A DNA stretch of 32,400 nt from Patescibacteria group bacterium (GTDB taxonomy: Bacteria; Patescibacteriota; Microgenomatia; UBA12405), in NCBI GenBank assembly GCA_018818185.1, contig JAHISL010000025.1, positions 1-32,400 on the forward strand. The letters run 5' to 3'. Positions 1 through 32,400 of this stretch are shown here, piece after piece; within the stretch, counting starts at the first letter, position 1, and every line of letters starts with the position of its first letter. The position numbers and the translations under genes are program-made. The notes beneath the pieces were generated by a model, which saw only the letters and a list, made by a program, of their open reading frames with translations, was not told where the DNA came from and made no database searches.

Positions 1-492
1 CCTCTCGGCGAAGTTACCGAAACCAGTACCGGCCGCCGTCTTCAACGTTGCTCTAAAGGCTCCTGGAACGCCCAAACCCACAAAAACGAAGGTTGTGAAT
101 ACGTTAAATGGCTCGAAGTCGAACCTCAACAACTTGACGAAAAATGCCCCAAATGTGGCGCTGCCCTAATCCTCCAAGTCACCCGTTTTGGTAAAAAAAT
201 GAAAAAATGTTCCGCCGGCTCTTGGGATAAAGAAGCAAAAAAAGCCATCGGTTGCGACTACGTTGAGTGGATCAACGGCACCACCGAAAAACTCGACGAA
301 AAATGCCCCAAATGTGGTGAAAACCTAGTCCTCTATACCACCGCCAACGGTAAACGCATGAAAAAGTGCTCCACCTCTGGCTGGGATCGAGACGCAAAAA
401 AAGCCACTGGTTGCGACTACGTTCTCTGGTTAAAAGCTGGTGAAAACGTCAGTGACAACGGAGAAGAGTTTCTACCTCCAGAAGAAAAATAA
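1..492 (+). CDS. Protein with tandem topoisomerase-IA-type C4 zinc ribbons (5' truncated by window)
   Basis: Frame 1 is open from base 1. Three repeats of (CPKCG)-x-L-x6-GK(K/R)xxxCSxxxW-x7-GCxYVxW, the first only partly in the window. Confidence 0.8.
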   Translation, partial: PLGEVTETSTGRRLQRCSKGSWNAQTHKNEGCEYVKWLEVEPQQLDEKCPKCGAALILQVTRFGKKMKKCSAGSWDKEAKKAIGCDYVEWINGTTEKLDEKCPKCGENLVLYTTANGKRMKKCSTSGWDRDAKKATGCDYVLWLKAGENVSDNGEEFLPPEEK

Positions 493-494
493 AA

Positions 495-1313
495 ATGGTC
501 TTCCGAAATCCAAAATCTCTTTCCCAAAATTTCATTAAATATCCCTCTCTTGTTTCCGAGCTTTTAAATGCTTCTGACATCAAAAGAACTGACACCGTTT
601 TGGAGATTGGTCCCGGTCGCGGTGTCATTACCCAACAATTATTGAGACATGTTTCTCAAGTTATTGTAGTTGAAAAAGATCCTATCCTCGCAGGCAAATT
701 AATAGAATTGAACAAAAATTCACCTAAATTAAAAATTCTTCCAAAAAGTATTTTAGATTGCCCTCTCCCCACCACTCCATACAAAGTTTTTTCCAATATT
801 CCCTTTAGTCTTACCAGTAAAATTGTCTCAAGATTTCTTTCCTCCCCCACTCTTCCCGACTCCATGTATTTAATTATGCAGCGAGAGGCCGCCGAAAAAT
901 ATTTCGGATCCCCCGAAACTCAGAGCTCCTTGTTAGTTAAACCATGGTACGAAGTTGAAATCCTTGGCGACATCGACAGAAGTTCTTTCACTCGAAAACC
1001 CCAAGTTAGAATCGTCTTTGTAAAATTCAAAAAAAGACCCCTTGCCTTTATAAGGAACGAAGATAAAAAAGAATATCGACACTTTATCGCCTATGGTTTC
1101 AGTCAGTGGCAACCCACCTTTCTCGATGCCTATAAAGACATTTTTACCTACACTCAAAAAAAATCTCTCGAAAAAACTTTCAAACTTTCAAACCTTAAAC
1201 CCAGTCAGGTTTCCTTTGATAATTGGCTTCAAATCTTTAAAAGCTATCTCAAAATCGCTTCTGAATCCCAACGAGACATTATTCTCAACTTTAGGCCAAA
1301 AAAGACTTCCTAA
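495..1313 (+). CDS. rRNA adenine N6-methyltransferase, Erm/KsgA family (Erm-like)
   Basis: SQNFI, VLEIGPGRG (SAM motif I), VEKD, VFSNIPF, MQRE, F.P.P.V-like motif (FTRKPQV); Erm-like helical C-terminus. Confidence 0.85.
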   Translation: MVFRNPKSLSQNFIKYPSLVSELLNASDIKRTDTVLEIGPGRGVITQQLLRHVSQVIVVEKDPILAGKLIELNKNSPKLKILPKSILDCPLPTTPYKVFSNIPFSLTSKIVSRFLSSPTLPDSMYLIMQREAAEKYFGSPETQSSLLVKPWYEVEILGDIDRSSFTRKPQVRIVFVKFKKRPLAFIRNEDKKEYRHFIAYGFSQWQPTFLDAYKDIFTYTQKKSLEKTFKLSNLKPSQVSFDNWLQIFKSYLKIASESQRDIILNFRPKKTS

Positions 1314-1753
1314 TTTTCCTTTTCTCCACTTTTTATTGCCAAAACGTCTTTATGTAGTTTCTCCAATCTCTTCTCAATGTCCTTTATTGCTAAGACTATC
1401 TGATCATCCTCTTCGTCCTCTTCAATATAATCATCAGAAATTTCCTTAACATCAGTTCCCAAGTCTTCCACGTCCTCCTGGATATCGTCCACGTCCTCCT
1501 GAATATCATCAATATCCTTTTCCACCTCTTCCAGACTTTTTGTTGTTTTGTTAACCGTCATTTGAATAAAAATTGCCAAATAAATTGCCTCCAATGAAAG
1601 TGCCGTTGTCAGTATCAACAATATATTTTCCAAACTGTAGCCCCAAAATCGTAACCCAAAAATACCAATAAAAAGTATAGTGTGAACTAAAATTGATATC
1701 GGCCTTCCAATCCAATCAGTTAATTTTTCCGATATCTTTTCCAAAATATACAT
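1310..1753 (-). CDS. DUF1003-like membrane protein with acidic coiled-coil tail
   Basis: Two TM segments, LSLEAIYLAIFIQM motif, DDIQEDV repeats. GGAGG lies 8 nt before the ATG at 1753. Confidence 0.7.
   Translation of the reverse strand: MYILEKISEKLTDWIGRPISILVHTILFIGIFGLRFWGYSLENILLILTTALSLEAIYLAIFIQMTVNKTTKSLEEVEKDIDDIQEDVDDIQEDVEDLGTDVKEISDDYIEEDEEDDQIVLAIKDIEKRLEKLHKDVLAIKSGEKEN
1467..1508. repeat. 21-bp tandem repeat (2 copies) encoding a heptad
   Basis: tccacgtcctcctggatatcg / tccacgtcctcctgaatatca. Confidence 0.8.
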
Positions 1754-1858
1754 TTTAAAATCCTCCAGCAAACTTTGATAACAACCACTAGATAATACAC
1801 CATTTTAGGCAAAAAACCTAATTTTAAAAGGATAAAAAAATATACGATATAATTCACC

Positions 1859-2662
1859 ATGCAGGTGGAATTTCAAGAACTATACTTATCTCCCATAGAA
1901 AAAGAACTCCGTTTCAATCAATGGTGTCAACAAAATAATATAGAACTCTTTCTTTTTGATCTCGACGATACAATCTGTAGAACAAAAGAAAACTTCTGGG
2001 AACAACTCGATAAATTAGCTAAACTTCTGCACCAAAATTCCCCAAACACATCTATTGACGAGTGGAAAGCGATTGTAAACGAAACAAATAACAGATTTTA
2101 TCAAACTGAAGGTGTCAACCCTAAGCGAAGATTTTCAGTCATTACTGATTTAACCAATAGATTTTCTTTACCAGAAAATATTCAACAACAGTCCCTAAAT
2201 CTTCTCTCCCAAATATATACTACCCCTCTCCAATGGCTTCCAGGTGCCCAAGATGGATTAAACTTCGTTAGAGCCCACACCCCAATTGGTGTTGTTACCC
2301 ACGCCAATAGAGGCTGGACTTGGCAAAAATACCAATGGCTTGGTCTGGCTGAATATCTCCCCTGGGATCATGTCTATGTTGTCAATGAAAATGGTCAAAA
2401 AACCGCTGAATCATGGCAGCAATCTATAAAATATTTTGGACAAGAAGCCAAAAATTGTGCCATTGTTGGTGACAGCCCCAAATCCGACATCAACCCCACT
2501 CACACAATTGGGGTCAAACATCGTTTCTTTGTCCATAATGGACCTATCTGGACCACTCAACAACAAGAAGTTCCCTCAGACACTCACCACATCAACAATC
2601 TCCTTGAAATTTCCAATATTGGTCTAAATTCCCTTGCTTCCTTACCTGCAACCCGACATTAA
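1859..2662 (+). CDS. HAD-superfamily hydrolase
   Basis: FDLDDT (motif I), VVTH (II), K (III), VGDSPKSDI (IV). Confidence 0.85.
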   Translation: MQVEFQELYLSPIEKELRFNQWCQQNNIELFLFDLDDTICRTKENFWEQLDKLAKLLHQNSPNTSIDEWKAIVNETNNRFYQTEGVNPKRRFSVITDLTNRFSLPENIQQQSLNLLSQIYTTPLQWLPGAQDGLNFVRAHTPIGVVTHANRGWTWQKYQWLGLAEYLPWDHVYVVNENGQKTAESWQQSIKYFGQEAKNCAIVGDSPKSDINPTHTIGVKHRFFVHNGPIWTTQQQEVPSDTHHINNLLEISNIGLNSLASLPATRH

Positions 2663-2676
2663 AATTACCATCACCC

Positions 2677-3039
2677 TTATATTCTTACTTCCTCTGGAAC
2701 ACTCTCTTGATTTGGATCTCCATGTCGAACCATCATTTCAGTTCCACGCGGATCACCTTCAAGTTTTAAAACCATACTTTTACCGTCTTCAACAGAATAT
2801 CTCTTTGAAGAAAAATCTCTGCCCAAAAAAGTTATCTCTACCTCATCATTCAAACATGAGTGAGAAAGTGTTATTTGTGTCGAAACACCTCTAACTTGCG
2901 GTAATTTCACAACACAGGGCTTCATGCTCTCACCAAGTACCTCTCTTTTGAATTCCACCCGATCTGGTATCGTTCCCGATAATTTGCTTCTTAAAGAAAC
3001 TTTCCCATTTTCCGTTACCCTAATTATTGCCTCTGTCAT
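2677..3039 (-). CDS. Hypothetical protein
   Basis: 120-aa ORF with minus-strand codon bias; TATAAT upstream. Confidence 0.6.
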   Translation of the reverse strand: MTEAIIRVTENGKVSLRSKLSGTIPDRVEFKREVLGESMKPCVVKLPQVRGVSTQITLSHSCLNDEVEITFLGRDFSSKRYSVEDGKSMVLKLEGDPRGTEMMVRHGDPNQESVPEEVRI

Positions 3040-3070
3040 ATATCATACATTATAGCACATATTATCCATT

Positions 3071-4060
3071 TTAATTTCGGGATTTCACCGGCCAAGCAAA
3101 AACTGACCGCTTTCCCAGCAAATAATCCCCTGCCTCATTTTTATAATCAATTTGATAGTGATCCAGCAAAGCCCCAACCCAGCTTTCACCCACTTTTTCA
3201 GAAAAACGCCTGACTGACCTCTCATTAAAATCTGGTTCATTTTCATTTCCTTTTTTAAAATCAACTAAAAACGAATTCGCCATTCCTCCCGCAAGTTTCG
3301 AAACCCTACGAACCAACGGAACATAAGCCTCTACCCCCTTTTTCAACAAATATTCAACTATTTCCCCATTGCTCGCCACAGAAGCAACTCTATCCTCCGT
3401 ATAATAATGCTCATTATCCGCCCTAAAAGTCGGACCTCCATATTTGGCCGTTACAATTTCACCAAATGGCTTTCTTATATCCAACCTACGCCTACGACGA
3501 CCATCATACATTTCAGACCGCGCCAAAGTCTTCTCTCCTCGATACACTGTTTCTTCATGTAAAGTCAGCACGGCCCCTGCATAACCATCAATCAATTTTC
3601 CCAATCTCTCTCTATCAGATTTAACCATCTCGGACTTATAAAAAACAAAGGCAGGATGAGGCCTAACCAAAGATTCCATATTCTTTGGCACCACTACCAA
3701 AGCCGCCATTCTCCACTCTTTACCTAACCTAACCATTGGACTAAATTGCTTAATCACAAAACTCTCTCCCTTAATTCTCCTCTCCGACAATCCATTTTTA
3801 GTCAACACAGAATCTAAATGATACTCCTGGGTCAATTCTCCAGCACAATAAGCCCTCCACACTTCACTAATCTTAGAACCACCCCCCTCCGTTTTCATAC
3901 TCTTACCCTTTTCTCTCAACCAAACACCGTGCCCAGAACTTAACCTAGAAAAATTTGCACCATTAACCGAGTCCCACCTCAAATATTTTTCACCATCAGC
4001 AATCAGCTCAAAAGGGCTCTCTCTATGATTAATACTTCCAGCTTCAATTAATCTACTCAT
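3071..4060 (-). CDS. Hypothetical protein, probable distant paralogue of 21112-22395 and 22493-23719
   Basis: 329-aa ORF; shares GKxxxAxxxxxP and W-x11-Y-x7-L motifs; TATAAT 8 nt before ATG. Confidence 0.7.
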   Translation of the reverse strand: MSRLIEAGSINHRESPFELIADGEKYLRWDSVNGANFSRLSSGHGVWLREKGKSMKTEGGGSKISEVWRAYCAGELTQEYHLDSVLTKNGLSERRIKGESFVIKQFSPMVRLGKEWRMAALVVVPKNMESLVRPHPAFVFYKSEMVKSDRERLGKLIDGYAGAVLTLHEETVYRGEKTLARSEMYDGRRRRRLDIRKPFGEIVTAKYGGPTFRADNEHYYTEDRVASVASNGEIVEYLLKKGVEAYVPLVRRVSKLAGGMANSFLVDFKKGNENEPDFNERSVRRFSEKVGESWVGALLDHYQIDYKNEAGDYLLGKRSVFAWPVKSRN

Positions 4061-4106
4061 AATAATATATTATACAATATAACAACCCCAAATCAAAGCT
4101 AAAACT

Positions 4107-4298
4107 CTATTTTTCTTTTCCACGGTAACCTTCACTTCTTAAAGTTTTTTTTGAAATTCTCTCCCTACAATGCCCACAAAACACTTTTCCCTCTTTTTCT
4201 CTTGGATAAAATGTCTCTCCACAAAAATTACAAGTCATCTCACCAGGACTTTTCATAGGCCGCATTCCAGGTTTTCCGTACATAGCCTTTACACTCAT
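4107..4298 (-). CDS. Small zinc-ribbon protein (CxxC-x14-CxxC)
   Basis: CNFC...CGHC; start reassigned to the ATG at 4298, 6 nt after TATAAT. Confidence 0.65.
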   Translation of the reverse strand: MSVKAMYGKPGMRPMKSPGEMTCNFCGETFYPREKEGKVFCGHCRERISKKTLRSEGYRGKEK

Positions 4299-4304
4299 AG
4301 TTAT

Positions 4305-4333
4305 ATTATAGGTCTTTTTTCTCAAAAAGTCAA
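4305..4333 (-). promoter_or_regulatory. Sigma70-type promoter
   Basis: TTGACT-17 nt-TATAAT. Confidence 0.8.
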
Positions 4334-4516
4334 CTACCTTCCCTTTCCTTTTTTCGTCTTACCTTTTACTTTTACGGAAGCTTCACATAATGGACAAACA
4401 GAACTACCTTTTCTAATCATTGGCATAACAGGTGTATCACAATTATTACAAATAGTTGTGCTACGATCTCTATCTAATGGCCTTTCGCCTTTGCTAATTA
4501 AAATGTTTATACCCAT
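4334..4516 (-). CDS. Small zinc-ribbon protein (CxxC-x14-CxxC), paralogue of 4107-4298
   Basis: CNNC...CPLC; start reassigned to the ATG at 4516, 6 nt after TATAAT. Confidence 0.65.
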   Translation of the reverse strand: MGINILISKGERPLDRDRSTTICNNCDTPVMPMIRKGSSVCPLCEASVKVKGKTKKGKGR

Positions 4517-4522
4517 ATCGAT

Positions 4523-4551
4523 ATTATAAGATACTTTTCTCAAAAAGTCAA
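4523..4551 (-). promoter_or_regulatory. Sigma70-type promoter (duplicate of 4305-4333)
   Basis: TTGACT-17 nt-TATAAT; 20-bp exact repeat at 4317-4336 and 4535-4554. Confidence 0.8.
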
Positions 4552-4578
4552 CTATTTTGCGTTATAATTCACTAATCT

Positions 4579-5274
4579 ATGGCAAAACCAGAAACATGTA
4601 CTGGAAACCAAGTTGAAGTCACCGCCCAATATCTGGCCGGTAACATAAACAGGGATAACCTTGACCCCCTTCACCAAAAAATTCTCGACCAAAACATTTC
4701 TCAAATGCAAACCGATCCCAGATTTTCCCAACAGGTAACCGCCAAAAAAAACGAAATCTGTTTAAATAGTGGTCAAAAAATACCTCTCTTTCCCGACTTT
4801 GATCCAAGTCCAAAAAAAAGAATCCATCGAAAAAAGAAAACAAACATTGCCCTTCAACCCTCTCTCTGGACACCAGAACCATCTTCACCTCCGAAAACAA
4901 ATAGTTTTATCCCAGAAAACAAAATTGAAAAGGTTGGTAAAAACCTCGAAGGTCGCTATACACACGACAAAGATCCCCTGATTGGCCGCGATATTCAACA
5001 AAAAAAACTGACTCTTAGAAAAGAAATTGGCCTTCCTGTTGCTAGAAATACGGGAAAACTCTACAAATTCTTGGTAAGAATGGTCTACACCCAAGATATC
5101 TTTGGCATTTTTTCTCAATATGACAGAGTTATTGGCGATACCCCACTAGAGCTGTCCCAAGAAATCCAACAAGTAAAAGAATTAATTAATACCGTTCTCA
5201 ACGACGACGATCTTTCCCAAAACCAAAGATACGCCACCTTCAACCAATTTCTAAAAGACTACAGTTGTAAATAA
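4579..5274 (+). CDS. Hypothetical protein
   Basis: 231-aa ORF, + strand codon bias, TATAAT upstream. Confidence 0.65.
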   Translation: MAKPETCTGNQVEVTAQYLAGNINRDNLDPLHQKILDQNISQMQTDPRFSQQVTAKKNEICLNSGQKIPLFPDFDPSPKKRIHRKKKTNIALQPSLWTPEPSSPPKTNSFIPENKIEKVGKNLEGRYTHDKDPLIGRDIQQKKLTLRKEIGLPVARNTGKLYKFLVRMVYTQDIFGIFSQYDRVIGDTPLELSQEIQQVKELINTVLNDDDLSQNQRYATFNQFLKDYSCK

Positions 5275-5501
5275 CTTAGAAGCTCATACATCAATATTGC
5301 TGGCCAAAAAAAAGATTTTATTATTCCCATTATCACCATTCCAAAAGTAGCCGCACTTTGTAAAAAATAGAATAAAGCACCGACCACCCCCAGTCCATAA
5401 ATCGCCTCTGATTTGTCATGACATCTATGACTATGATGTCTCTTAAATATCATCCCTTCGCCACAGCACTCTTTTGTCTTTTTTTCTTTTTTCATACCCA
5501 A
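5259..5501 (-). CDS. Small membrane protein with His/Cys-rich N-terminus
   Basis: AIYGLGVVGALFYF...IIKSFFWPA two-helix pattern; start uncertain (TTG at 5501 or ATG at 5495). Confidence 0.7.
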   Translation of the reverse strand: MGMKKEKKTKECCGEGMIFKRHHSHRCHDKSEAIYGLGVVGALFYFLQSAATFGMVIMGIIKSFFWPAILMYELLSYLQL

Positions 5502-5560
5502 TAATAATACATTTTATTACTTTCGTATGCAACTCCGTCAAAAGAGTAGTGAAAACTATC

Positions 5561-7042
5561 TCAAGCAATCAGTAGTCCGACAATTCCAGCCAAAAGCACA
5601 TAAATAGCACATGGAATAAATACCCTTTTAATCACCTCTCTCTCCTCCCCTTTCAAATTAACAACCGTCAATGTCGGAAGAATATCAGCCAACGCAATCA
5701 TATTTCCCGCCGCAGCCCCAACCAATTCCAATGACAAAATAATGGCCGGATTAAAGCCAATAGCCTTACTAGTGTTTTCAAGAATATTTCCAAACATTAT
5801 ATTTGAAACTGTTGCCGACCCCGTCAAAAAACTACCAAAAGCACCAATAATCGGAGAAATAAAAGGTAAAAGCCCAGTTTTAAAATTATCAGCAATAATT
5901 TGTAAAAGAGAAAAGTAACCAGAAAGATTTTGACTAGAGTTGACCATCAATTGAACCATTATCGAAATAACTGCAATAACCAAAAACGGTTCAATTGCCT
6001 TTTTTAAAGATTCTCCAACAGTTCTAATTTCAAATTTTACATTTTTTCTAAATAAAAAAATTGTTGGAATAGTCGCCAATATAAAAGCAATTCCAGGATT
6101 AAAAAAACTAAAAGTGTGTCTATATCCAAAGTCAACCGTGTACCCCATATTGTTAAAAAATATTTTTCCAATTATCAGCAAAATTATTAGCAAAATATAT
6201 GGGGTTAAGGCTTTCAAAATATTCATTTTTTCCACAACTAACTGTTCTTTCCGAAGAACCCTCACCTGTTTTGGTATAAATATTTTTAGTTTAATAGCCA
6301 AAAAAACAAGTAAAAATCCAACAATCGAACCAATAATTGAAGGAAATTCCTGACCAAGAAAAACAAAAAAAACTGACGGGACAACAAAAGCGATTCCCGA
6401 AAAAATAGCAAAGGGCAAAGCTTCTAAAAAGTGTTTTCTTTTCTCAATTTGCTTAGAAGTTATCATCCACAACATGAAAACTGGCACCAAAAAACCAACC
6501 ATATTGATTAAAGCCGTATAAAGAGGCACATTGACAATGTTTATTCCAGAAAAACCGACACGAATTGGTGTTCCCGCGGCACCGAAAACAACTGAAGCAC
6601 TATTGCCCAACAAAGCCACGGACACAGCAGTAATAGGAGATAATCCAATCCCAATCAACAATGGGGCAACAATGGCTGAAGGGGCACCAAAACCCGCAGT
6701 TCCCTCAAGAAAGCTTTCCAAAAACCAGGCCAAAAGAATTACTTGGACACGATAATCTGGAGAAATTTTTTCTAAATATAAACAAAGCCCTTCAATTATC
6801 CTTGTTTTTCTTAATGTCTCTAAAAAAAATAATGCACCAAAAATAATCAGTAAAATATCAGCCGCCAAAAAAGTTCCCTTTAAAAATGAGGCCTCAATAA
6901 AACTAAATTTCATTTGCCATACAAACACAACCAAAACCAAAGTGCTAAACAGTGAAATTAATGATGCCCATAAAATTTTTAATTTTCCAAAAAAGACAAA
7001 AAGAACAAATATGATAAGTGGGAGAATCGAAAGAATCAACAT
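5561..7042 (-). CDS. L-lactate permease (LctP/LldP family)
   Basis: 493-aa polytopic protein; DYRVQVILLAW, FLEGTAGFGAP, FGAAGTP, GSFLTGSATVSN, GAAAGNMI motifs. Confidence 0.85.
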   Translation of the reverse strand: MLILSILPLIIFVLFVFFGKLKILWASLISLFSTLVLVVFVWQMKFSFIEASFLKGTFLAADILLIIFGALFFLETLRKTRIIEGLCLYLEKISPDYRVQVILLAWFLESFLEGTAGFGAPSAIVAPLLIGIGLSPITAVSVALLGNSASVVFGAAGTPIRVGFSGINIVNVPLYTALINMVGFLVPVFMLWMITSKQIEKRKHFLEALPFAIFSGIAFVVPSVFFVFLGQEFPSIIGSIVGFLLVFLAIKLKIFIPKQVRVLRKEQLVVEKMNILKALTPYILLIILLIIGKIFFNNMGYTVDFGYRHTFSFFNPGIAFILATIPTIFLFRKNVKFEIRTVGESLKKAIEPFLVIAVISIMVQLMVNSSQNLSGYFSLLQIIADNFKTGLLPFISPIIGAFGSFLTGSATVSNIMFGNILENTSKAIGFNPAIILSLELVGAAAGNMIALADILPTLTVVNLKGEEREVIKRVFIPCAIYVLLAGIVGLLIA

Positions 7043-7120
7043 TAAATTAATTCTAGCATTTACTCACTCACTGAAACGGTCTTAGAACTTATTATTTGAC
7101 AAAGCTATAATAAGTAAATT

Positions 7121-7339
7121 ATGAAAATATCGGTAATTGTCCATCCAAACTCAAGAAATCCAAGAATAGAAAAAGATTTAGTCGAAACATTGCATGTTTA
7201 CGTAAACCAACCACCACTAGAAGGAAAGGCAAATAAGGCAGTCATTAAATCATTGGTCAAATTCTTGAAAATTAAAAAATCGGAAATTGTTTTAATACGA
7301 GGAGAAAAATCAAAAAACAAGGTATTTGAAATTGGTTAA
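7121..7339 (+). CDS. DUF167/UPF0235 (YggU-like) protein
   Basis: PPLEGKANKAVI...GEKSKNKVFEI signature. Confidence 0.9.
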   Translation: MKISVIVHPNSRNPRIEKDLVETLHVYVNQPPLEGKANKAVIKSLVKFLKIKKSEIVLIRGEKSKNKVFEIG

Positions 7340-7528
7340 ATTACAAAAGTGTTCCCTCAATCACTTCGATATTCTTATGGATTCAAAACAATCTATTTTC
7401 TTTTAAAACCAATTACAACAACAGCCAAATCCGTATATTTCTTGTATTCCATCAAATAACTAGTAATTTTATCAGAACCTATTGTTAAATAAGGTTCATC
7501 ACTATTTAAATTAGCTACCAAAAAAAGA

Positions 7529-7882
7529 TTAATTTTTGACCAATTTTCGATTAAATTCATTCAACTCAGATGGGGTCATGCGTTTGACAATTTGATTTAC
7601 AGCCCAATAGTTAATCTTAGCATCAGACCACTCAGTCGAATTGGTGGCTAATCGAAAATGTTCAATTGCATGTTCGGGACGGGTTACAGCTACCGCGTTA
7701 TTATCACTATCATCACGCGATTGATAATATGGATTTTTATGGTGGACCTCAAGGGCAACCTGTCCACATTGGGGATGCTGTCTCCTGGCTTTATCTTTTT
7801 GTTGCCGGGAAAATGGTAAAGTTTCAAATTTTCCCTTTCTTGAGGGCGGCTCACCAATTTTTCGACTTTCTCTTGAAAACAT
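7529..7882 (-). CDS. HNH endonuclease-like protein
   Basis: LEVHHKNP-x9-N-x7-H-x3-H pattern. Confidence 0.7.
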   Translation of the reverse strand: MFSRESRKIGEPPSRKGKFETLPFSRQQKDKARRQHPQCGQVALEVHHKNPYYQSRDDSDNNAVAVTRPEHAIEHFRLATNSTEWSDAKINYWAVNQIVKRMTPSELNEFNRKLVKN

Positions 7883-7937
7883 AGGCGGTAATTAATAATT
7901 AACTTCCGCCTTGATGCCTCAGCAACGGACTAAAATA

Positions 7938-8135
7938 TCAACAATGGTCTGGGAAAATAGTTATATCCCCTTTAACATCATTGCCTTTGATGTGAATTTG
8001 GACTTTCATAGTTTTCCCGAGACTTAATATCAATGACTGATCATGCAACCAGTTCATAATTTTCTCTGAAACTAAATTACTGTTTACATTATTTGTTTGA
8101 ATATCCGATTTAATTGTTTGTTTCTGAAGAATCAT
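7938..8135 (-). CDS. Small hypothetical protein
   Basis: 65-aa ORF ending in a beta-rich KVQIHIKGNDVKGDITIF segment. Confidence 0.5.
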   Translation of the reverse strand: MILQKQTIKSDIQTNNVNSNLVSEKIMNWLHDQSLILSLGKTMKVQIHIKGNDVKGDITIFPDHC

Positions 8136-8303
8136 TATATATATTTATCTTATTTATATGTATAATTATCCCAAATATATATTTATGTAATATAAGCAGA
8201 TTACTATAAGATAGTAATTTATATATTGCATAACATATTGGACAGTTACGTATTAACTGTTATTTATGGAGAAATACGGAGAGACAAATAGAAGTATAGA
8301 AAT

Positions 8304-9269
8304 ATGGAAAAAAGAAACATTCAAAAAACAGGTGGGTCAAGTTTTTCTTTAACCCTACCGAAAACATGGATTGTAAATAACTGCCTTGAAAACGGAGGTG
8401 AAGTAGAGATTTATACCCGCAATCAAAAACAGTTAATAATTCAGCCACCGAAATTAGTCCATAGTCAATCAGCGATTCTTGCCATAGAAAATCTACCTGA
8501 CTCACATATCTACCGAGAATTAATTGGTCTATATATTTCCGGTGTTGATGAAATAAATGTAACAGCTAAATTTATTTCCTATGAACAAAAATCACTAGTT
8601 AGATTGATATGCTCAAAATTAATCGGATTTGAGTTGTTTGAAGAGTCTTCCAACAGAATATTACTAAAAAATGTTGCCAGTCCAACAATCACGTCAAAAG
8701 AGTATTTAAATAAAATGCATCAAATTATTCGATCAATGTTCGATGATATGGTCAAGGCTGTGGATAATTTCGACCGAAATTTAGCCAAAGACATTATCGG
8801 TCGTGATATTGAAATTGACAGGATTCATTTGATGATTTTTCGACAGTTTAATTCAATATTAACAACCATGGTTTCAGAAAATTCAACCGATATATCAGTA
8901 ATAAAACTACATTACTATGAATTAGTAGGCTTACGACTGGAGAGGCTGGCTGACCACATTGTTAAAATAGCAATCATGGTTTCAAAGCTAAAGGATAAAC
9001 AAAAAATTGTGCTTAATAAATTTGAACACGCGTATTTGACCAAAACATCTATATATCTCGATACGCTACCCTCTATAATATTCAATCTCGACAAACAAGC
9101 CGCACACGAAATACTGGATATATTTGACAGCAGAAAGGACAATGATTTCATCTATCGAAAAATTGAAAATGTCTTCAGTATTAATATCTTGATTCGGGAA
9201 AGTGTTGAAAGAATTCGAAGTTATGTTTCAAACATCGCCGAAGAAACATTGAATTTTTTCGATAGTTAA
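8304..9269 (+). CDS. Phosphate uptake regulator, AbrB-PhoU fusion (archaeal-type architecture)
   Basis: RNIQKTGGSSFSLTLPKTW (AbrB); RDIEIDR, LERLADH and VERIRSYVSNIAE (PhoU repeats). Confidence 0.85.
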   Translation: MEKRNIQKTGGSSFSLTLPKTWIVNNCLENGGEVEIYTRNQKQLIIQPPKLVHSQSAILAIENLPDSHIYRELIGLYISGVDEINVTAKFISYEQKSLVRLICSKLIGFELFEESSNRILLKNVASPTITSKEYLNKMHQIIRSMFDDMVKAVDNFDRNLAKDIIGRDIEIDRIHLMIFRQFNSILTTMVSENSTDISVIKLHYYELVGLRLERLADHIVKIAIMVSKLKDKQKIVLNKFEHAYLTKTSIYLDTLPSIIFNLDKQAAHEILDIFDSRKDNDFIYRKIENVFSINILIRESVERIRSYVSNIAEETLNFFDS

Positions 9270-9394
9270 ATACTAGTTAACAGCCTTAAACAGCTTTGTC
9301 ATAACTGCCAGTAAAAAATAATGTGGTGTTGTAATTGTACAAATTTTCTTAAACTCAGCTCGAAAAGTGGAACAGATTTGGAACTAATTTAAAT

Positions 9395-9802
9395 TTAATC
9401 TAAATTGTATCTCCAAAAAATAGCAGTGAGATTTTTGCCACCATTGACAAGATTAATGGCTTTTTTTAATTCATATTGACTAATAGTTTTATTTAATGGT
9501 TCTCTATATGGAATATTGCCAGTATAGAATTTTTCTAGAACTGGTAAAGCAGAAGAACTACCTAATTGTCCTAAAACCCAAATAGCGGAATTTCTGGCTT
9601 GAAAACCTCGGTTTTCATCTTCTAAAAGACTAATTAAGCTTTCTGTGCAAGAACCTCCATATTCTTTTTGAGCGTCATAACATTTGGATTTAACATCAAA
9701 ACCAATCCAGGTACAGGTGATAGTAAAAAACAAAATAAAAATACTAAAACCAATTGCTCCGATAAAAAGAATTGGTTTTTTAAAATTTTTTATAACTTTC
9801 AT
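9395..9802 (-). CDS. Membrane-anchored HEAT-repeat protein
   Basis: N-terminal TM; RNSAIWVLGQLGSSSALPVL (PBS-HEAT-like). Confidence 0.7.
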   Translation of the reverse strand: MKVIKNFKKPILFIGAIGFSIFILFFTITCTWIGFDVKSKCYDAQKEYGGSCTESLISLLEDENRGFQARNSAIWVLGQLGSSSALPVLEKFYTGNIPYREPLNKTISQYELKKAINLVNGGKNLTAIFWRYNLD

Positions 9803-9804
9803 TT

Positions 9805-10005
9805 TTAATCCTCCTGTTGATATATAAAAATATCTTCAATATTAACTTTAAAAAAAAGAGCAATTTTAAAAGCTAAAGTAATCGATGGTAAATAACGATT
9901 GCTTTCAATGGCAATAATTGTTTGCCGACTAACACCTAATTTGTCAGCCAATTCTTCTTGGGTTAAATTTTCAGCTACCCGATGAATTTTTAATTTATTC
10001 TTCAT
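9805..10005 (-). CDS. XRE-family HTH transcriptional regulator
   Basis: LTQEELADKLGVSRQTIIAIESNRYLPS...IEDIF. Confidence 0.95.
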   Translation of the reverse strand: MKNKLKIHRVAENLTQEELADKLGVSRQTIIAIESNRYLPSITLAFKIALFFKVNIEDIFIYQQED

Positions 10006-10417
10006 CTTTTTTACCTCCGAATTTTTTGGCTAAAAAGAAATAAGAAATTGAATAAAGAGTGATTAAAAATAGTGTTAAAAAAGCAAATATAGTTCCTAAA
10101 GATTCTAGGAATAAAAATTCACCTTTTGAAAAAACAGATAAATTACTAAAAGAAGGAATAAGTAAAATAAAAGCTCCAATACCTATAGTCGGACCAAAAA
10201 TAGAATAGGTAAAATCAGCAGCTTTTTCTTGAATAGACAACTCTCTTTCGTCAATAATATTTTTATTACTTAAATGGACTAAAGAAAAAAGAATAATCCC
10301 AGTAAAAATAGAGACTAAGGTTAAAAGATAAAGTTTCAAAAAAACAGAAATAGTAATAATCGAAATAATAAAAAGAATAGCAATAAAGCGAATTTGTTTA
10401 TATTTTTTGATATCCAT
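9995..10417 (-). CDS. DUF2178-like membrane protein
   Basis: Four TM segments, DERELSIQEKAA motif, adjacent to the XRE regulator; start at 10417 (6 nt after TACAAT) or 10423. Confidence 0.75.
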   Translation of the reverse strand: MDIKKYKQIRFIAILFIISIITISVFLKLYLLTLVSIFTGIILFSLVHLSNKNIIDERELSIQEKAADFTYSIFGPTIGIGAFILLIPSFSNLSVFSKGEFLFLESLGTIFAFLTLFLITLYSISYFFLAKKFGGKKDEE

Positions 10418-10419
10418 AA

Positions 10420-10452
10420 ACATATTGTAAAGTACACTTTACAATATGTCAA
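10420..10452 (-). promoter_or_regulatory. Promoter overlapped by a 30-bp palindromic operator
   Basis: TTGACA(10452-10447)-17-TACAAT(10429-10424); acatattgtaaagt-ac-actttacaatatgt at 10420-10449. Confidence 0.85.
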
Positions 10453-10504
10453 GTTTCCTTGTCATTATGAAACTTCTAAAACTGTTCCGTTGTGGTCTGT
10501 TTAG

Positions 10505-10526
10505 GCTCCCCTGCTGGGATACTACT
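10505..10526. other. Degenerate att-like copy of the tRNA-Asn 3' end (distal island boundary)
   Basis: gctcccctgctgggatactac vs gctccccctctaagattcgaa (17017 onward): 14/21 identical, first 7 exact. Confidence 0.55.
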
Positions 10527-10596
10527 CGGATAGAAAAATGGGTAAAAAATTATTTAATGCTCCACGAAATGAACAATTTTAAAACTAGTTATTGTT

Positions 10597-11019
10597 CTAA
10601 CTCGTGAATATCAATTTAGGGTCTACGTACTCACCGCTTTCAAACTGAAGGATGGCATCACCCACCTGAGGTCGGAGATTATGTAGCTTTTTCACACTAT
10701 CCAAATCGTACCAATTACCAATACTATTCGATCCAGTATCATTTTCGCAAGAAAATAAAAAAACAATGTGACCTTTTTTAAAATAAAATATTTTTACAAG
10801 CCTATCAGGCACAACATTAGTTAAACCTGTTTCCTCAGCAATTTCTCTAGTTGCAGCCTCTATAGGTGATTCACCACTTTTTACATGACCAACAACTAAA
10901 GATAGGTCTCCTTTGCTTTTGTTACTATGTAAGTTTGTGGACGGCTCTTCTATTAAGAGTATTTTTTTAGTAACCGGATTATGAATAACGACTGCGATAC
11001 CAATATTATTAATGTCCAT
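10597..11019 (-). CDS. NUDIX hydrolase
   Basis: Nudix box GHVKSGESPIEAATREIAEETGL. Confidence 0.9.
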   Translation of the reverse strand: MDINNIGIAVVIHNPVTKKILLIEEPSTNLHSNKSKGDLSLVVGHVKSGESPIEAATREIAEETGLTNVVPDRLVKIFYFKKGHIVFLFSCENDTGSNSIGNWYDLDSVKKLHNLRPQVGDAILQFESGEYVDPKLIFTS

Positions 11020-11054
11020 ATATACATATTACATCAACAAAGTTTAAGTGTGAT

Positions 11055-11070
11055 GCTCGGATTGTTGAAT
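11055..11070. other. Left attachment junction of the serine-recombinase element
   Basis: GCTC core shared with 17017-17020; TGTTGAAT (11063-11070) is the reverse complement of ATTCAACA (17007-17014), each 4 nt from the central TC. Confidence 0.75.
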
Positions 11071-11217
11071 CAGGTGAGAACCTTTTTCATCGATCAGATT
11101 GTCACTCCCATTCAACCACAAGAAATAGATAAGAGATTCGTAATTAACTACTTTAGAAATCCTACACTGGCCTTAAACATACAATAATACAGTAGCAGAC
11201 TTGTACTAGTACCCTTG

Positions 11218-11610
11218 TTATTCTGGCAACTTACCTATTCCCAATACTGCTTGAGTTATATCTCTTTGGTTTTGTCTGATTTTCTGTGCAACAGCTTCGA
11301 CTTGCTCTTTCGTTAAATCTTTTCCTATTTGTTCTGCTAACCTGTTGGAGGAATTTTTAACCATATCAATTAAAGCTTGTTCTCTGTCCCGTTGAATTTT
11401 CAAGCGAAAATAAGCAATTGAAATAGAAAGCGAAAGTAGTAATACACCAACTACTCCCAACAGTATTTGTCTCTGTTGATTTAATTCGCGCATAAATCCC
11501 CAAAGAATTACCAGGCTTCCAACATAAGTGACTAGTCCAGCAATCCCAAACTCTCTTAGTACTTTTATCAGACTTTCACTAAAGATTGATTTGATAGTGT
11601 CAGGTTTCAT
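11218..11610 (-). CDS. Two-TM membrane protein with coiled-coil tail
   Basis: Two hydrophobic helices; ATGA overlap with the upstream gene. Confidence 0.7.
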   Translation of the reverse strand: MKPDTIKSIFSESLIKVLREFGIAGLVTYVGSLVILWGFMRELNQQRQILLGVVGVLLLSLSISIAYFRLKIQRDREQALIDMVKNSSNRLAEQIGKDLTKEQVEAVAQKIRQNQRDITQAVLGIGKLPE

Positions 11611-12314
11611 TTTTTATCCTCCTTATCCGGCATTTCTTCTTCATACTTATTAGCAATAATATCGCTTTCAACAAAATTAACAGTAAGCTTTATTAATTCC
11701 TTCAAATTTCCAATATCTTTGTTTTCCCATTTCCTATCATAATGTATTTCGTCATTTCCAAGCCAAGCAGCCCTTTTTGCACAAGCTTGTATTCGTTTAT
11801 CGTCAATTGCTGAGATTGCATCAGATAGTTGCATTTTTTTAATTTGTTCAACGGTTTTCACCTTGGTATTTTTTAGATAATCTTTTACTAAAAATTCCAA
11901 CGATTTTCTGTATCCACCACCGGCAATTTCGTCTAATCCAAAATCCTCAGATATTGCCGACTGGTTATATATTCTCGAAAAACGTTGACTAACTTCGTTT
12001 ATCTCGCCGGAAAATTTAATTGGTTCCCAATACTGCGGAGCAAGTGTTCTTTTTAAGAAAAAATAGTCACCCATTCTATCTGGTTTCGTATAAATCCCGG
12101 TATAGTATCTCTTACACTTATTGTTTGGGCATTGAAAAACAGCCTCAACCACCTCGTTATAATCCCAAGCAGCCCCTAATGAGTGACCAATTATAAATTT
12201 TGGTTGTCCTGCTACTCCACAAGCAGCACATTTATCAGGATATTCGTCAAGCTGAACGGATCCTCTGTTTCCACCCTCTAATACAACTGATATTGCGTGT
12301 GTGTCTACAGCCAT
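11607..12314 (-). CDS. DUF4145-domain protein with N-terminal Cys cluster
   Basis: CAAC...CPNNKC; GLDEIAGGGYRKSLEFLVKDY; AAWLGNDEIHY. Confidence 0.8.
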   Translation of the reverse strand: MAVDTHAISVVLEGGNRGSVQLDEYPDKCAACGVAGQPKFIIGHSLGAAWDYNEVVEAVFQCPNNKCKRYYTGIYTKPDRMGDYFFLKRTLAPQYWEPIKFSGEINEVSQRFSRIYNQSAISEDFGLDEIAGGGYRKSLEFLVKDYLKNTKVKTVEQIKKMQLSDAISAIDDKRIQACAKRAAWLGNDEIHYDRKWENKDIGNLKELIKLTVNFVESDIIANKYEEEMPDKEDKK

Positions 12315-12316
12315 AT

Positions 12317-13360
12317 TTATTTTAAGAACGTTTCATTTATTGCCGAAAATTCTGAAACGGCTTTGAAAAAGTTTTCTAACTGTTTATATTCTCTAAAACT
12401 AAAATCATTCTTATATTTATAATAAGGATCGTTGTTAATATATTTTTCATAAAGATAGTAATCCTTACCAGAAGCGATAATAAAAAGTTTTGTCGATAAA
12501 GGAACTAATTGATACAACCTTTGAAGACCGCTACTAATTTTAGTGCTATGTTCAACTTCAAAAGCGTATTTTGGCACCTCGTCCTTAAACCACATAACGT
12601 CAACCTGAGAGACTAATCTCACAATATCGCCACCCAAAAACCTCGTAGGAAGTTCTTTTAGAGATATATAATCTTGGAGTTTTTCCCCATACGCCTCGTT
12701 TGATTTATTTGGGCTAAAAGTATCGTAGCCAAGCAATCTTCCAATTTTTAGAAGTAACATTTCAGCCTCAGCGTGAGCTGTTATTTCATTCTTTTCTTCA
12801 AGATCACTCTCAATTAAGGGTTTATCCTCAGTGACACTGTAATGGCTTAAAAAAGCGTCTGCACTGCCAAACTTATCTAATATGGCCTTATTCCCCTCTT
12901 CGTTCAGAGGCATAAAACCTTGAATTCGATCAAACGAAGGTTCGTATTTTCCAAACTGTTGAATGTCAGACATTGGCATATATATTGGTCTTAAATCCTT
13001 TAAGAAAAAGACACAAGTCCACGGTTCTTCTCCTGTCTTTGGAGGCCACAATGCTAAACCAAGATCTCTACTGTGTTGCTTATAGAGAAGTTTGCCTGCA
13101 TATAAAAATTTTCCTTCTTTTTCATTACCTTCACGGCCTTTGTAGAAAAGTACTAAATCGTCAACTTCCATTTTGTCCCAAGAAGATTTTTTGGCTTCTT
13201 TATTTCCCCAAACAAATATCTTGTCGCTCGGAGCCAAAGTCTTTTTACCAGAGTCGTCTAAAAACGGTTCAACAATTGACTTGTCTACGCCGTTTTCAAT
13301 AGTACTTAAAAAATTCTTATATGACGTTTCGTTTGAACGTGGAGCGAGAAATATCTTCAT
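12317..13360 (-). CDS. EVE/PUA-like domain fused to PD-(D/E)XK restriction-endonuclease-like domain
   Basis: N-term VWG...WDKMEVDDLVLFY...LWP...W.CVFFL; C-term AHAEAE, VDVMW, AFEVEHST..SGLQRL. Confidence 0.65.
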   Translation of the reverse strand: MKIFLAPRSNETSYKNFLSTIENGVDKSIVEPFLDDSGKKTLAPSDKIFVWGNKEAKKSSWDKMEVDDLVLFYKGREGNEKEGKFLYAGKLLYKQHSRDLGLALWPPKTGEEPWTCVFFLKDLRPIYMPMSDIQQFGKYEPSFDRIQGFMPLNEEGNKAILDKFGSADAFLSHYSVTEDKPLIESDLEEKNEITAHAEAEMLLLKIGRLLGYDTFSPNKSNEAYGEKLQDYISLKELPTRFLGGDIVRLVSQVDVMWFKDEVPKYAFEVEHSTKISSGLQRLYQLVPLSTKLFIIASGKDYYLYEKYINNDPYYKYKNDFSFREYKQLENFFKAVSEFSAINETFLK

Positions 13361-13466
13361 AGTCGTATTTTACTCCAATTGTATACGTAAGTGAATAATA
13401 GTTAAGTCCCAACAAATCGATCCTTTTTCTATCTTTCGAAACCGGGAAAAAGAGTAAAATAATACT

Positions 13467-13976
13467 ATGAGTAGTAGTGGCCCAAAGGGAATAAACTGGA
13501 CGGAAGTTTTTCAATTCTATTGTGAAACGATCAATGACAAGTTACCGTCTTACAAAGACGTCGCTAAAAGATTTGGGGTAAGTAAAACCGAAGTCGGTCA
13601 AAAGGCATTGGAAGAGAATTGGATAAATCTTAGACAAGAGTTATACGAAAACGGTAAAACTAAATTTTTAGAGAATAAATCAAACCAAATAGCAGAATCC
13701 GAAACCAGCCAGTTAGACAAATGGAGAGCTATTCAAGATTTGACAGACATTTATCTCGACGAGATCAATAAGGATCCATCACTTAAACAGGTTCATAAAT
13801 TGTATATTGTGTCTAAAATCATTAAGATTGCCATTGAAGGTGAAAGAATAGTTCTTGGATTACCCAACACTGTTCTACCTAATCGATTAACTACTAGAGA
13901 AGAACGTCAAGAATTATCACCAGAACTAATCCAAGAAATTGATAGATTATTTTTAATTAACAAAGCGCTTACTTGA
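13467..13976 (+). CDS. HTH protein resembling phage terminase small subunit
   Basis: NWTEV...Y...SYKDVAKRFGVSKTEVGQKALEENW..LR; C-terminal EGERIVLGLP. Confidence 0.55.
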   Translation: MSSSGPKGINWTEVFQFYCETINDKLPSYKDVAKRFGVSKTEVGQKALEENWINLRQELYENGKTKFLENKSNQIAESETSQLDKWRAIQDLTDIYLDEINKDPSLKQVHKLYIVSKIIKIAIEGERIVLGLPNTVLPNRLTTREERQELSPELIQEIDRLFLINKALT

Positions 13977-15159
13977 TATTGTTTATTTTTATTTGTAAGA
14001 CACCGACTAACTTCATTATGTATTCGTCTAATTCCAACAAATTTGCTTCCTTGAAACTGTCTCTTTTGACTTCATACACTTTATCGTGGGTTACAAAATA
14101 TAAAACAAAGTCGTTGTTTGTTAGAATGCTGGCAAGGGTTCCTTTGAAGTATTCAAACTCTTTATTGTCATAGGCTAAGGCACAAATATCATTTTTTAGT
14201 TTACTAAGCAACTCACCTTGTCTTTCATAAAAGTCTTTATCAACGTGGTTTTTATTAAATACAACGTAAAATATCATTTTTGGCGTTACTCGGCTGTGTA
14301 ATATGCCTTCTACAGTGGATTCCATTTCCCAAAGTGTTTCTACAACTTCTTCTTCCCTTTTAGGGAGAATGGCACCGTGTACTGGTGTACTTCTTTTTTT
14401 ATGCCACGCACTAAGCATTTTCTTTTTATCTGCCACTGACAAAATCCCTTCCGCAGTCATTAAATCAAGTCCTTCTGCTAAAGAATCTAGTAAGCTCTTC
14501 TTGTGGGTATCCTTTAACCTTCCAATAAGTCTATATTTTTCTTCCTTAGTTAAATCTGTCCACTTTTCAATAATAGAACTAAGTTCCTTTACTTTATCTT
14601 CTGAAAGTATTTTGCCACCTTCGTCACCAAGAACCCTCTCGATAATTGACCAAAGTTTAGTAATTCGATCTCCCGGATCTTCATAAGACTCAAATAGTCG
14701 ATACGATCTTAATCCACTTATCAAACGAGCGTTATTGTCTTTTTTAACAGTATCGTACTGCTTTTGTAGAGCTACTGGATCTCTTAATGAAACCGGGATC
14801 TTGTTTGATAATCTATTACTTCCACCAATACCTAGTGCACTTAATTGATAACTACCACTTTTTATACGTATTCCCCTCGAAGTTGTAAGCGATATAAGGT
14901 CAAGAATTGTATTTAACTCCTCTTCATATTTTTGAAATTCTTCGGTCTCTTTTGAAGGTATTTCTTGCACCAAATTACCCTTCTCATTTTTATCTGTTAG
15001 AGTTGCTTCAAAACTAAACGATACCTCTAGTTCGATATCTGATACTTTTTTGAAATTGTATCTATCTACAGAAAAATTCCAACCTTCACTAAAAAAGGGA
15101 TTTGAATTGTCCTCGTCATTTACCAGTTCCACTAATAGGTCTACATTAACGATATTCAT
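13969..15159 (-). CDS. HEPN-like (ApeA/MauJ-type) protein
   Basis: LWSIIE helix and R-x4-H motif (RSTPVHG); likely start MNIVNV at 15159, downstream of TATAAT. Confidence 0.55.
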   Translation of the reverse strand: MNIVNVDLLVELVNDEDNSNPFFSEGWNFSVDRYNFKKVSDIELEVSFSFEATLTDKNEKGNLVQEIPSKETEEFQKYEEELNTILDLISLTTSRGIRIKSGSYQLSALGIGGSNRLSNKIPVSLRDPVALQKQYDTVKKDNNARLISGLRSYRLFESYEDPGDRITKLWSIIERVLGDEGGKILSEDKVKELSSIIEKWTDLTKEEKYRLIGRLKDTHKKSLLDSLAEGLDLMTAEGILSVADKKKMLSAWHKKRSTPVHGAILPKREEEVVETLWEMESTVEGILHSRVTPKMIFYVVFNKNHVDKDFYERQGELLSKLKNDICALAYDNKEFEYFKGTLASILTNNDFVLYFVTHDKVYEVKRDSFKEANLLELDEYIMKLVGVLQIKINNIK

Positions 15160-15213
15160 TATAGGTAAATTATACTGCGATTGAGGTAAAATACGGATAT
15201 AGAGGGTAAAAAA

Positions 15214-15513
15214 ATGAATAATCAATCACCAGCGCAAAATAAATTTATATCGCACTTGTTAAAACGCGATCCTAAACTTGGCGAAAAAGATATTCCACCT
15301 CTAGTAAATAGTTTCAAGCGATTTGTAAAAGTGGTTCAGAAAATCTATACCGAACCCCAAGCCCAAATAATAATCAAAAATAAAAAAAGGATTATTACGA
15401 CAGATATTAAAGAGTTTAAGAAGGTTTTTGACAAAGATAATCCCAAACAAGATTTACTTGATACATTTAGAAAATTTCATAAATCTGTAACCAAAGATAA
15501 ATATGGAAGATAA
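15214..15513 (+). CDS. Small basic hypothetical protein overlapping the recombinase start
   Basis: 99 aa, Lys-rich; 11-nt overlap with 15503. Confidence 0.65.
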   Translation: MNNQSPAQNKFISHLLKRDPKLGEKDIPPLVNSFKRFVKVVQKIYTEPQAQIIIKNKKRIITTDIKEFKKVFDKDNPKQDLLDTFRKFHKSVTKDKYGR

Positions 15514-17029
15514 TGAACCAAAATATAATCGTGTTGTAGCTTATATCCGAAAATCGTCGGAAGATAATAAAGAAGGTGAGGCTAAAAAGCAGTTAAATTC
15601 TCTTGAATATCAAAATGATTTTGTTAAAGAAGCAATAAAGAAATATAAACTTGAACTGGCAGGGCCAATTTTTGAAGACACTAAAACCGGATACGAGGCA
15701 TTCGTGCGCGACGACTTTGCTAAAATGCTCGACTACTTAAAAGACCATAAAGACGAGATCGACGGCATTGTGTGTACTGAAATTAGCCGTCTGGCACGAA
15801 ACTTTGCCGACGGTGGAATGATTCTGTGGTATTTACAAAACGGAACAATTAAAAGAATTTATACTCCCACAAAAGTATTTACTGATTCTTCCGGAGATCA
15901 GTTAATGGTCGCTATTGAATTTGCTATGTCAAAGAAATCAAGCGACGATACGGGATACAGAACGATAGAGGGTATGAAATCAAAAGCAAGGGTAATGAAA
16001 CACCCTGCAAGACCTGCAATACTAGGTTACTTTACCGAAGGAAAAATTGGGCAAAAAAAATGGATTATTGATCCCAAAAAAGGGCCATTAGTTAGACAAG
16101 TCTTTGAACAATTCGCAACAGGAAAATACACTTTTGATCAAATAGCAGATTATGCTTTTAATATCGGACTTAAATCAATTAACAAGAAAACTATTATTGG
16201 AAAAATTTCTAAAAACACTTGGAGAAATAGATTGAGTGACGTTCAATACACAGGTATTTTTGAAAGCGACGGAGAAAGAATTGTAGGTGAATATAAACAT
16301 TTAATAGACACTCCACTTTTTTATCGTGTACAAGAAATTATTACCGACCACGAACACCCAAAAACTACCCACCTAGATTACGCATATTCGGGAATGTTTA
16401 AGTGTGGCCTATGTGGTGGAATGCTTTCAGGAACACACAAGAAAGGAATTACTTATTACCGGTGTGGTAAACGGAAAACCCCTTGTAAAGATATTGCTCG
16501 AATTACTTATATCCCCGAAAAACAACTTGAAGACAGTCTAATGACCGCTTTTGAAAACATAGAAATAGATCAAGATACTTGGAAAGCAGCACGAGAATAT
16601 GTCGCTGAAATAAATCAACCTCAAAAACTCGATATTAAGAAACAAATTCGAATGATAGGAGAAAAGATTTCGGCAGAGCAAAATACCCAAATAAATGTAG
16701 GTAGACGATTTTCAGCGAACGAATATACAAAAATAGATTATGACCGACTTATGGAAGATAGCCGTCGTAAAGAAGCCTCGTATCGAAACACGATTATTAA
16801 ATGTGAGAATATCGTAAACGAACTCGACGAACTTATGTATCAATTCCTCGACAACATTAAATATGTCACTAAAAAGTTGAGACTAGCATTACCAGAGAAC
16901 AAAAGAGAAATGGTTGATATTTTTTGTGAGAACTTGGAGTGGAAAGACGGAAAAGCCCTATGGGACTGGAAGAAACCGTATTTTATAATCGCAAATCGAC
17001 CAAAAAATTCAACAGTGCTCCCCCTCTAA
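15503..17029 (+). CDS. Large serine recombinase (integrase)
   Basis: AYIRKSS catalytic motif, EISRLARN, recombinase domain (ILGY), Zn ribbon CGLCGG...YYRC...C, coiled coil; stop codon lies inside the tRNA antisense. Confidence 0.93.
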   Translation: MEDNEPKYNRVVAYIRKSSEDNKEGEAKKQLNSLEYQNDFVKEAIKKYKLELAGPIFEDTKTGYEAFVRDDFAKMLDYLKDHKDEIDGIVCTEISRLARNFADGGMILWYLQNGTIKRIYTPTKVFTDSSGDQLMVAIEFAMSKKSSDDTGYRTIEGMKSKARVMKHPARPAILGYFTEGKIGQKKWIIDPKKGPLVRQVFEQFATGKYTFDQIADYAFNIGLKSINKKTIIGKISKNTWRNRLSDVQYTGIFESDGERIVGEYKHLIDTPLFYRVQEIITDHEHPKTTHLDYAYSGMFKCGLCGGMLSGTHKKGITYYRCGKRKTPCKDIARITYIPEKQLEDSLMTAFENIEIDQDTWKAAREYVAEINQPQKLDIKKQIRMIGEKISAEQNTQINVGRRFSANEYTKIDYDRLMEDSRRKEASYRNTIIKCENIVNELDELMYQFLDNIKYVTKKLRLALPENKREMVDIFCENLEWKDGKALWDWKKPYFIIANRPKNSTVLPL

Positions 17030-17089
17030 GATTCGAACTTAGGACCAATCGCTTAACAGGCGAGCGCTCTACCACTGAGCTAAGGGGGA
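17018..17089 (-). tRNA. tRNA-Asn(GTT), CCA not encoded
   Basis: TCCCCCT TA GCTC AGTGGTA GAGC G CTCGC CTGTTAA GCGAT TGGTC CTAAG TTCGAAT CTTAG AGGGGGA G; TGcTATAAT upstream near 17133-17141. Confidence 0.95.
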
Positions 17090-17183
17090 ATGTGGTCAAA
17101 AAACCATTTCAGATTTTCAAAAGTACAAAGGGATTATAGCATTAAAATCACCTCTAAAATATCCTTAACAAAAACTACCTATA

Positions 17184-17432
17184 TCACGAAAACCGTCTCT
17201 TAATGGGGACAATTTTTGCTAATTCAACATGCCAATCACCATCAAGAAACATCGGCTCTGACATCTTGGGACATACAGACACTTCCGCTGTACTCATAGA
17301 TGATAATATTGGCTGACCAAAGTCAAATCGAGTTTTCGGATGTCTAGTATTTAAGACTCTATTGTGAAAATCAATGTCACAATTTCCATAGGGCCTACCG
17401 CATGTATTACAAACATTTTCACCCTTACCCAT
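17184..17432 (-). CDS. Small Cys-containing hypothetical protein
   Basis: CNTC...C...C; last gene of a tightly packed minus-strand run. Confidence 0.6.
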   Translation of the reverse strand: MGKGENVCNTCGRPYGNCDIDFHNRVLNTRHPKTRFDFGQPILSSMSTAEVSVCPKMSEPMFLDGDWHVELAKIVPIKRRFS

Positions 17433-17436
17433 ATTG

Positions 17437-17973
17437 TTATTTTTTCAATAATCTATAATAAAATTTTTTCTTTCCTTTTGCCTTTGCTTCTTTTTTCCTT
17501 CCTCTATTTGTAGATTCCACAAAAGGAAAGCCCTTTTTCCCCACGTTTCCGTCAATTGCAATACAATACGGTGCAGTGAACCTATCATCAGGAACCCCGG
17601 ATCCAGGCCCTTGCACCATCAAAATCCTAAGTCCTTTCTGTGGTATTTCAATGCCTAACACTCTATCAACGCCATTTACCGTGTTACGCAAGGTAATGTC
17701 CACCCTTGCTCCAATTCGGTGAAAATGTTTAACTATTCGTTCTTCCATTAAATTAAAAGTTATACCACTATAATCACATCTCCCACACTTCGGAATCTCT
17801 TCTCCAATATCCGGACACACCAACCCACTCTGCGCTTTTCTAACAGGACATTCCCCCGCCCATACCTCATCTATGGTCCCATGTCTTGAACTCATATTAT
17901 TCAAATGCCCCACCACTTCATCCGCCGTCGATTTTGGTATTGTCACATATCCTTCACGATATCCATAGTTCAT
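17437..17973 (-). CDS. Hypothetical protein with Cys cluster and basic tail
   Basis: CPV...CPD...CGRC; probable start MNYGY at 17973. Confidence 0.65.
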   Translation of the reverse strand: MNYGYREGYVTIPKSTADEVVGHLNNMSSRHGTIDEVWAGECPVRKAQSGLVCPDIGEEIPKCGRCDYSGITFNLMEERIVKHFHRIGARVDITLRNTVNGVDRVLGIEIPQKGLRILMVQGPGSGVPDDRFTAPYCIAIDGNVGKKGFPFVESTNRGRKKEAKAKGKKKFYYRLLKK

Positions 17974-17977
17974 ATAT

Positions 17978-19183
17978 TTATCTTTTTTCAATAAACTTAC
18001 CTTCAACTATTTTTTCGGGAGAGTTTCCAATTTGATCCGGAGATAAAGGCTTACTCGTAATCGAATTAGGTATATCCCCTACAATTCGAGCAAACGCTGC
18101 CTTGGTAGAAGCAAATTCTCTTGCTGAACTTTCGCCCAATATTTTTCTTTGAGACTCAGAAGCCAAAGTCATGATCCCACCCAAAAATTTCGAGGCAGCC
18201 GTATGTGCATTCAACTCCAGGGAAAATGCTGATAACAAGGCCACCTGAGCCGAAGAATATGCCTCAGCCATCAAGGGTTGATTCCCCCACCCAGCCATCA
18301 AAACATTACCCGCAACAGTAATAACCCCAGGCAAGGTCTGTCTTATTCGATAACTTTCCGAAACACTATTAACCATCCTGTCGACCTTCTGTAATTCTTC
18401 AAGGGACATCAAATCTCTCGGGTCAGTTGTATTTGAAAACTTTTTCAATCTTTCTGCCAACTCTTCCAATGCTTTGTTCACACCCGGAACACCTTCTTTA
18501 GTCACTCTTTGTGCTTCTTGAAGTTTACCTTTCAACTCCTCCATTTTTAAAATAACCAACTGGTTATTAGAAGCATTTTTTTCAAACATTTCTCTTGCCT
18601 TAATAGCATTATCTCTCAACTGTGGCATTATTCTTGCCGCCGCCAACCCGTCATTTATTGGTTCACGAATTACTTCCATTCCTGAAATAAACAAAGCCAT
18701 TGTCTTACTTTTTTCTCTAGTTTCTTTATTAAATCTTGCCCTTAATCCCGAAACATCAAGTCCGTTAATCGCCTCCCATAACCCAACGGCCCCTCTTGTC
18801 AAATTACTCAAAAACTGATCATTCATCCATTCTTCCGGCCTATCAACACTCCCCATCTTACCATCACTGGGAAAAAGAGCACTTCTAAATATATTCATCC
18901 CTTGAACCGCTTGTATTTGTGAAAAGGTCGCTAATTCTGCCGCCTGGGCAATTGCCTTAACCGGAATACTCCCTCCCACGCCGCTTTCTGTTGGAATGAT
19001 TCGATTATCACTAAGCCCAACCCCTTTTCCTCTCCTAATTGAATCTTTTAATGGTTTATTTGCACCTATTGTTGACTGAACAAGTTGATATATTTCTGGT
19101 TGTGCAATCTCAATACCCCTATACACTTCATTTTGAATTTGATTTTCCCCTTTTCCACCACTTTCAATTTTGTTTCTTCCCAT
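17978..19183 (-). CDS. Helical/coiled-coil hypothetical protein
   Basis: 401-aa ORF, heptad-rich middle section. Confidence 0.75.
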   Translation of the reverse strand: MGRNKIESGGKGENQIQNEVYRGIEIAQPEIYQLVQSTIGANKPLKDSIRRGKGVGLSDNRIIPTESGVGGSIPVKAIAQAAELATFSQIQAVQGMNIFRSALFPSDGKMGSVDRPEEWMNDQFLSNLTRGAVGLWEAINGLDVSGLRARFNKETREKSKTMALFISGMEVIREPINDGLAAARIMPQLRDNAIKAREMFEKNASNNQLVILKMEELKGKLQEAQRVTKEGVPGVNKALEELAERLKKFSNTTDPRDLMSLEELQKVDRMVNSVSESYRIRQTLPGVITVAGNVLMAGWGNQPLMAEAYSSAQVALLSAFSLELNAHTAASKFLGGIMTLASESQRKILGESSAREFASTKAAFARIVGDIPNSITSKPLSPDQIGNSPEKIVEGKFIEKR

Positions 19184-19188
19184 ATTTT

Positions 19189-20277
19189 TTAATTAAAATT
19201 ATAATTGTTAATTAATTTTTCTAATTCCTCTTGCTCTTTTGCCATAGAAGCAAAACCCTTTTTCCAATTTCTACCTTCTGTCAAAGCACCCAATTGTCTT
19301 TCAACTTTCCTTCCCGCCGTCGCAATTCCTCCAACATGAAACAAATCAACACAATGCGCCAAAAATATTAGTGATCTACCGGGAATAGCATTCTCAGTTA
19401 TCCCTTTCATAATGGCTAGTCTTCCAACCAACATCTGCGATCGTAGGGCCACTGACTTCAAAGCCGATCTACTTCTATTGTTTCTAACTATCTGCTCAGC
19501 CAACCATTTTTCGGGAGAACCATTTTTTCCCTCTTCCAACATAACCTTTTTTGCTTGATCTCGGGATAAAACCGAACTTATCCCCGACAACAACTCTGCT
19601 TCCACCATCGCCTCAACTGAAGCTACAGCCAATTGGTTAATTGCTTCAAAACCTGGCAAATTTACCTGCCACAACACTGGATCAAAAAACAAATCATCCA
19701 ACACTCTGGCAAAACCTTTTTTTTCAGGTCTATATTGCTGAATAGACTCACCAGCTTCACTTTCCCAAAAAACTTGTCTAATTGGAGCCGTATTTATTTC
19801 CACCGCTCTTACGGGACCAAATTCAACATAATCTCCTTCCCAATAATTTTGTTGAGGTAATGAAATATTCTTTGTCAACTCCGCAACCGCCTCTCTAACC
19901 TCTGGTGCAACTTCAGCCAAACTCTTATGCGTTTCGTTCTCTAATGTTCCCCAAATTTCATTATGACCACTAAAATCGACCTCTGGCGGAGCATGATTTA
20001 TTGTTGCCATTTTTACCAAAACAGCTGGAAAATTTGAAGGAGCAATTTCCAACAATGCCTTCTCTGGCGGTTTTTCACTTCTAAATATTTGTTCTTTTAT
20101 TTCTGGTGGCAAATACGCTTCTGGATCATACAGCCATCCGATATCTGCCTTAGTTTCAACAACAACTGGCTCAGGAACAGTAAATAATGACAAACCTCCC
20201 TCTTTAACCTCTGGCAAAGCCACATTATCCGGCATCTGAAACACACCTCCCACATTTCCTTCTTTTGTGTTTGTCAT
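19189..20277 (-). CDS. Helical hypothetical protein
   Basis: 362-aa ORF, 5 nt from the next gene. Confidence 0.75.
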   Translation of the reverse strand: MTNTKEGNVGGVFQMPDNVALPEVKEGGLSLFTVPEPVVVETKADIGWLYDPEAYLPPEIKEQIFRSEKPPEKALLEIAPSNFPAVLVKMATINHAPPEVDFSGHNEIWGTLENETHKSLAEVAPEVREAVAELTKNISLPQQNYWEGDYVEFGPVRAVEINTAPIRQVFWESEAGESIQQYRPEKKGFARVLDDLFFDPVLWQVNLPGFEAINQLAVASVEAMVEAELLSGISSVLSRDQAKKVMLEEGKNGSPEKWLAEQIVRNNRSRSALKSVALRSQMLVGRLAIMKGITENAIPGRSLIFLAHCVDLFHVGGIATAGRKVERQLGALTEGRNWKKGFASMAKEQEELEKLINNYNFN

Positions 20278-20936
20278 ATTTTATTTAAAACTTTAATTTT
20301 TATTTTATAAATGCAAGTCAGAGAAGATCGGGGTGTGGGGTTTGGGGGGTGTTTTTTTGTTTTTTTTGGCCTTCAGCCCCTGGGAGGGGGTTTTACCCCC
20401 CTCCAACCTCCCATCCGGCCACCCACTCCAGAGCGGCCGCCGCCCAATCTAAGGCGGTGGCAAAAACCTTCAACACCCAGGCCAGGTATGGCCCGAGATT
20501 GAAGATAAATGACGGCGCCGCCGTAAAGACAAAACCCCAGGGGGTTTCATCGATCAACGACGGGTTGTCGACAGAAAAGGACCAAAAAAGCAGTCCTCCA
20601 ATCCCGAAAACAAATCCACTTACCCCCTCAATTATTTCCCTGAGAGGGTCCTTTCCGGACTCCTCACGGAGTAAAACAATCACCAAACTGATCGCCAACG
20701 TGCCGATCAATCCAATAATTGTAAACCAAACCGGCCATCCCGTAAGGGCGCCGATAACAACCAACAGGGAAATTAATCCCTGTAAGATGTTCAAGAAAAC
20801 CACCATGGTTTTCCTCCTTTCTTTTACACGCAACCCGAATTGGTTGACATGAATCAATCTTGGTTATTTCAAAACTGATTCATGCCAACCTTTTCTTCTC
20901 TGACTTGTTAAAGTGCTCTTTGGCTTTCGCCAAAGA
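20278..20936 (-). other. Structured RNA scaffold, copy A
   Basis: GAAA hairpin 20917-20936; boxA-like GCACTTTAACA; perfect 14-bp inverted repeat 20894-20907/20314-20327; 20-bp hairpin 20842-20890; G/C hairpin 20383-20404; A/C tract. Confidence 0.65.
20393..20806 (-). CDS. Small multi-TM membrane protein (GC-richer than its neighbours)
   Basis: AAGGAGG 6 nt before the ATG at 20806; about 4 hydrophobic segments; stop codon in the loop of the G/C hairpin. Confidence 0.7.
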   Translation of the reverse strand: MVVFLNILQGLISLLVVIGALTGWPVWFTIIGLIGTLAISLVIVLLREESGKDPLREIIEGVSGFVFGIGGLLFWSFSVDNPSLIDETPWGFVFTAAPSFIFNLGPYLAWVLKVFATALDWAAAALEWVAGWEVGGG

Positions 20937-20967
20937 CCAAAAAAAGGCCTCAACTTGACCCGAAGCT

Positions 20968-21033
20968 TTATCGGGTTTTATTAAAGGCCTCAAATTGTTT
21001 CATACATGGGCTTAATGCCTCTTTCTGAAACAT
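20968..21033 (-). CDS. Putative leaderless leader peptide MFQKEALSPCMKQFEAFNKTR
   Basis: ATG 5 nt after the -10; stop codon falls in a hairpin loop upstream of a U7 tract. Confidence 0.35.
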   Translation of the reverse strand: MFQKEALSPCMKQFEAFNKTR

Positions 21034-21038
21034 AGAGA

Positions 21039-21067
21039 AATATACATCACAAATGTGTATAAGTCAA
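21039..21067 (-). promoter_or_regulatory. Sigma70-type promoter
   Basis: TTGACT-17-TATATT. Confidence 0.7.
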
Positions 21068-21111
21068 GCTTTTTTGTCCTGTTTTAATATCTTTATAAGA
21101 TTTTCTTATAT

Positions 21112-22395
21112 CTATTGTCCCAAGGCTGCGTTTATCGGACCAAGATAAGTATTCCTCACGTGTTGTCTCATCACCAATGGCCAAAAAGCCCCTGCCAAAT
21201 ATAATTGTCCTTTTGCCATCTCCAACTCAGGACCGGCAACACCCATTTTTTTCAATTGCTTAATCTGTCTTTCAATTTGTTTTCCAACCTCCTCCGTCAC
21301 TTTATTTACTGCCATAGCTCCAATTTTTTCAATCTCAGTCAATCTTTCCTTCAAAATTTCTCGTACCGACATATTTTTATCCTGACTAACCGGAATTCTA
21401 TCATCTAAAGATAATCCTTCATTTATCAACAACAAGACACTATCCTCTACTTTTACCTTAGCCACCCTTTCTGTTTCTTTTGTCAGCTCATCCCTCGTTA
21501 TTGTTTCAGTGCTTACTCTTTTTTCAGAGTAGCGCGTCTTTTTCCCATGTCTAACAGCTACAAGTTCATCCTTACTCTCTGACCTTGTATTGTATTGTGT
21601 TCGCCCCACCACCGATAAACTTTCGCCTCCAGAAACTAATCTAGAAAATTTTACTCCGTTACTTAAAGCAGTTAACCCCTCAAGACAAGCATTTAACTGT
21701 TTTTTTATTCCCTCAGCCTGGTCGCGTGAAATCCTTCCATTTTTATCAAGCACCGCACCCAATGGTGGATCCGGATACATTAATATTTCCGGGTGAAGCC
21801 TTTTGTATTCTCTAAATTTTTCAGCATCTGTTTGCACCCTAGGCTTTGGCACATCCGACATAGATACCTTCACTCCCACAACAGTCGATGTGCAGCTCTC
21901 ATACACATTCTTGGCCATTGCCACCAAAAACGACGAATTCCCTACAGCCCTCACATCACCTCCAACTGGTTTCAAAGCTACTTCCGCAAAGATCAATTTC
22001 CCAGGAATTGGTTCAGTGTGAAGATACTGCACCATCTCATAAACCCTTCCACCAACTCTAAAATGTGACAAACCTGCACGCGCTAACTCTGGACAAAGTT
22101 TTTCCTCTCTTGCTCCATTTTCTATCCCTAAAAATGCCTGACTAAACATTTTCGTGCTTTCGTCAACATACCTTTCTTTCTTGCCTGCCAAATCCATTCC
22201 CCCTTCTACCCATCTCTCCACAGTCTTGTCAAAATCTCCTTTGTACAAATCTTTTGCTCCAATCTTTACCGGCAAAACATTACCATTTCCTGACTCTTTA
22301 AAAATAGGGTTATTAGCCAAAAAAACAGCCAATATACCCGCCATAGCCTCAGGTCTTTCTACCTTCTTCCTCTGAACCGCAACTTCTCTATTCAT
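21112..22395 (-). CDS. Hypothetical protein (paralogue family)
   Basis: Long ORF; probable start MNREV at 22395; TTGACA-17-TATAAA upstream; C-terminal WPLVMRQHVRNTYLGP. Confidence 0.75.
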   Translation of the reverse strand: MNREVAVQRKKVERPEAMAGILAVFLANNPIFKESGNGNVLPVKIGAKDLYKGDFDKTVERWVEGGMDLAGKKERYVDESTKMFSQAFLGIENGAREEKLCPELARAGLSHFRVGGRVYEMVQYLHTEPIPGKLIFAEVALKPVGGDVRAVGNSSFLVAMAKNVYESCTSTVVGVKVSMSDVPKPRVQTDAEKFREYKRLHPEILMYPDPPLGAVLDKNGRISRDQAEGIKKQLNACLEGLTALSNGVKFSRLVSGGESLSVVGRTQYNTRSESKDELVAVRHGKKTRYSEKRVSTETITRDELTKETERVAKVKVEDSVLLLINEGLSLDDRIPVSQDKNMSVREILKERLTEIEKIGAMAVNKVTEEVGKQIERQIKQLKKMGVAGPELEMAKGQLYLAGAFWPLVMRQHVRNTYLGPINAALGQ

Positions 22396-22492
22396 AACAC
22401 ACAACAAATATATATAAGTGACTGTTTATACATCAGCCTTACTTGCTTGTCAATACAATACATATTTTATATAGGGTAAATATATATACCTT

Positions 22493-23719
22493 TTACGACA
22501 AAAAATGTCGCATTGGATTTAGGTAATATTCTTCAACATATTTCAAATACATCGCCGGCCAAATACTCATCAGATTTTTTATTGTCTTTTCGTAAATATC
22601 CATTTCCTCCCGATTAAATCTCCTCGATTTCCTCATGCTTTCTATCAACAAAGTTCCCACCTTTTTTGAACCATTATCAATACTCACCAAATTTCTAGAA
22701 ATTGTAGTTCCCATTTCATATGTTATGTGCTGAAGTATCTCCCCAACCGTTTCCTCATTACCATTGTACAAAACCACCTCATGACTTCCTATCTTACCCC
22801 CCATAATCCAATACATCAAATCTATCATTACTCCGTCATCTCCATACTTTCTAAAGTCGTTAATCTCTATCCTGGTCATTCCCTCAGAGTTTGTTTGCCC
22901 CCTAAACAAATCAGTTGTTTCACCAAAAACTCTTTTCCGACTTTTTTGTTTGGGTCGACGAATAACCATTTCAGCCACAAATCTCCCTTTATCCTCCTCC
23001 AATTTATTCACCATCTTTTCAGATAACTTAATGTCTTTCGCCGGAATTGTCATTGTCATGGCAATTTCTTTCATCCCCTTGCTTACCTTCTCGACTAACC
23101 CAATCGCTTCTTCATTCAAACTAATCTCACCTCCTTTATCAAAAATTACAGGCAAAATAGCTCCTGGAAATGAAATTTGCCTTCCTGAAAAATCTTCGTA
23201 AGCAGGATACACTCCTTTCCACGATTGTCTTTGTCTTGTTTTGGAATCATCCTTTGCCAATTGTGGGCCCTTTTTTTGTTCTCTAATATACCCTCTCGGC
23301 ACTACCCGAACACCTGCCAAACACACCTTCCCCCCACTGGGAGATTCTATTGGTAGCTCGATTCCCGTAGATATCATTTCCACCCCAAAGACTTTATCTA
23401 CAAACCCTAATCTTTTTCCTTCTTTGCTTTTTCCAACACCCTCCCACAAAGCACCAAACACATTCTTTCCATTTTCCAACCAATTCTTTGTTTCCACTGG
23501 CAAATCCCTAATTTTTCTCCCAATACCAAAACGAGCCCTTTCCACATACTCACCCAATGGTGATAATTTCTTGAAATCACTTCTTAAAAATGGATTTATT
23601 TTTGATAAATGCACCAAATCTTCCCCAGGAATCTTTGCAGTTATCTCTCCAAGTTTCTTCTGACTAGAAATTTCCCAACCACTTTCAGGAGCTGATTCAT
23701 GTCCACGTCTATAAGCCAT
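22493..23719 (-). CDS. Hypothetical protein (paralogue family)
   Basis: 408 aa; TTGACA-17-TATAAA upstream; C-terminal WPAMYLKYVEEYYLNP. Confidence 0.75.
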   Translation of the reverse strand: MAYRRGHESAPESGWEISSQKKLGEITAKIPGEDLVHLSKINPFLRSDFKKLSPLGEYVERARFGIGRKIRDLPVETKNWLENGKNVFGALWEGVGKSKEGKRLGFVDKVFGVEMISTGIELPIESPSGGKVCLAGVRVVPRGYIREQKKGPQLAKDDSKTRQRQSWKGVYPAYEDFSGRQISFPGAILPVIFDKGGEISLNEEAIGLVEKVSKGMKEIAMTMTIPAKDIKLSEKMVNKLEEDKGRFVAEMVIRRPKQKSRKRVFGETTDLFRGQTNSEGMTRIEINDFRKYGDDGVMIDLMYWIMGGKIGSHEVVLYNGNEETVGEILQHITYEMGTTISRNLVSIDNGSKKVGTLLIESMRKSRRFNREEMDIYEKTIKNLMSIWPAMYLKYVEEYYLNPMRHFLS

Positions 23720-23797
23720 TAATTATCAAAATTCTAATGCTTCTTTATACCTCAAAGCACATCATTTGTCAACTATATTTTTTTATTATAAGCTAGT

Positions 23798-23998
23798 TTA
23801 TTTCCTATCCCCTGTCGGTTGTGCCTTAGTTATTCCTGCCACATTCCAACCCCCTGTAATCTCAGTTTGTTCATGGTGACAATCCTCCCCCGTATCTCTT
23901 CCTGTATGCCTTGCCTTCAATTTCCCTCCCTCTGTCAGATGAGCAGTTTCATCTACTTCACAATCAAACAATCTTGGCTGTTCTTCTTGTTTTCTCAT
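23798..23998 (-). CDS. Small hypothetical protein
   Basis: TATAAT-6 nt-ATG. Confidence 0.55.
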   Translation of the reverse strand: MRKQEEQPRLFDCEVDETAHLTEGGKLKARHTGRDTGEDCHHEQTEITGGWNVAGITKAQPTGDRK

Positions 23999-24012
23999 AC
24001 TTATATTATATC

Positions 24013-24216
24013 TTACCTACTTCTTCTCCTTACTTCTTTATCAATAACTGCCTGTTTAACTCTCTCTGTTGCCACAACCACATCAACAGCTTCAGAAATT
24101 CTACCTAAAAATCCATTTTTTCTTGGCTTCATTACCTCATCCTGATTACTCAAGACTTCGCTCCAGCCAGTTCCATTTCTTCCCGCCCTTTTTCCTTCAA
24201 TTTTAAAAATTGTCAT
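24013..24216 (-). CDS. Small basic hypothetical protein
   Basis: Start reassigned to the ATG at 24216 (MTIFKIEG); the upstream in-frame part is the non-coding scaffold. Confidence 0.55.
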   Translation of the reverse strand: MTIFKIEGKRAGRNGTGWSEVLSNQDEVMKPRKNGFLGRISEAVDVVVATERVKQAVIDKEVRRRSR

Positions 24217-24353
24217 TAATTTTCTTAAACTTATAATCAAAATTTTAATGATGCCTGCGAAATATTTGTTTTTTGTGTGTGTTTGTTTTTTTTGTTTTTG
24301 CCCTTGGCCGTTTGGTGGAGGGGTATAAATACCCCCCCACCTCACCGATATAC

Positions 24354-24542
24354 TTAGTCAGGATCGCCGGCGCCGGCAATCCTCGACAATCCTAATTCTC
24401 TCTCTTGAACTTCAAGAGAGATATCCGATTCTTTGGTTTTTGCTAGCATCTTTTCTCTGCAGCTTTGAAAAAATTTACACCCAGAACAATTATTTAACGG
24501 ACATTGATCTGGTTTTCCAGGAGTTTTATTTTTTGTCATCAT
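24354..24542 (-). CDS. Small Cys-rich protein (C-x4-C-x2-C-x5-C)
   Basis: CPLNNCSGCKFFQSC; ATGA overlap with the upstream ORF. Confidence 0.55.
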   Translation of the reverse strand: MMTKNKTPGKPDQCPLNNCSGCKFFQSCREKMLAKTKESDISLEVQERELGLSRIAGAGDPD

Positions 24543-24727
24543 CGTACCTTCCCAGCATCTAGTTTTCGATTGTGCAATTCTTTCAATTCGGCATCTGATA
24601 ACGACTTTCCAGCCCGTGCCAGCTTCTTTTGTTTCTGTTCCAATACTCTGATTCTCCTAAGATTACCATCCTTTGAACACATGCTATTATCCTTTTCTTG
24701 TGGGCAAGTATTATTTAATCCACTCAC
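24539..24727 (-). CDS. Small basic hypothetical protein
   Basis: GTG start directly after the long hairpin (alternative ATG at 24682). Confidence 0.5.
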   Translation of the reverse strand: MSGLNNTCPQEKDNSMCSKDGNLRRIRVLEQKQKKLARAGKSLSDAELKELHNRKLDAGKVR

Positions 24728-24943
24728 ATTGAGTAGAACCCAATCAGTTCACAATCTTTCAATTGTGCTCTCATCGGGCCCACTCAATCACAAATATTTC
24801 GCAGGTTTTTAAAGTACTCTTACTTCCCGCCAATGTGATTGCTATGTATCTCACCGCAGTCTTGTAAGATACTTCTCAGTCTATCACAATGTCTTATAAT
24901 ATCAAGGAGTCAAATACACATTTATTGCACACATTTTTATGCT

Positions 24944-25273
24944 TTACTTGTGATAAACCCGACCAAGTCTCTTTAGTAACAAACTCTCTTCCCCAACAAC
25001 TACTTCCTCTTTTTCTTGTCTCCGTCTCAACATTCCCGCTACATCTACCCTTAGCAACCATTCTTGATTTTCCAAGCTTCCTTCTTCAATCGGTAATCTC
25101 CGTCTTCTTATGGCATGATCATGACACAACACGGCTACTGGCATTGCTTCCATCTCCGGATAGGCATATCTGACAAATCGATTTCTATTTTCTTTTGGAA
25201 CAATTCCATTTAAACACAAATAAACCCTCCCCTTCTCTTCAACTCCAATTTCGTTACAATCCTGACAATTCAA
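24944..25273 (-). CDS. Hypothetical protein with CxxC...C...CxxH
   Basis: 109-aa ORF; start uncertain. Confidence 0.55.
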   Translation of the reverse strand: MNCQDCNEIGVEEKGRVYLCLNGIVPKENRNRFVRYAYPEMEAMPVAVLCHDHAIRRRRLPIEEGSLENQEWLLRVDVAGMLRRRQEKEEVVVGEESLLLKRLGRVYHK

Positions 25274-25337
25274 CTGAGACAGTCGTTTATTAATTCTTGA
25301 TTCTATGTTGCTACTCTATCACGCACCCGTCCGCTTT

Positions 25338-25604
25338 TTATCTATATACCTCTTTTCGAAAAGCCACCTCTACAACCTTAATTCTCCTTGCCTTGTTATC
25401 CACCTCAAAAATCAATCTCAACTTACCCATTCTCAATCTGAAATAATCCCCCAGTTCACCACTTAGTTTTTTAACATTGTTATTGTTCAGATAGTTGTTC
25501 AACAAACTAGCTTTAAGAAAAATTCTTTCGGCATCTTTTTTTGATAGTTTTTTAAAATCCTTTTTTGCCTCATCAGAAAAACCTATTTCAAAGTTTAACT
25601 TCAT
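25338..25604 (-). CDS. Type II toxin, RelE/ParE family
   Basis: KKLSGELGDYFRLRMGKLRLIFEVD...RKEVYR. Confidence 0.9.
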   Translation of the reverse strand: MKLNFEIGFSDEAKKDFKKLSKKDAERIFLKASLLNNYLNNNNVKKLSGELGDYFRLRMGKLRLIFEVDNKARRIKVVEVAFRKEVYR

Positions 25605-25866
25605 ATTCTCTAGCCAAATCTTCCAAACTGGTAAAACCTTTACCTCTGCCTTCTTTTTCCAACTTATAAACCAACTGTTGATCCTCCCAATCCTCCAGCT
25701 TTTCTAAGATAGTTTTAAATTCCTTCATACTCAACACCACCGCCTGCGGTTCAGATCTCTGAAAGATATACTTCATACCTTTTTTCTGAACATCTTTTAA
25801 AAAGCTGATAGCGTCAACCCGCATATCAGTTACTGTACTTATATTATCTTTGCTTGGTATAAACAT
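25588..25866 (-). CDS. Type II antitoxin, Phd/YefM family
   Basis: STVTDMR...YIFQRSEPQAVVLSMKEF...LEDWED; upstream of and overlapping the toxin. Confidence 0.85.
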   Translation of the reverse strand: MFIPSKDNISTVTDMRVDAISFLKDVQKKGMKYIFQRSEPQAVVLSMKEFKTILEKLEDWEDQQLVYKLEKEGRGKGFTSLEDLAREYEVKL

Positions 25867-25901
25867 AACATTAATATAACATTTTCGTAACGTTTTTACA
25901 A
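25866..25901 (-). promoter_or_regulatory. Toxin-antitoxin promoter with 11-bp-phased direct repeats
   Basis: TTGTAA-17-TATATT-6-ATG; TAAC(A/G)TT at 25866, 25877 and 25888. Confidence 0.6.
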
Positions 25902-25911
25902 TAGCCCTTCT

Positions 25912-25936
25912 GTAGGGGCGCTGCTAGCCAGCGCCC
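25912..25936 (+). repeat. GTAG-type REP-like hairpin (single copy here)
   Basis: GTAG followed by GGGCGCTG-ctagc-CAGCGCCC. Confidence 0.45.
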
Positions 25937-25959
25937 TAAAATCACTATATAATGTTTCT

Positions 25960-28215
25960 ATGTCTGATATTGCTTCGCTTTGGAAAATTTTAGAAATCCG
26001 TCTACCTCAAGAAAACGAGTTCACTCCCGAGTCCATGTCTTCTCTTCTAAGCAACTTTGTCCAAATGAGCCACAAATCATTTTTCAACCGTATCTTTGGC
26101 AAAAAAACAACCATCACCTCCTTAGAAATCGTTCTTCTCGATGGACAAATTCATTTCTATGTCACCATTCCCGCCGCCAATTTCGAGTTTTTTCGTGCTC
26201 AAATCCTCGCCCAATACCCCACCGCCATCACCAAAGAATCAAAAGACTATTTAGATAGATTAGTGGATAAAAGCGGAGTAAACAATTTTTCGGAGCACAG
26301 CGAACGCGAAGGCGTAGCCAAGCCCGTAGGTAGCGAGCACCGCAAAAATTCGTTTACAAACGAATTATCCATGAGCCAATTAACTCTTGCCCGTCCCTAT
26401 ACCTACCCCCTCAAAACCAACCGTGATTTTCGTGACACCGACCCCCTGGCCTCAGTTCTTTCTCCCCTGGCTCGCTCCGCCCAATCCCAAGATTTTTTTG
26501 TTTACCAAATTCTCCTTTCCGCCCCTCCAAAAAATTGGCAATCGTCAATTATCTCCGTCATTCAAAACGGCATTGTTGTCGACAAGGAAAAAGGTTTTCG
26601 CCAAGCCCATCCCGACAAACAAGTTTTCGAAACCAAAATTCAATACCCTGGTCTATTAACCCAGATAAATCTTCTTAGTAACAACCCTTCGCTATTAAAC
26701 TCCATTTCTTCCTCTTTTGGTATCTACACCTCCCCCAGAGGCAACTTTATCAAGCCCTCTTCCCCCTCCTTTCTATACAAAAGAAACCTCAAAAAATCAA
26801 TTTTTCATCGATCTTTTTTACCCGGTCTTTCGACACAAATTTTGAATGTTGAGGAACTTTCTGCTCTTTGGCATTTTCCCACCTCGCTCACCAAGCTCCC
26901 CAACATCGCCTGGGGCAAAAATCTTTTCTCTGACCCTCCCGAAAACCTTCCTGCCGCTACTAATCTCGACGACGCCGCCAAGGAGAAAATCACCTTTTTT
27001 GCCAAAACCGAATTTCATAATCAAGATACCATCTTTGGCATCAAAGAAGGTGAGGATCGCCGCCGCCACACCTACATTATCGGAAAATCTGGTACCGGAA
27101 AAACCACCCTCATTGCCAACATGGCCATCGACGATATTCGTAAAGGTCGAGGTGTCGCCGTTATCGATCCACATGGCGATTTGTGCAACACTATTCTCGA
27201 CTACATTCCCGCCTCTCGTATCAATGATTGTTGTTATTTCAATCCTGCAGATCCAGATTATGTTTATCCTCTCAATGTCCTTGAAGCCCAAAACGAGTCT
27301 CAAAAAGAGCTTGTTGCCTCTGGCGTCATCTCAATTTTTAAGAAACTTTACGGCAATGTCTCCTGGGGACCCCGTCTAGAACACATTCTTCGCAATGCAG
27401 TTTTAACCCTCGTCAATACACCTGGCTCAGATCTAACTCATGTTGTTGAAATATTAACTCACAAAGAATATCGTAATCAGGTTGTCGCCGGCCTCAAAAA
27501 CCAAACCCTAAAAAATTTCTGGATTAATGAATATGACCGGATGGATGCCAAATTCCAAAATGAAGCTATTTCTCCCATTCTCAACAAAGTTGGTCAGTTT
27601 ATTTCCTCCACCAATATTAGAAACACCATTGCCCACCCCAAATCAAAGATTCGTATCGAAGACATTATGAACGAGAAGAAAATCCTTATCGCCGATCTTT
27701 CCACCGGAAAATTAGGTGAAGATAACTCTGCTCTTCTCGGCGCCATGTTAATTACTCAAATCCAGCTTTCTGCTATGAACCGCGTTTTCCAAGGCGAGTC
27801 AGAACGTTCTGATTTTTATCTTTATGTCGACGAATTCCAAAACTTTGCCACCGAAGCCTTCATCAAAATCCTCTCTGAAGCTCGGAAATTTAAACTAAAC
27901 CTTATTGTCGCCAATCAATATATGGCCCAGCTTGATCGTCCTATCCAAGATGCTCTATTTGGAAACGTTGGCTCCCTCCTCTCCTTTGTCGTCGGCAATC
28001 AAGATGCTTATCTTCTCAGCAAAGAATTTGGCCCAAAATTCCCCCCCGAAGACCTAGTAAAAATTGGAAAATACCAGATTATTTGCAAACTTAGTATCGA
28101 TTCCGAAACCCAAAATCCTTTTTACGCCACCACTCTCTCACCTCTTTCCTGTAAAAACCAGGGTCGCGACAAACTAATTCGCACTTCCCAAGAACGTTGG
28201 GGTAAAGTAAAATAG
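25960..28215 (+). CDS. VirB4/TraG-TrwB (HerA/DUF87)-like P-loop ATPase
   Basis: HTYIIGKSGTGKT (Walker A), VIDPHGD, LYVDEFQN (Walker B), SEARKF, ANQY..QL. Confidence 0.9.
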   Translation: MSDIASLWKILEIRLPQENEFTPESMSSLLSNFVQMSHKSFFNRIFGKKTTITSLEIVLLDGQIHFYVTIPAANFEFFRAQILAQYPTAITKESKDYLDRLVDKSGVNNFSEHSEREGVAKPVGSEHRKNSFTNELSMSQLTLARPYTYPLKTNRDFRDTDPLASVLSPLARSAQSQDFFVYQILLSAPPKNWQSSIISVIQNGIVVDKEKGFRQAHPDKQVFETKIQYPGLLTQINLLSNNPSLLNSISSSFGIYTSPRGNFIKPSSPSFLYKRNLKKSIFHRSFLPGLSTQILNVEELSALWHFPTSLTKLPNIAWGKNLFSDPPENLPAATNLDDAAKEKITFFAKTEFHNQDTIFGIKEGEDRRRHTYIIGKSGTGKTTLIANMAIDDIRKGRGVAVIDPHGDLCNTILDYIPASRINDCCYFNPADPDYVYPLNVLEAQNESQKELVASGVISIFKKLYGNVSWGPRLEHILRNAVLTLVNTPGSDLTHVVEILTHKEYRNQVVAGLKNQTLKNFWINEYDRMDAKFQNEAISPILNKVGQFISSTNIRNTIAHPKSKIRIEDIMNEKKILIADLSTGKLGEDNSALLGAMLITQIQLSAMNRVFQGESERSDFYLYVDEFQNFATEAFIKILSEARKFKLNLIVANQYMAQLDRPIQDALFGNVGSLLSFVVGNQDAYLLSKEFGPKFPPEDLVKIGKYQIICKLSIDSETQNPFYATTLSPLSCKNQGRDKLIRTSQERWGKVK
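26264..26371. repeat. 108-bp palindromic element inserted in frame within the ATPase gene
   Basis: Nested inverted repeats tggataa/ttatcca, gtaaac/gtttac, aattttt/aaaaatt, cgg/ccg; G-rich within a C-rich gene. Confidence 0.6.
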
Positions 28216-28218
28216 CTA

Positions 28219-28713
28219 ATGCCAGACACAGAACCTGTTAATATCGTCAACGAACTTAGACAAGAAGTAAAAACGGAAGAAACACTTAGAAAAAGGCATC
28301 AATTTAACGCCGTTGCCAATGCCTCCGCCGTCGTTGAACAACATGTAAATAAAATAAATGTCGCCTCCAAAGTTGAATGTGCCTTTTGGGGACTATATTC
28401 ATACCTAGAGTCAATTTACCCCAACCAAACCCTAGAGCAAATCGAAGACAAAGCAAGTCAGATACTCACATTCGATAGATCAGAAGACCCAGAACTTTTT
28501 TTTCAACAACAATCGATAATTCGACAACATCCCAATTCATCCATCATCGGTATCACCGCCCACATTCTCACACAACAAAAAAGAACCAATGAAATTAACC
28601 CCAAAATCCTAAATCCTTCACCAGAAATGCTTAAAAACTTCAAAAAAAGTCTCGGCGAACCAAACCCTGAACTAGTCGGCAAAGCCCTCGACCTCGCAAC
28701 TCACGATAATTAA
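28219..28713 (+). CDS. Hypothetical protein
   Basis: 164 aa, starts 3 nt after the ATPase stop. Confidence 0.65.
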   Translation: MPDTEPVNIVNELRQEVKTEETLRKRHQFNAVANASAVVEQHVNKINVASKVECAFWGLYSYLESIYPNQTLEQIEDKASQILTFDRSEDPELFFQQQSIIRQHPNSSIIGITAHILTQQKRTNEINPKILNPSPEMLKNFKKSLGEPNPELVGKALDLATHDN

Positions 28714-28818
28714 CCTCAAACTCCTTATTCTAACCTTTTTGTGCTCAAGATCACAGCTATTGAATTAGATATCTCACTCTTGCTACACTCATCCATTACT
28801 TATTTCTTATATATAAGT

Positions 28819-29016
28819 ATGGCCTTATCGATAGTAGAAGCATTACAAAGAATTTATCAAACAGGTGGATACATCGTCGATAGTAAAGAAGCATGTCAGG
28901 ACTGCACCTCTCAACCAGCATGTCGTCAAGTTTCAAGAACTGAACACACTAAAATTTCTCCCGGATCCCCAACCTGTCAAAGAGTAACCTCTGCAGAGGC
29001 AGAATCTCGAAAGTAA
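28819..29016 (+). CDS. Small Cys-rich protein
   Basis: CQDC...C...C; likely start at the ATG at 28819. Confidence 0.5.
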   Translation: MALSIVEALQRIYQTGGYIVDSKEACQDCTSQPACRQVSRTEHTKISPGSPTCQRVTSAEAESRK

Positions 29017-29075
29017 TCTTGCCACTCCCTCAATCCATTTCCACCCTCGCTTTGATTTTAAGTTCAATTTGCCCC

Positions 29076-29104
29076 TTGACAGCATTATAAGACAGTCCTA
29101 TAGT
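29076..29104 (+). promoter_or_regulatory. Sigma70-type promoter
   Basis: TTGACA-17-TATAGT. Confidence 0.7.
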
Positions 29105-29136
29105 TATATTAATTAAACATTATTTATTAAAATAAA

Positions 29137-29304
29137 ATGTCAAAAGAAACTATAGGACATAAACCAACCGATACAGCCAATATGCCCGAATTAAGGCGAG
29201 ATATTATAGAAGCTAGATTCATTCCTCGACTTAATCAAGCCGACTCCATGCTCAATCAGGCTACATACGGTAAAGTAGACTTTATTGCTTCTATCTTAGC
29301 TTAA
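29137..29304 (+). CDS. Small protein, 55 aa (not in the ORF track)
   Basis: MSKETIGHKPTDTANMPELRRDIIEARFIPRLNQADSMLNQATYGKVDFIASILA; follows the promoter and an A/T-rich leader. Confidence 0.55.
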   Translation: MSKETIGHKPTDTANMPELRRDIIEARFIPRLNQADSMLNQATYGKVDFIASILA

Positions 29305-29333
29305 ATATTATTCATTAACCCATAACAAAACAT

Positions 29334-29474
29334 ATGTCTAAAGAACAATCATTTTTTTACAAAGAAACACCAGCAGGCCGAAATAATCTTCGTGACGAAT
29401 TTGGTCAAGCCTACACTCCTGACCCTATCACCCCCGTCCAATCTCGCCAATCCCTAATTATTAAAGAAAAATAA
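29334..29474 (+). CDS. Small protein, 46 aa (not in the ORF track)
   Basis: MSKEQSFFYKETPAGRNNLRDEFGQAYTPDPITPVQSRQSLIIKEK. Confidence 0.5.
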   Translation: MSKEQSFFYKETPAGRNNLRDEFGQAYTPDPITPVQSRQSLIIKEK

Positions 29475-29478
29475 ACCT

Positions 29479-29730
29479 ATGCCTCCCAGAACCAGTCAAG
29501 AACAGCTTAGACAAAGAACAGAGAAAAGAAGTAATCGTTTTCCCGCTCAGCCTCAAACTCAAGCCGAAACTCCGGTTGCCAGGCATGAACGCATTGAGGA
29601 AAACCTCCTCAAAATTCCAACTCACATGGCATCTGAACCAAAACCCATCGGAGATGTTACCTTTCTTGATGTTCGCCAAAGAGCTGGTACTTCAAAAGGA
29701 AAACGACCAACACCACCAAAACGTCCTTAA
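29479..29730 (+). CDS. Small disordered hypothetical protein
   Basis: 83 aa, starts 4 nt after the previous stop; abuts the topA stop. Confidence 0.55.
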   Translation: MPPRTSQEQLRQRTEKRSNRFPAQPQTQAETPVARHERIEENLLKIPTHMASEPKPIGDVTFLDVRQRAGTSKGKRPTPPKRP

Positions 29731-31707
29731 CTACGGCTTTTTCCAGCTAGCCCACTTACATTTCGGGTAATCACTACATCCAAAAAACTTTTTTCCACTC
29801 TTCGTTTTCTTAATTACCCCTTCCTTTCCACATTCCGGACAGGCAAATCCCGCCATTTCCCTAAACGGTGCCGTATATTTACAATCTGGGAACAAAGAAC
29901 AGGATATAAATTTTCCAAATCTCCCCACCCTAATCACCAAATCCCCTTCTTTACATAAGGGGCACTTTTCCCCTGTTTTTTCCACCGCCACCTTAACTCT
30001 TTCCGCGTGATCTTCCACATTTTTCAACTCTTTTTCAAAACCCTTCCAAAAATCCTTCATCATTTTTCTCCAATCTGCCTTCCCCAAAGCCACCTTATCC
30101 AAATCTGTTTCCATCTCTGCTGTAAAAGGCAATGACAAAACCTTGGGAAAATTCTTTGTTAAAAACTCATTCGCCGCTATACCTAAGCTCGTCGGTTTAA
30201 ACCTACCCTCTTCTCGATCCACGTACTGTCGATTGATAATCGTTGAAATAATCGGTGCATATGTCGACGGTCTACCAATTCCTTGTTTTTCCATCGCCGC
30301 CACCAAGGAAGCATCAGAATACCTCGGCATCGGATTTGTTTCGGTTTCCGTTACATTAATTTTCTTCGCTGCAATTTTCTCATCAACTTTTAGTTCTGGC
30401 AACAATTGATCCTCATGTTTTTCACCTGAAATTCGGTAAAAACCATCAAAGACAACCCTTAAACCATTGGCTTTAAATAATGCTTCATTATTAATCAGCT
30501 CCACACTATTACTCTCCATCTTGGCCACTGCCCCCTGAGTTGCCACTGCCCTCTTCCAAATCAATTGATACAGTTTCAGTTCTTTGCTGTCCAGATTTCT
30601 AGGTTCCACCTCTGCCACCTTAGTTGGTCTAATTGCCTCGTGTGCCTCTTGGGCATTTTTAGAATTATTTTTATATACCCGAACAGTAGGCGATAAATAC
30701 TCACTACCATATTCCTTTTCAATAAAATTTCTAAATTCTCCCACTGCCTTATCCGATAAATACACCGAATCAGTTCGGTGATAGGTAATCAAGCCTTGTT
30801 CATATAATCTCTGAGCCAAAGTCATTGTTTGTTTACCCGACCAACCAAAACGCCTCGCTCCGGCTTGTTGCAACTTCGAGGTTGTATACGCCGGTAAAGG
30901 TGATCGACTCACTTCTCTCACATTCACCCTTGCTACTGTGAATTCTTTTTCCAAAGAATCAGTAAATTTTTTTGCCTGTTCCTTCGTCGAAAATAGAGAC
31001 TTTGAGTAGCTATATTCACCATCAAACAAGTTGACCTTAGTACTTTCAATAAAATTTTTGCCCTTTATTTTTTGTAATTCAGCCTCAAAATTTTCTCCTT
31101 TTTTGAAACTAGCCCCAATCCTGAAAAATTTCTCTCGGGAAAATGCTTCAATCTCTCTTTCTCTTTCACATATTAATCTCACCGCCACAGATTGCACCCT
31201 TCCTGCCGACAAACCACGACGAACCTTTCTCCACAAAACTGGCGACAAGGAATACCCCACCACTCGGTCCAAAACCCTTCTTCCTTGTTGGGCATTAACC
31301 AAATCCATATCGATCTTTTTTGCCTTACCCAAAGCCTCTTCTACAGCTTCCTTGGTAATTTCGTGAAACACCACTCGTGAAATTTTATTCTCATCAACCT
31401 TTTTCTTTTGCCCTTCAGTCAAAAGCCATTTTACATGCCAAGCAATTGCCTCTCCTTCGCGGTCAGGGTCGGAAGCCAAATAAATTTCATTTGCCCCTGC
31501 CGATAATTTTCCCAATTCAGACACCACCGCTTTCTTTTTTGGATCAATTACATAATCAACCGTAAATTTTTTTAAATCAACTCCCATCTTACTACTCGGC
31601 AAATCTCGAAAATGTCCCACCGTCGCCATCACCTCAAAACCACTCCCCAAATATTTAGAAATAGTTCTCGCCTTAGTTGGCGATTCCACAATTAATAGCT
31701 TTTTCAT
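29731..31707 (-). CDS. topA: DNA topoisomerase I (type IA)
   Basis: LLIVESPTKA, ASDPDREGE, SAGRVQS, GLITYHRTDS (catalytic Tyr), EAHEAIRP, GIGRPSTY, two Zn ribbons; start MKKLLIV at 31707. Confidence 0.97.
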   Translation of the reverse strand: MKKLLIVESPTKARTISKYLGSGFEVMATVGHFRDLPSSKMGVDLKKFTVDYVIDPKKKAVVSELGKLSAGANEIYLASDPDREGEAIAWHVKWLLTEGQKKKVDENKISRVVFHEITKEAVEEALGKAKKIDMDLVNAQQGRRVLDRVVGYSLSPVLWRKVRRGLSAGRVQSVAVRLICEREREIEAFSREKFFRIGASFKKGENFEAELQKIKGKNFIESTKVNLFDGEYSYSKSLFSTKEQAKKFTDSLEKEFTVARVNVREVSRSPLPAYTTSKLQQAGARRFGWSGKQTMTLAQRLYEQGLITYHRTDSVYLSDKAVGEFRNFIEKEYGSEYLSPTVRVYKNNSKNAQEAHEAIRPTKVAEVEPRNLDSKELKLYQLIWKRAVATQGAVAKMESNSVELINNEALFKANGLRVVFDGFYRISGEKHEDQLLPELKVDEKIAAKKINVTETETNPMPRYSDASLVAAMEKQGIGRPSTYAPIISTIINRQYVDREEGRFKPTSLGIAANEFLTKNFPKVLSLPFTAEMETDLDKVALGKADWRKMMKDFWKGFEKELKNVEDHAERVKVAVEKTGEKCPLCKEGDLVIRVGRFGKFISCSLFPDCKYTAPFREMAGFACPECGKEGVIKKTKSGKKFFGCSDYPKCKWASWKKP

Positions 31708-31775
31708 AAAATACAGTCTACACCCTTTATAATTGCCTATTGTAACATTACCCCTCTGCTTGTCCGTCCAGAGCT

Positions 31776-32207
31776 TTAACCAAGGTAAGTCAGGTCGTCC
31801 ACCTCCAGCAAAGGTGTCGCCCCCTGTTTTATCAACCAATTTGTTGCCCAACTTCCCTCATCAGTTATTCTCCCAGGTACACAAAAAACATTCTTCCCTT
31901 TATCAATAAAATTCTCTGCCAAAAGAATTGTCCCACTTCTTTCACCACCTTCAATTATCACCAATAAATCGGAATATTCAGCGATTTTATCATTAAGTAT
32001 CTGAAAATTATTTCCCTCAAAAACTCGGCATCTTATCTTTAATTCCTGACATTTTTTAAAAATTTCACTATTACAACCAGACACCCTAATTGTCACAATT
32101 TCCAAATCCATAACTCTTAATTCATAATTCTTAGTTAACAATTTATTTATTACCTCTTTTCCGTAATTACTCATTTTTCTACTTCCCACCACCGCCACCT
32201 TTTTCAT
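31776..32207 (-). CDS. dprA: DprA/Smf-like protein, markedly shortened
   Basis: VAVVGSR..S.YG; SGT, VFCVPGRI, TNWLIKQGA; conserved position upstream of topA. Confidence 0.75.
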   Translation of the reverse strand: MKKVAVVGSRKMSNYGKEVINKLLTKNYELRVMDLEIVTIRVSGCNSEIFKKCQELKIRCRVFEGNNFQILNDKIAEYSDLLVIIEGGERSGTILLAENFIDKGKNVFCVPGRITDEGSWATNWLIKQGATPLLEVDDLTYLG

Positions 32208-32400
32208 CAACGCACCTCCCCTTCCACATATCTTGGTACTAAAGTTTCCGGCTCATTAAACCATTCCTTCAAAATATCCCCCACAATTGGAGCTGCCACA
32301 TCACTTCCCTCTCCTCCTCTTTCAACCAACACCGTTATCGAAATCTGCGGACTATCTGCCGGGGCAAAAGCCGTCAACCAGGCATGAGTATCATGACTAC
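32207..32400 (-). CDS. mrdA: Penicillin-binding protein 2, C-terminal end (truncated by window)
   Basis: HAWLTAFAPADSPQISITVLVERGGEGSDVAAPIV...EGEVR*; TGATG overlap with dprA. Confidence 0.85.
   Translation of the reverse strand, partial: SHDTHAWLTAFAPADSPQISITVLVERGGEGSDVAAPIVGDILKEWFNEPETLVPRYVEGEVR

Follow-up and report, generated by a model that had tools for sequence, protein, structure and literature searches.

The closest precedent for the locus described here is the tyrosine integrase of the myxophage Mx8 (IntP/IntX), for which Tojo 1996 and Magrini 1999 are reportedly the primary papers; it is closer than the systems of either SSV1 or mycobacteriophage BPs. In the integration-dependent immunity of BPs, integration occurs via an attP inside the repressor gene, shortening the product and changing its behavior, and the BPs integrase is a tyrosine recombinase. 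The SSV1 integrase is a tyrosine recombinase as well, and its split yields two substantial gene parts. As cited in one of the articles that discuss Mx8, the attP of the SSV1-type fuselloviruses is located inside int, and the gene is partitioned upon integration into a tRNA gene (PMC4383910). In Mx8, the coding sequence of int contains attP, and integration produces a recombinant gene with a new 3' end which, according to the review passages on this phage, does not inactivate the integrase but alters its properties (PMC6070905, PMC4383910). Tycheposons are described as small cargo elements that reside at tRNA genes and form arrays in which new arrivals push older ones away; 910 of the 937 elements reported carry tyrosine recombinases, and partial tRNA repeats are left (10.1101/2020.12.28.424599).

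Our literature search found no paper describing, for a serine integrase, an integrase gene that spans attP. Large serine recombinases act by cleavage at a central dinucleotide and subunit rotation, and those of A118/LI, phiC31, Bxb1 and SPbeta (SprA) have attP outside int and target mostly protein-coding genes. The unidirectionality of serine integrases is an active question, and these enzymes are major genome-engineering tools. The word tRNA is absent from the main text of a survey of 6,207 large serine recombinases (Durrant 2022).

Here we analyze a window, that is, a whole 32,400-nucleotide stretch of a contig from a Patescibacteria group bacterium (JAHISL010000025.1), that contains a large serine recombinase gene with this layout. 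The integrase resembles that of Mx8 in layout, with attP inside the integrase gene and integration supplying a new 3' end in both cases, but is not a member of that group: Mx8 Int is a tyrosine recombinase, with an unrelated fold and chemistry, whereas the present enzyme is a serine recombinase with a core of the 2-bp type and no long att identity, and what is exchanged is an add-on tail that follows the last domain. With the integrases of A118/LI, phiC31, Bxb1 and SPbeta it shares the domain set (Resolvase, Recombinase, zinc ribbon with coiled coil) and short dyad-like att sites, but it differs from them in having attP within int, in targeting the 3' end of tRNA-Asn and in a B arm that is not conserved between hosts. 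In contrast to the SSV type, where integration separates catalytic or DNA-binding parts, only 42 terminal codons appear to be removed here, beyond folded domains that end near residue 497 in the structural model. The likeness to BPs lies in an attP inside a gene whose product is shortened; the gene crossed here is the recombinase itself, not a repressor. Compared by description only, the element differs from tycheposons in having a serine recombinase, a shared core of only 5 bp and no tRNA duplication.

Element boundaries and insertion site

Positions 11059-17015 together with one copy of the TGCTC core are a 5962-bp integrative element. With a probability of roughly 0.8, we interpret it as a mobile element of about 6 kb that its own large serine recombinase inserted into the 3' end of a single tRNA-Asn gene; the anatomy, namely the boundaries, the position of attP within int and the tail swap, we regard as close to certain. 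The features are the following:

11054..11058, forward: attL core TGCTC, found again at 17016-17020; host DNA (B arm) to its left; joint with 5 ambiguous letters
11059..11187, forward: displaced 3' end of int (42 codons and a stop); lacks a start codon within the element and is read in frame from codon 506 once the element has been excised
11059..11085, forward: P' arm of attP (about 27 bp), doubling as tail codons 1-9; TTGAA at 7-11 bp from the TC center
11185..11215, no strand assigned: conserved motif of about 30 nt at and after the tail stop; palindrome GTACTAGTAC; possibly a terminator or operator
11218..13360, reverse: variable cargo, three ORFs (130 aa, 235 aa and 347 aa)
13467..13976, forward: conserved 169-aa protein with an N-terminal HTH; marginal match to the Phage_terminase small subunit, below the Pfam cut-off
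13969..15225, reverse: 418-aa cargo ORF, no family match
15214..15513, forward: conserved 99-aa ORF overlapping the int start
15503..17029, forward: large serine recombinase, prophage form, 508 aa; codons 1-506 encoded by the element, the last two (PL) read from the antisense tRNA
16992..17018, forward: P arm of attP, inside int codons ~497-506
17016..17020, forward: attR core TGCTC; dyad center TC at 17019-17020, within the Leu506 codon
17017..17089, reverse: tRNA-Asn(GTT), called by ARAGORN; B' arm

Because the attP dyad alone does not exceed chance, the boundaries were placed by three independent lines of evidence: an empty-site contig, the point at which homology between elements begins, and the CTC that precedes the tails. 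In run X1, the probable source metagenome, a contig joins 11053 to 17016 and skips 5962 bp (11054-17015), with 5 ambiguous letters (TGCTC). The depth of this empty-site contig is 6.3, compared with 11.3 for the element unitig and 18.6 for the right flank; the element unitig (11029-17045) extends 30 nt past either junction before it breaks, which would fit branching of a graph with, presumably, k=31 at both junctions. One side of the empty-site joint comprises 25 letters at a likeness setting of 90, and sides of less than 30 letters at a likeness below 95 can derive from other organisms; the joint could stem from a close relative rather than from excision in the present strain. The circle junction is not among the joints of the assembled contigs, which drop rare variants. 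The poor or missing coverage of the left flank (10300-11052) in run X1 is attributable to listing or filtering.

In L017, a Roizmanbacteria chromosome encoding an integrase with 86% identity, homology to the window begins exactly at GCTC. Homology between L017 and L097 begins at GCTC as well, with 94% identity over the left end, unrelated flanks and different tRNA-Asn sequences. A synteny search for empty sites in 60 related genomes showed conservation of the tRNA only and no empty site, the NUDIX neighbor was not found beside tRNA-Asn at any of the 14 relatives' loci searched (L003-L016), and a scan of viral contigs for the integrase family identified none. The tRNA-Asn(GTT) gene is the sole copy found in the assembly; its 3' end (...GAGCA) is unchanged with or without the element, and the last 13 nt of the int ORF overlap it in antisense. 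The sequence-only reading had placed the element ends at a GCTC shared by both junctions, with the empty site at that position, and had described an ORF that runs into the antisense tRNA-Asn and ends ...NSTVL-PL*; the two TGCTC copies, the break in the run X1 contig and the ORF taken together with the tRNA call all agree with this description.

Domain organization of the integrase and its target

The integrase matches the Pfam families Resolvase (PF00239, E 5.2e-16, residues 11-163), Recombinase (PF07508, E 1.4e-8) and Zn_ribbon_recom (PF13408, E 6.2e-9). The catalytic-set residues R16, S18, R69, R96 and R99 are invariant or nearly so (alignments A1/A3), and the zinc-ribbon cysteines C301, C304, C321 and C328 are invariant (alignment A1). 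The fold model of the 508-aa form (mean pLDDT 83.5) places a coiled coil, helices 357-461, between the zinc-ribbon strands 307-321 and 475-489 (pLDDT of the block 81-92); the last helix is 491-497, and residues 505-508 score below 50. A resolvase catalytic domain, a Recombinase domain with a four-Cys zinc ribbon, an inserted coiled coil and short dyad att sites together place the protein among the large serine recombinases. According to the model, the canonical domains all end at or before residue ~497, ahead of the crossover (codon 506), and only the add-on tail is swapped; the crossover would fall in a disordered linker past the last folded domain.

Among the 50 scorable loci of this family, the gene ends in an antisense tRNA-Asn(GTT), in the same register, in 33, which bears out the expectation of a tRNA-targeting large serine recombinase with predictable att sites; a further 4 loci end in intron-bearing tRNA calls; 2 are cut inside the T-arm; and in 8 the tail is borrowed from the adjacent element of a tandem array. 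The B arm varies between hosts, and the other 15 distinct elements have unrelated flanks. The family targets the highly conserved 3' end of tRNA-Asn and apparently tolerates any sequence on the other half-site, which is useful for landing-site prediction and, to our knowledge, is unusual among serine integrases.

A conserved tail of 42 codons at the opposite end of the element

When the Leu506 codon is joined to 11059-11187, 42 codons and a stop follow (506 + 42 = 548 aa), in agreement with the proposal that an in-frame join replaces PL with 42 aa and turns a 508-aa protein into one of 548 aa. The tail frame is open over 41-46 codons in 16/16 distinct related elements, and the other five frames contain stops in most of them. 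Across these 16 elements, the entropy of the tail by codon position is 0.96 / 0.64 / 1.36 and pN/pS is 0.2-0.47; between the window and L017, pS is 0.87 and pN 0.20, and in close tail pairs pS is several-fold above pN. Judged by these substitution patterns, the tail is a protein-coding sequence under purifying selection. The family consensus of the tail start is R-x-L-x-x-V-R-T-[YF]-F and includes the predicted L......RT, and the anticipated conserved tail of homologues matching 11059-11187 was recovered in the 16 elements. Protein alignment alone was used to set the tail register; in 37/37 tail matches, the letters immediately before the first tail codon are CTC, extended to GCTC in 33/37. 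The first 9 tail codons are also constrained at the DNA level as the P' arm.

Because a tail-profile search of the protein database found no contiguous native 548-aa form, only hybrids and fragments, we infer the full-length protein rather than observe it. The long forms in the database are fusions to other tail types, or other recombinase lineages joined to the present tail type. The 'long' and 'short' recombinases found in databases, like the headless tail ORFs, arise from this layout and do not represent different genes. A complex prediction with Int 1-506 and the 42-aa tail as a separate chain scored 0.19 (mark 0.32), values that speak neither for nor against an association. The last residues of the tails are small or hydrophobic, much as in ssrA tags, so that a degron might be speculated upon; the tmRNA needed for the ssrA comparison was not found in the present 90%-complete assembly. 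The motif at 11185..11215 is identical in L017 and, in an alignment judged by eye, recognizable in ~14/16 elements; homology between elements stops after it.

The attP site

With the arm length of ~27 bp taken from the phiC31 footprints quoted in 10.1101/2025.05.02.651858, attP is composed of the P and P' arms listed above. The 12 nt that precede the central TC (17019-20) and the 12 nt that begin at 11059 form an inverted repeat matching at 10/12 positions that includes the perfect 8-mer ATTCAACA / TGTTGAAT. Each arm carries TTGAA at 7-11 bp from the TC across the 16 elements, with matches at positions 8 and 9 in 16/16. Cognate arms show no advantage in matching over non-cognate ones (6.75 vs 6.91 of 14), and a window scan for TC with the mirrored 14-mer after it found a second 10/14 match at 24398. 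The TC-centered dyad that had been put forward as the mark of a serine-integrase attP is therefore present but is not, taken alone, beyond chance. As a finder of the relatives' left ends, the dyad search was replaced by tail homology, given that most true ends match at only 5-8 of 14 positions. The crossover is most likely the TC of the Leu506 codon. Both isoforms and the full set of four att sites are evident from the sequence itself.

Alternative explanations

The layout might be real and the tail functionally neutral, the ORF of a compact element simply running to the next stop and the conservation residing in the DNA, that is, in the P' arm and then in a terminator or operator. Several observations fit this explanation. 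Other lineages have tail types of their own at the same place (L030, L027 and a second recombinase family at 21-23% identity), and the tails of different lineages cannot be aligned with each other. Foreign tails are tolerated in the arrays (the 8 loci above) and in run X5, where an integrase 3' end with 98% identity continues into a different tail type (translation read by eye), which would argue that an exact match between integrase and tail is not essential. The P' arm takes up the first 9 codons, the stop has a conserved non-coding motif behind it, and the catalytic and DNA-binding domains are all predicted to lie upstream of the crossover. However, codons 10-33, which are past the ~27-bp arm, show a pN/pS of 0.44 and an entropy of 1.54 at the third position vs 0.68 at position 2, close pairs show the same excess of pS over pN, and all 16 tails stay open in AT-rich DNA in which the other frames are closed. 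Hence we consider a neutral tail unlikely, if still a serious contender.

Inactivation of the integrase by integration, as in SSV1, would leave a dead 508-aa form and a locked element, with the empty site an ancestral polymorphism. The failure to see the circle junction among contig joints is compatible with this, and the conserved tail may be needed for activity. Nevertheless, the 508-aa protein keeps the catalytic, recombinase, zinc-ribbon and coiled-coil parts; the prophage-form ORFs are intact at all 50 scorable loci, which is unexpected for a dead gene; and the near-identical left ends in different hosts (L017 vs L097) indicate recent mobility, so this explanation seems improbable. As for the frame at 11059-11187 being a separate small gene or an assembly artefact, an ATG at 10981 does open a 68-aa ORF across the junction in the window, but it belongs to the host DNA, and the other 15 elements have unrelated flanks. 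In every case the conserved frame begins immediately behind CTC and lacks a conserved start codon, and an upstream start of its own inside the element is impossible because the tail begins at the first base of the element. The junctions are confirmed by the independent run X1 assembly and by >30 other records, and neither a separate gene nor an artefact appears credible.

Proposed mechanism

Under the interpretation of a mobile element with attP in the last part of its recombinase gene, integration shifts the last 42 codons to the far end of the element, and the prophage gene then stops after two antisense-tRNA codons (508 aa). Excision, or a tandem neighbor, would rejoin a tail (548 aa for the native one). 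The weakest step is that the tail would give the enzyme of the excised state a property absent in the prophage state, namely activity on attP x attB or an altered lifetime. The physical state of the element would then feed back on its own integrase, as in Mx8 IntP/IntX. The sequence-only reading had raised, as a possibility, a part for the two isoforms in directionality or stability. The odds that the tail has a state-specific regulatory role seem about even, and that this role is directionality as such is doubtful. Only tentatively do we envisage the tail as a built-in state sensor, in which the full-length enzyme, produced from excised DNA only, would be integration-proficient or short-lived, the tail-less form would differ on attL x attR, tandem arrays would yield chimeric integrases, and the arrangement would be common to several tRNA-Asn-targeting recombinase lineages of Patescibacteria. 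If this is true, the direction or timing of recombination would be set in part by gene topology, alongside a separate directionality factor. A naturally occurring family whose enzymes have their C-terminus rewritten on integration would offer a testable, RDF-independent layer of control.

Other genes of the element

The family shows gene cargo, some of it restriction-like, moving among ultra-small CPR genomes, in which we know of few other mobile elements. The cargo at 11218..13360 is different in L017; here, the 235-aa ORF matches the DNA-binding protein family phrog_1305 (E 3.9e-33), and the 347-aa ORF has a weak REase_II match (E 2e-4). The 169-aa protein, with homologs in L017, L024, L097-L100 and others, is a candidate regulator or directionality factor. 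A kinship between the distal tail and the C-terminus of this protein was considered and rejected (hhalign probability 5%; P 0.007 over 16 columns, not significant). The 99-aa ORF, another candidate accessory or directionality factor, recurs upstream of int, with 38-45% identity, in 11 of the 14 loci examined.

Integrase gene and attachment site

The integrase gene (int) of the 5962-bp element encodes a large serine recombinase, and the final 13 nt of its ORF are antisense to a tRNA-Asn gene. The relevant features of the window are:

15503-17029, + strand, int ORF, 508 aa (Pfam Resolvase, Recombinase and Zn_ribbon_recom)
17017-17089, - strand, tRNA-Asn(GTT) detected by ARAGORN
11054-58 and 17016-20, two copies of the pentamer TGCTC

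The reading frame that leads from Leu506 of int into position 11059 at the left end of the element stays open for 42 codons (the tail, 11059-11187). The ORF, the ARAGORN prediction and the sequence itself thus bear out, as written, the proposal of the sequence-only reading that int runs into the antisense tRNA-Asn, shares a core with the left end and can be joined in frame to 42 additional codons. The attP site itself consists of the coding sequence of the int linker and the first nine tail codons. The inverted repeats that flank the central TC (12 nt per side) match at 10/12 positions; a scan of the window for this dyad detected a second match (10/14) at 24398, so that the dyad alone is not significant. 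The assignment of TC as the dyad centre is supported by the motif TTGAA, which is located at an equal distance on both arms, 7-11 bp from TC, in all 16 elements with the tail type of the window.

The AlphaFold2 model of the 508-aa form (90 sequences, mean pLDDT 83.5) includes the following regions:

residues to ~145, catalytic domain
residues 150-164, Helix E
residues 176-282, Recombinase domain
residues 300-353 and 464-497, zinc ribbon
residues 357-461, coiled coil
residues 498-508, unstructured

The crossover is predicted to fall in the linker past the last domain and, given this placement, both isoforms (508 aa integrated, 548 aa excised) would carry the full canonical domain set.

Boundaries of the element

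The ends of the element are exact. Run X1, a groundwater metagenome that contains all sampled words of the stretch, is its probable source and hence is not independent with regard to the presence of the stretch. In this run, a 6017-nt unitig spans 11029-17045 with zero differences at a depth of 11.3, and a contig at a depth of 6.3 connects 11053 directly with 17016, leaving out 5962 bp, with 5 ambiguous letters at the joint; this joint is the empty site that had been predicted from the sequence. Its side is 25 letters long, which is the expected length for such a bubble and falls in the range (<30 letters) where joints are to be read with caution. The depth of the right flank (18.6) is close to the sum for the unitig and the empty-site contig (17.6). 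Together, these observations show that occupied and empty sites coexist in the sample. The element unitig stops 30 nt beyond each junction, presumably reflecting the behaviour of a k=31 graph at a branch point. Independently of run X1, in CP066689.1 (L017, Roizmanbacteria), which encodes an integrase 86% identical to that of the window, homology to the window begins at GCTC, with unrelated DNA on its left side; the same holds for the comparison of L017 with another relative, L097.

The tail as a coding part of int

With tail peptides as tblastn queries, many loci proved to carry a related segment on the strand of the integrase gene, 5.2-8 kb upstream of it. With the register set from the protein alignment alone, the first tail codon is directly preceded by CTC in 37/37 matches and by GCTC in 33 of the 37. 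The statistics are based on 16 distinct tails that share the type of the window. All are open for 41-46 codons, the other five frames contain stops in most of them, and they share the consensus R-x-L-K-x-V-R-T-Y-F-I-x-Q-I-L-T-P; the conserved tail that had been anticipated in homologues is accordingly present in 16 distinct elements. The entropy at the three codon positions is 0.96, 0.64 and 1.36, and pN/pS averages 0.47 across the whole tail and is 0.44 within codons 10-33 (pS 0.87 and pN 0.20 for the window vs L017; pS 0.36 and pN 0.08 for L017 vs the relative L099). Codons 10-33 fall outside the ~27 bp covered on one arm by a serine integrase (for phiC31, the coverage described in 10.1101/2025.05.02.651858 comprises positions 4-15 and 17-27, ~27 bp per arm). 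Because the first base of the element is also that of the segment and the flanking DNA varies by host, the segment can be translated only in continuation of int, once the element has been excised or where it adjoins another element. The tail is thus a coding part of int, and the purifying selection on it implies that it matters.

A motif of ~25-30 nt at and after the tail stop codon(s) (window 11185-11215), which contains the palindrome GTACTAGTAC, is present also in L017, L097, L099 and others, being recognisable in about 14/16 elements; homology between elements ends directly past it. This motif may serve as a terminator, or as an operator to which the HTH protein binds. A conserved module shared with relatives consists of this 169-aa HTH protein, a 99-aa ORF and int, with differing cargo; that of the window includes a DNA-binding protein (phrog_1305) and an ORF with a weak match to REase_II. 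A short P-x-E-[IV]-D-x-x-[FY]-x-[IL]-N-like stretch occurs both in the distal half of the tail (11119-11148) and at the C-terminus of the 169-aa protein (13932-13961), in the window as well as in L017, L097, L099 and L024; a profile comparison of the two regions was not significant (P 0.007, probability 5%).

Tandem arrays and hybrid integrases

No contiguous native full-length int was found in the protein database search, and the long forms encountered are tandem-array hybrids. In two loci (L102, L037), the family integrase continues into another tail type as a fusion, and a second recombinase (only 21-23% identical) located 6.9 or 9.8 kb further on reads into tRNA-Asn; the fused tail type is therefore that of the second recombinase family. 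The matches to a profile built from tails of the window's type were three recombinases from other lineages that carry this tail type (P0122, P0123, P0125) and several fragments. In metagenome run X5, an int 3' end 98% identical to that of the window continues into yet another tail type (frame read by eye), and the left ends of the relatives L030 and L027 hold tail types peculiar to them.

In L102:655-15019, L037:1-10505 and L024:1-7777, two or three elements that encode different serine recombinases are arrayed in tandem at a single tRNA-Asn (L024 looks like a three-element array), each upstream integrase being fused in frame to the tail of the next element. In L027:4378-4590 (= L120:4816-5030), segments of two different tail types lie back to back, with CTC before each, and seem to have been left behind by earlier integrations. 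The order in P0124 is similar: a tail, a short spacer and then another W-L junction that leads into a tRNA.

Distribution of the family and target site

An int gene that spans attP is the rule in this integrase family. The census comprises 51 loci, namely the window and 50 from genome and metagenome collections, with duplicates kept (several pairs are identical across two collections).

Junctions at the 3' end of int in the 51 loci
Antisense tRNA-Asn(GTT), same register: 33
Cut at locus end: 1
Intron-bearing tRNA-Asn: 1
Intron-bearing tRNAs labelled with a different anticodon (likely but not certainly the same gene): 3
Stop inside the T-arm at locus end: 2
N-masked: 1
Truncated tRNA-like remnant (L022, L109): 2
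Long non-tRNA tail: 8

Endings of the 'PRVDSNHEP' type, which many database proteins have, are the antisense T-arm in the int frame. The family is patchy, being found in 2/400 other sampled genomes of the phylum (E <= 1e-60). The B arms, on the host side, are unrelated among hosts except for the last bases of the tRNA itself. The main determinant of targeting is thus probably the tRNA half-site, and an incoming element could use the attR of a resident one, in which case the newest element would adjoin the tRNA. In two same-genus relatives, L004 (G009:C40) and L009 (G015:C3), a second, distant recombinase family reads into tRNA-Asn in the same register, so that several lineages contest this site within the genus.

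In several relatives, ~190-250 bp of additional sequence splits the tRNA-Asn gene at its anticodon loop (G001:C4, G011:C11, G023:C8; L025:11518+, L027:11071+, L100:4374+). With introns allowed, ARAGORN reports inserts of 191, 227 and 192 nt and sometimes mislabels the anticodon; the inserts are possibly tRNA introns of the group I type in these CPR bacteria.

Mechanism and precedents

The recombination chemistry would be that of the serine recombinase family, by analogy. Several results speak against the tail being strictly required: arrays commonly contain foreign tails, the tail types of different lineages cannot be aligned with each other, and cognate P and P' arms of attP match no better than non-cognate ones. 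A comparable swap in the Mx8 integrase modifies the enzyme without killing it, according to PMC6070905. The papers covered by our literature search include none on a serine integrase gene spanning its own attP or on a tRNA-Asn-targeting family. The Durrant 2022 survey does not use the word 'tRNA' in its main text, and the Islander paper (PMC4383910) lists no integrases other than Mx8 and SSV as extending across attP.

Genomic surroundings

The assembly (762 kb, 112 contigs, 90% complete) includes the window as one entire 32.4-kb contig, and the closest records for its genes are named Roizmanbacteria, Woesebacteria, Shapirobacteria, Dojkabacteria and 'Patescibacteria group', which places the host among the CPR/Patescibacteria. 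ARAGORN identified 45 tRNAs and no tmRNA in this 90%-complete assembly. To the right of the tRNA, at 17184-20277, there are four successive minus-strand ORFs (82, 189, 401 and 362 aa) without a Pfam match, and the GC skew is strongly negative throughout the window.

Follow-up and report, generated by a model that had tools for sequence, protein, structure and literature searches.

Architecture of two minus-strand loci

The window, i.e., the whole 32,400-nt stretch of DNA analysed, contains two loci (A and B) in which small protein genes of a tiny groundwater bacterium are bracketed by rRNA-type signals, namely an antitermination box and then a long-range stem pairing start with end. The loci share a motif, AAGAGCACTTTAA at 20908-20920 (A) and AAGAGTACTTTAA at 24809-24821 (B), whose exact matches are confined to A and B both in the window and across the whole 762-kb genome. 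This motif and all features listed below lie on the minus strand.

Locus A has a predicted promoter-like site (TTGACT-17-TATATT, 21039-21067; 10/12 matches in a consensus scan), followed by a 7-bp hairpin with a GAAA loop (20918-20935; -9.5 kcal/mol) directly 5′ of boxA, GCACTTTAACAA (20905-20916), in the rrn order of boxB then boxA. Arm 1, the leader strand of the long-range helix (20894-20907), takes in the final 3 nt of boxA and is found in both the MFE and the centroid folds. Next come a leader hairpin of 21 bp with three G.U pairs (20842-20890), recovered by folding and in the inverted-repeat listing, and the cargo, a hydrophobic ORF of 137 aa (20393-20806) with a strong SD (AAGGAGG) and no match in Pfam, PHROG or NCBIfam. 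A G/C hairpin 3′ of the cargo stop codon (20383-20404; inverted repeat and fold) and a tract of A and C only, putatively rut-like (20330-20374), precede arm 2, the trailer strand and perfect partner of arm 1 (20314-20327). An A/T-rich spacer of 36 nt (20278-20313) leads to the next ATG at 20277. In a metagenome homolog, L002, the cargo shares 75% nucleotide identity with A and the scaffold 96-100%; the spacer is 100% identical despite a different downstream gene.

Locus B repeats this order. Its promoter-like site, also predicted (TTGATA-16-TAGACT, with TG; 24878-24905; 9/12 matches in the consensus scan), is followed by boxA, GTACTTTAAAAA (24806-24817), by arm 1 (24790-24805), supported as an inverted repeat, by folding and by covariation across eight homologs, and by a predicted leader hairpin with four G.U pairs (24728-24788). 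The cargo (24354-24682) comprises two small overlapping ORFs of 47 aa (24682-24539) and 62 aa (24542-24354), the second containing C..CKFF..CRE. It is followed by a G/C hairpin seen on folding (24314-24341), an A/C-only tract (24265-24307), arm 2 as the perfect partner of arm 1 (24254-24269), and an A/T-rich spacer of 37 nt (24217-24253) to the next ATG at 24216. Compared with the metagenome homolog L003, nucleotide identity is 61% in the cargo; for L002 and L003 taken together, it is 95-100% in the scaffold. The distance from boxA to the cargo start is 100-125 nt in A and B, and the combination of G/C hairpin and A/C tract occurs genome-wide only at these loci (seven A/C tracts listed, two with the layout). 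All eight features of the common ordered layout that an earlier note had described for A and B are present on the minus strand where it placed them.

A long-range helix maintained at the RNA level

The arms of A (14 nt, 566 nt apart) and of B (16 nt, 520 nt apart) are 100% complementary. Since a perfect complement within ~700 nt is expected by chance ~0.015 times for a 14-mer and ~0.001 times for a 16-mer in 5.6 kb, chance is excluded for both pairs. When the whole cassettes are folded (761 nt for A, 691 nt for B), the helix appears in the MFE and centroid structures alike, with z values of -12.4 (A) and -13.5 (B) against 20 shuffles each. The leader hairpins, with their 3-4 G.U pairs, gain 11-15 kcal/mol in stability when folded from the minus rather than the plus strand (-30.6 vs -19.8 kcal/mol in A, -32.9 vs -17.9 kcal/mol in B), and the strand asymmetry claimed earlier therefore holds.

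In a MAFFT alignment of eight homologous B-type cassettes, 84.2% of cells pair, compared with 40-50% when the partner is slid. Changes on both sides have affected 8/21 pairs, one helix position exists as U-A, U.G and C-G, and the covariation score (0.299 vs 0.123 ± 0.027) is reached by 0/500 shuffles. Homologs of the A type (A, L253 and L255) differ by compensatory and wobble changes, and a contig variant at 20326, in arm 2 of A, leaves G.U in place of G-C when the minus strand is read. Together, the G.U pairs, the strand asymmetry and the compensatory changes bear out the proposed selection on RNA and establish the helix as its object.

The arms could also border an element of one of two kinds at the DNA level: a segment that a recombinase inverts, or a mobile unit (MITE- or cassette-like) whose terminal inverted repeats they form. 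A segment of 520-566 bp is bounded by perfect inverted repeats, a gene for a large serine recombinase is located 3.3 kb away from A, and cargo is exchanged between relatives while flanks are retained; in contigs of runs X3 and X4, the B cargo is swapped for 323 other letters between unchanged flanks. However, such an element is very improbable. The arm sequences are unrelated between A, B and other cassette types, which is a misfit for a single recombinase; they covary, accepting G.U but not C.A; and the position of arm 1 is fixed relative to boxA, the unit being co-oriented with its putative promoter and SD-led ORFs. The contigs of four runs contain two 'skip/replace' joints and no strand-changing joint that would indicate inversion between the arms, although rare variants could escape contigs. 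L002 and L003 have the orientation of the window, and no target-site duplications are seen. Among the scanned loci, a conjugation-type gene is found only near the B-type L026, L029 and L046, the others being flanked by chromosomal genes, for instance SHMT, Ddl, AlaRS and GT2.

The boxA motif and the rRNA operons of the lineage

The boxA of cassette A is identical at 12/12 positions to the 16S-leader boxA of two genomes from the same genus (L011 and L019), and the nearest rrn match to that of B is GCACTTTAAAAAC in L006. In a third cassette of the same genome, on contig C43, boxA (GTTCTTTAACAA) matches the rrn boxA of L013-L015. The motif is also located upstream of the 23S rRNA, after the spacer tRNA, and the variants GCACTTTAACAA, GTTCTTTAACAA and GCACATTAACAA occupy both canonical rrn boxA positions of the lineage, before 16S and before 23S. 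The boxA elements of A and B each agree with the published consensus GYTCTTTAANA at 10/11 positions, with C4 and T6 kept (PMC5725501). In rrn operons of the same genus, boxA contains the start of the 16S leader-trailer duplex, in which TTTAACAAAC pairs with GTTTGTTAAA, and the cassette helices begin likewise. The earlier note's reading of the motif as boxA, and its analogy with rRNA leader/trailer stems, are thus both upheld by the host lineage's own operons. An RNA-level combination of boxA and leader-trailer helix is well supported, and it is highly probable that the helix is fused on the minus strand to a genuine boxA.

Alternatively, the 12-mer may be a conserved outer part of the helix or the site of another RNA- or DNA-binding protein, with the helix working alone, e.g., in 5′-3′ UTR stability control. 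The motif is A/T-rich, with chance occurrences inside ORFs and tmRNA, and the 12-mer of B is non-specific (16 loci have the same string within tmRNA, and it also occurs within ORFs), which counts against a Nus-related role, as does the pairing of the 5′ half of its boxA with upstream sequence in the predicted fold. So does the scarcity of the SuhB family, which was not found in the host genome and occurs in 4/23 genomes of the genus, unlike the E. coli setting, in which SuhB stabilises the rrnTAC. However, a role outside the Nus system is improbable, given that the same variants stand at both canonical rrn positions and match the consensus at 10-11/11 positions (PMC5725501). In addition, the motif is retained across cassettes with unrelated arms, hairpins and cargo, and its 5′ half (GCACTTT) is invariant in the B-type alignment although it lies outside the helix. 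NusB, NusA, RNase III and Rho are all encoded in the host genome, with nusB directly upstream of rnc. On the opposite side, NusG was not found in the 90%-complete host MAG, although it is present in 21/23 genomes of the genus.

Distribution and 3′ ends of the cassettes

The earlier note had described the scaffold as twice repeated, which is an undercount: besides the C43 cassette, 19 more with many different arm sequences are found in the same family, spread over 15 further genomes. Relatives provide additional copies as well as covariation; together with the matching rrn boxA of the host lineage and the lack of strand-changing joints in DNA contigs, these outcomes favour the earlier note on the tests it had set for its own refutation. 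The search in relatives began from the boxA pattern and hence covers boxA-bearing cassettes. From 5′ to 3′, the layout of the class consists of a putative promoter, often a small hairpin, boxA, the helix 5′ strand overlapping the boxA 3′ end, a long leader hairpin, one or more small SD-led ORFs, a stable G/C hairpin and the helix 3′ strand. The enclosed RNA amounts to 0.45-1.3 kb of SD-led protein-coding sequence, and the products include membrane proteins, lipoproteins and small Cys-rich proteins. Two details of the earlier description have a narrower range. The A/C-rich tract and CAT are shared by A, B and close homologs, with T-rich or purine-rich trailers elsewhere; the boxB-like GAAA hairpin is confined to A, although other cassettes, too, may have a hairpin of some kind immediately before boxA.

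Association of boxA with a downstream complement was assessed by taking 40 nt from boxA position 5 and seeking a perfect complement of at least 12 nt downstream. Set 1 gave such complements in 7/30 loci (5/28 without the window; controls 0, 0, 1 and 0 of 30), set 2 in 11/57, a count in which one match is an rrn leader and two are doubtful, being of low-complexity or tmRNA type (controls 0, 1, 0 and 0 of 57), and set 3, with the variant GCACATTAACAA, in 4/29 (control 0/29). The same 17-mer in unrelated genomes has a complement in 0/108. Arm 1 starts at boxA offset 7-13 in the matches. Conversely, among the 448 inverted repeats of at least 12 nt in the host genome, boxA (at most two mismatches) lies beside arm 1 in A, B, the C43 cassette and one palindrome. 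Against the association, 21/34 intergenic boxA matches lack a perfect complement of at least 11 nt within the 1.5-2.5 kb examined.

The sequences beyond arm 2 vary. Two relatives carry a type III hammerhead-like sequence 7 nt after arm 2 and abutting the next ATG (L181, 44.5 bits, E 1.6e-6; L193, 28.2 bits, E 0.063), both listed by Rfam (RF00008) below its gathering score of 48.5, and L182 has a similar sequence as judged by eye. In their placement, 3′ of arm 2 and 5′ of the following start codon, they resemble intercistronic hammerhead ribozymes, whereas an Rfam E-value scan of the window returned tRNA only, with no hammerhead in A or B. In L023, a hairpin and T-run after arm 2 were read by eye as an intrinsic terminator. 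Hairpins before arm 2 were not listed by a consensus terminator scan, and our own script finds a hairpin with a U-tract there in just 4/22 cassettes. In loci whose 3′ end is already set by such a hammerhead-like sequence or, as in L023, by an intrinsic terminator, cleavage does not have to take place at the helix.

Proposed function

The preferred reading, with a probability of about 0.55, is that A and B represent mRNA leader-trailer cassettes, a class spread across the family and copying the rRNA-operon architecture of the host. This figure blends the high confidence in the architecture with that in the full mechanism, cleavage included, which is put at somewhat short of even odds. The architecture suggests that the cell treats cassette mRNAs like ribosomal RNA, and we infer Nus loading, RNase III cleavage and excision of the cassette RNA; nothing hints at the circularisation that the earlier note had considered. 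In such a scheme, boxA in the nascent RNA would recruit NusB-S10 and other Nus factors to RNA polymerase, and the modified polymerase would read through the untranslated trailer, with its hairpin and rut-like A/C tract in A and B or hairpin and U-tract in some relatives. By extension from work on E. coli rrn, where boxA tethering is proposed to favour leader-trailer helix formation (PMC10250234), boxA held at the RNA exit would keep arm 1 beside the emerging arm 2, and pairing of the two would enclose the cargo in a panhandle. RNase III in A and B, and possibly the hammerhead-like sequences (below the Rfam cut-off) in three related cassettes, would then cleave within the helix or just 3′ of it, parting the cargo mRNA, with paired and protected ends, from a downstream cistron beginning near an A/U-rich, SD-less leader. 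In E. coli, RNase III processing during transcription is reportedly enhanced by the assembled rrnTAC (preprint 10.64898/2026.03.17.712431). If the proposed scheme for the cassettes is true, a small envelope protein and its neighbour could be dosed independently.

The same RNA architecture may also operate uncut. The helix would then protect the ends of the cargo mRNA as a panhandle stabiliser, or strip boxA from NusB-S10, returning polymerase to a termination-competent state or relieving Nus translational repression of the cargo. BoxA-bound Nus factors do repress translation of suhB and lambda N via an RNA loop (PMC5725501). In most cassettes, moreover, the 3′ part of boxA is also part of arm 1, so that pairing of the arms should compete with binding at boxA. 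The terminator of L023 and the hammerhead-like sequences of L181 and L193 would provide a 3′ end without RNase III, leaving the helix merely to pair the ends. Finally, the helices are short (14 bp in A, 16 bp in B, 11-18 bp in relatives) compared with the host 16S duplexes (-65 to -77 kcal/mol) and with the at least 17 bp of leader-trailer helix needed for 16S function in E. coli (PMC10250234), making efficient RNase III cleavage uncertain. However, an uncut helix is the less likely of the two readings, since nothing else visible would separate cargo from downstream gene in A and B, RNase III is encoded adjoining nusB, and in E. coli RNase III acts on the rrn model copied by the cassettes (PMC10250234).

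Relation to known systems

The cassettes share with the E. coli rrn leader (boxB-boxA-boxC) and the RNase III-processed 16S helix/rrnTAC the order of hairpin, boxA, helix 5′ strand, enclosed RNA and 3′ strand (PMC10250234; preprint 10.64898/2026.03.17.712431). With the rrn operons of their own lineage they share the boxA sequence itself and a helix that begins inside it, which in the cassettes covaries. Unlike rrn operons, however, they enclose coding sequence instead of rRNA, their helices are short and perfect, and the loop holds a hairpin together with a tract that is either rut-like or rich in U.

Transcripts other than rRNA that carry an rrn-type boxA in their 5′ region have precedents in gamma-proteobacteria, i.e., suhB, a ParE-like toxin of C. 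koseri and 407 predicted sites, where Nus action is proposed to involve an RNA loop between boxA and polymerase (PMC5725501); suhB and CRISPR operons are also named as boxA-regulated (PMC13753749). Those sites were selected within 50 nt of a start codon, and the passages describing them mention no trailer complement (PMC5725501), whereas in the Patescibacteria cassettes boxA is fused to a helix that closes 0.45-1.3 kb downstream and, in A and B, lies farther upstream of the start codon. At lambda nutL, boxA-boxB is located ~200 nt upstream of N, in a structured leader, and repression is modulated by RNase III (PMC5725501). The similarities are boxA, then a long structured leader hairpin and an SD-led gene, the involvement of RNase III, and a mobile element exploiting host Nus factors (PMC5725501). 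However, neither an N-like protein nor a partner that binds boxB was identified for the cassettes, their hairpin precedes boxA in rrn order whereas nut sites have boxA first, and the lambda RNase III structure is local whereas the cassette helix spans the gene. In the icaR mRNA of Staphylococcus aureus, pairing between the 5′ and 3′ UTRs is cut by RNase III, and the 3′ UTR pairs with the SD, blocking translation. The icaR mRNA thus also links a long-range leader-trailer helix within one mRNA to RNase III, but in the cassettes the arms keep a distance of over 85 nt from the SD, on its 5′ side, they are joined to boxA, and the arrangement forms a recurring class.

Architecture of Loci A and B

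The features that the earlier note had listed for loci A (20278-20936) and B (24217-24821) were all recovered from the window sequence at their minus-strand coordinates. The inverted repeats that form the long-range helix are perfect, spanning 14 nt in A (20894-20907 and 20314-20327) and 16 nt in B (24790-24805 and 24254-24269), and the shared 13-mer AAGAG(C/T)ACTTTAA has exactly two copies in the window and two in the entire 762-kb, 112-contig genome. The suggestion that the leader hairpins are shaped for RNA also held: with three G.U pairs in A and four in B, they favour the minus-strand transcript (-30.6 vs. -19.8 kcal/mol in A, -32.9 vs. -17.9 kcal/mol in B). When the whole cassettes are folded (761 and 691 nt), the long-range helix is present in both the MFE and the centroid structures, with z-scores of -12.4 and -13.5 relative to 20 shuffles each.

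In both loci, complementary strands flank an enclosed RNA, as leader and trailer do; the enclosed RNA contains ORFs led by Shine-Dalgarno (SD) sequences and no rRNA. The helices are short relative to those of rRNA operons (rrn). Their perfect pairs, 14 in A and 16 in B, fall under the requirement of at least 17 bp that an excerpt of PMC10250234 gives for E. coli 16S, and some relatives have 17-18. The SD sequences of the cargo ORFs are strong, and the neighbouring genes have A/T-rich leaders without SD. A consensus scan predicts promoter-like sites on the minus strand at 21067-21039 for A and 24905-24878 for B, ~120 and 60 nt 5' of boxA, respectively, although the regional count of such sites does not exceed that in shuffled sequence. 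The cargo of A has no usable match in the ESM Atlas, and tRNA is the only RNA family that Rfam detects in the window.

Identity of the boxA Element

The earlier note had likened the shared motif to the boxA of rRNA leaders. There is no assembled 16S in the source genome, and 16S loci of relatives were used in its place. Two 16S leaders from the same genus (L011 and L019) contain GCACTTTAACAA, with which locus A is identical at 12 of 12 positions, so that the motif of A equals a boxA of the host lineage. The 16S-leader boxA is GTTCTTTAACAA in three further loci of the genus (L013-L015) and GTTCTTTAACAT in L018 and also in L012, whose leader is truncated at the contig end. The rrn leader of L006, from the same order, has GCACTTTAAAAAC, and the B cassette has GTACTTTAAAAAC. 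In genomes of the genus, the rrn boxA lies ~100-130 nt 5' of 16S, and the motif is also found ahead of 23S, after the spacer tRNA (L021, L025, L044, L048). The gamma-proteobacterial consensus, as excerpted from PMC5725501, is GYTCTTTAANA, with C4 and T6 mutationally critical. Both A and B match it at 10 of 11 positions, retaining C4 and T6 and carrying A rather than T at position 3, like the rrn boxA of L011 and L019, and the boxA of a further cassette on contig C43 of the source genome matches at 11 of 11.

The junction between boxA and helix is similar as well. In the rrn operons L011 and L019, the leader-trailer duplex of 16S starts within boxA, with TTTAACAAAC...TTCACTTTTTAGCC paired to the trailer, and arm 1 of A likewise shares the last three bases of boxA. 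The duplexes of six same-genus rrn operons have predicted energies of -65 to -77 kcal/mol. The boxA string of B is non-specific and is half-paired in the predicted fold. A lambdoid nut site is a different arrangement: there boxA is followed by boxB, whereas in A the hairpin precedes boxA. No N-like protein, a small and diverse kind of protein, was found in the window ORFs searched with Pfam and PHROGs (15503-31851) and with NCBIfam (these and six ORFs upstream).

Many matches to GTACTTTAAAAA belong to the body of tmRNA (Rfam RF00023, E 1.6e-22), and 16 of 90 motif instances were removed for this reason. The tmRNAs of the family (L043:1475-1923 and 15 further loci) carry a boxA-like G(C/T)ACTTTAAAAA early in the 5' region, 9-11 nt of which have a perfect complement ~300-390 nt downstream in many loci. 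This pairing is probably a long-range tmRNA helix, and its formal likeness to the cassettes may be coincidence.

A Class of Cassettes Across the Family

Cassettes were sought boxA-first, by a boxA pattern search over 104 family genomes. From boxA position 5 on, 40 nt were compared with the DNA 150-1500 or 150-2500 nt downstream for a perfect complement; reversed sequence, the unreversed complement, and queries displaced by 60 nt in either direction served as controls. In a first set of 30 motif instances (two in the window and 28 from 30 fetched loci), seven had a complement of at least 12 nt (5/28 without the window), and the controls gave 0, 0, 1, and 0 of 30. A second family set gave 11/57, including one rrn leader and two doubtful matches, with controls at 0, 1, 0, and 0 of 57. 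The variant boxA GCACATTAACAA gave 4/29 (control 0/29), and the same 17-mer in unrelated genomes and phyla, used as a negative control, gave 0/108 among the matches listed. The 90 family instances divide into 16 in tmRNA, six in rRNA leaders, six near a contig end, 34 intergenic, and 28 within ORFs. A complement of at least 12 nt accompanies 11 of the 34 intergenic instances vs. two of the 28 intra-ORF ones, and most intergenic instances have no detectable complement within the fetched DNA. Starting instead from inverted repeats, a scan of the source genome returned 448 repeats of at least 12 nt, and boxA lies beside arm 1 only in A, B, the C43 cassette, and one palindrome, which is a chance match.

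The C43 cassette (~2760-3430, plus strand) reads promoter, GTTCTTTAACAA, arm ACAACTCACTCACTT, hairpin, SD, and a cargo coding for a 124-aa lipoprotein, followed by a G/C hairpin, arm 2, a 43-nt A/T spacer, and ATG. The earlier expectation of additional copies in relatives was borne out: 22 cassettes are now listed, three from the source genome plus 19 spread over 15 other genomes of five genera, with at least eight mutually unrelated arm sequences among them. Their common order is promoter, often a hairpin abutting boxA on the 5' side, boxA, arm 1, long hairpin, SD, cargo, stable hairpin, and arm 2. Each encloses a gene for a small membrane protein, a gene for a lipoprotein with a signal-peptide cysteine, or the small-ORF pair of B. 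Cassettes homologous to B (B-type) in L026, L029, and L046 adjoin a divergent coupling-ATPase gene, like the window, and other cassettes lie beside chromosomal genes, those for SHMT, Ddl, AlaRS, and GT2 glycosyltransferases. The tandem of a B-type followed by an A-type cassette seen in the window recurs on single contigs of two genomes (G009 and G017). About ten loci from other families of the order comprised rrn leaders and complement-less matches only. A sample of 401 genomes from the class yielded the exact B-type 21-mer in two, both of this family, and the viral contigs searched yielded none.

Two features do not extend to the whole class. The A/C-only tract directly after the G/C hairpin, which the earlier note had made part of the layout, is indeed present in A and B, and at no other site of the source genome, but among the cassettes it is restricted to these two loci and their close homologs and was rejected as a class feature. 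A terminator inside the loop was likewise rejected as a general feature. By a script of our own, a hairpin of -20 kcal/mol or lower lies within 110 nt 5' of arm 2 in 12/22 cassettes, and a hairpin with a U-tract lies inside the loop in 4/22. A consensus terminator scan did not list the pre-arm-2 hairpins of L188, L176, and L046, whose loops were read as 9 nt, the range of the tool being 3-8.

Selection on RNA Pairing

The RNA pairing of the leader-trailer helix is under selection. Eight B-type cassettes were aligned with MAFFT, which made no use of pairing, and 8/21 helix pairs have changed on both sides, confirming the covariation that the earlier note had anticipated. The helix columns pair in 84.2% of cells, a fraction that falls to 40-50% once the partner is displaced by 1-3 columns. 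Their covariation score, 0.299, compares with 0.123 ± 0.027 for shuffled alignments (0/500 reach it) and with at most 0.15 for the displaced controls. One column pair is U-A in four sequences, U.G in two, and C-G in two. The arms of A and of two A-type homologs (L253, L255) differ by A-U to G-C, A-U to U-A, and C-G to U.G replacements, and at 20326 a contig from run X1 reads A for G, which leaves a G.U pair on the minus strand.

The scaffold and the cargo differ in conservation. Leader, boxA with arm 1, arm 2, and spacer are 95-100% identical to the metagenome homologs of A and B (L002 and L003, respectively), and the cargo is 75% identical in A and 61% in B. Contigs of runs X3 and X4 have 323 other letters in place of the cargo of B, with the flanks conserved. 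The cargo has a G+C content of 0.48-0.54 in the window (20393-20806), L026, L029, L030, L182, and L193, compared with 0.37-0.43 in several other cassettes and 0.38-0.40 in adjacent window bins, a hint that cargo is exchanged with other sources.

Genomic Surroundings

The window is one complete contig. The 3' end of a large serine recombinase gene (15503-17029, plus strand) overlaps a tRNA gene identified with Rfam (17018-17089, minus strand), and this overlap is likely the integration junction of an element. Together with a ParE/Phd pair, a VirD4/TraD-like coupling ATPase (25960-28215, plus strand), and a topoisomerase IA (Topoisom_bac, Toprim, and zinc-ribbon domains), it makes the window look, from its gene content, like an integrative conjugative element. 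The array that contains A and B holds eleven minus-strand ORFs (17184-25273) with no Pfam, PHROGs, or NCBIfam family; the sole NCBIfam signals are two, far sub-threshold, both on a 401-aa ORF. The 362-aa downstream protein has no match among 60 relatives, and a 427-aa protein has no relative in the genome contigs and only one in a set of 5.8 billion proteins. Protein searches for relatives led to two short metagenome contigs, L002 and L003.

The gene 3' of cassette A differs between the window (20275-20277) and L002 (L002:2209) from the ATG on, while the 36-nt spacer is 100% identical, and contigs of runs X1 and X2 also depart from the window at 20276. The spacer of A seems to be either a recombination boundary or a 5' UTR common to different genes.

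Readings at the level of DNA fared poorly. An invertible segment, for which the earlier note had proposed looking between the arms, was rejected, as no strand-changing joint occurs in the contigs of four runs, from which rare variants drop out. An inverton served by one recombinase was rejected because A and B have unrelated arm sequences. Interpretation as a circularised RNA, a retron, an integron attC site, or an intron was set aside as well: no second ribozyme, intron core, or attC-like local palindrome was seen, and the scanned window ORFs include no reverse transcriptase.

Putative Cleavage Sites, Host Factors, and a Possible Mechanism

In some relatives the junction between arm 2 and the next cistron carries a type III hammerhead-like sequence, directly after arm 2 and with its 3' strand abutting the ATG of a GT2 glycosyltransferase gene (L181 and L193, and L182 by eye). 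The Rfam RF00008 matches at L181:544-611 (minus strand; 44.5 bits, E 1.6e-6) and L193:1454-1502 (plus strand; 28.2 bits, E 0.063) are under the gathering score of 48.5, and L181, L182, and L193 all show the catalytic core CUGAUGA...GAAA. Cleavage is predicted 7 nt past the helix. This placement suggests that cutting the cargo from the next cistron is a recurring need. The Rfam scan of the window found no ribozyme in A or B, where the candidates for the cut are the helix, by RNase III, or the A/U spacer, by a single-strand nuclease.

The source genome encodes NusB, NusA, RNase III, and Rho. Since nusB (C35:831-1070, plus strand) ends 28 nt 5' of rnc (C35:1099-1749, plus strand), the genes for the boxA-binding protein and RNase III are neighbours. 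NusG was not found in the source MAG, which is 90% complete, and is present in 21/23 genomes of the genus. The SuhB family (inositol-monophosphatase) was not found in the source genome and occurs in 4/23 genomes of the genus, or 1/13 of the high-quality ones, although the rrn boxA is conserved in the genus. Given this rarity, the complex cannot copy the E. coli rRNA antitermination complex (rrnTAC), and any antitermination complex here must differ from it.

By analogy, we infer that the cassettes fit the E. coli leader-trailer/boxA model point for point. The reading we put forward, tentatively and with a probability of about 0.35, is that this CPR (Shapirobacteria-like) family matures some mRNAs in the manner of rRNA, by boxA antitermination, helix closure, and excision, both on the chromosome and in conjugative elements, with shielding from Rho. 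A boxA-loaded antitermination complex would keep 5' leader and polymerase together until the trailer has emerged, and the leader-trailer helix would then close. RNase III, or in some loci the hammerhead, would excise a panhandle mRNA coding for a small envelope protein. The module would serve on the chromosome and in first position of a conjugative-element operon, where foreign genes would also be shielded from Rho; in A and B, the loop has a hairpin and a C-rich, G-poor tract, and this tract would be expected to load Rho.

Both boxA and leader-trailer helices are textbook elements of ribosome biogenesis. Excerpts of the literature describe boxA on a few mRNAs and on CRISPR operons and arrays (PMC5725501; PMC13753749) and leader-trailer helices for rRNA (PMC10250234). 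Full-text literature searches, which covered neither supplements nor subscription journals, returned no report of boxA with a gene-spanning helix around protein-coding cargo, nor of a boxA/leader-trailer fusion in CPR bacteria, and the main text of PMC11404451 mentions neither Patescibacteria nor boxA. If the mechanism is true, looping and chaperoning by antitermination complexes would serve long-range RNA folding in general, beyond rRNA, and the cassettes, at ~600 nt and with protein as an easy read-out, would be a natural, compact system in which to ask whether tethering of boxA drives leader-trailer pairing. It would also indicate how operon transcripts are divided and protein stoichiometry is set in minimal-genome CPR bacteria and their conjugative elements, and would provide a portable design to insulate or excise cistrons.

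Leader of Cassette A

Upstream of boxA, the leader of A contains a mini-ORF of five codons behind an SD (ATG at 21007, stop at 20992-20990, minus strand; region 20938-21007). A terminator-like structure with a T7 tail (20966-20938) overlaps the stop codon of this mini-ORF with its 5' arm. Judged from sequence, the two may form an attenuator that senses translation. L002 matches this stretch at 97% identity, and L027 has a hairpin with T8 at the equivalent position.
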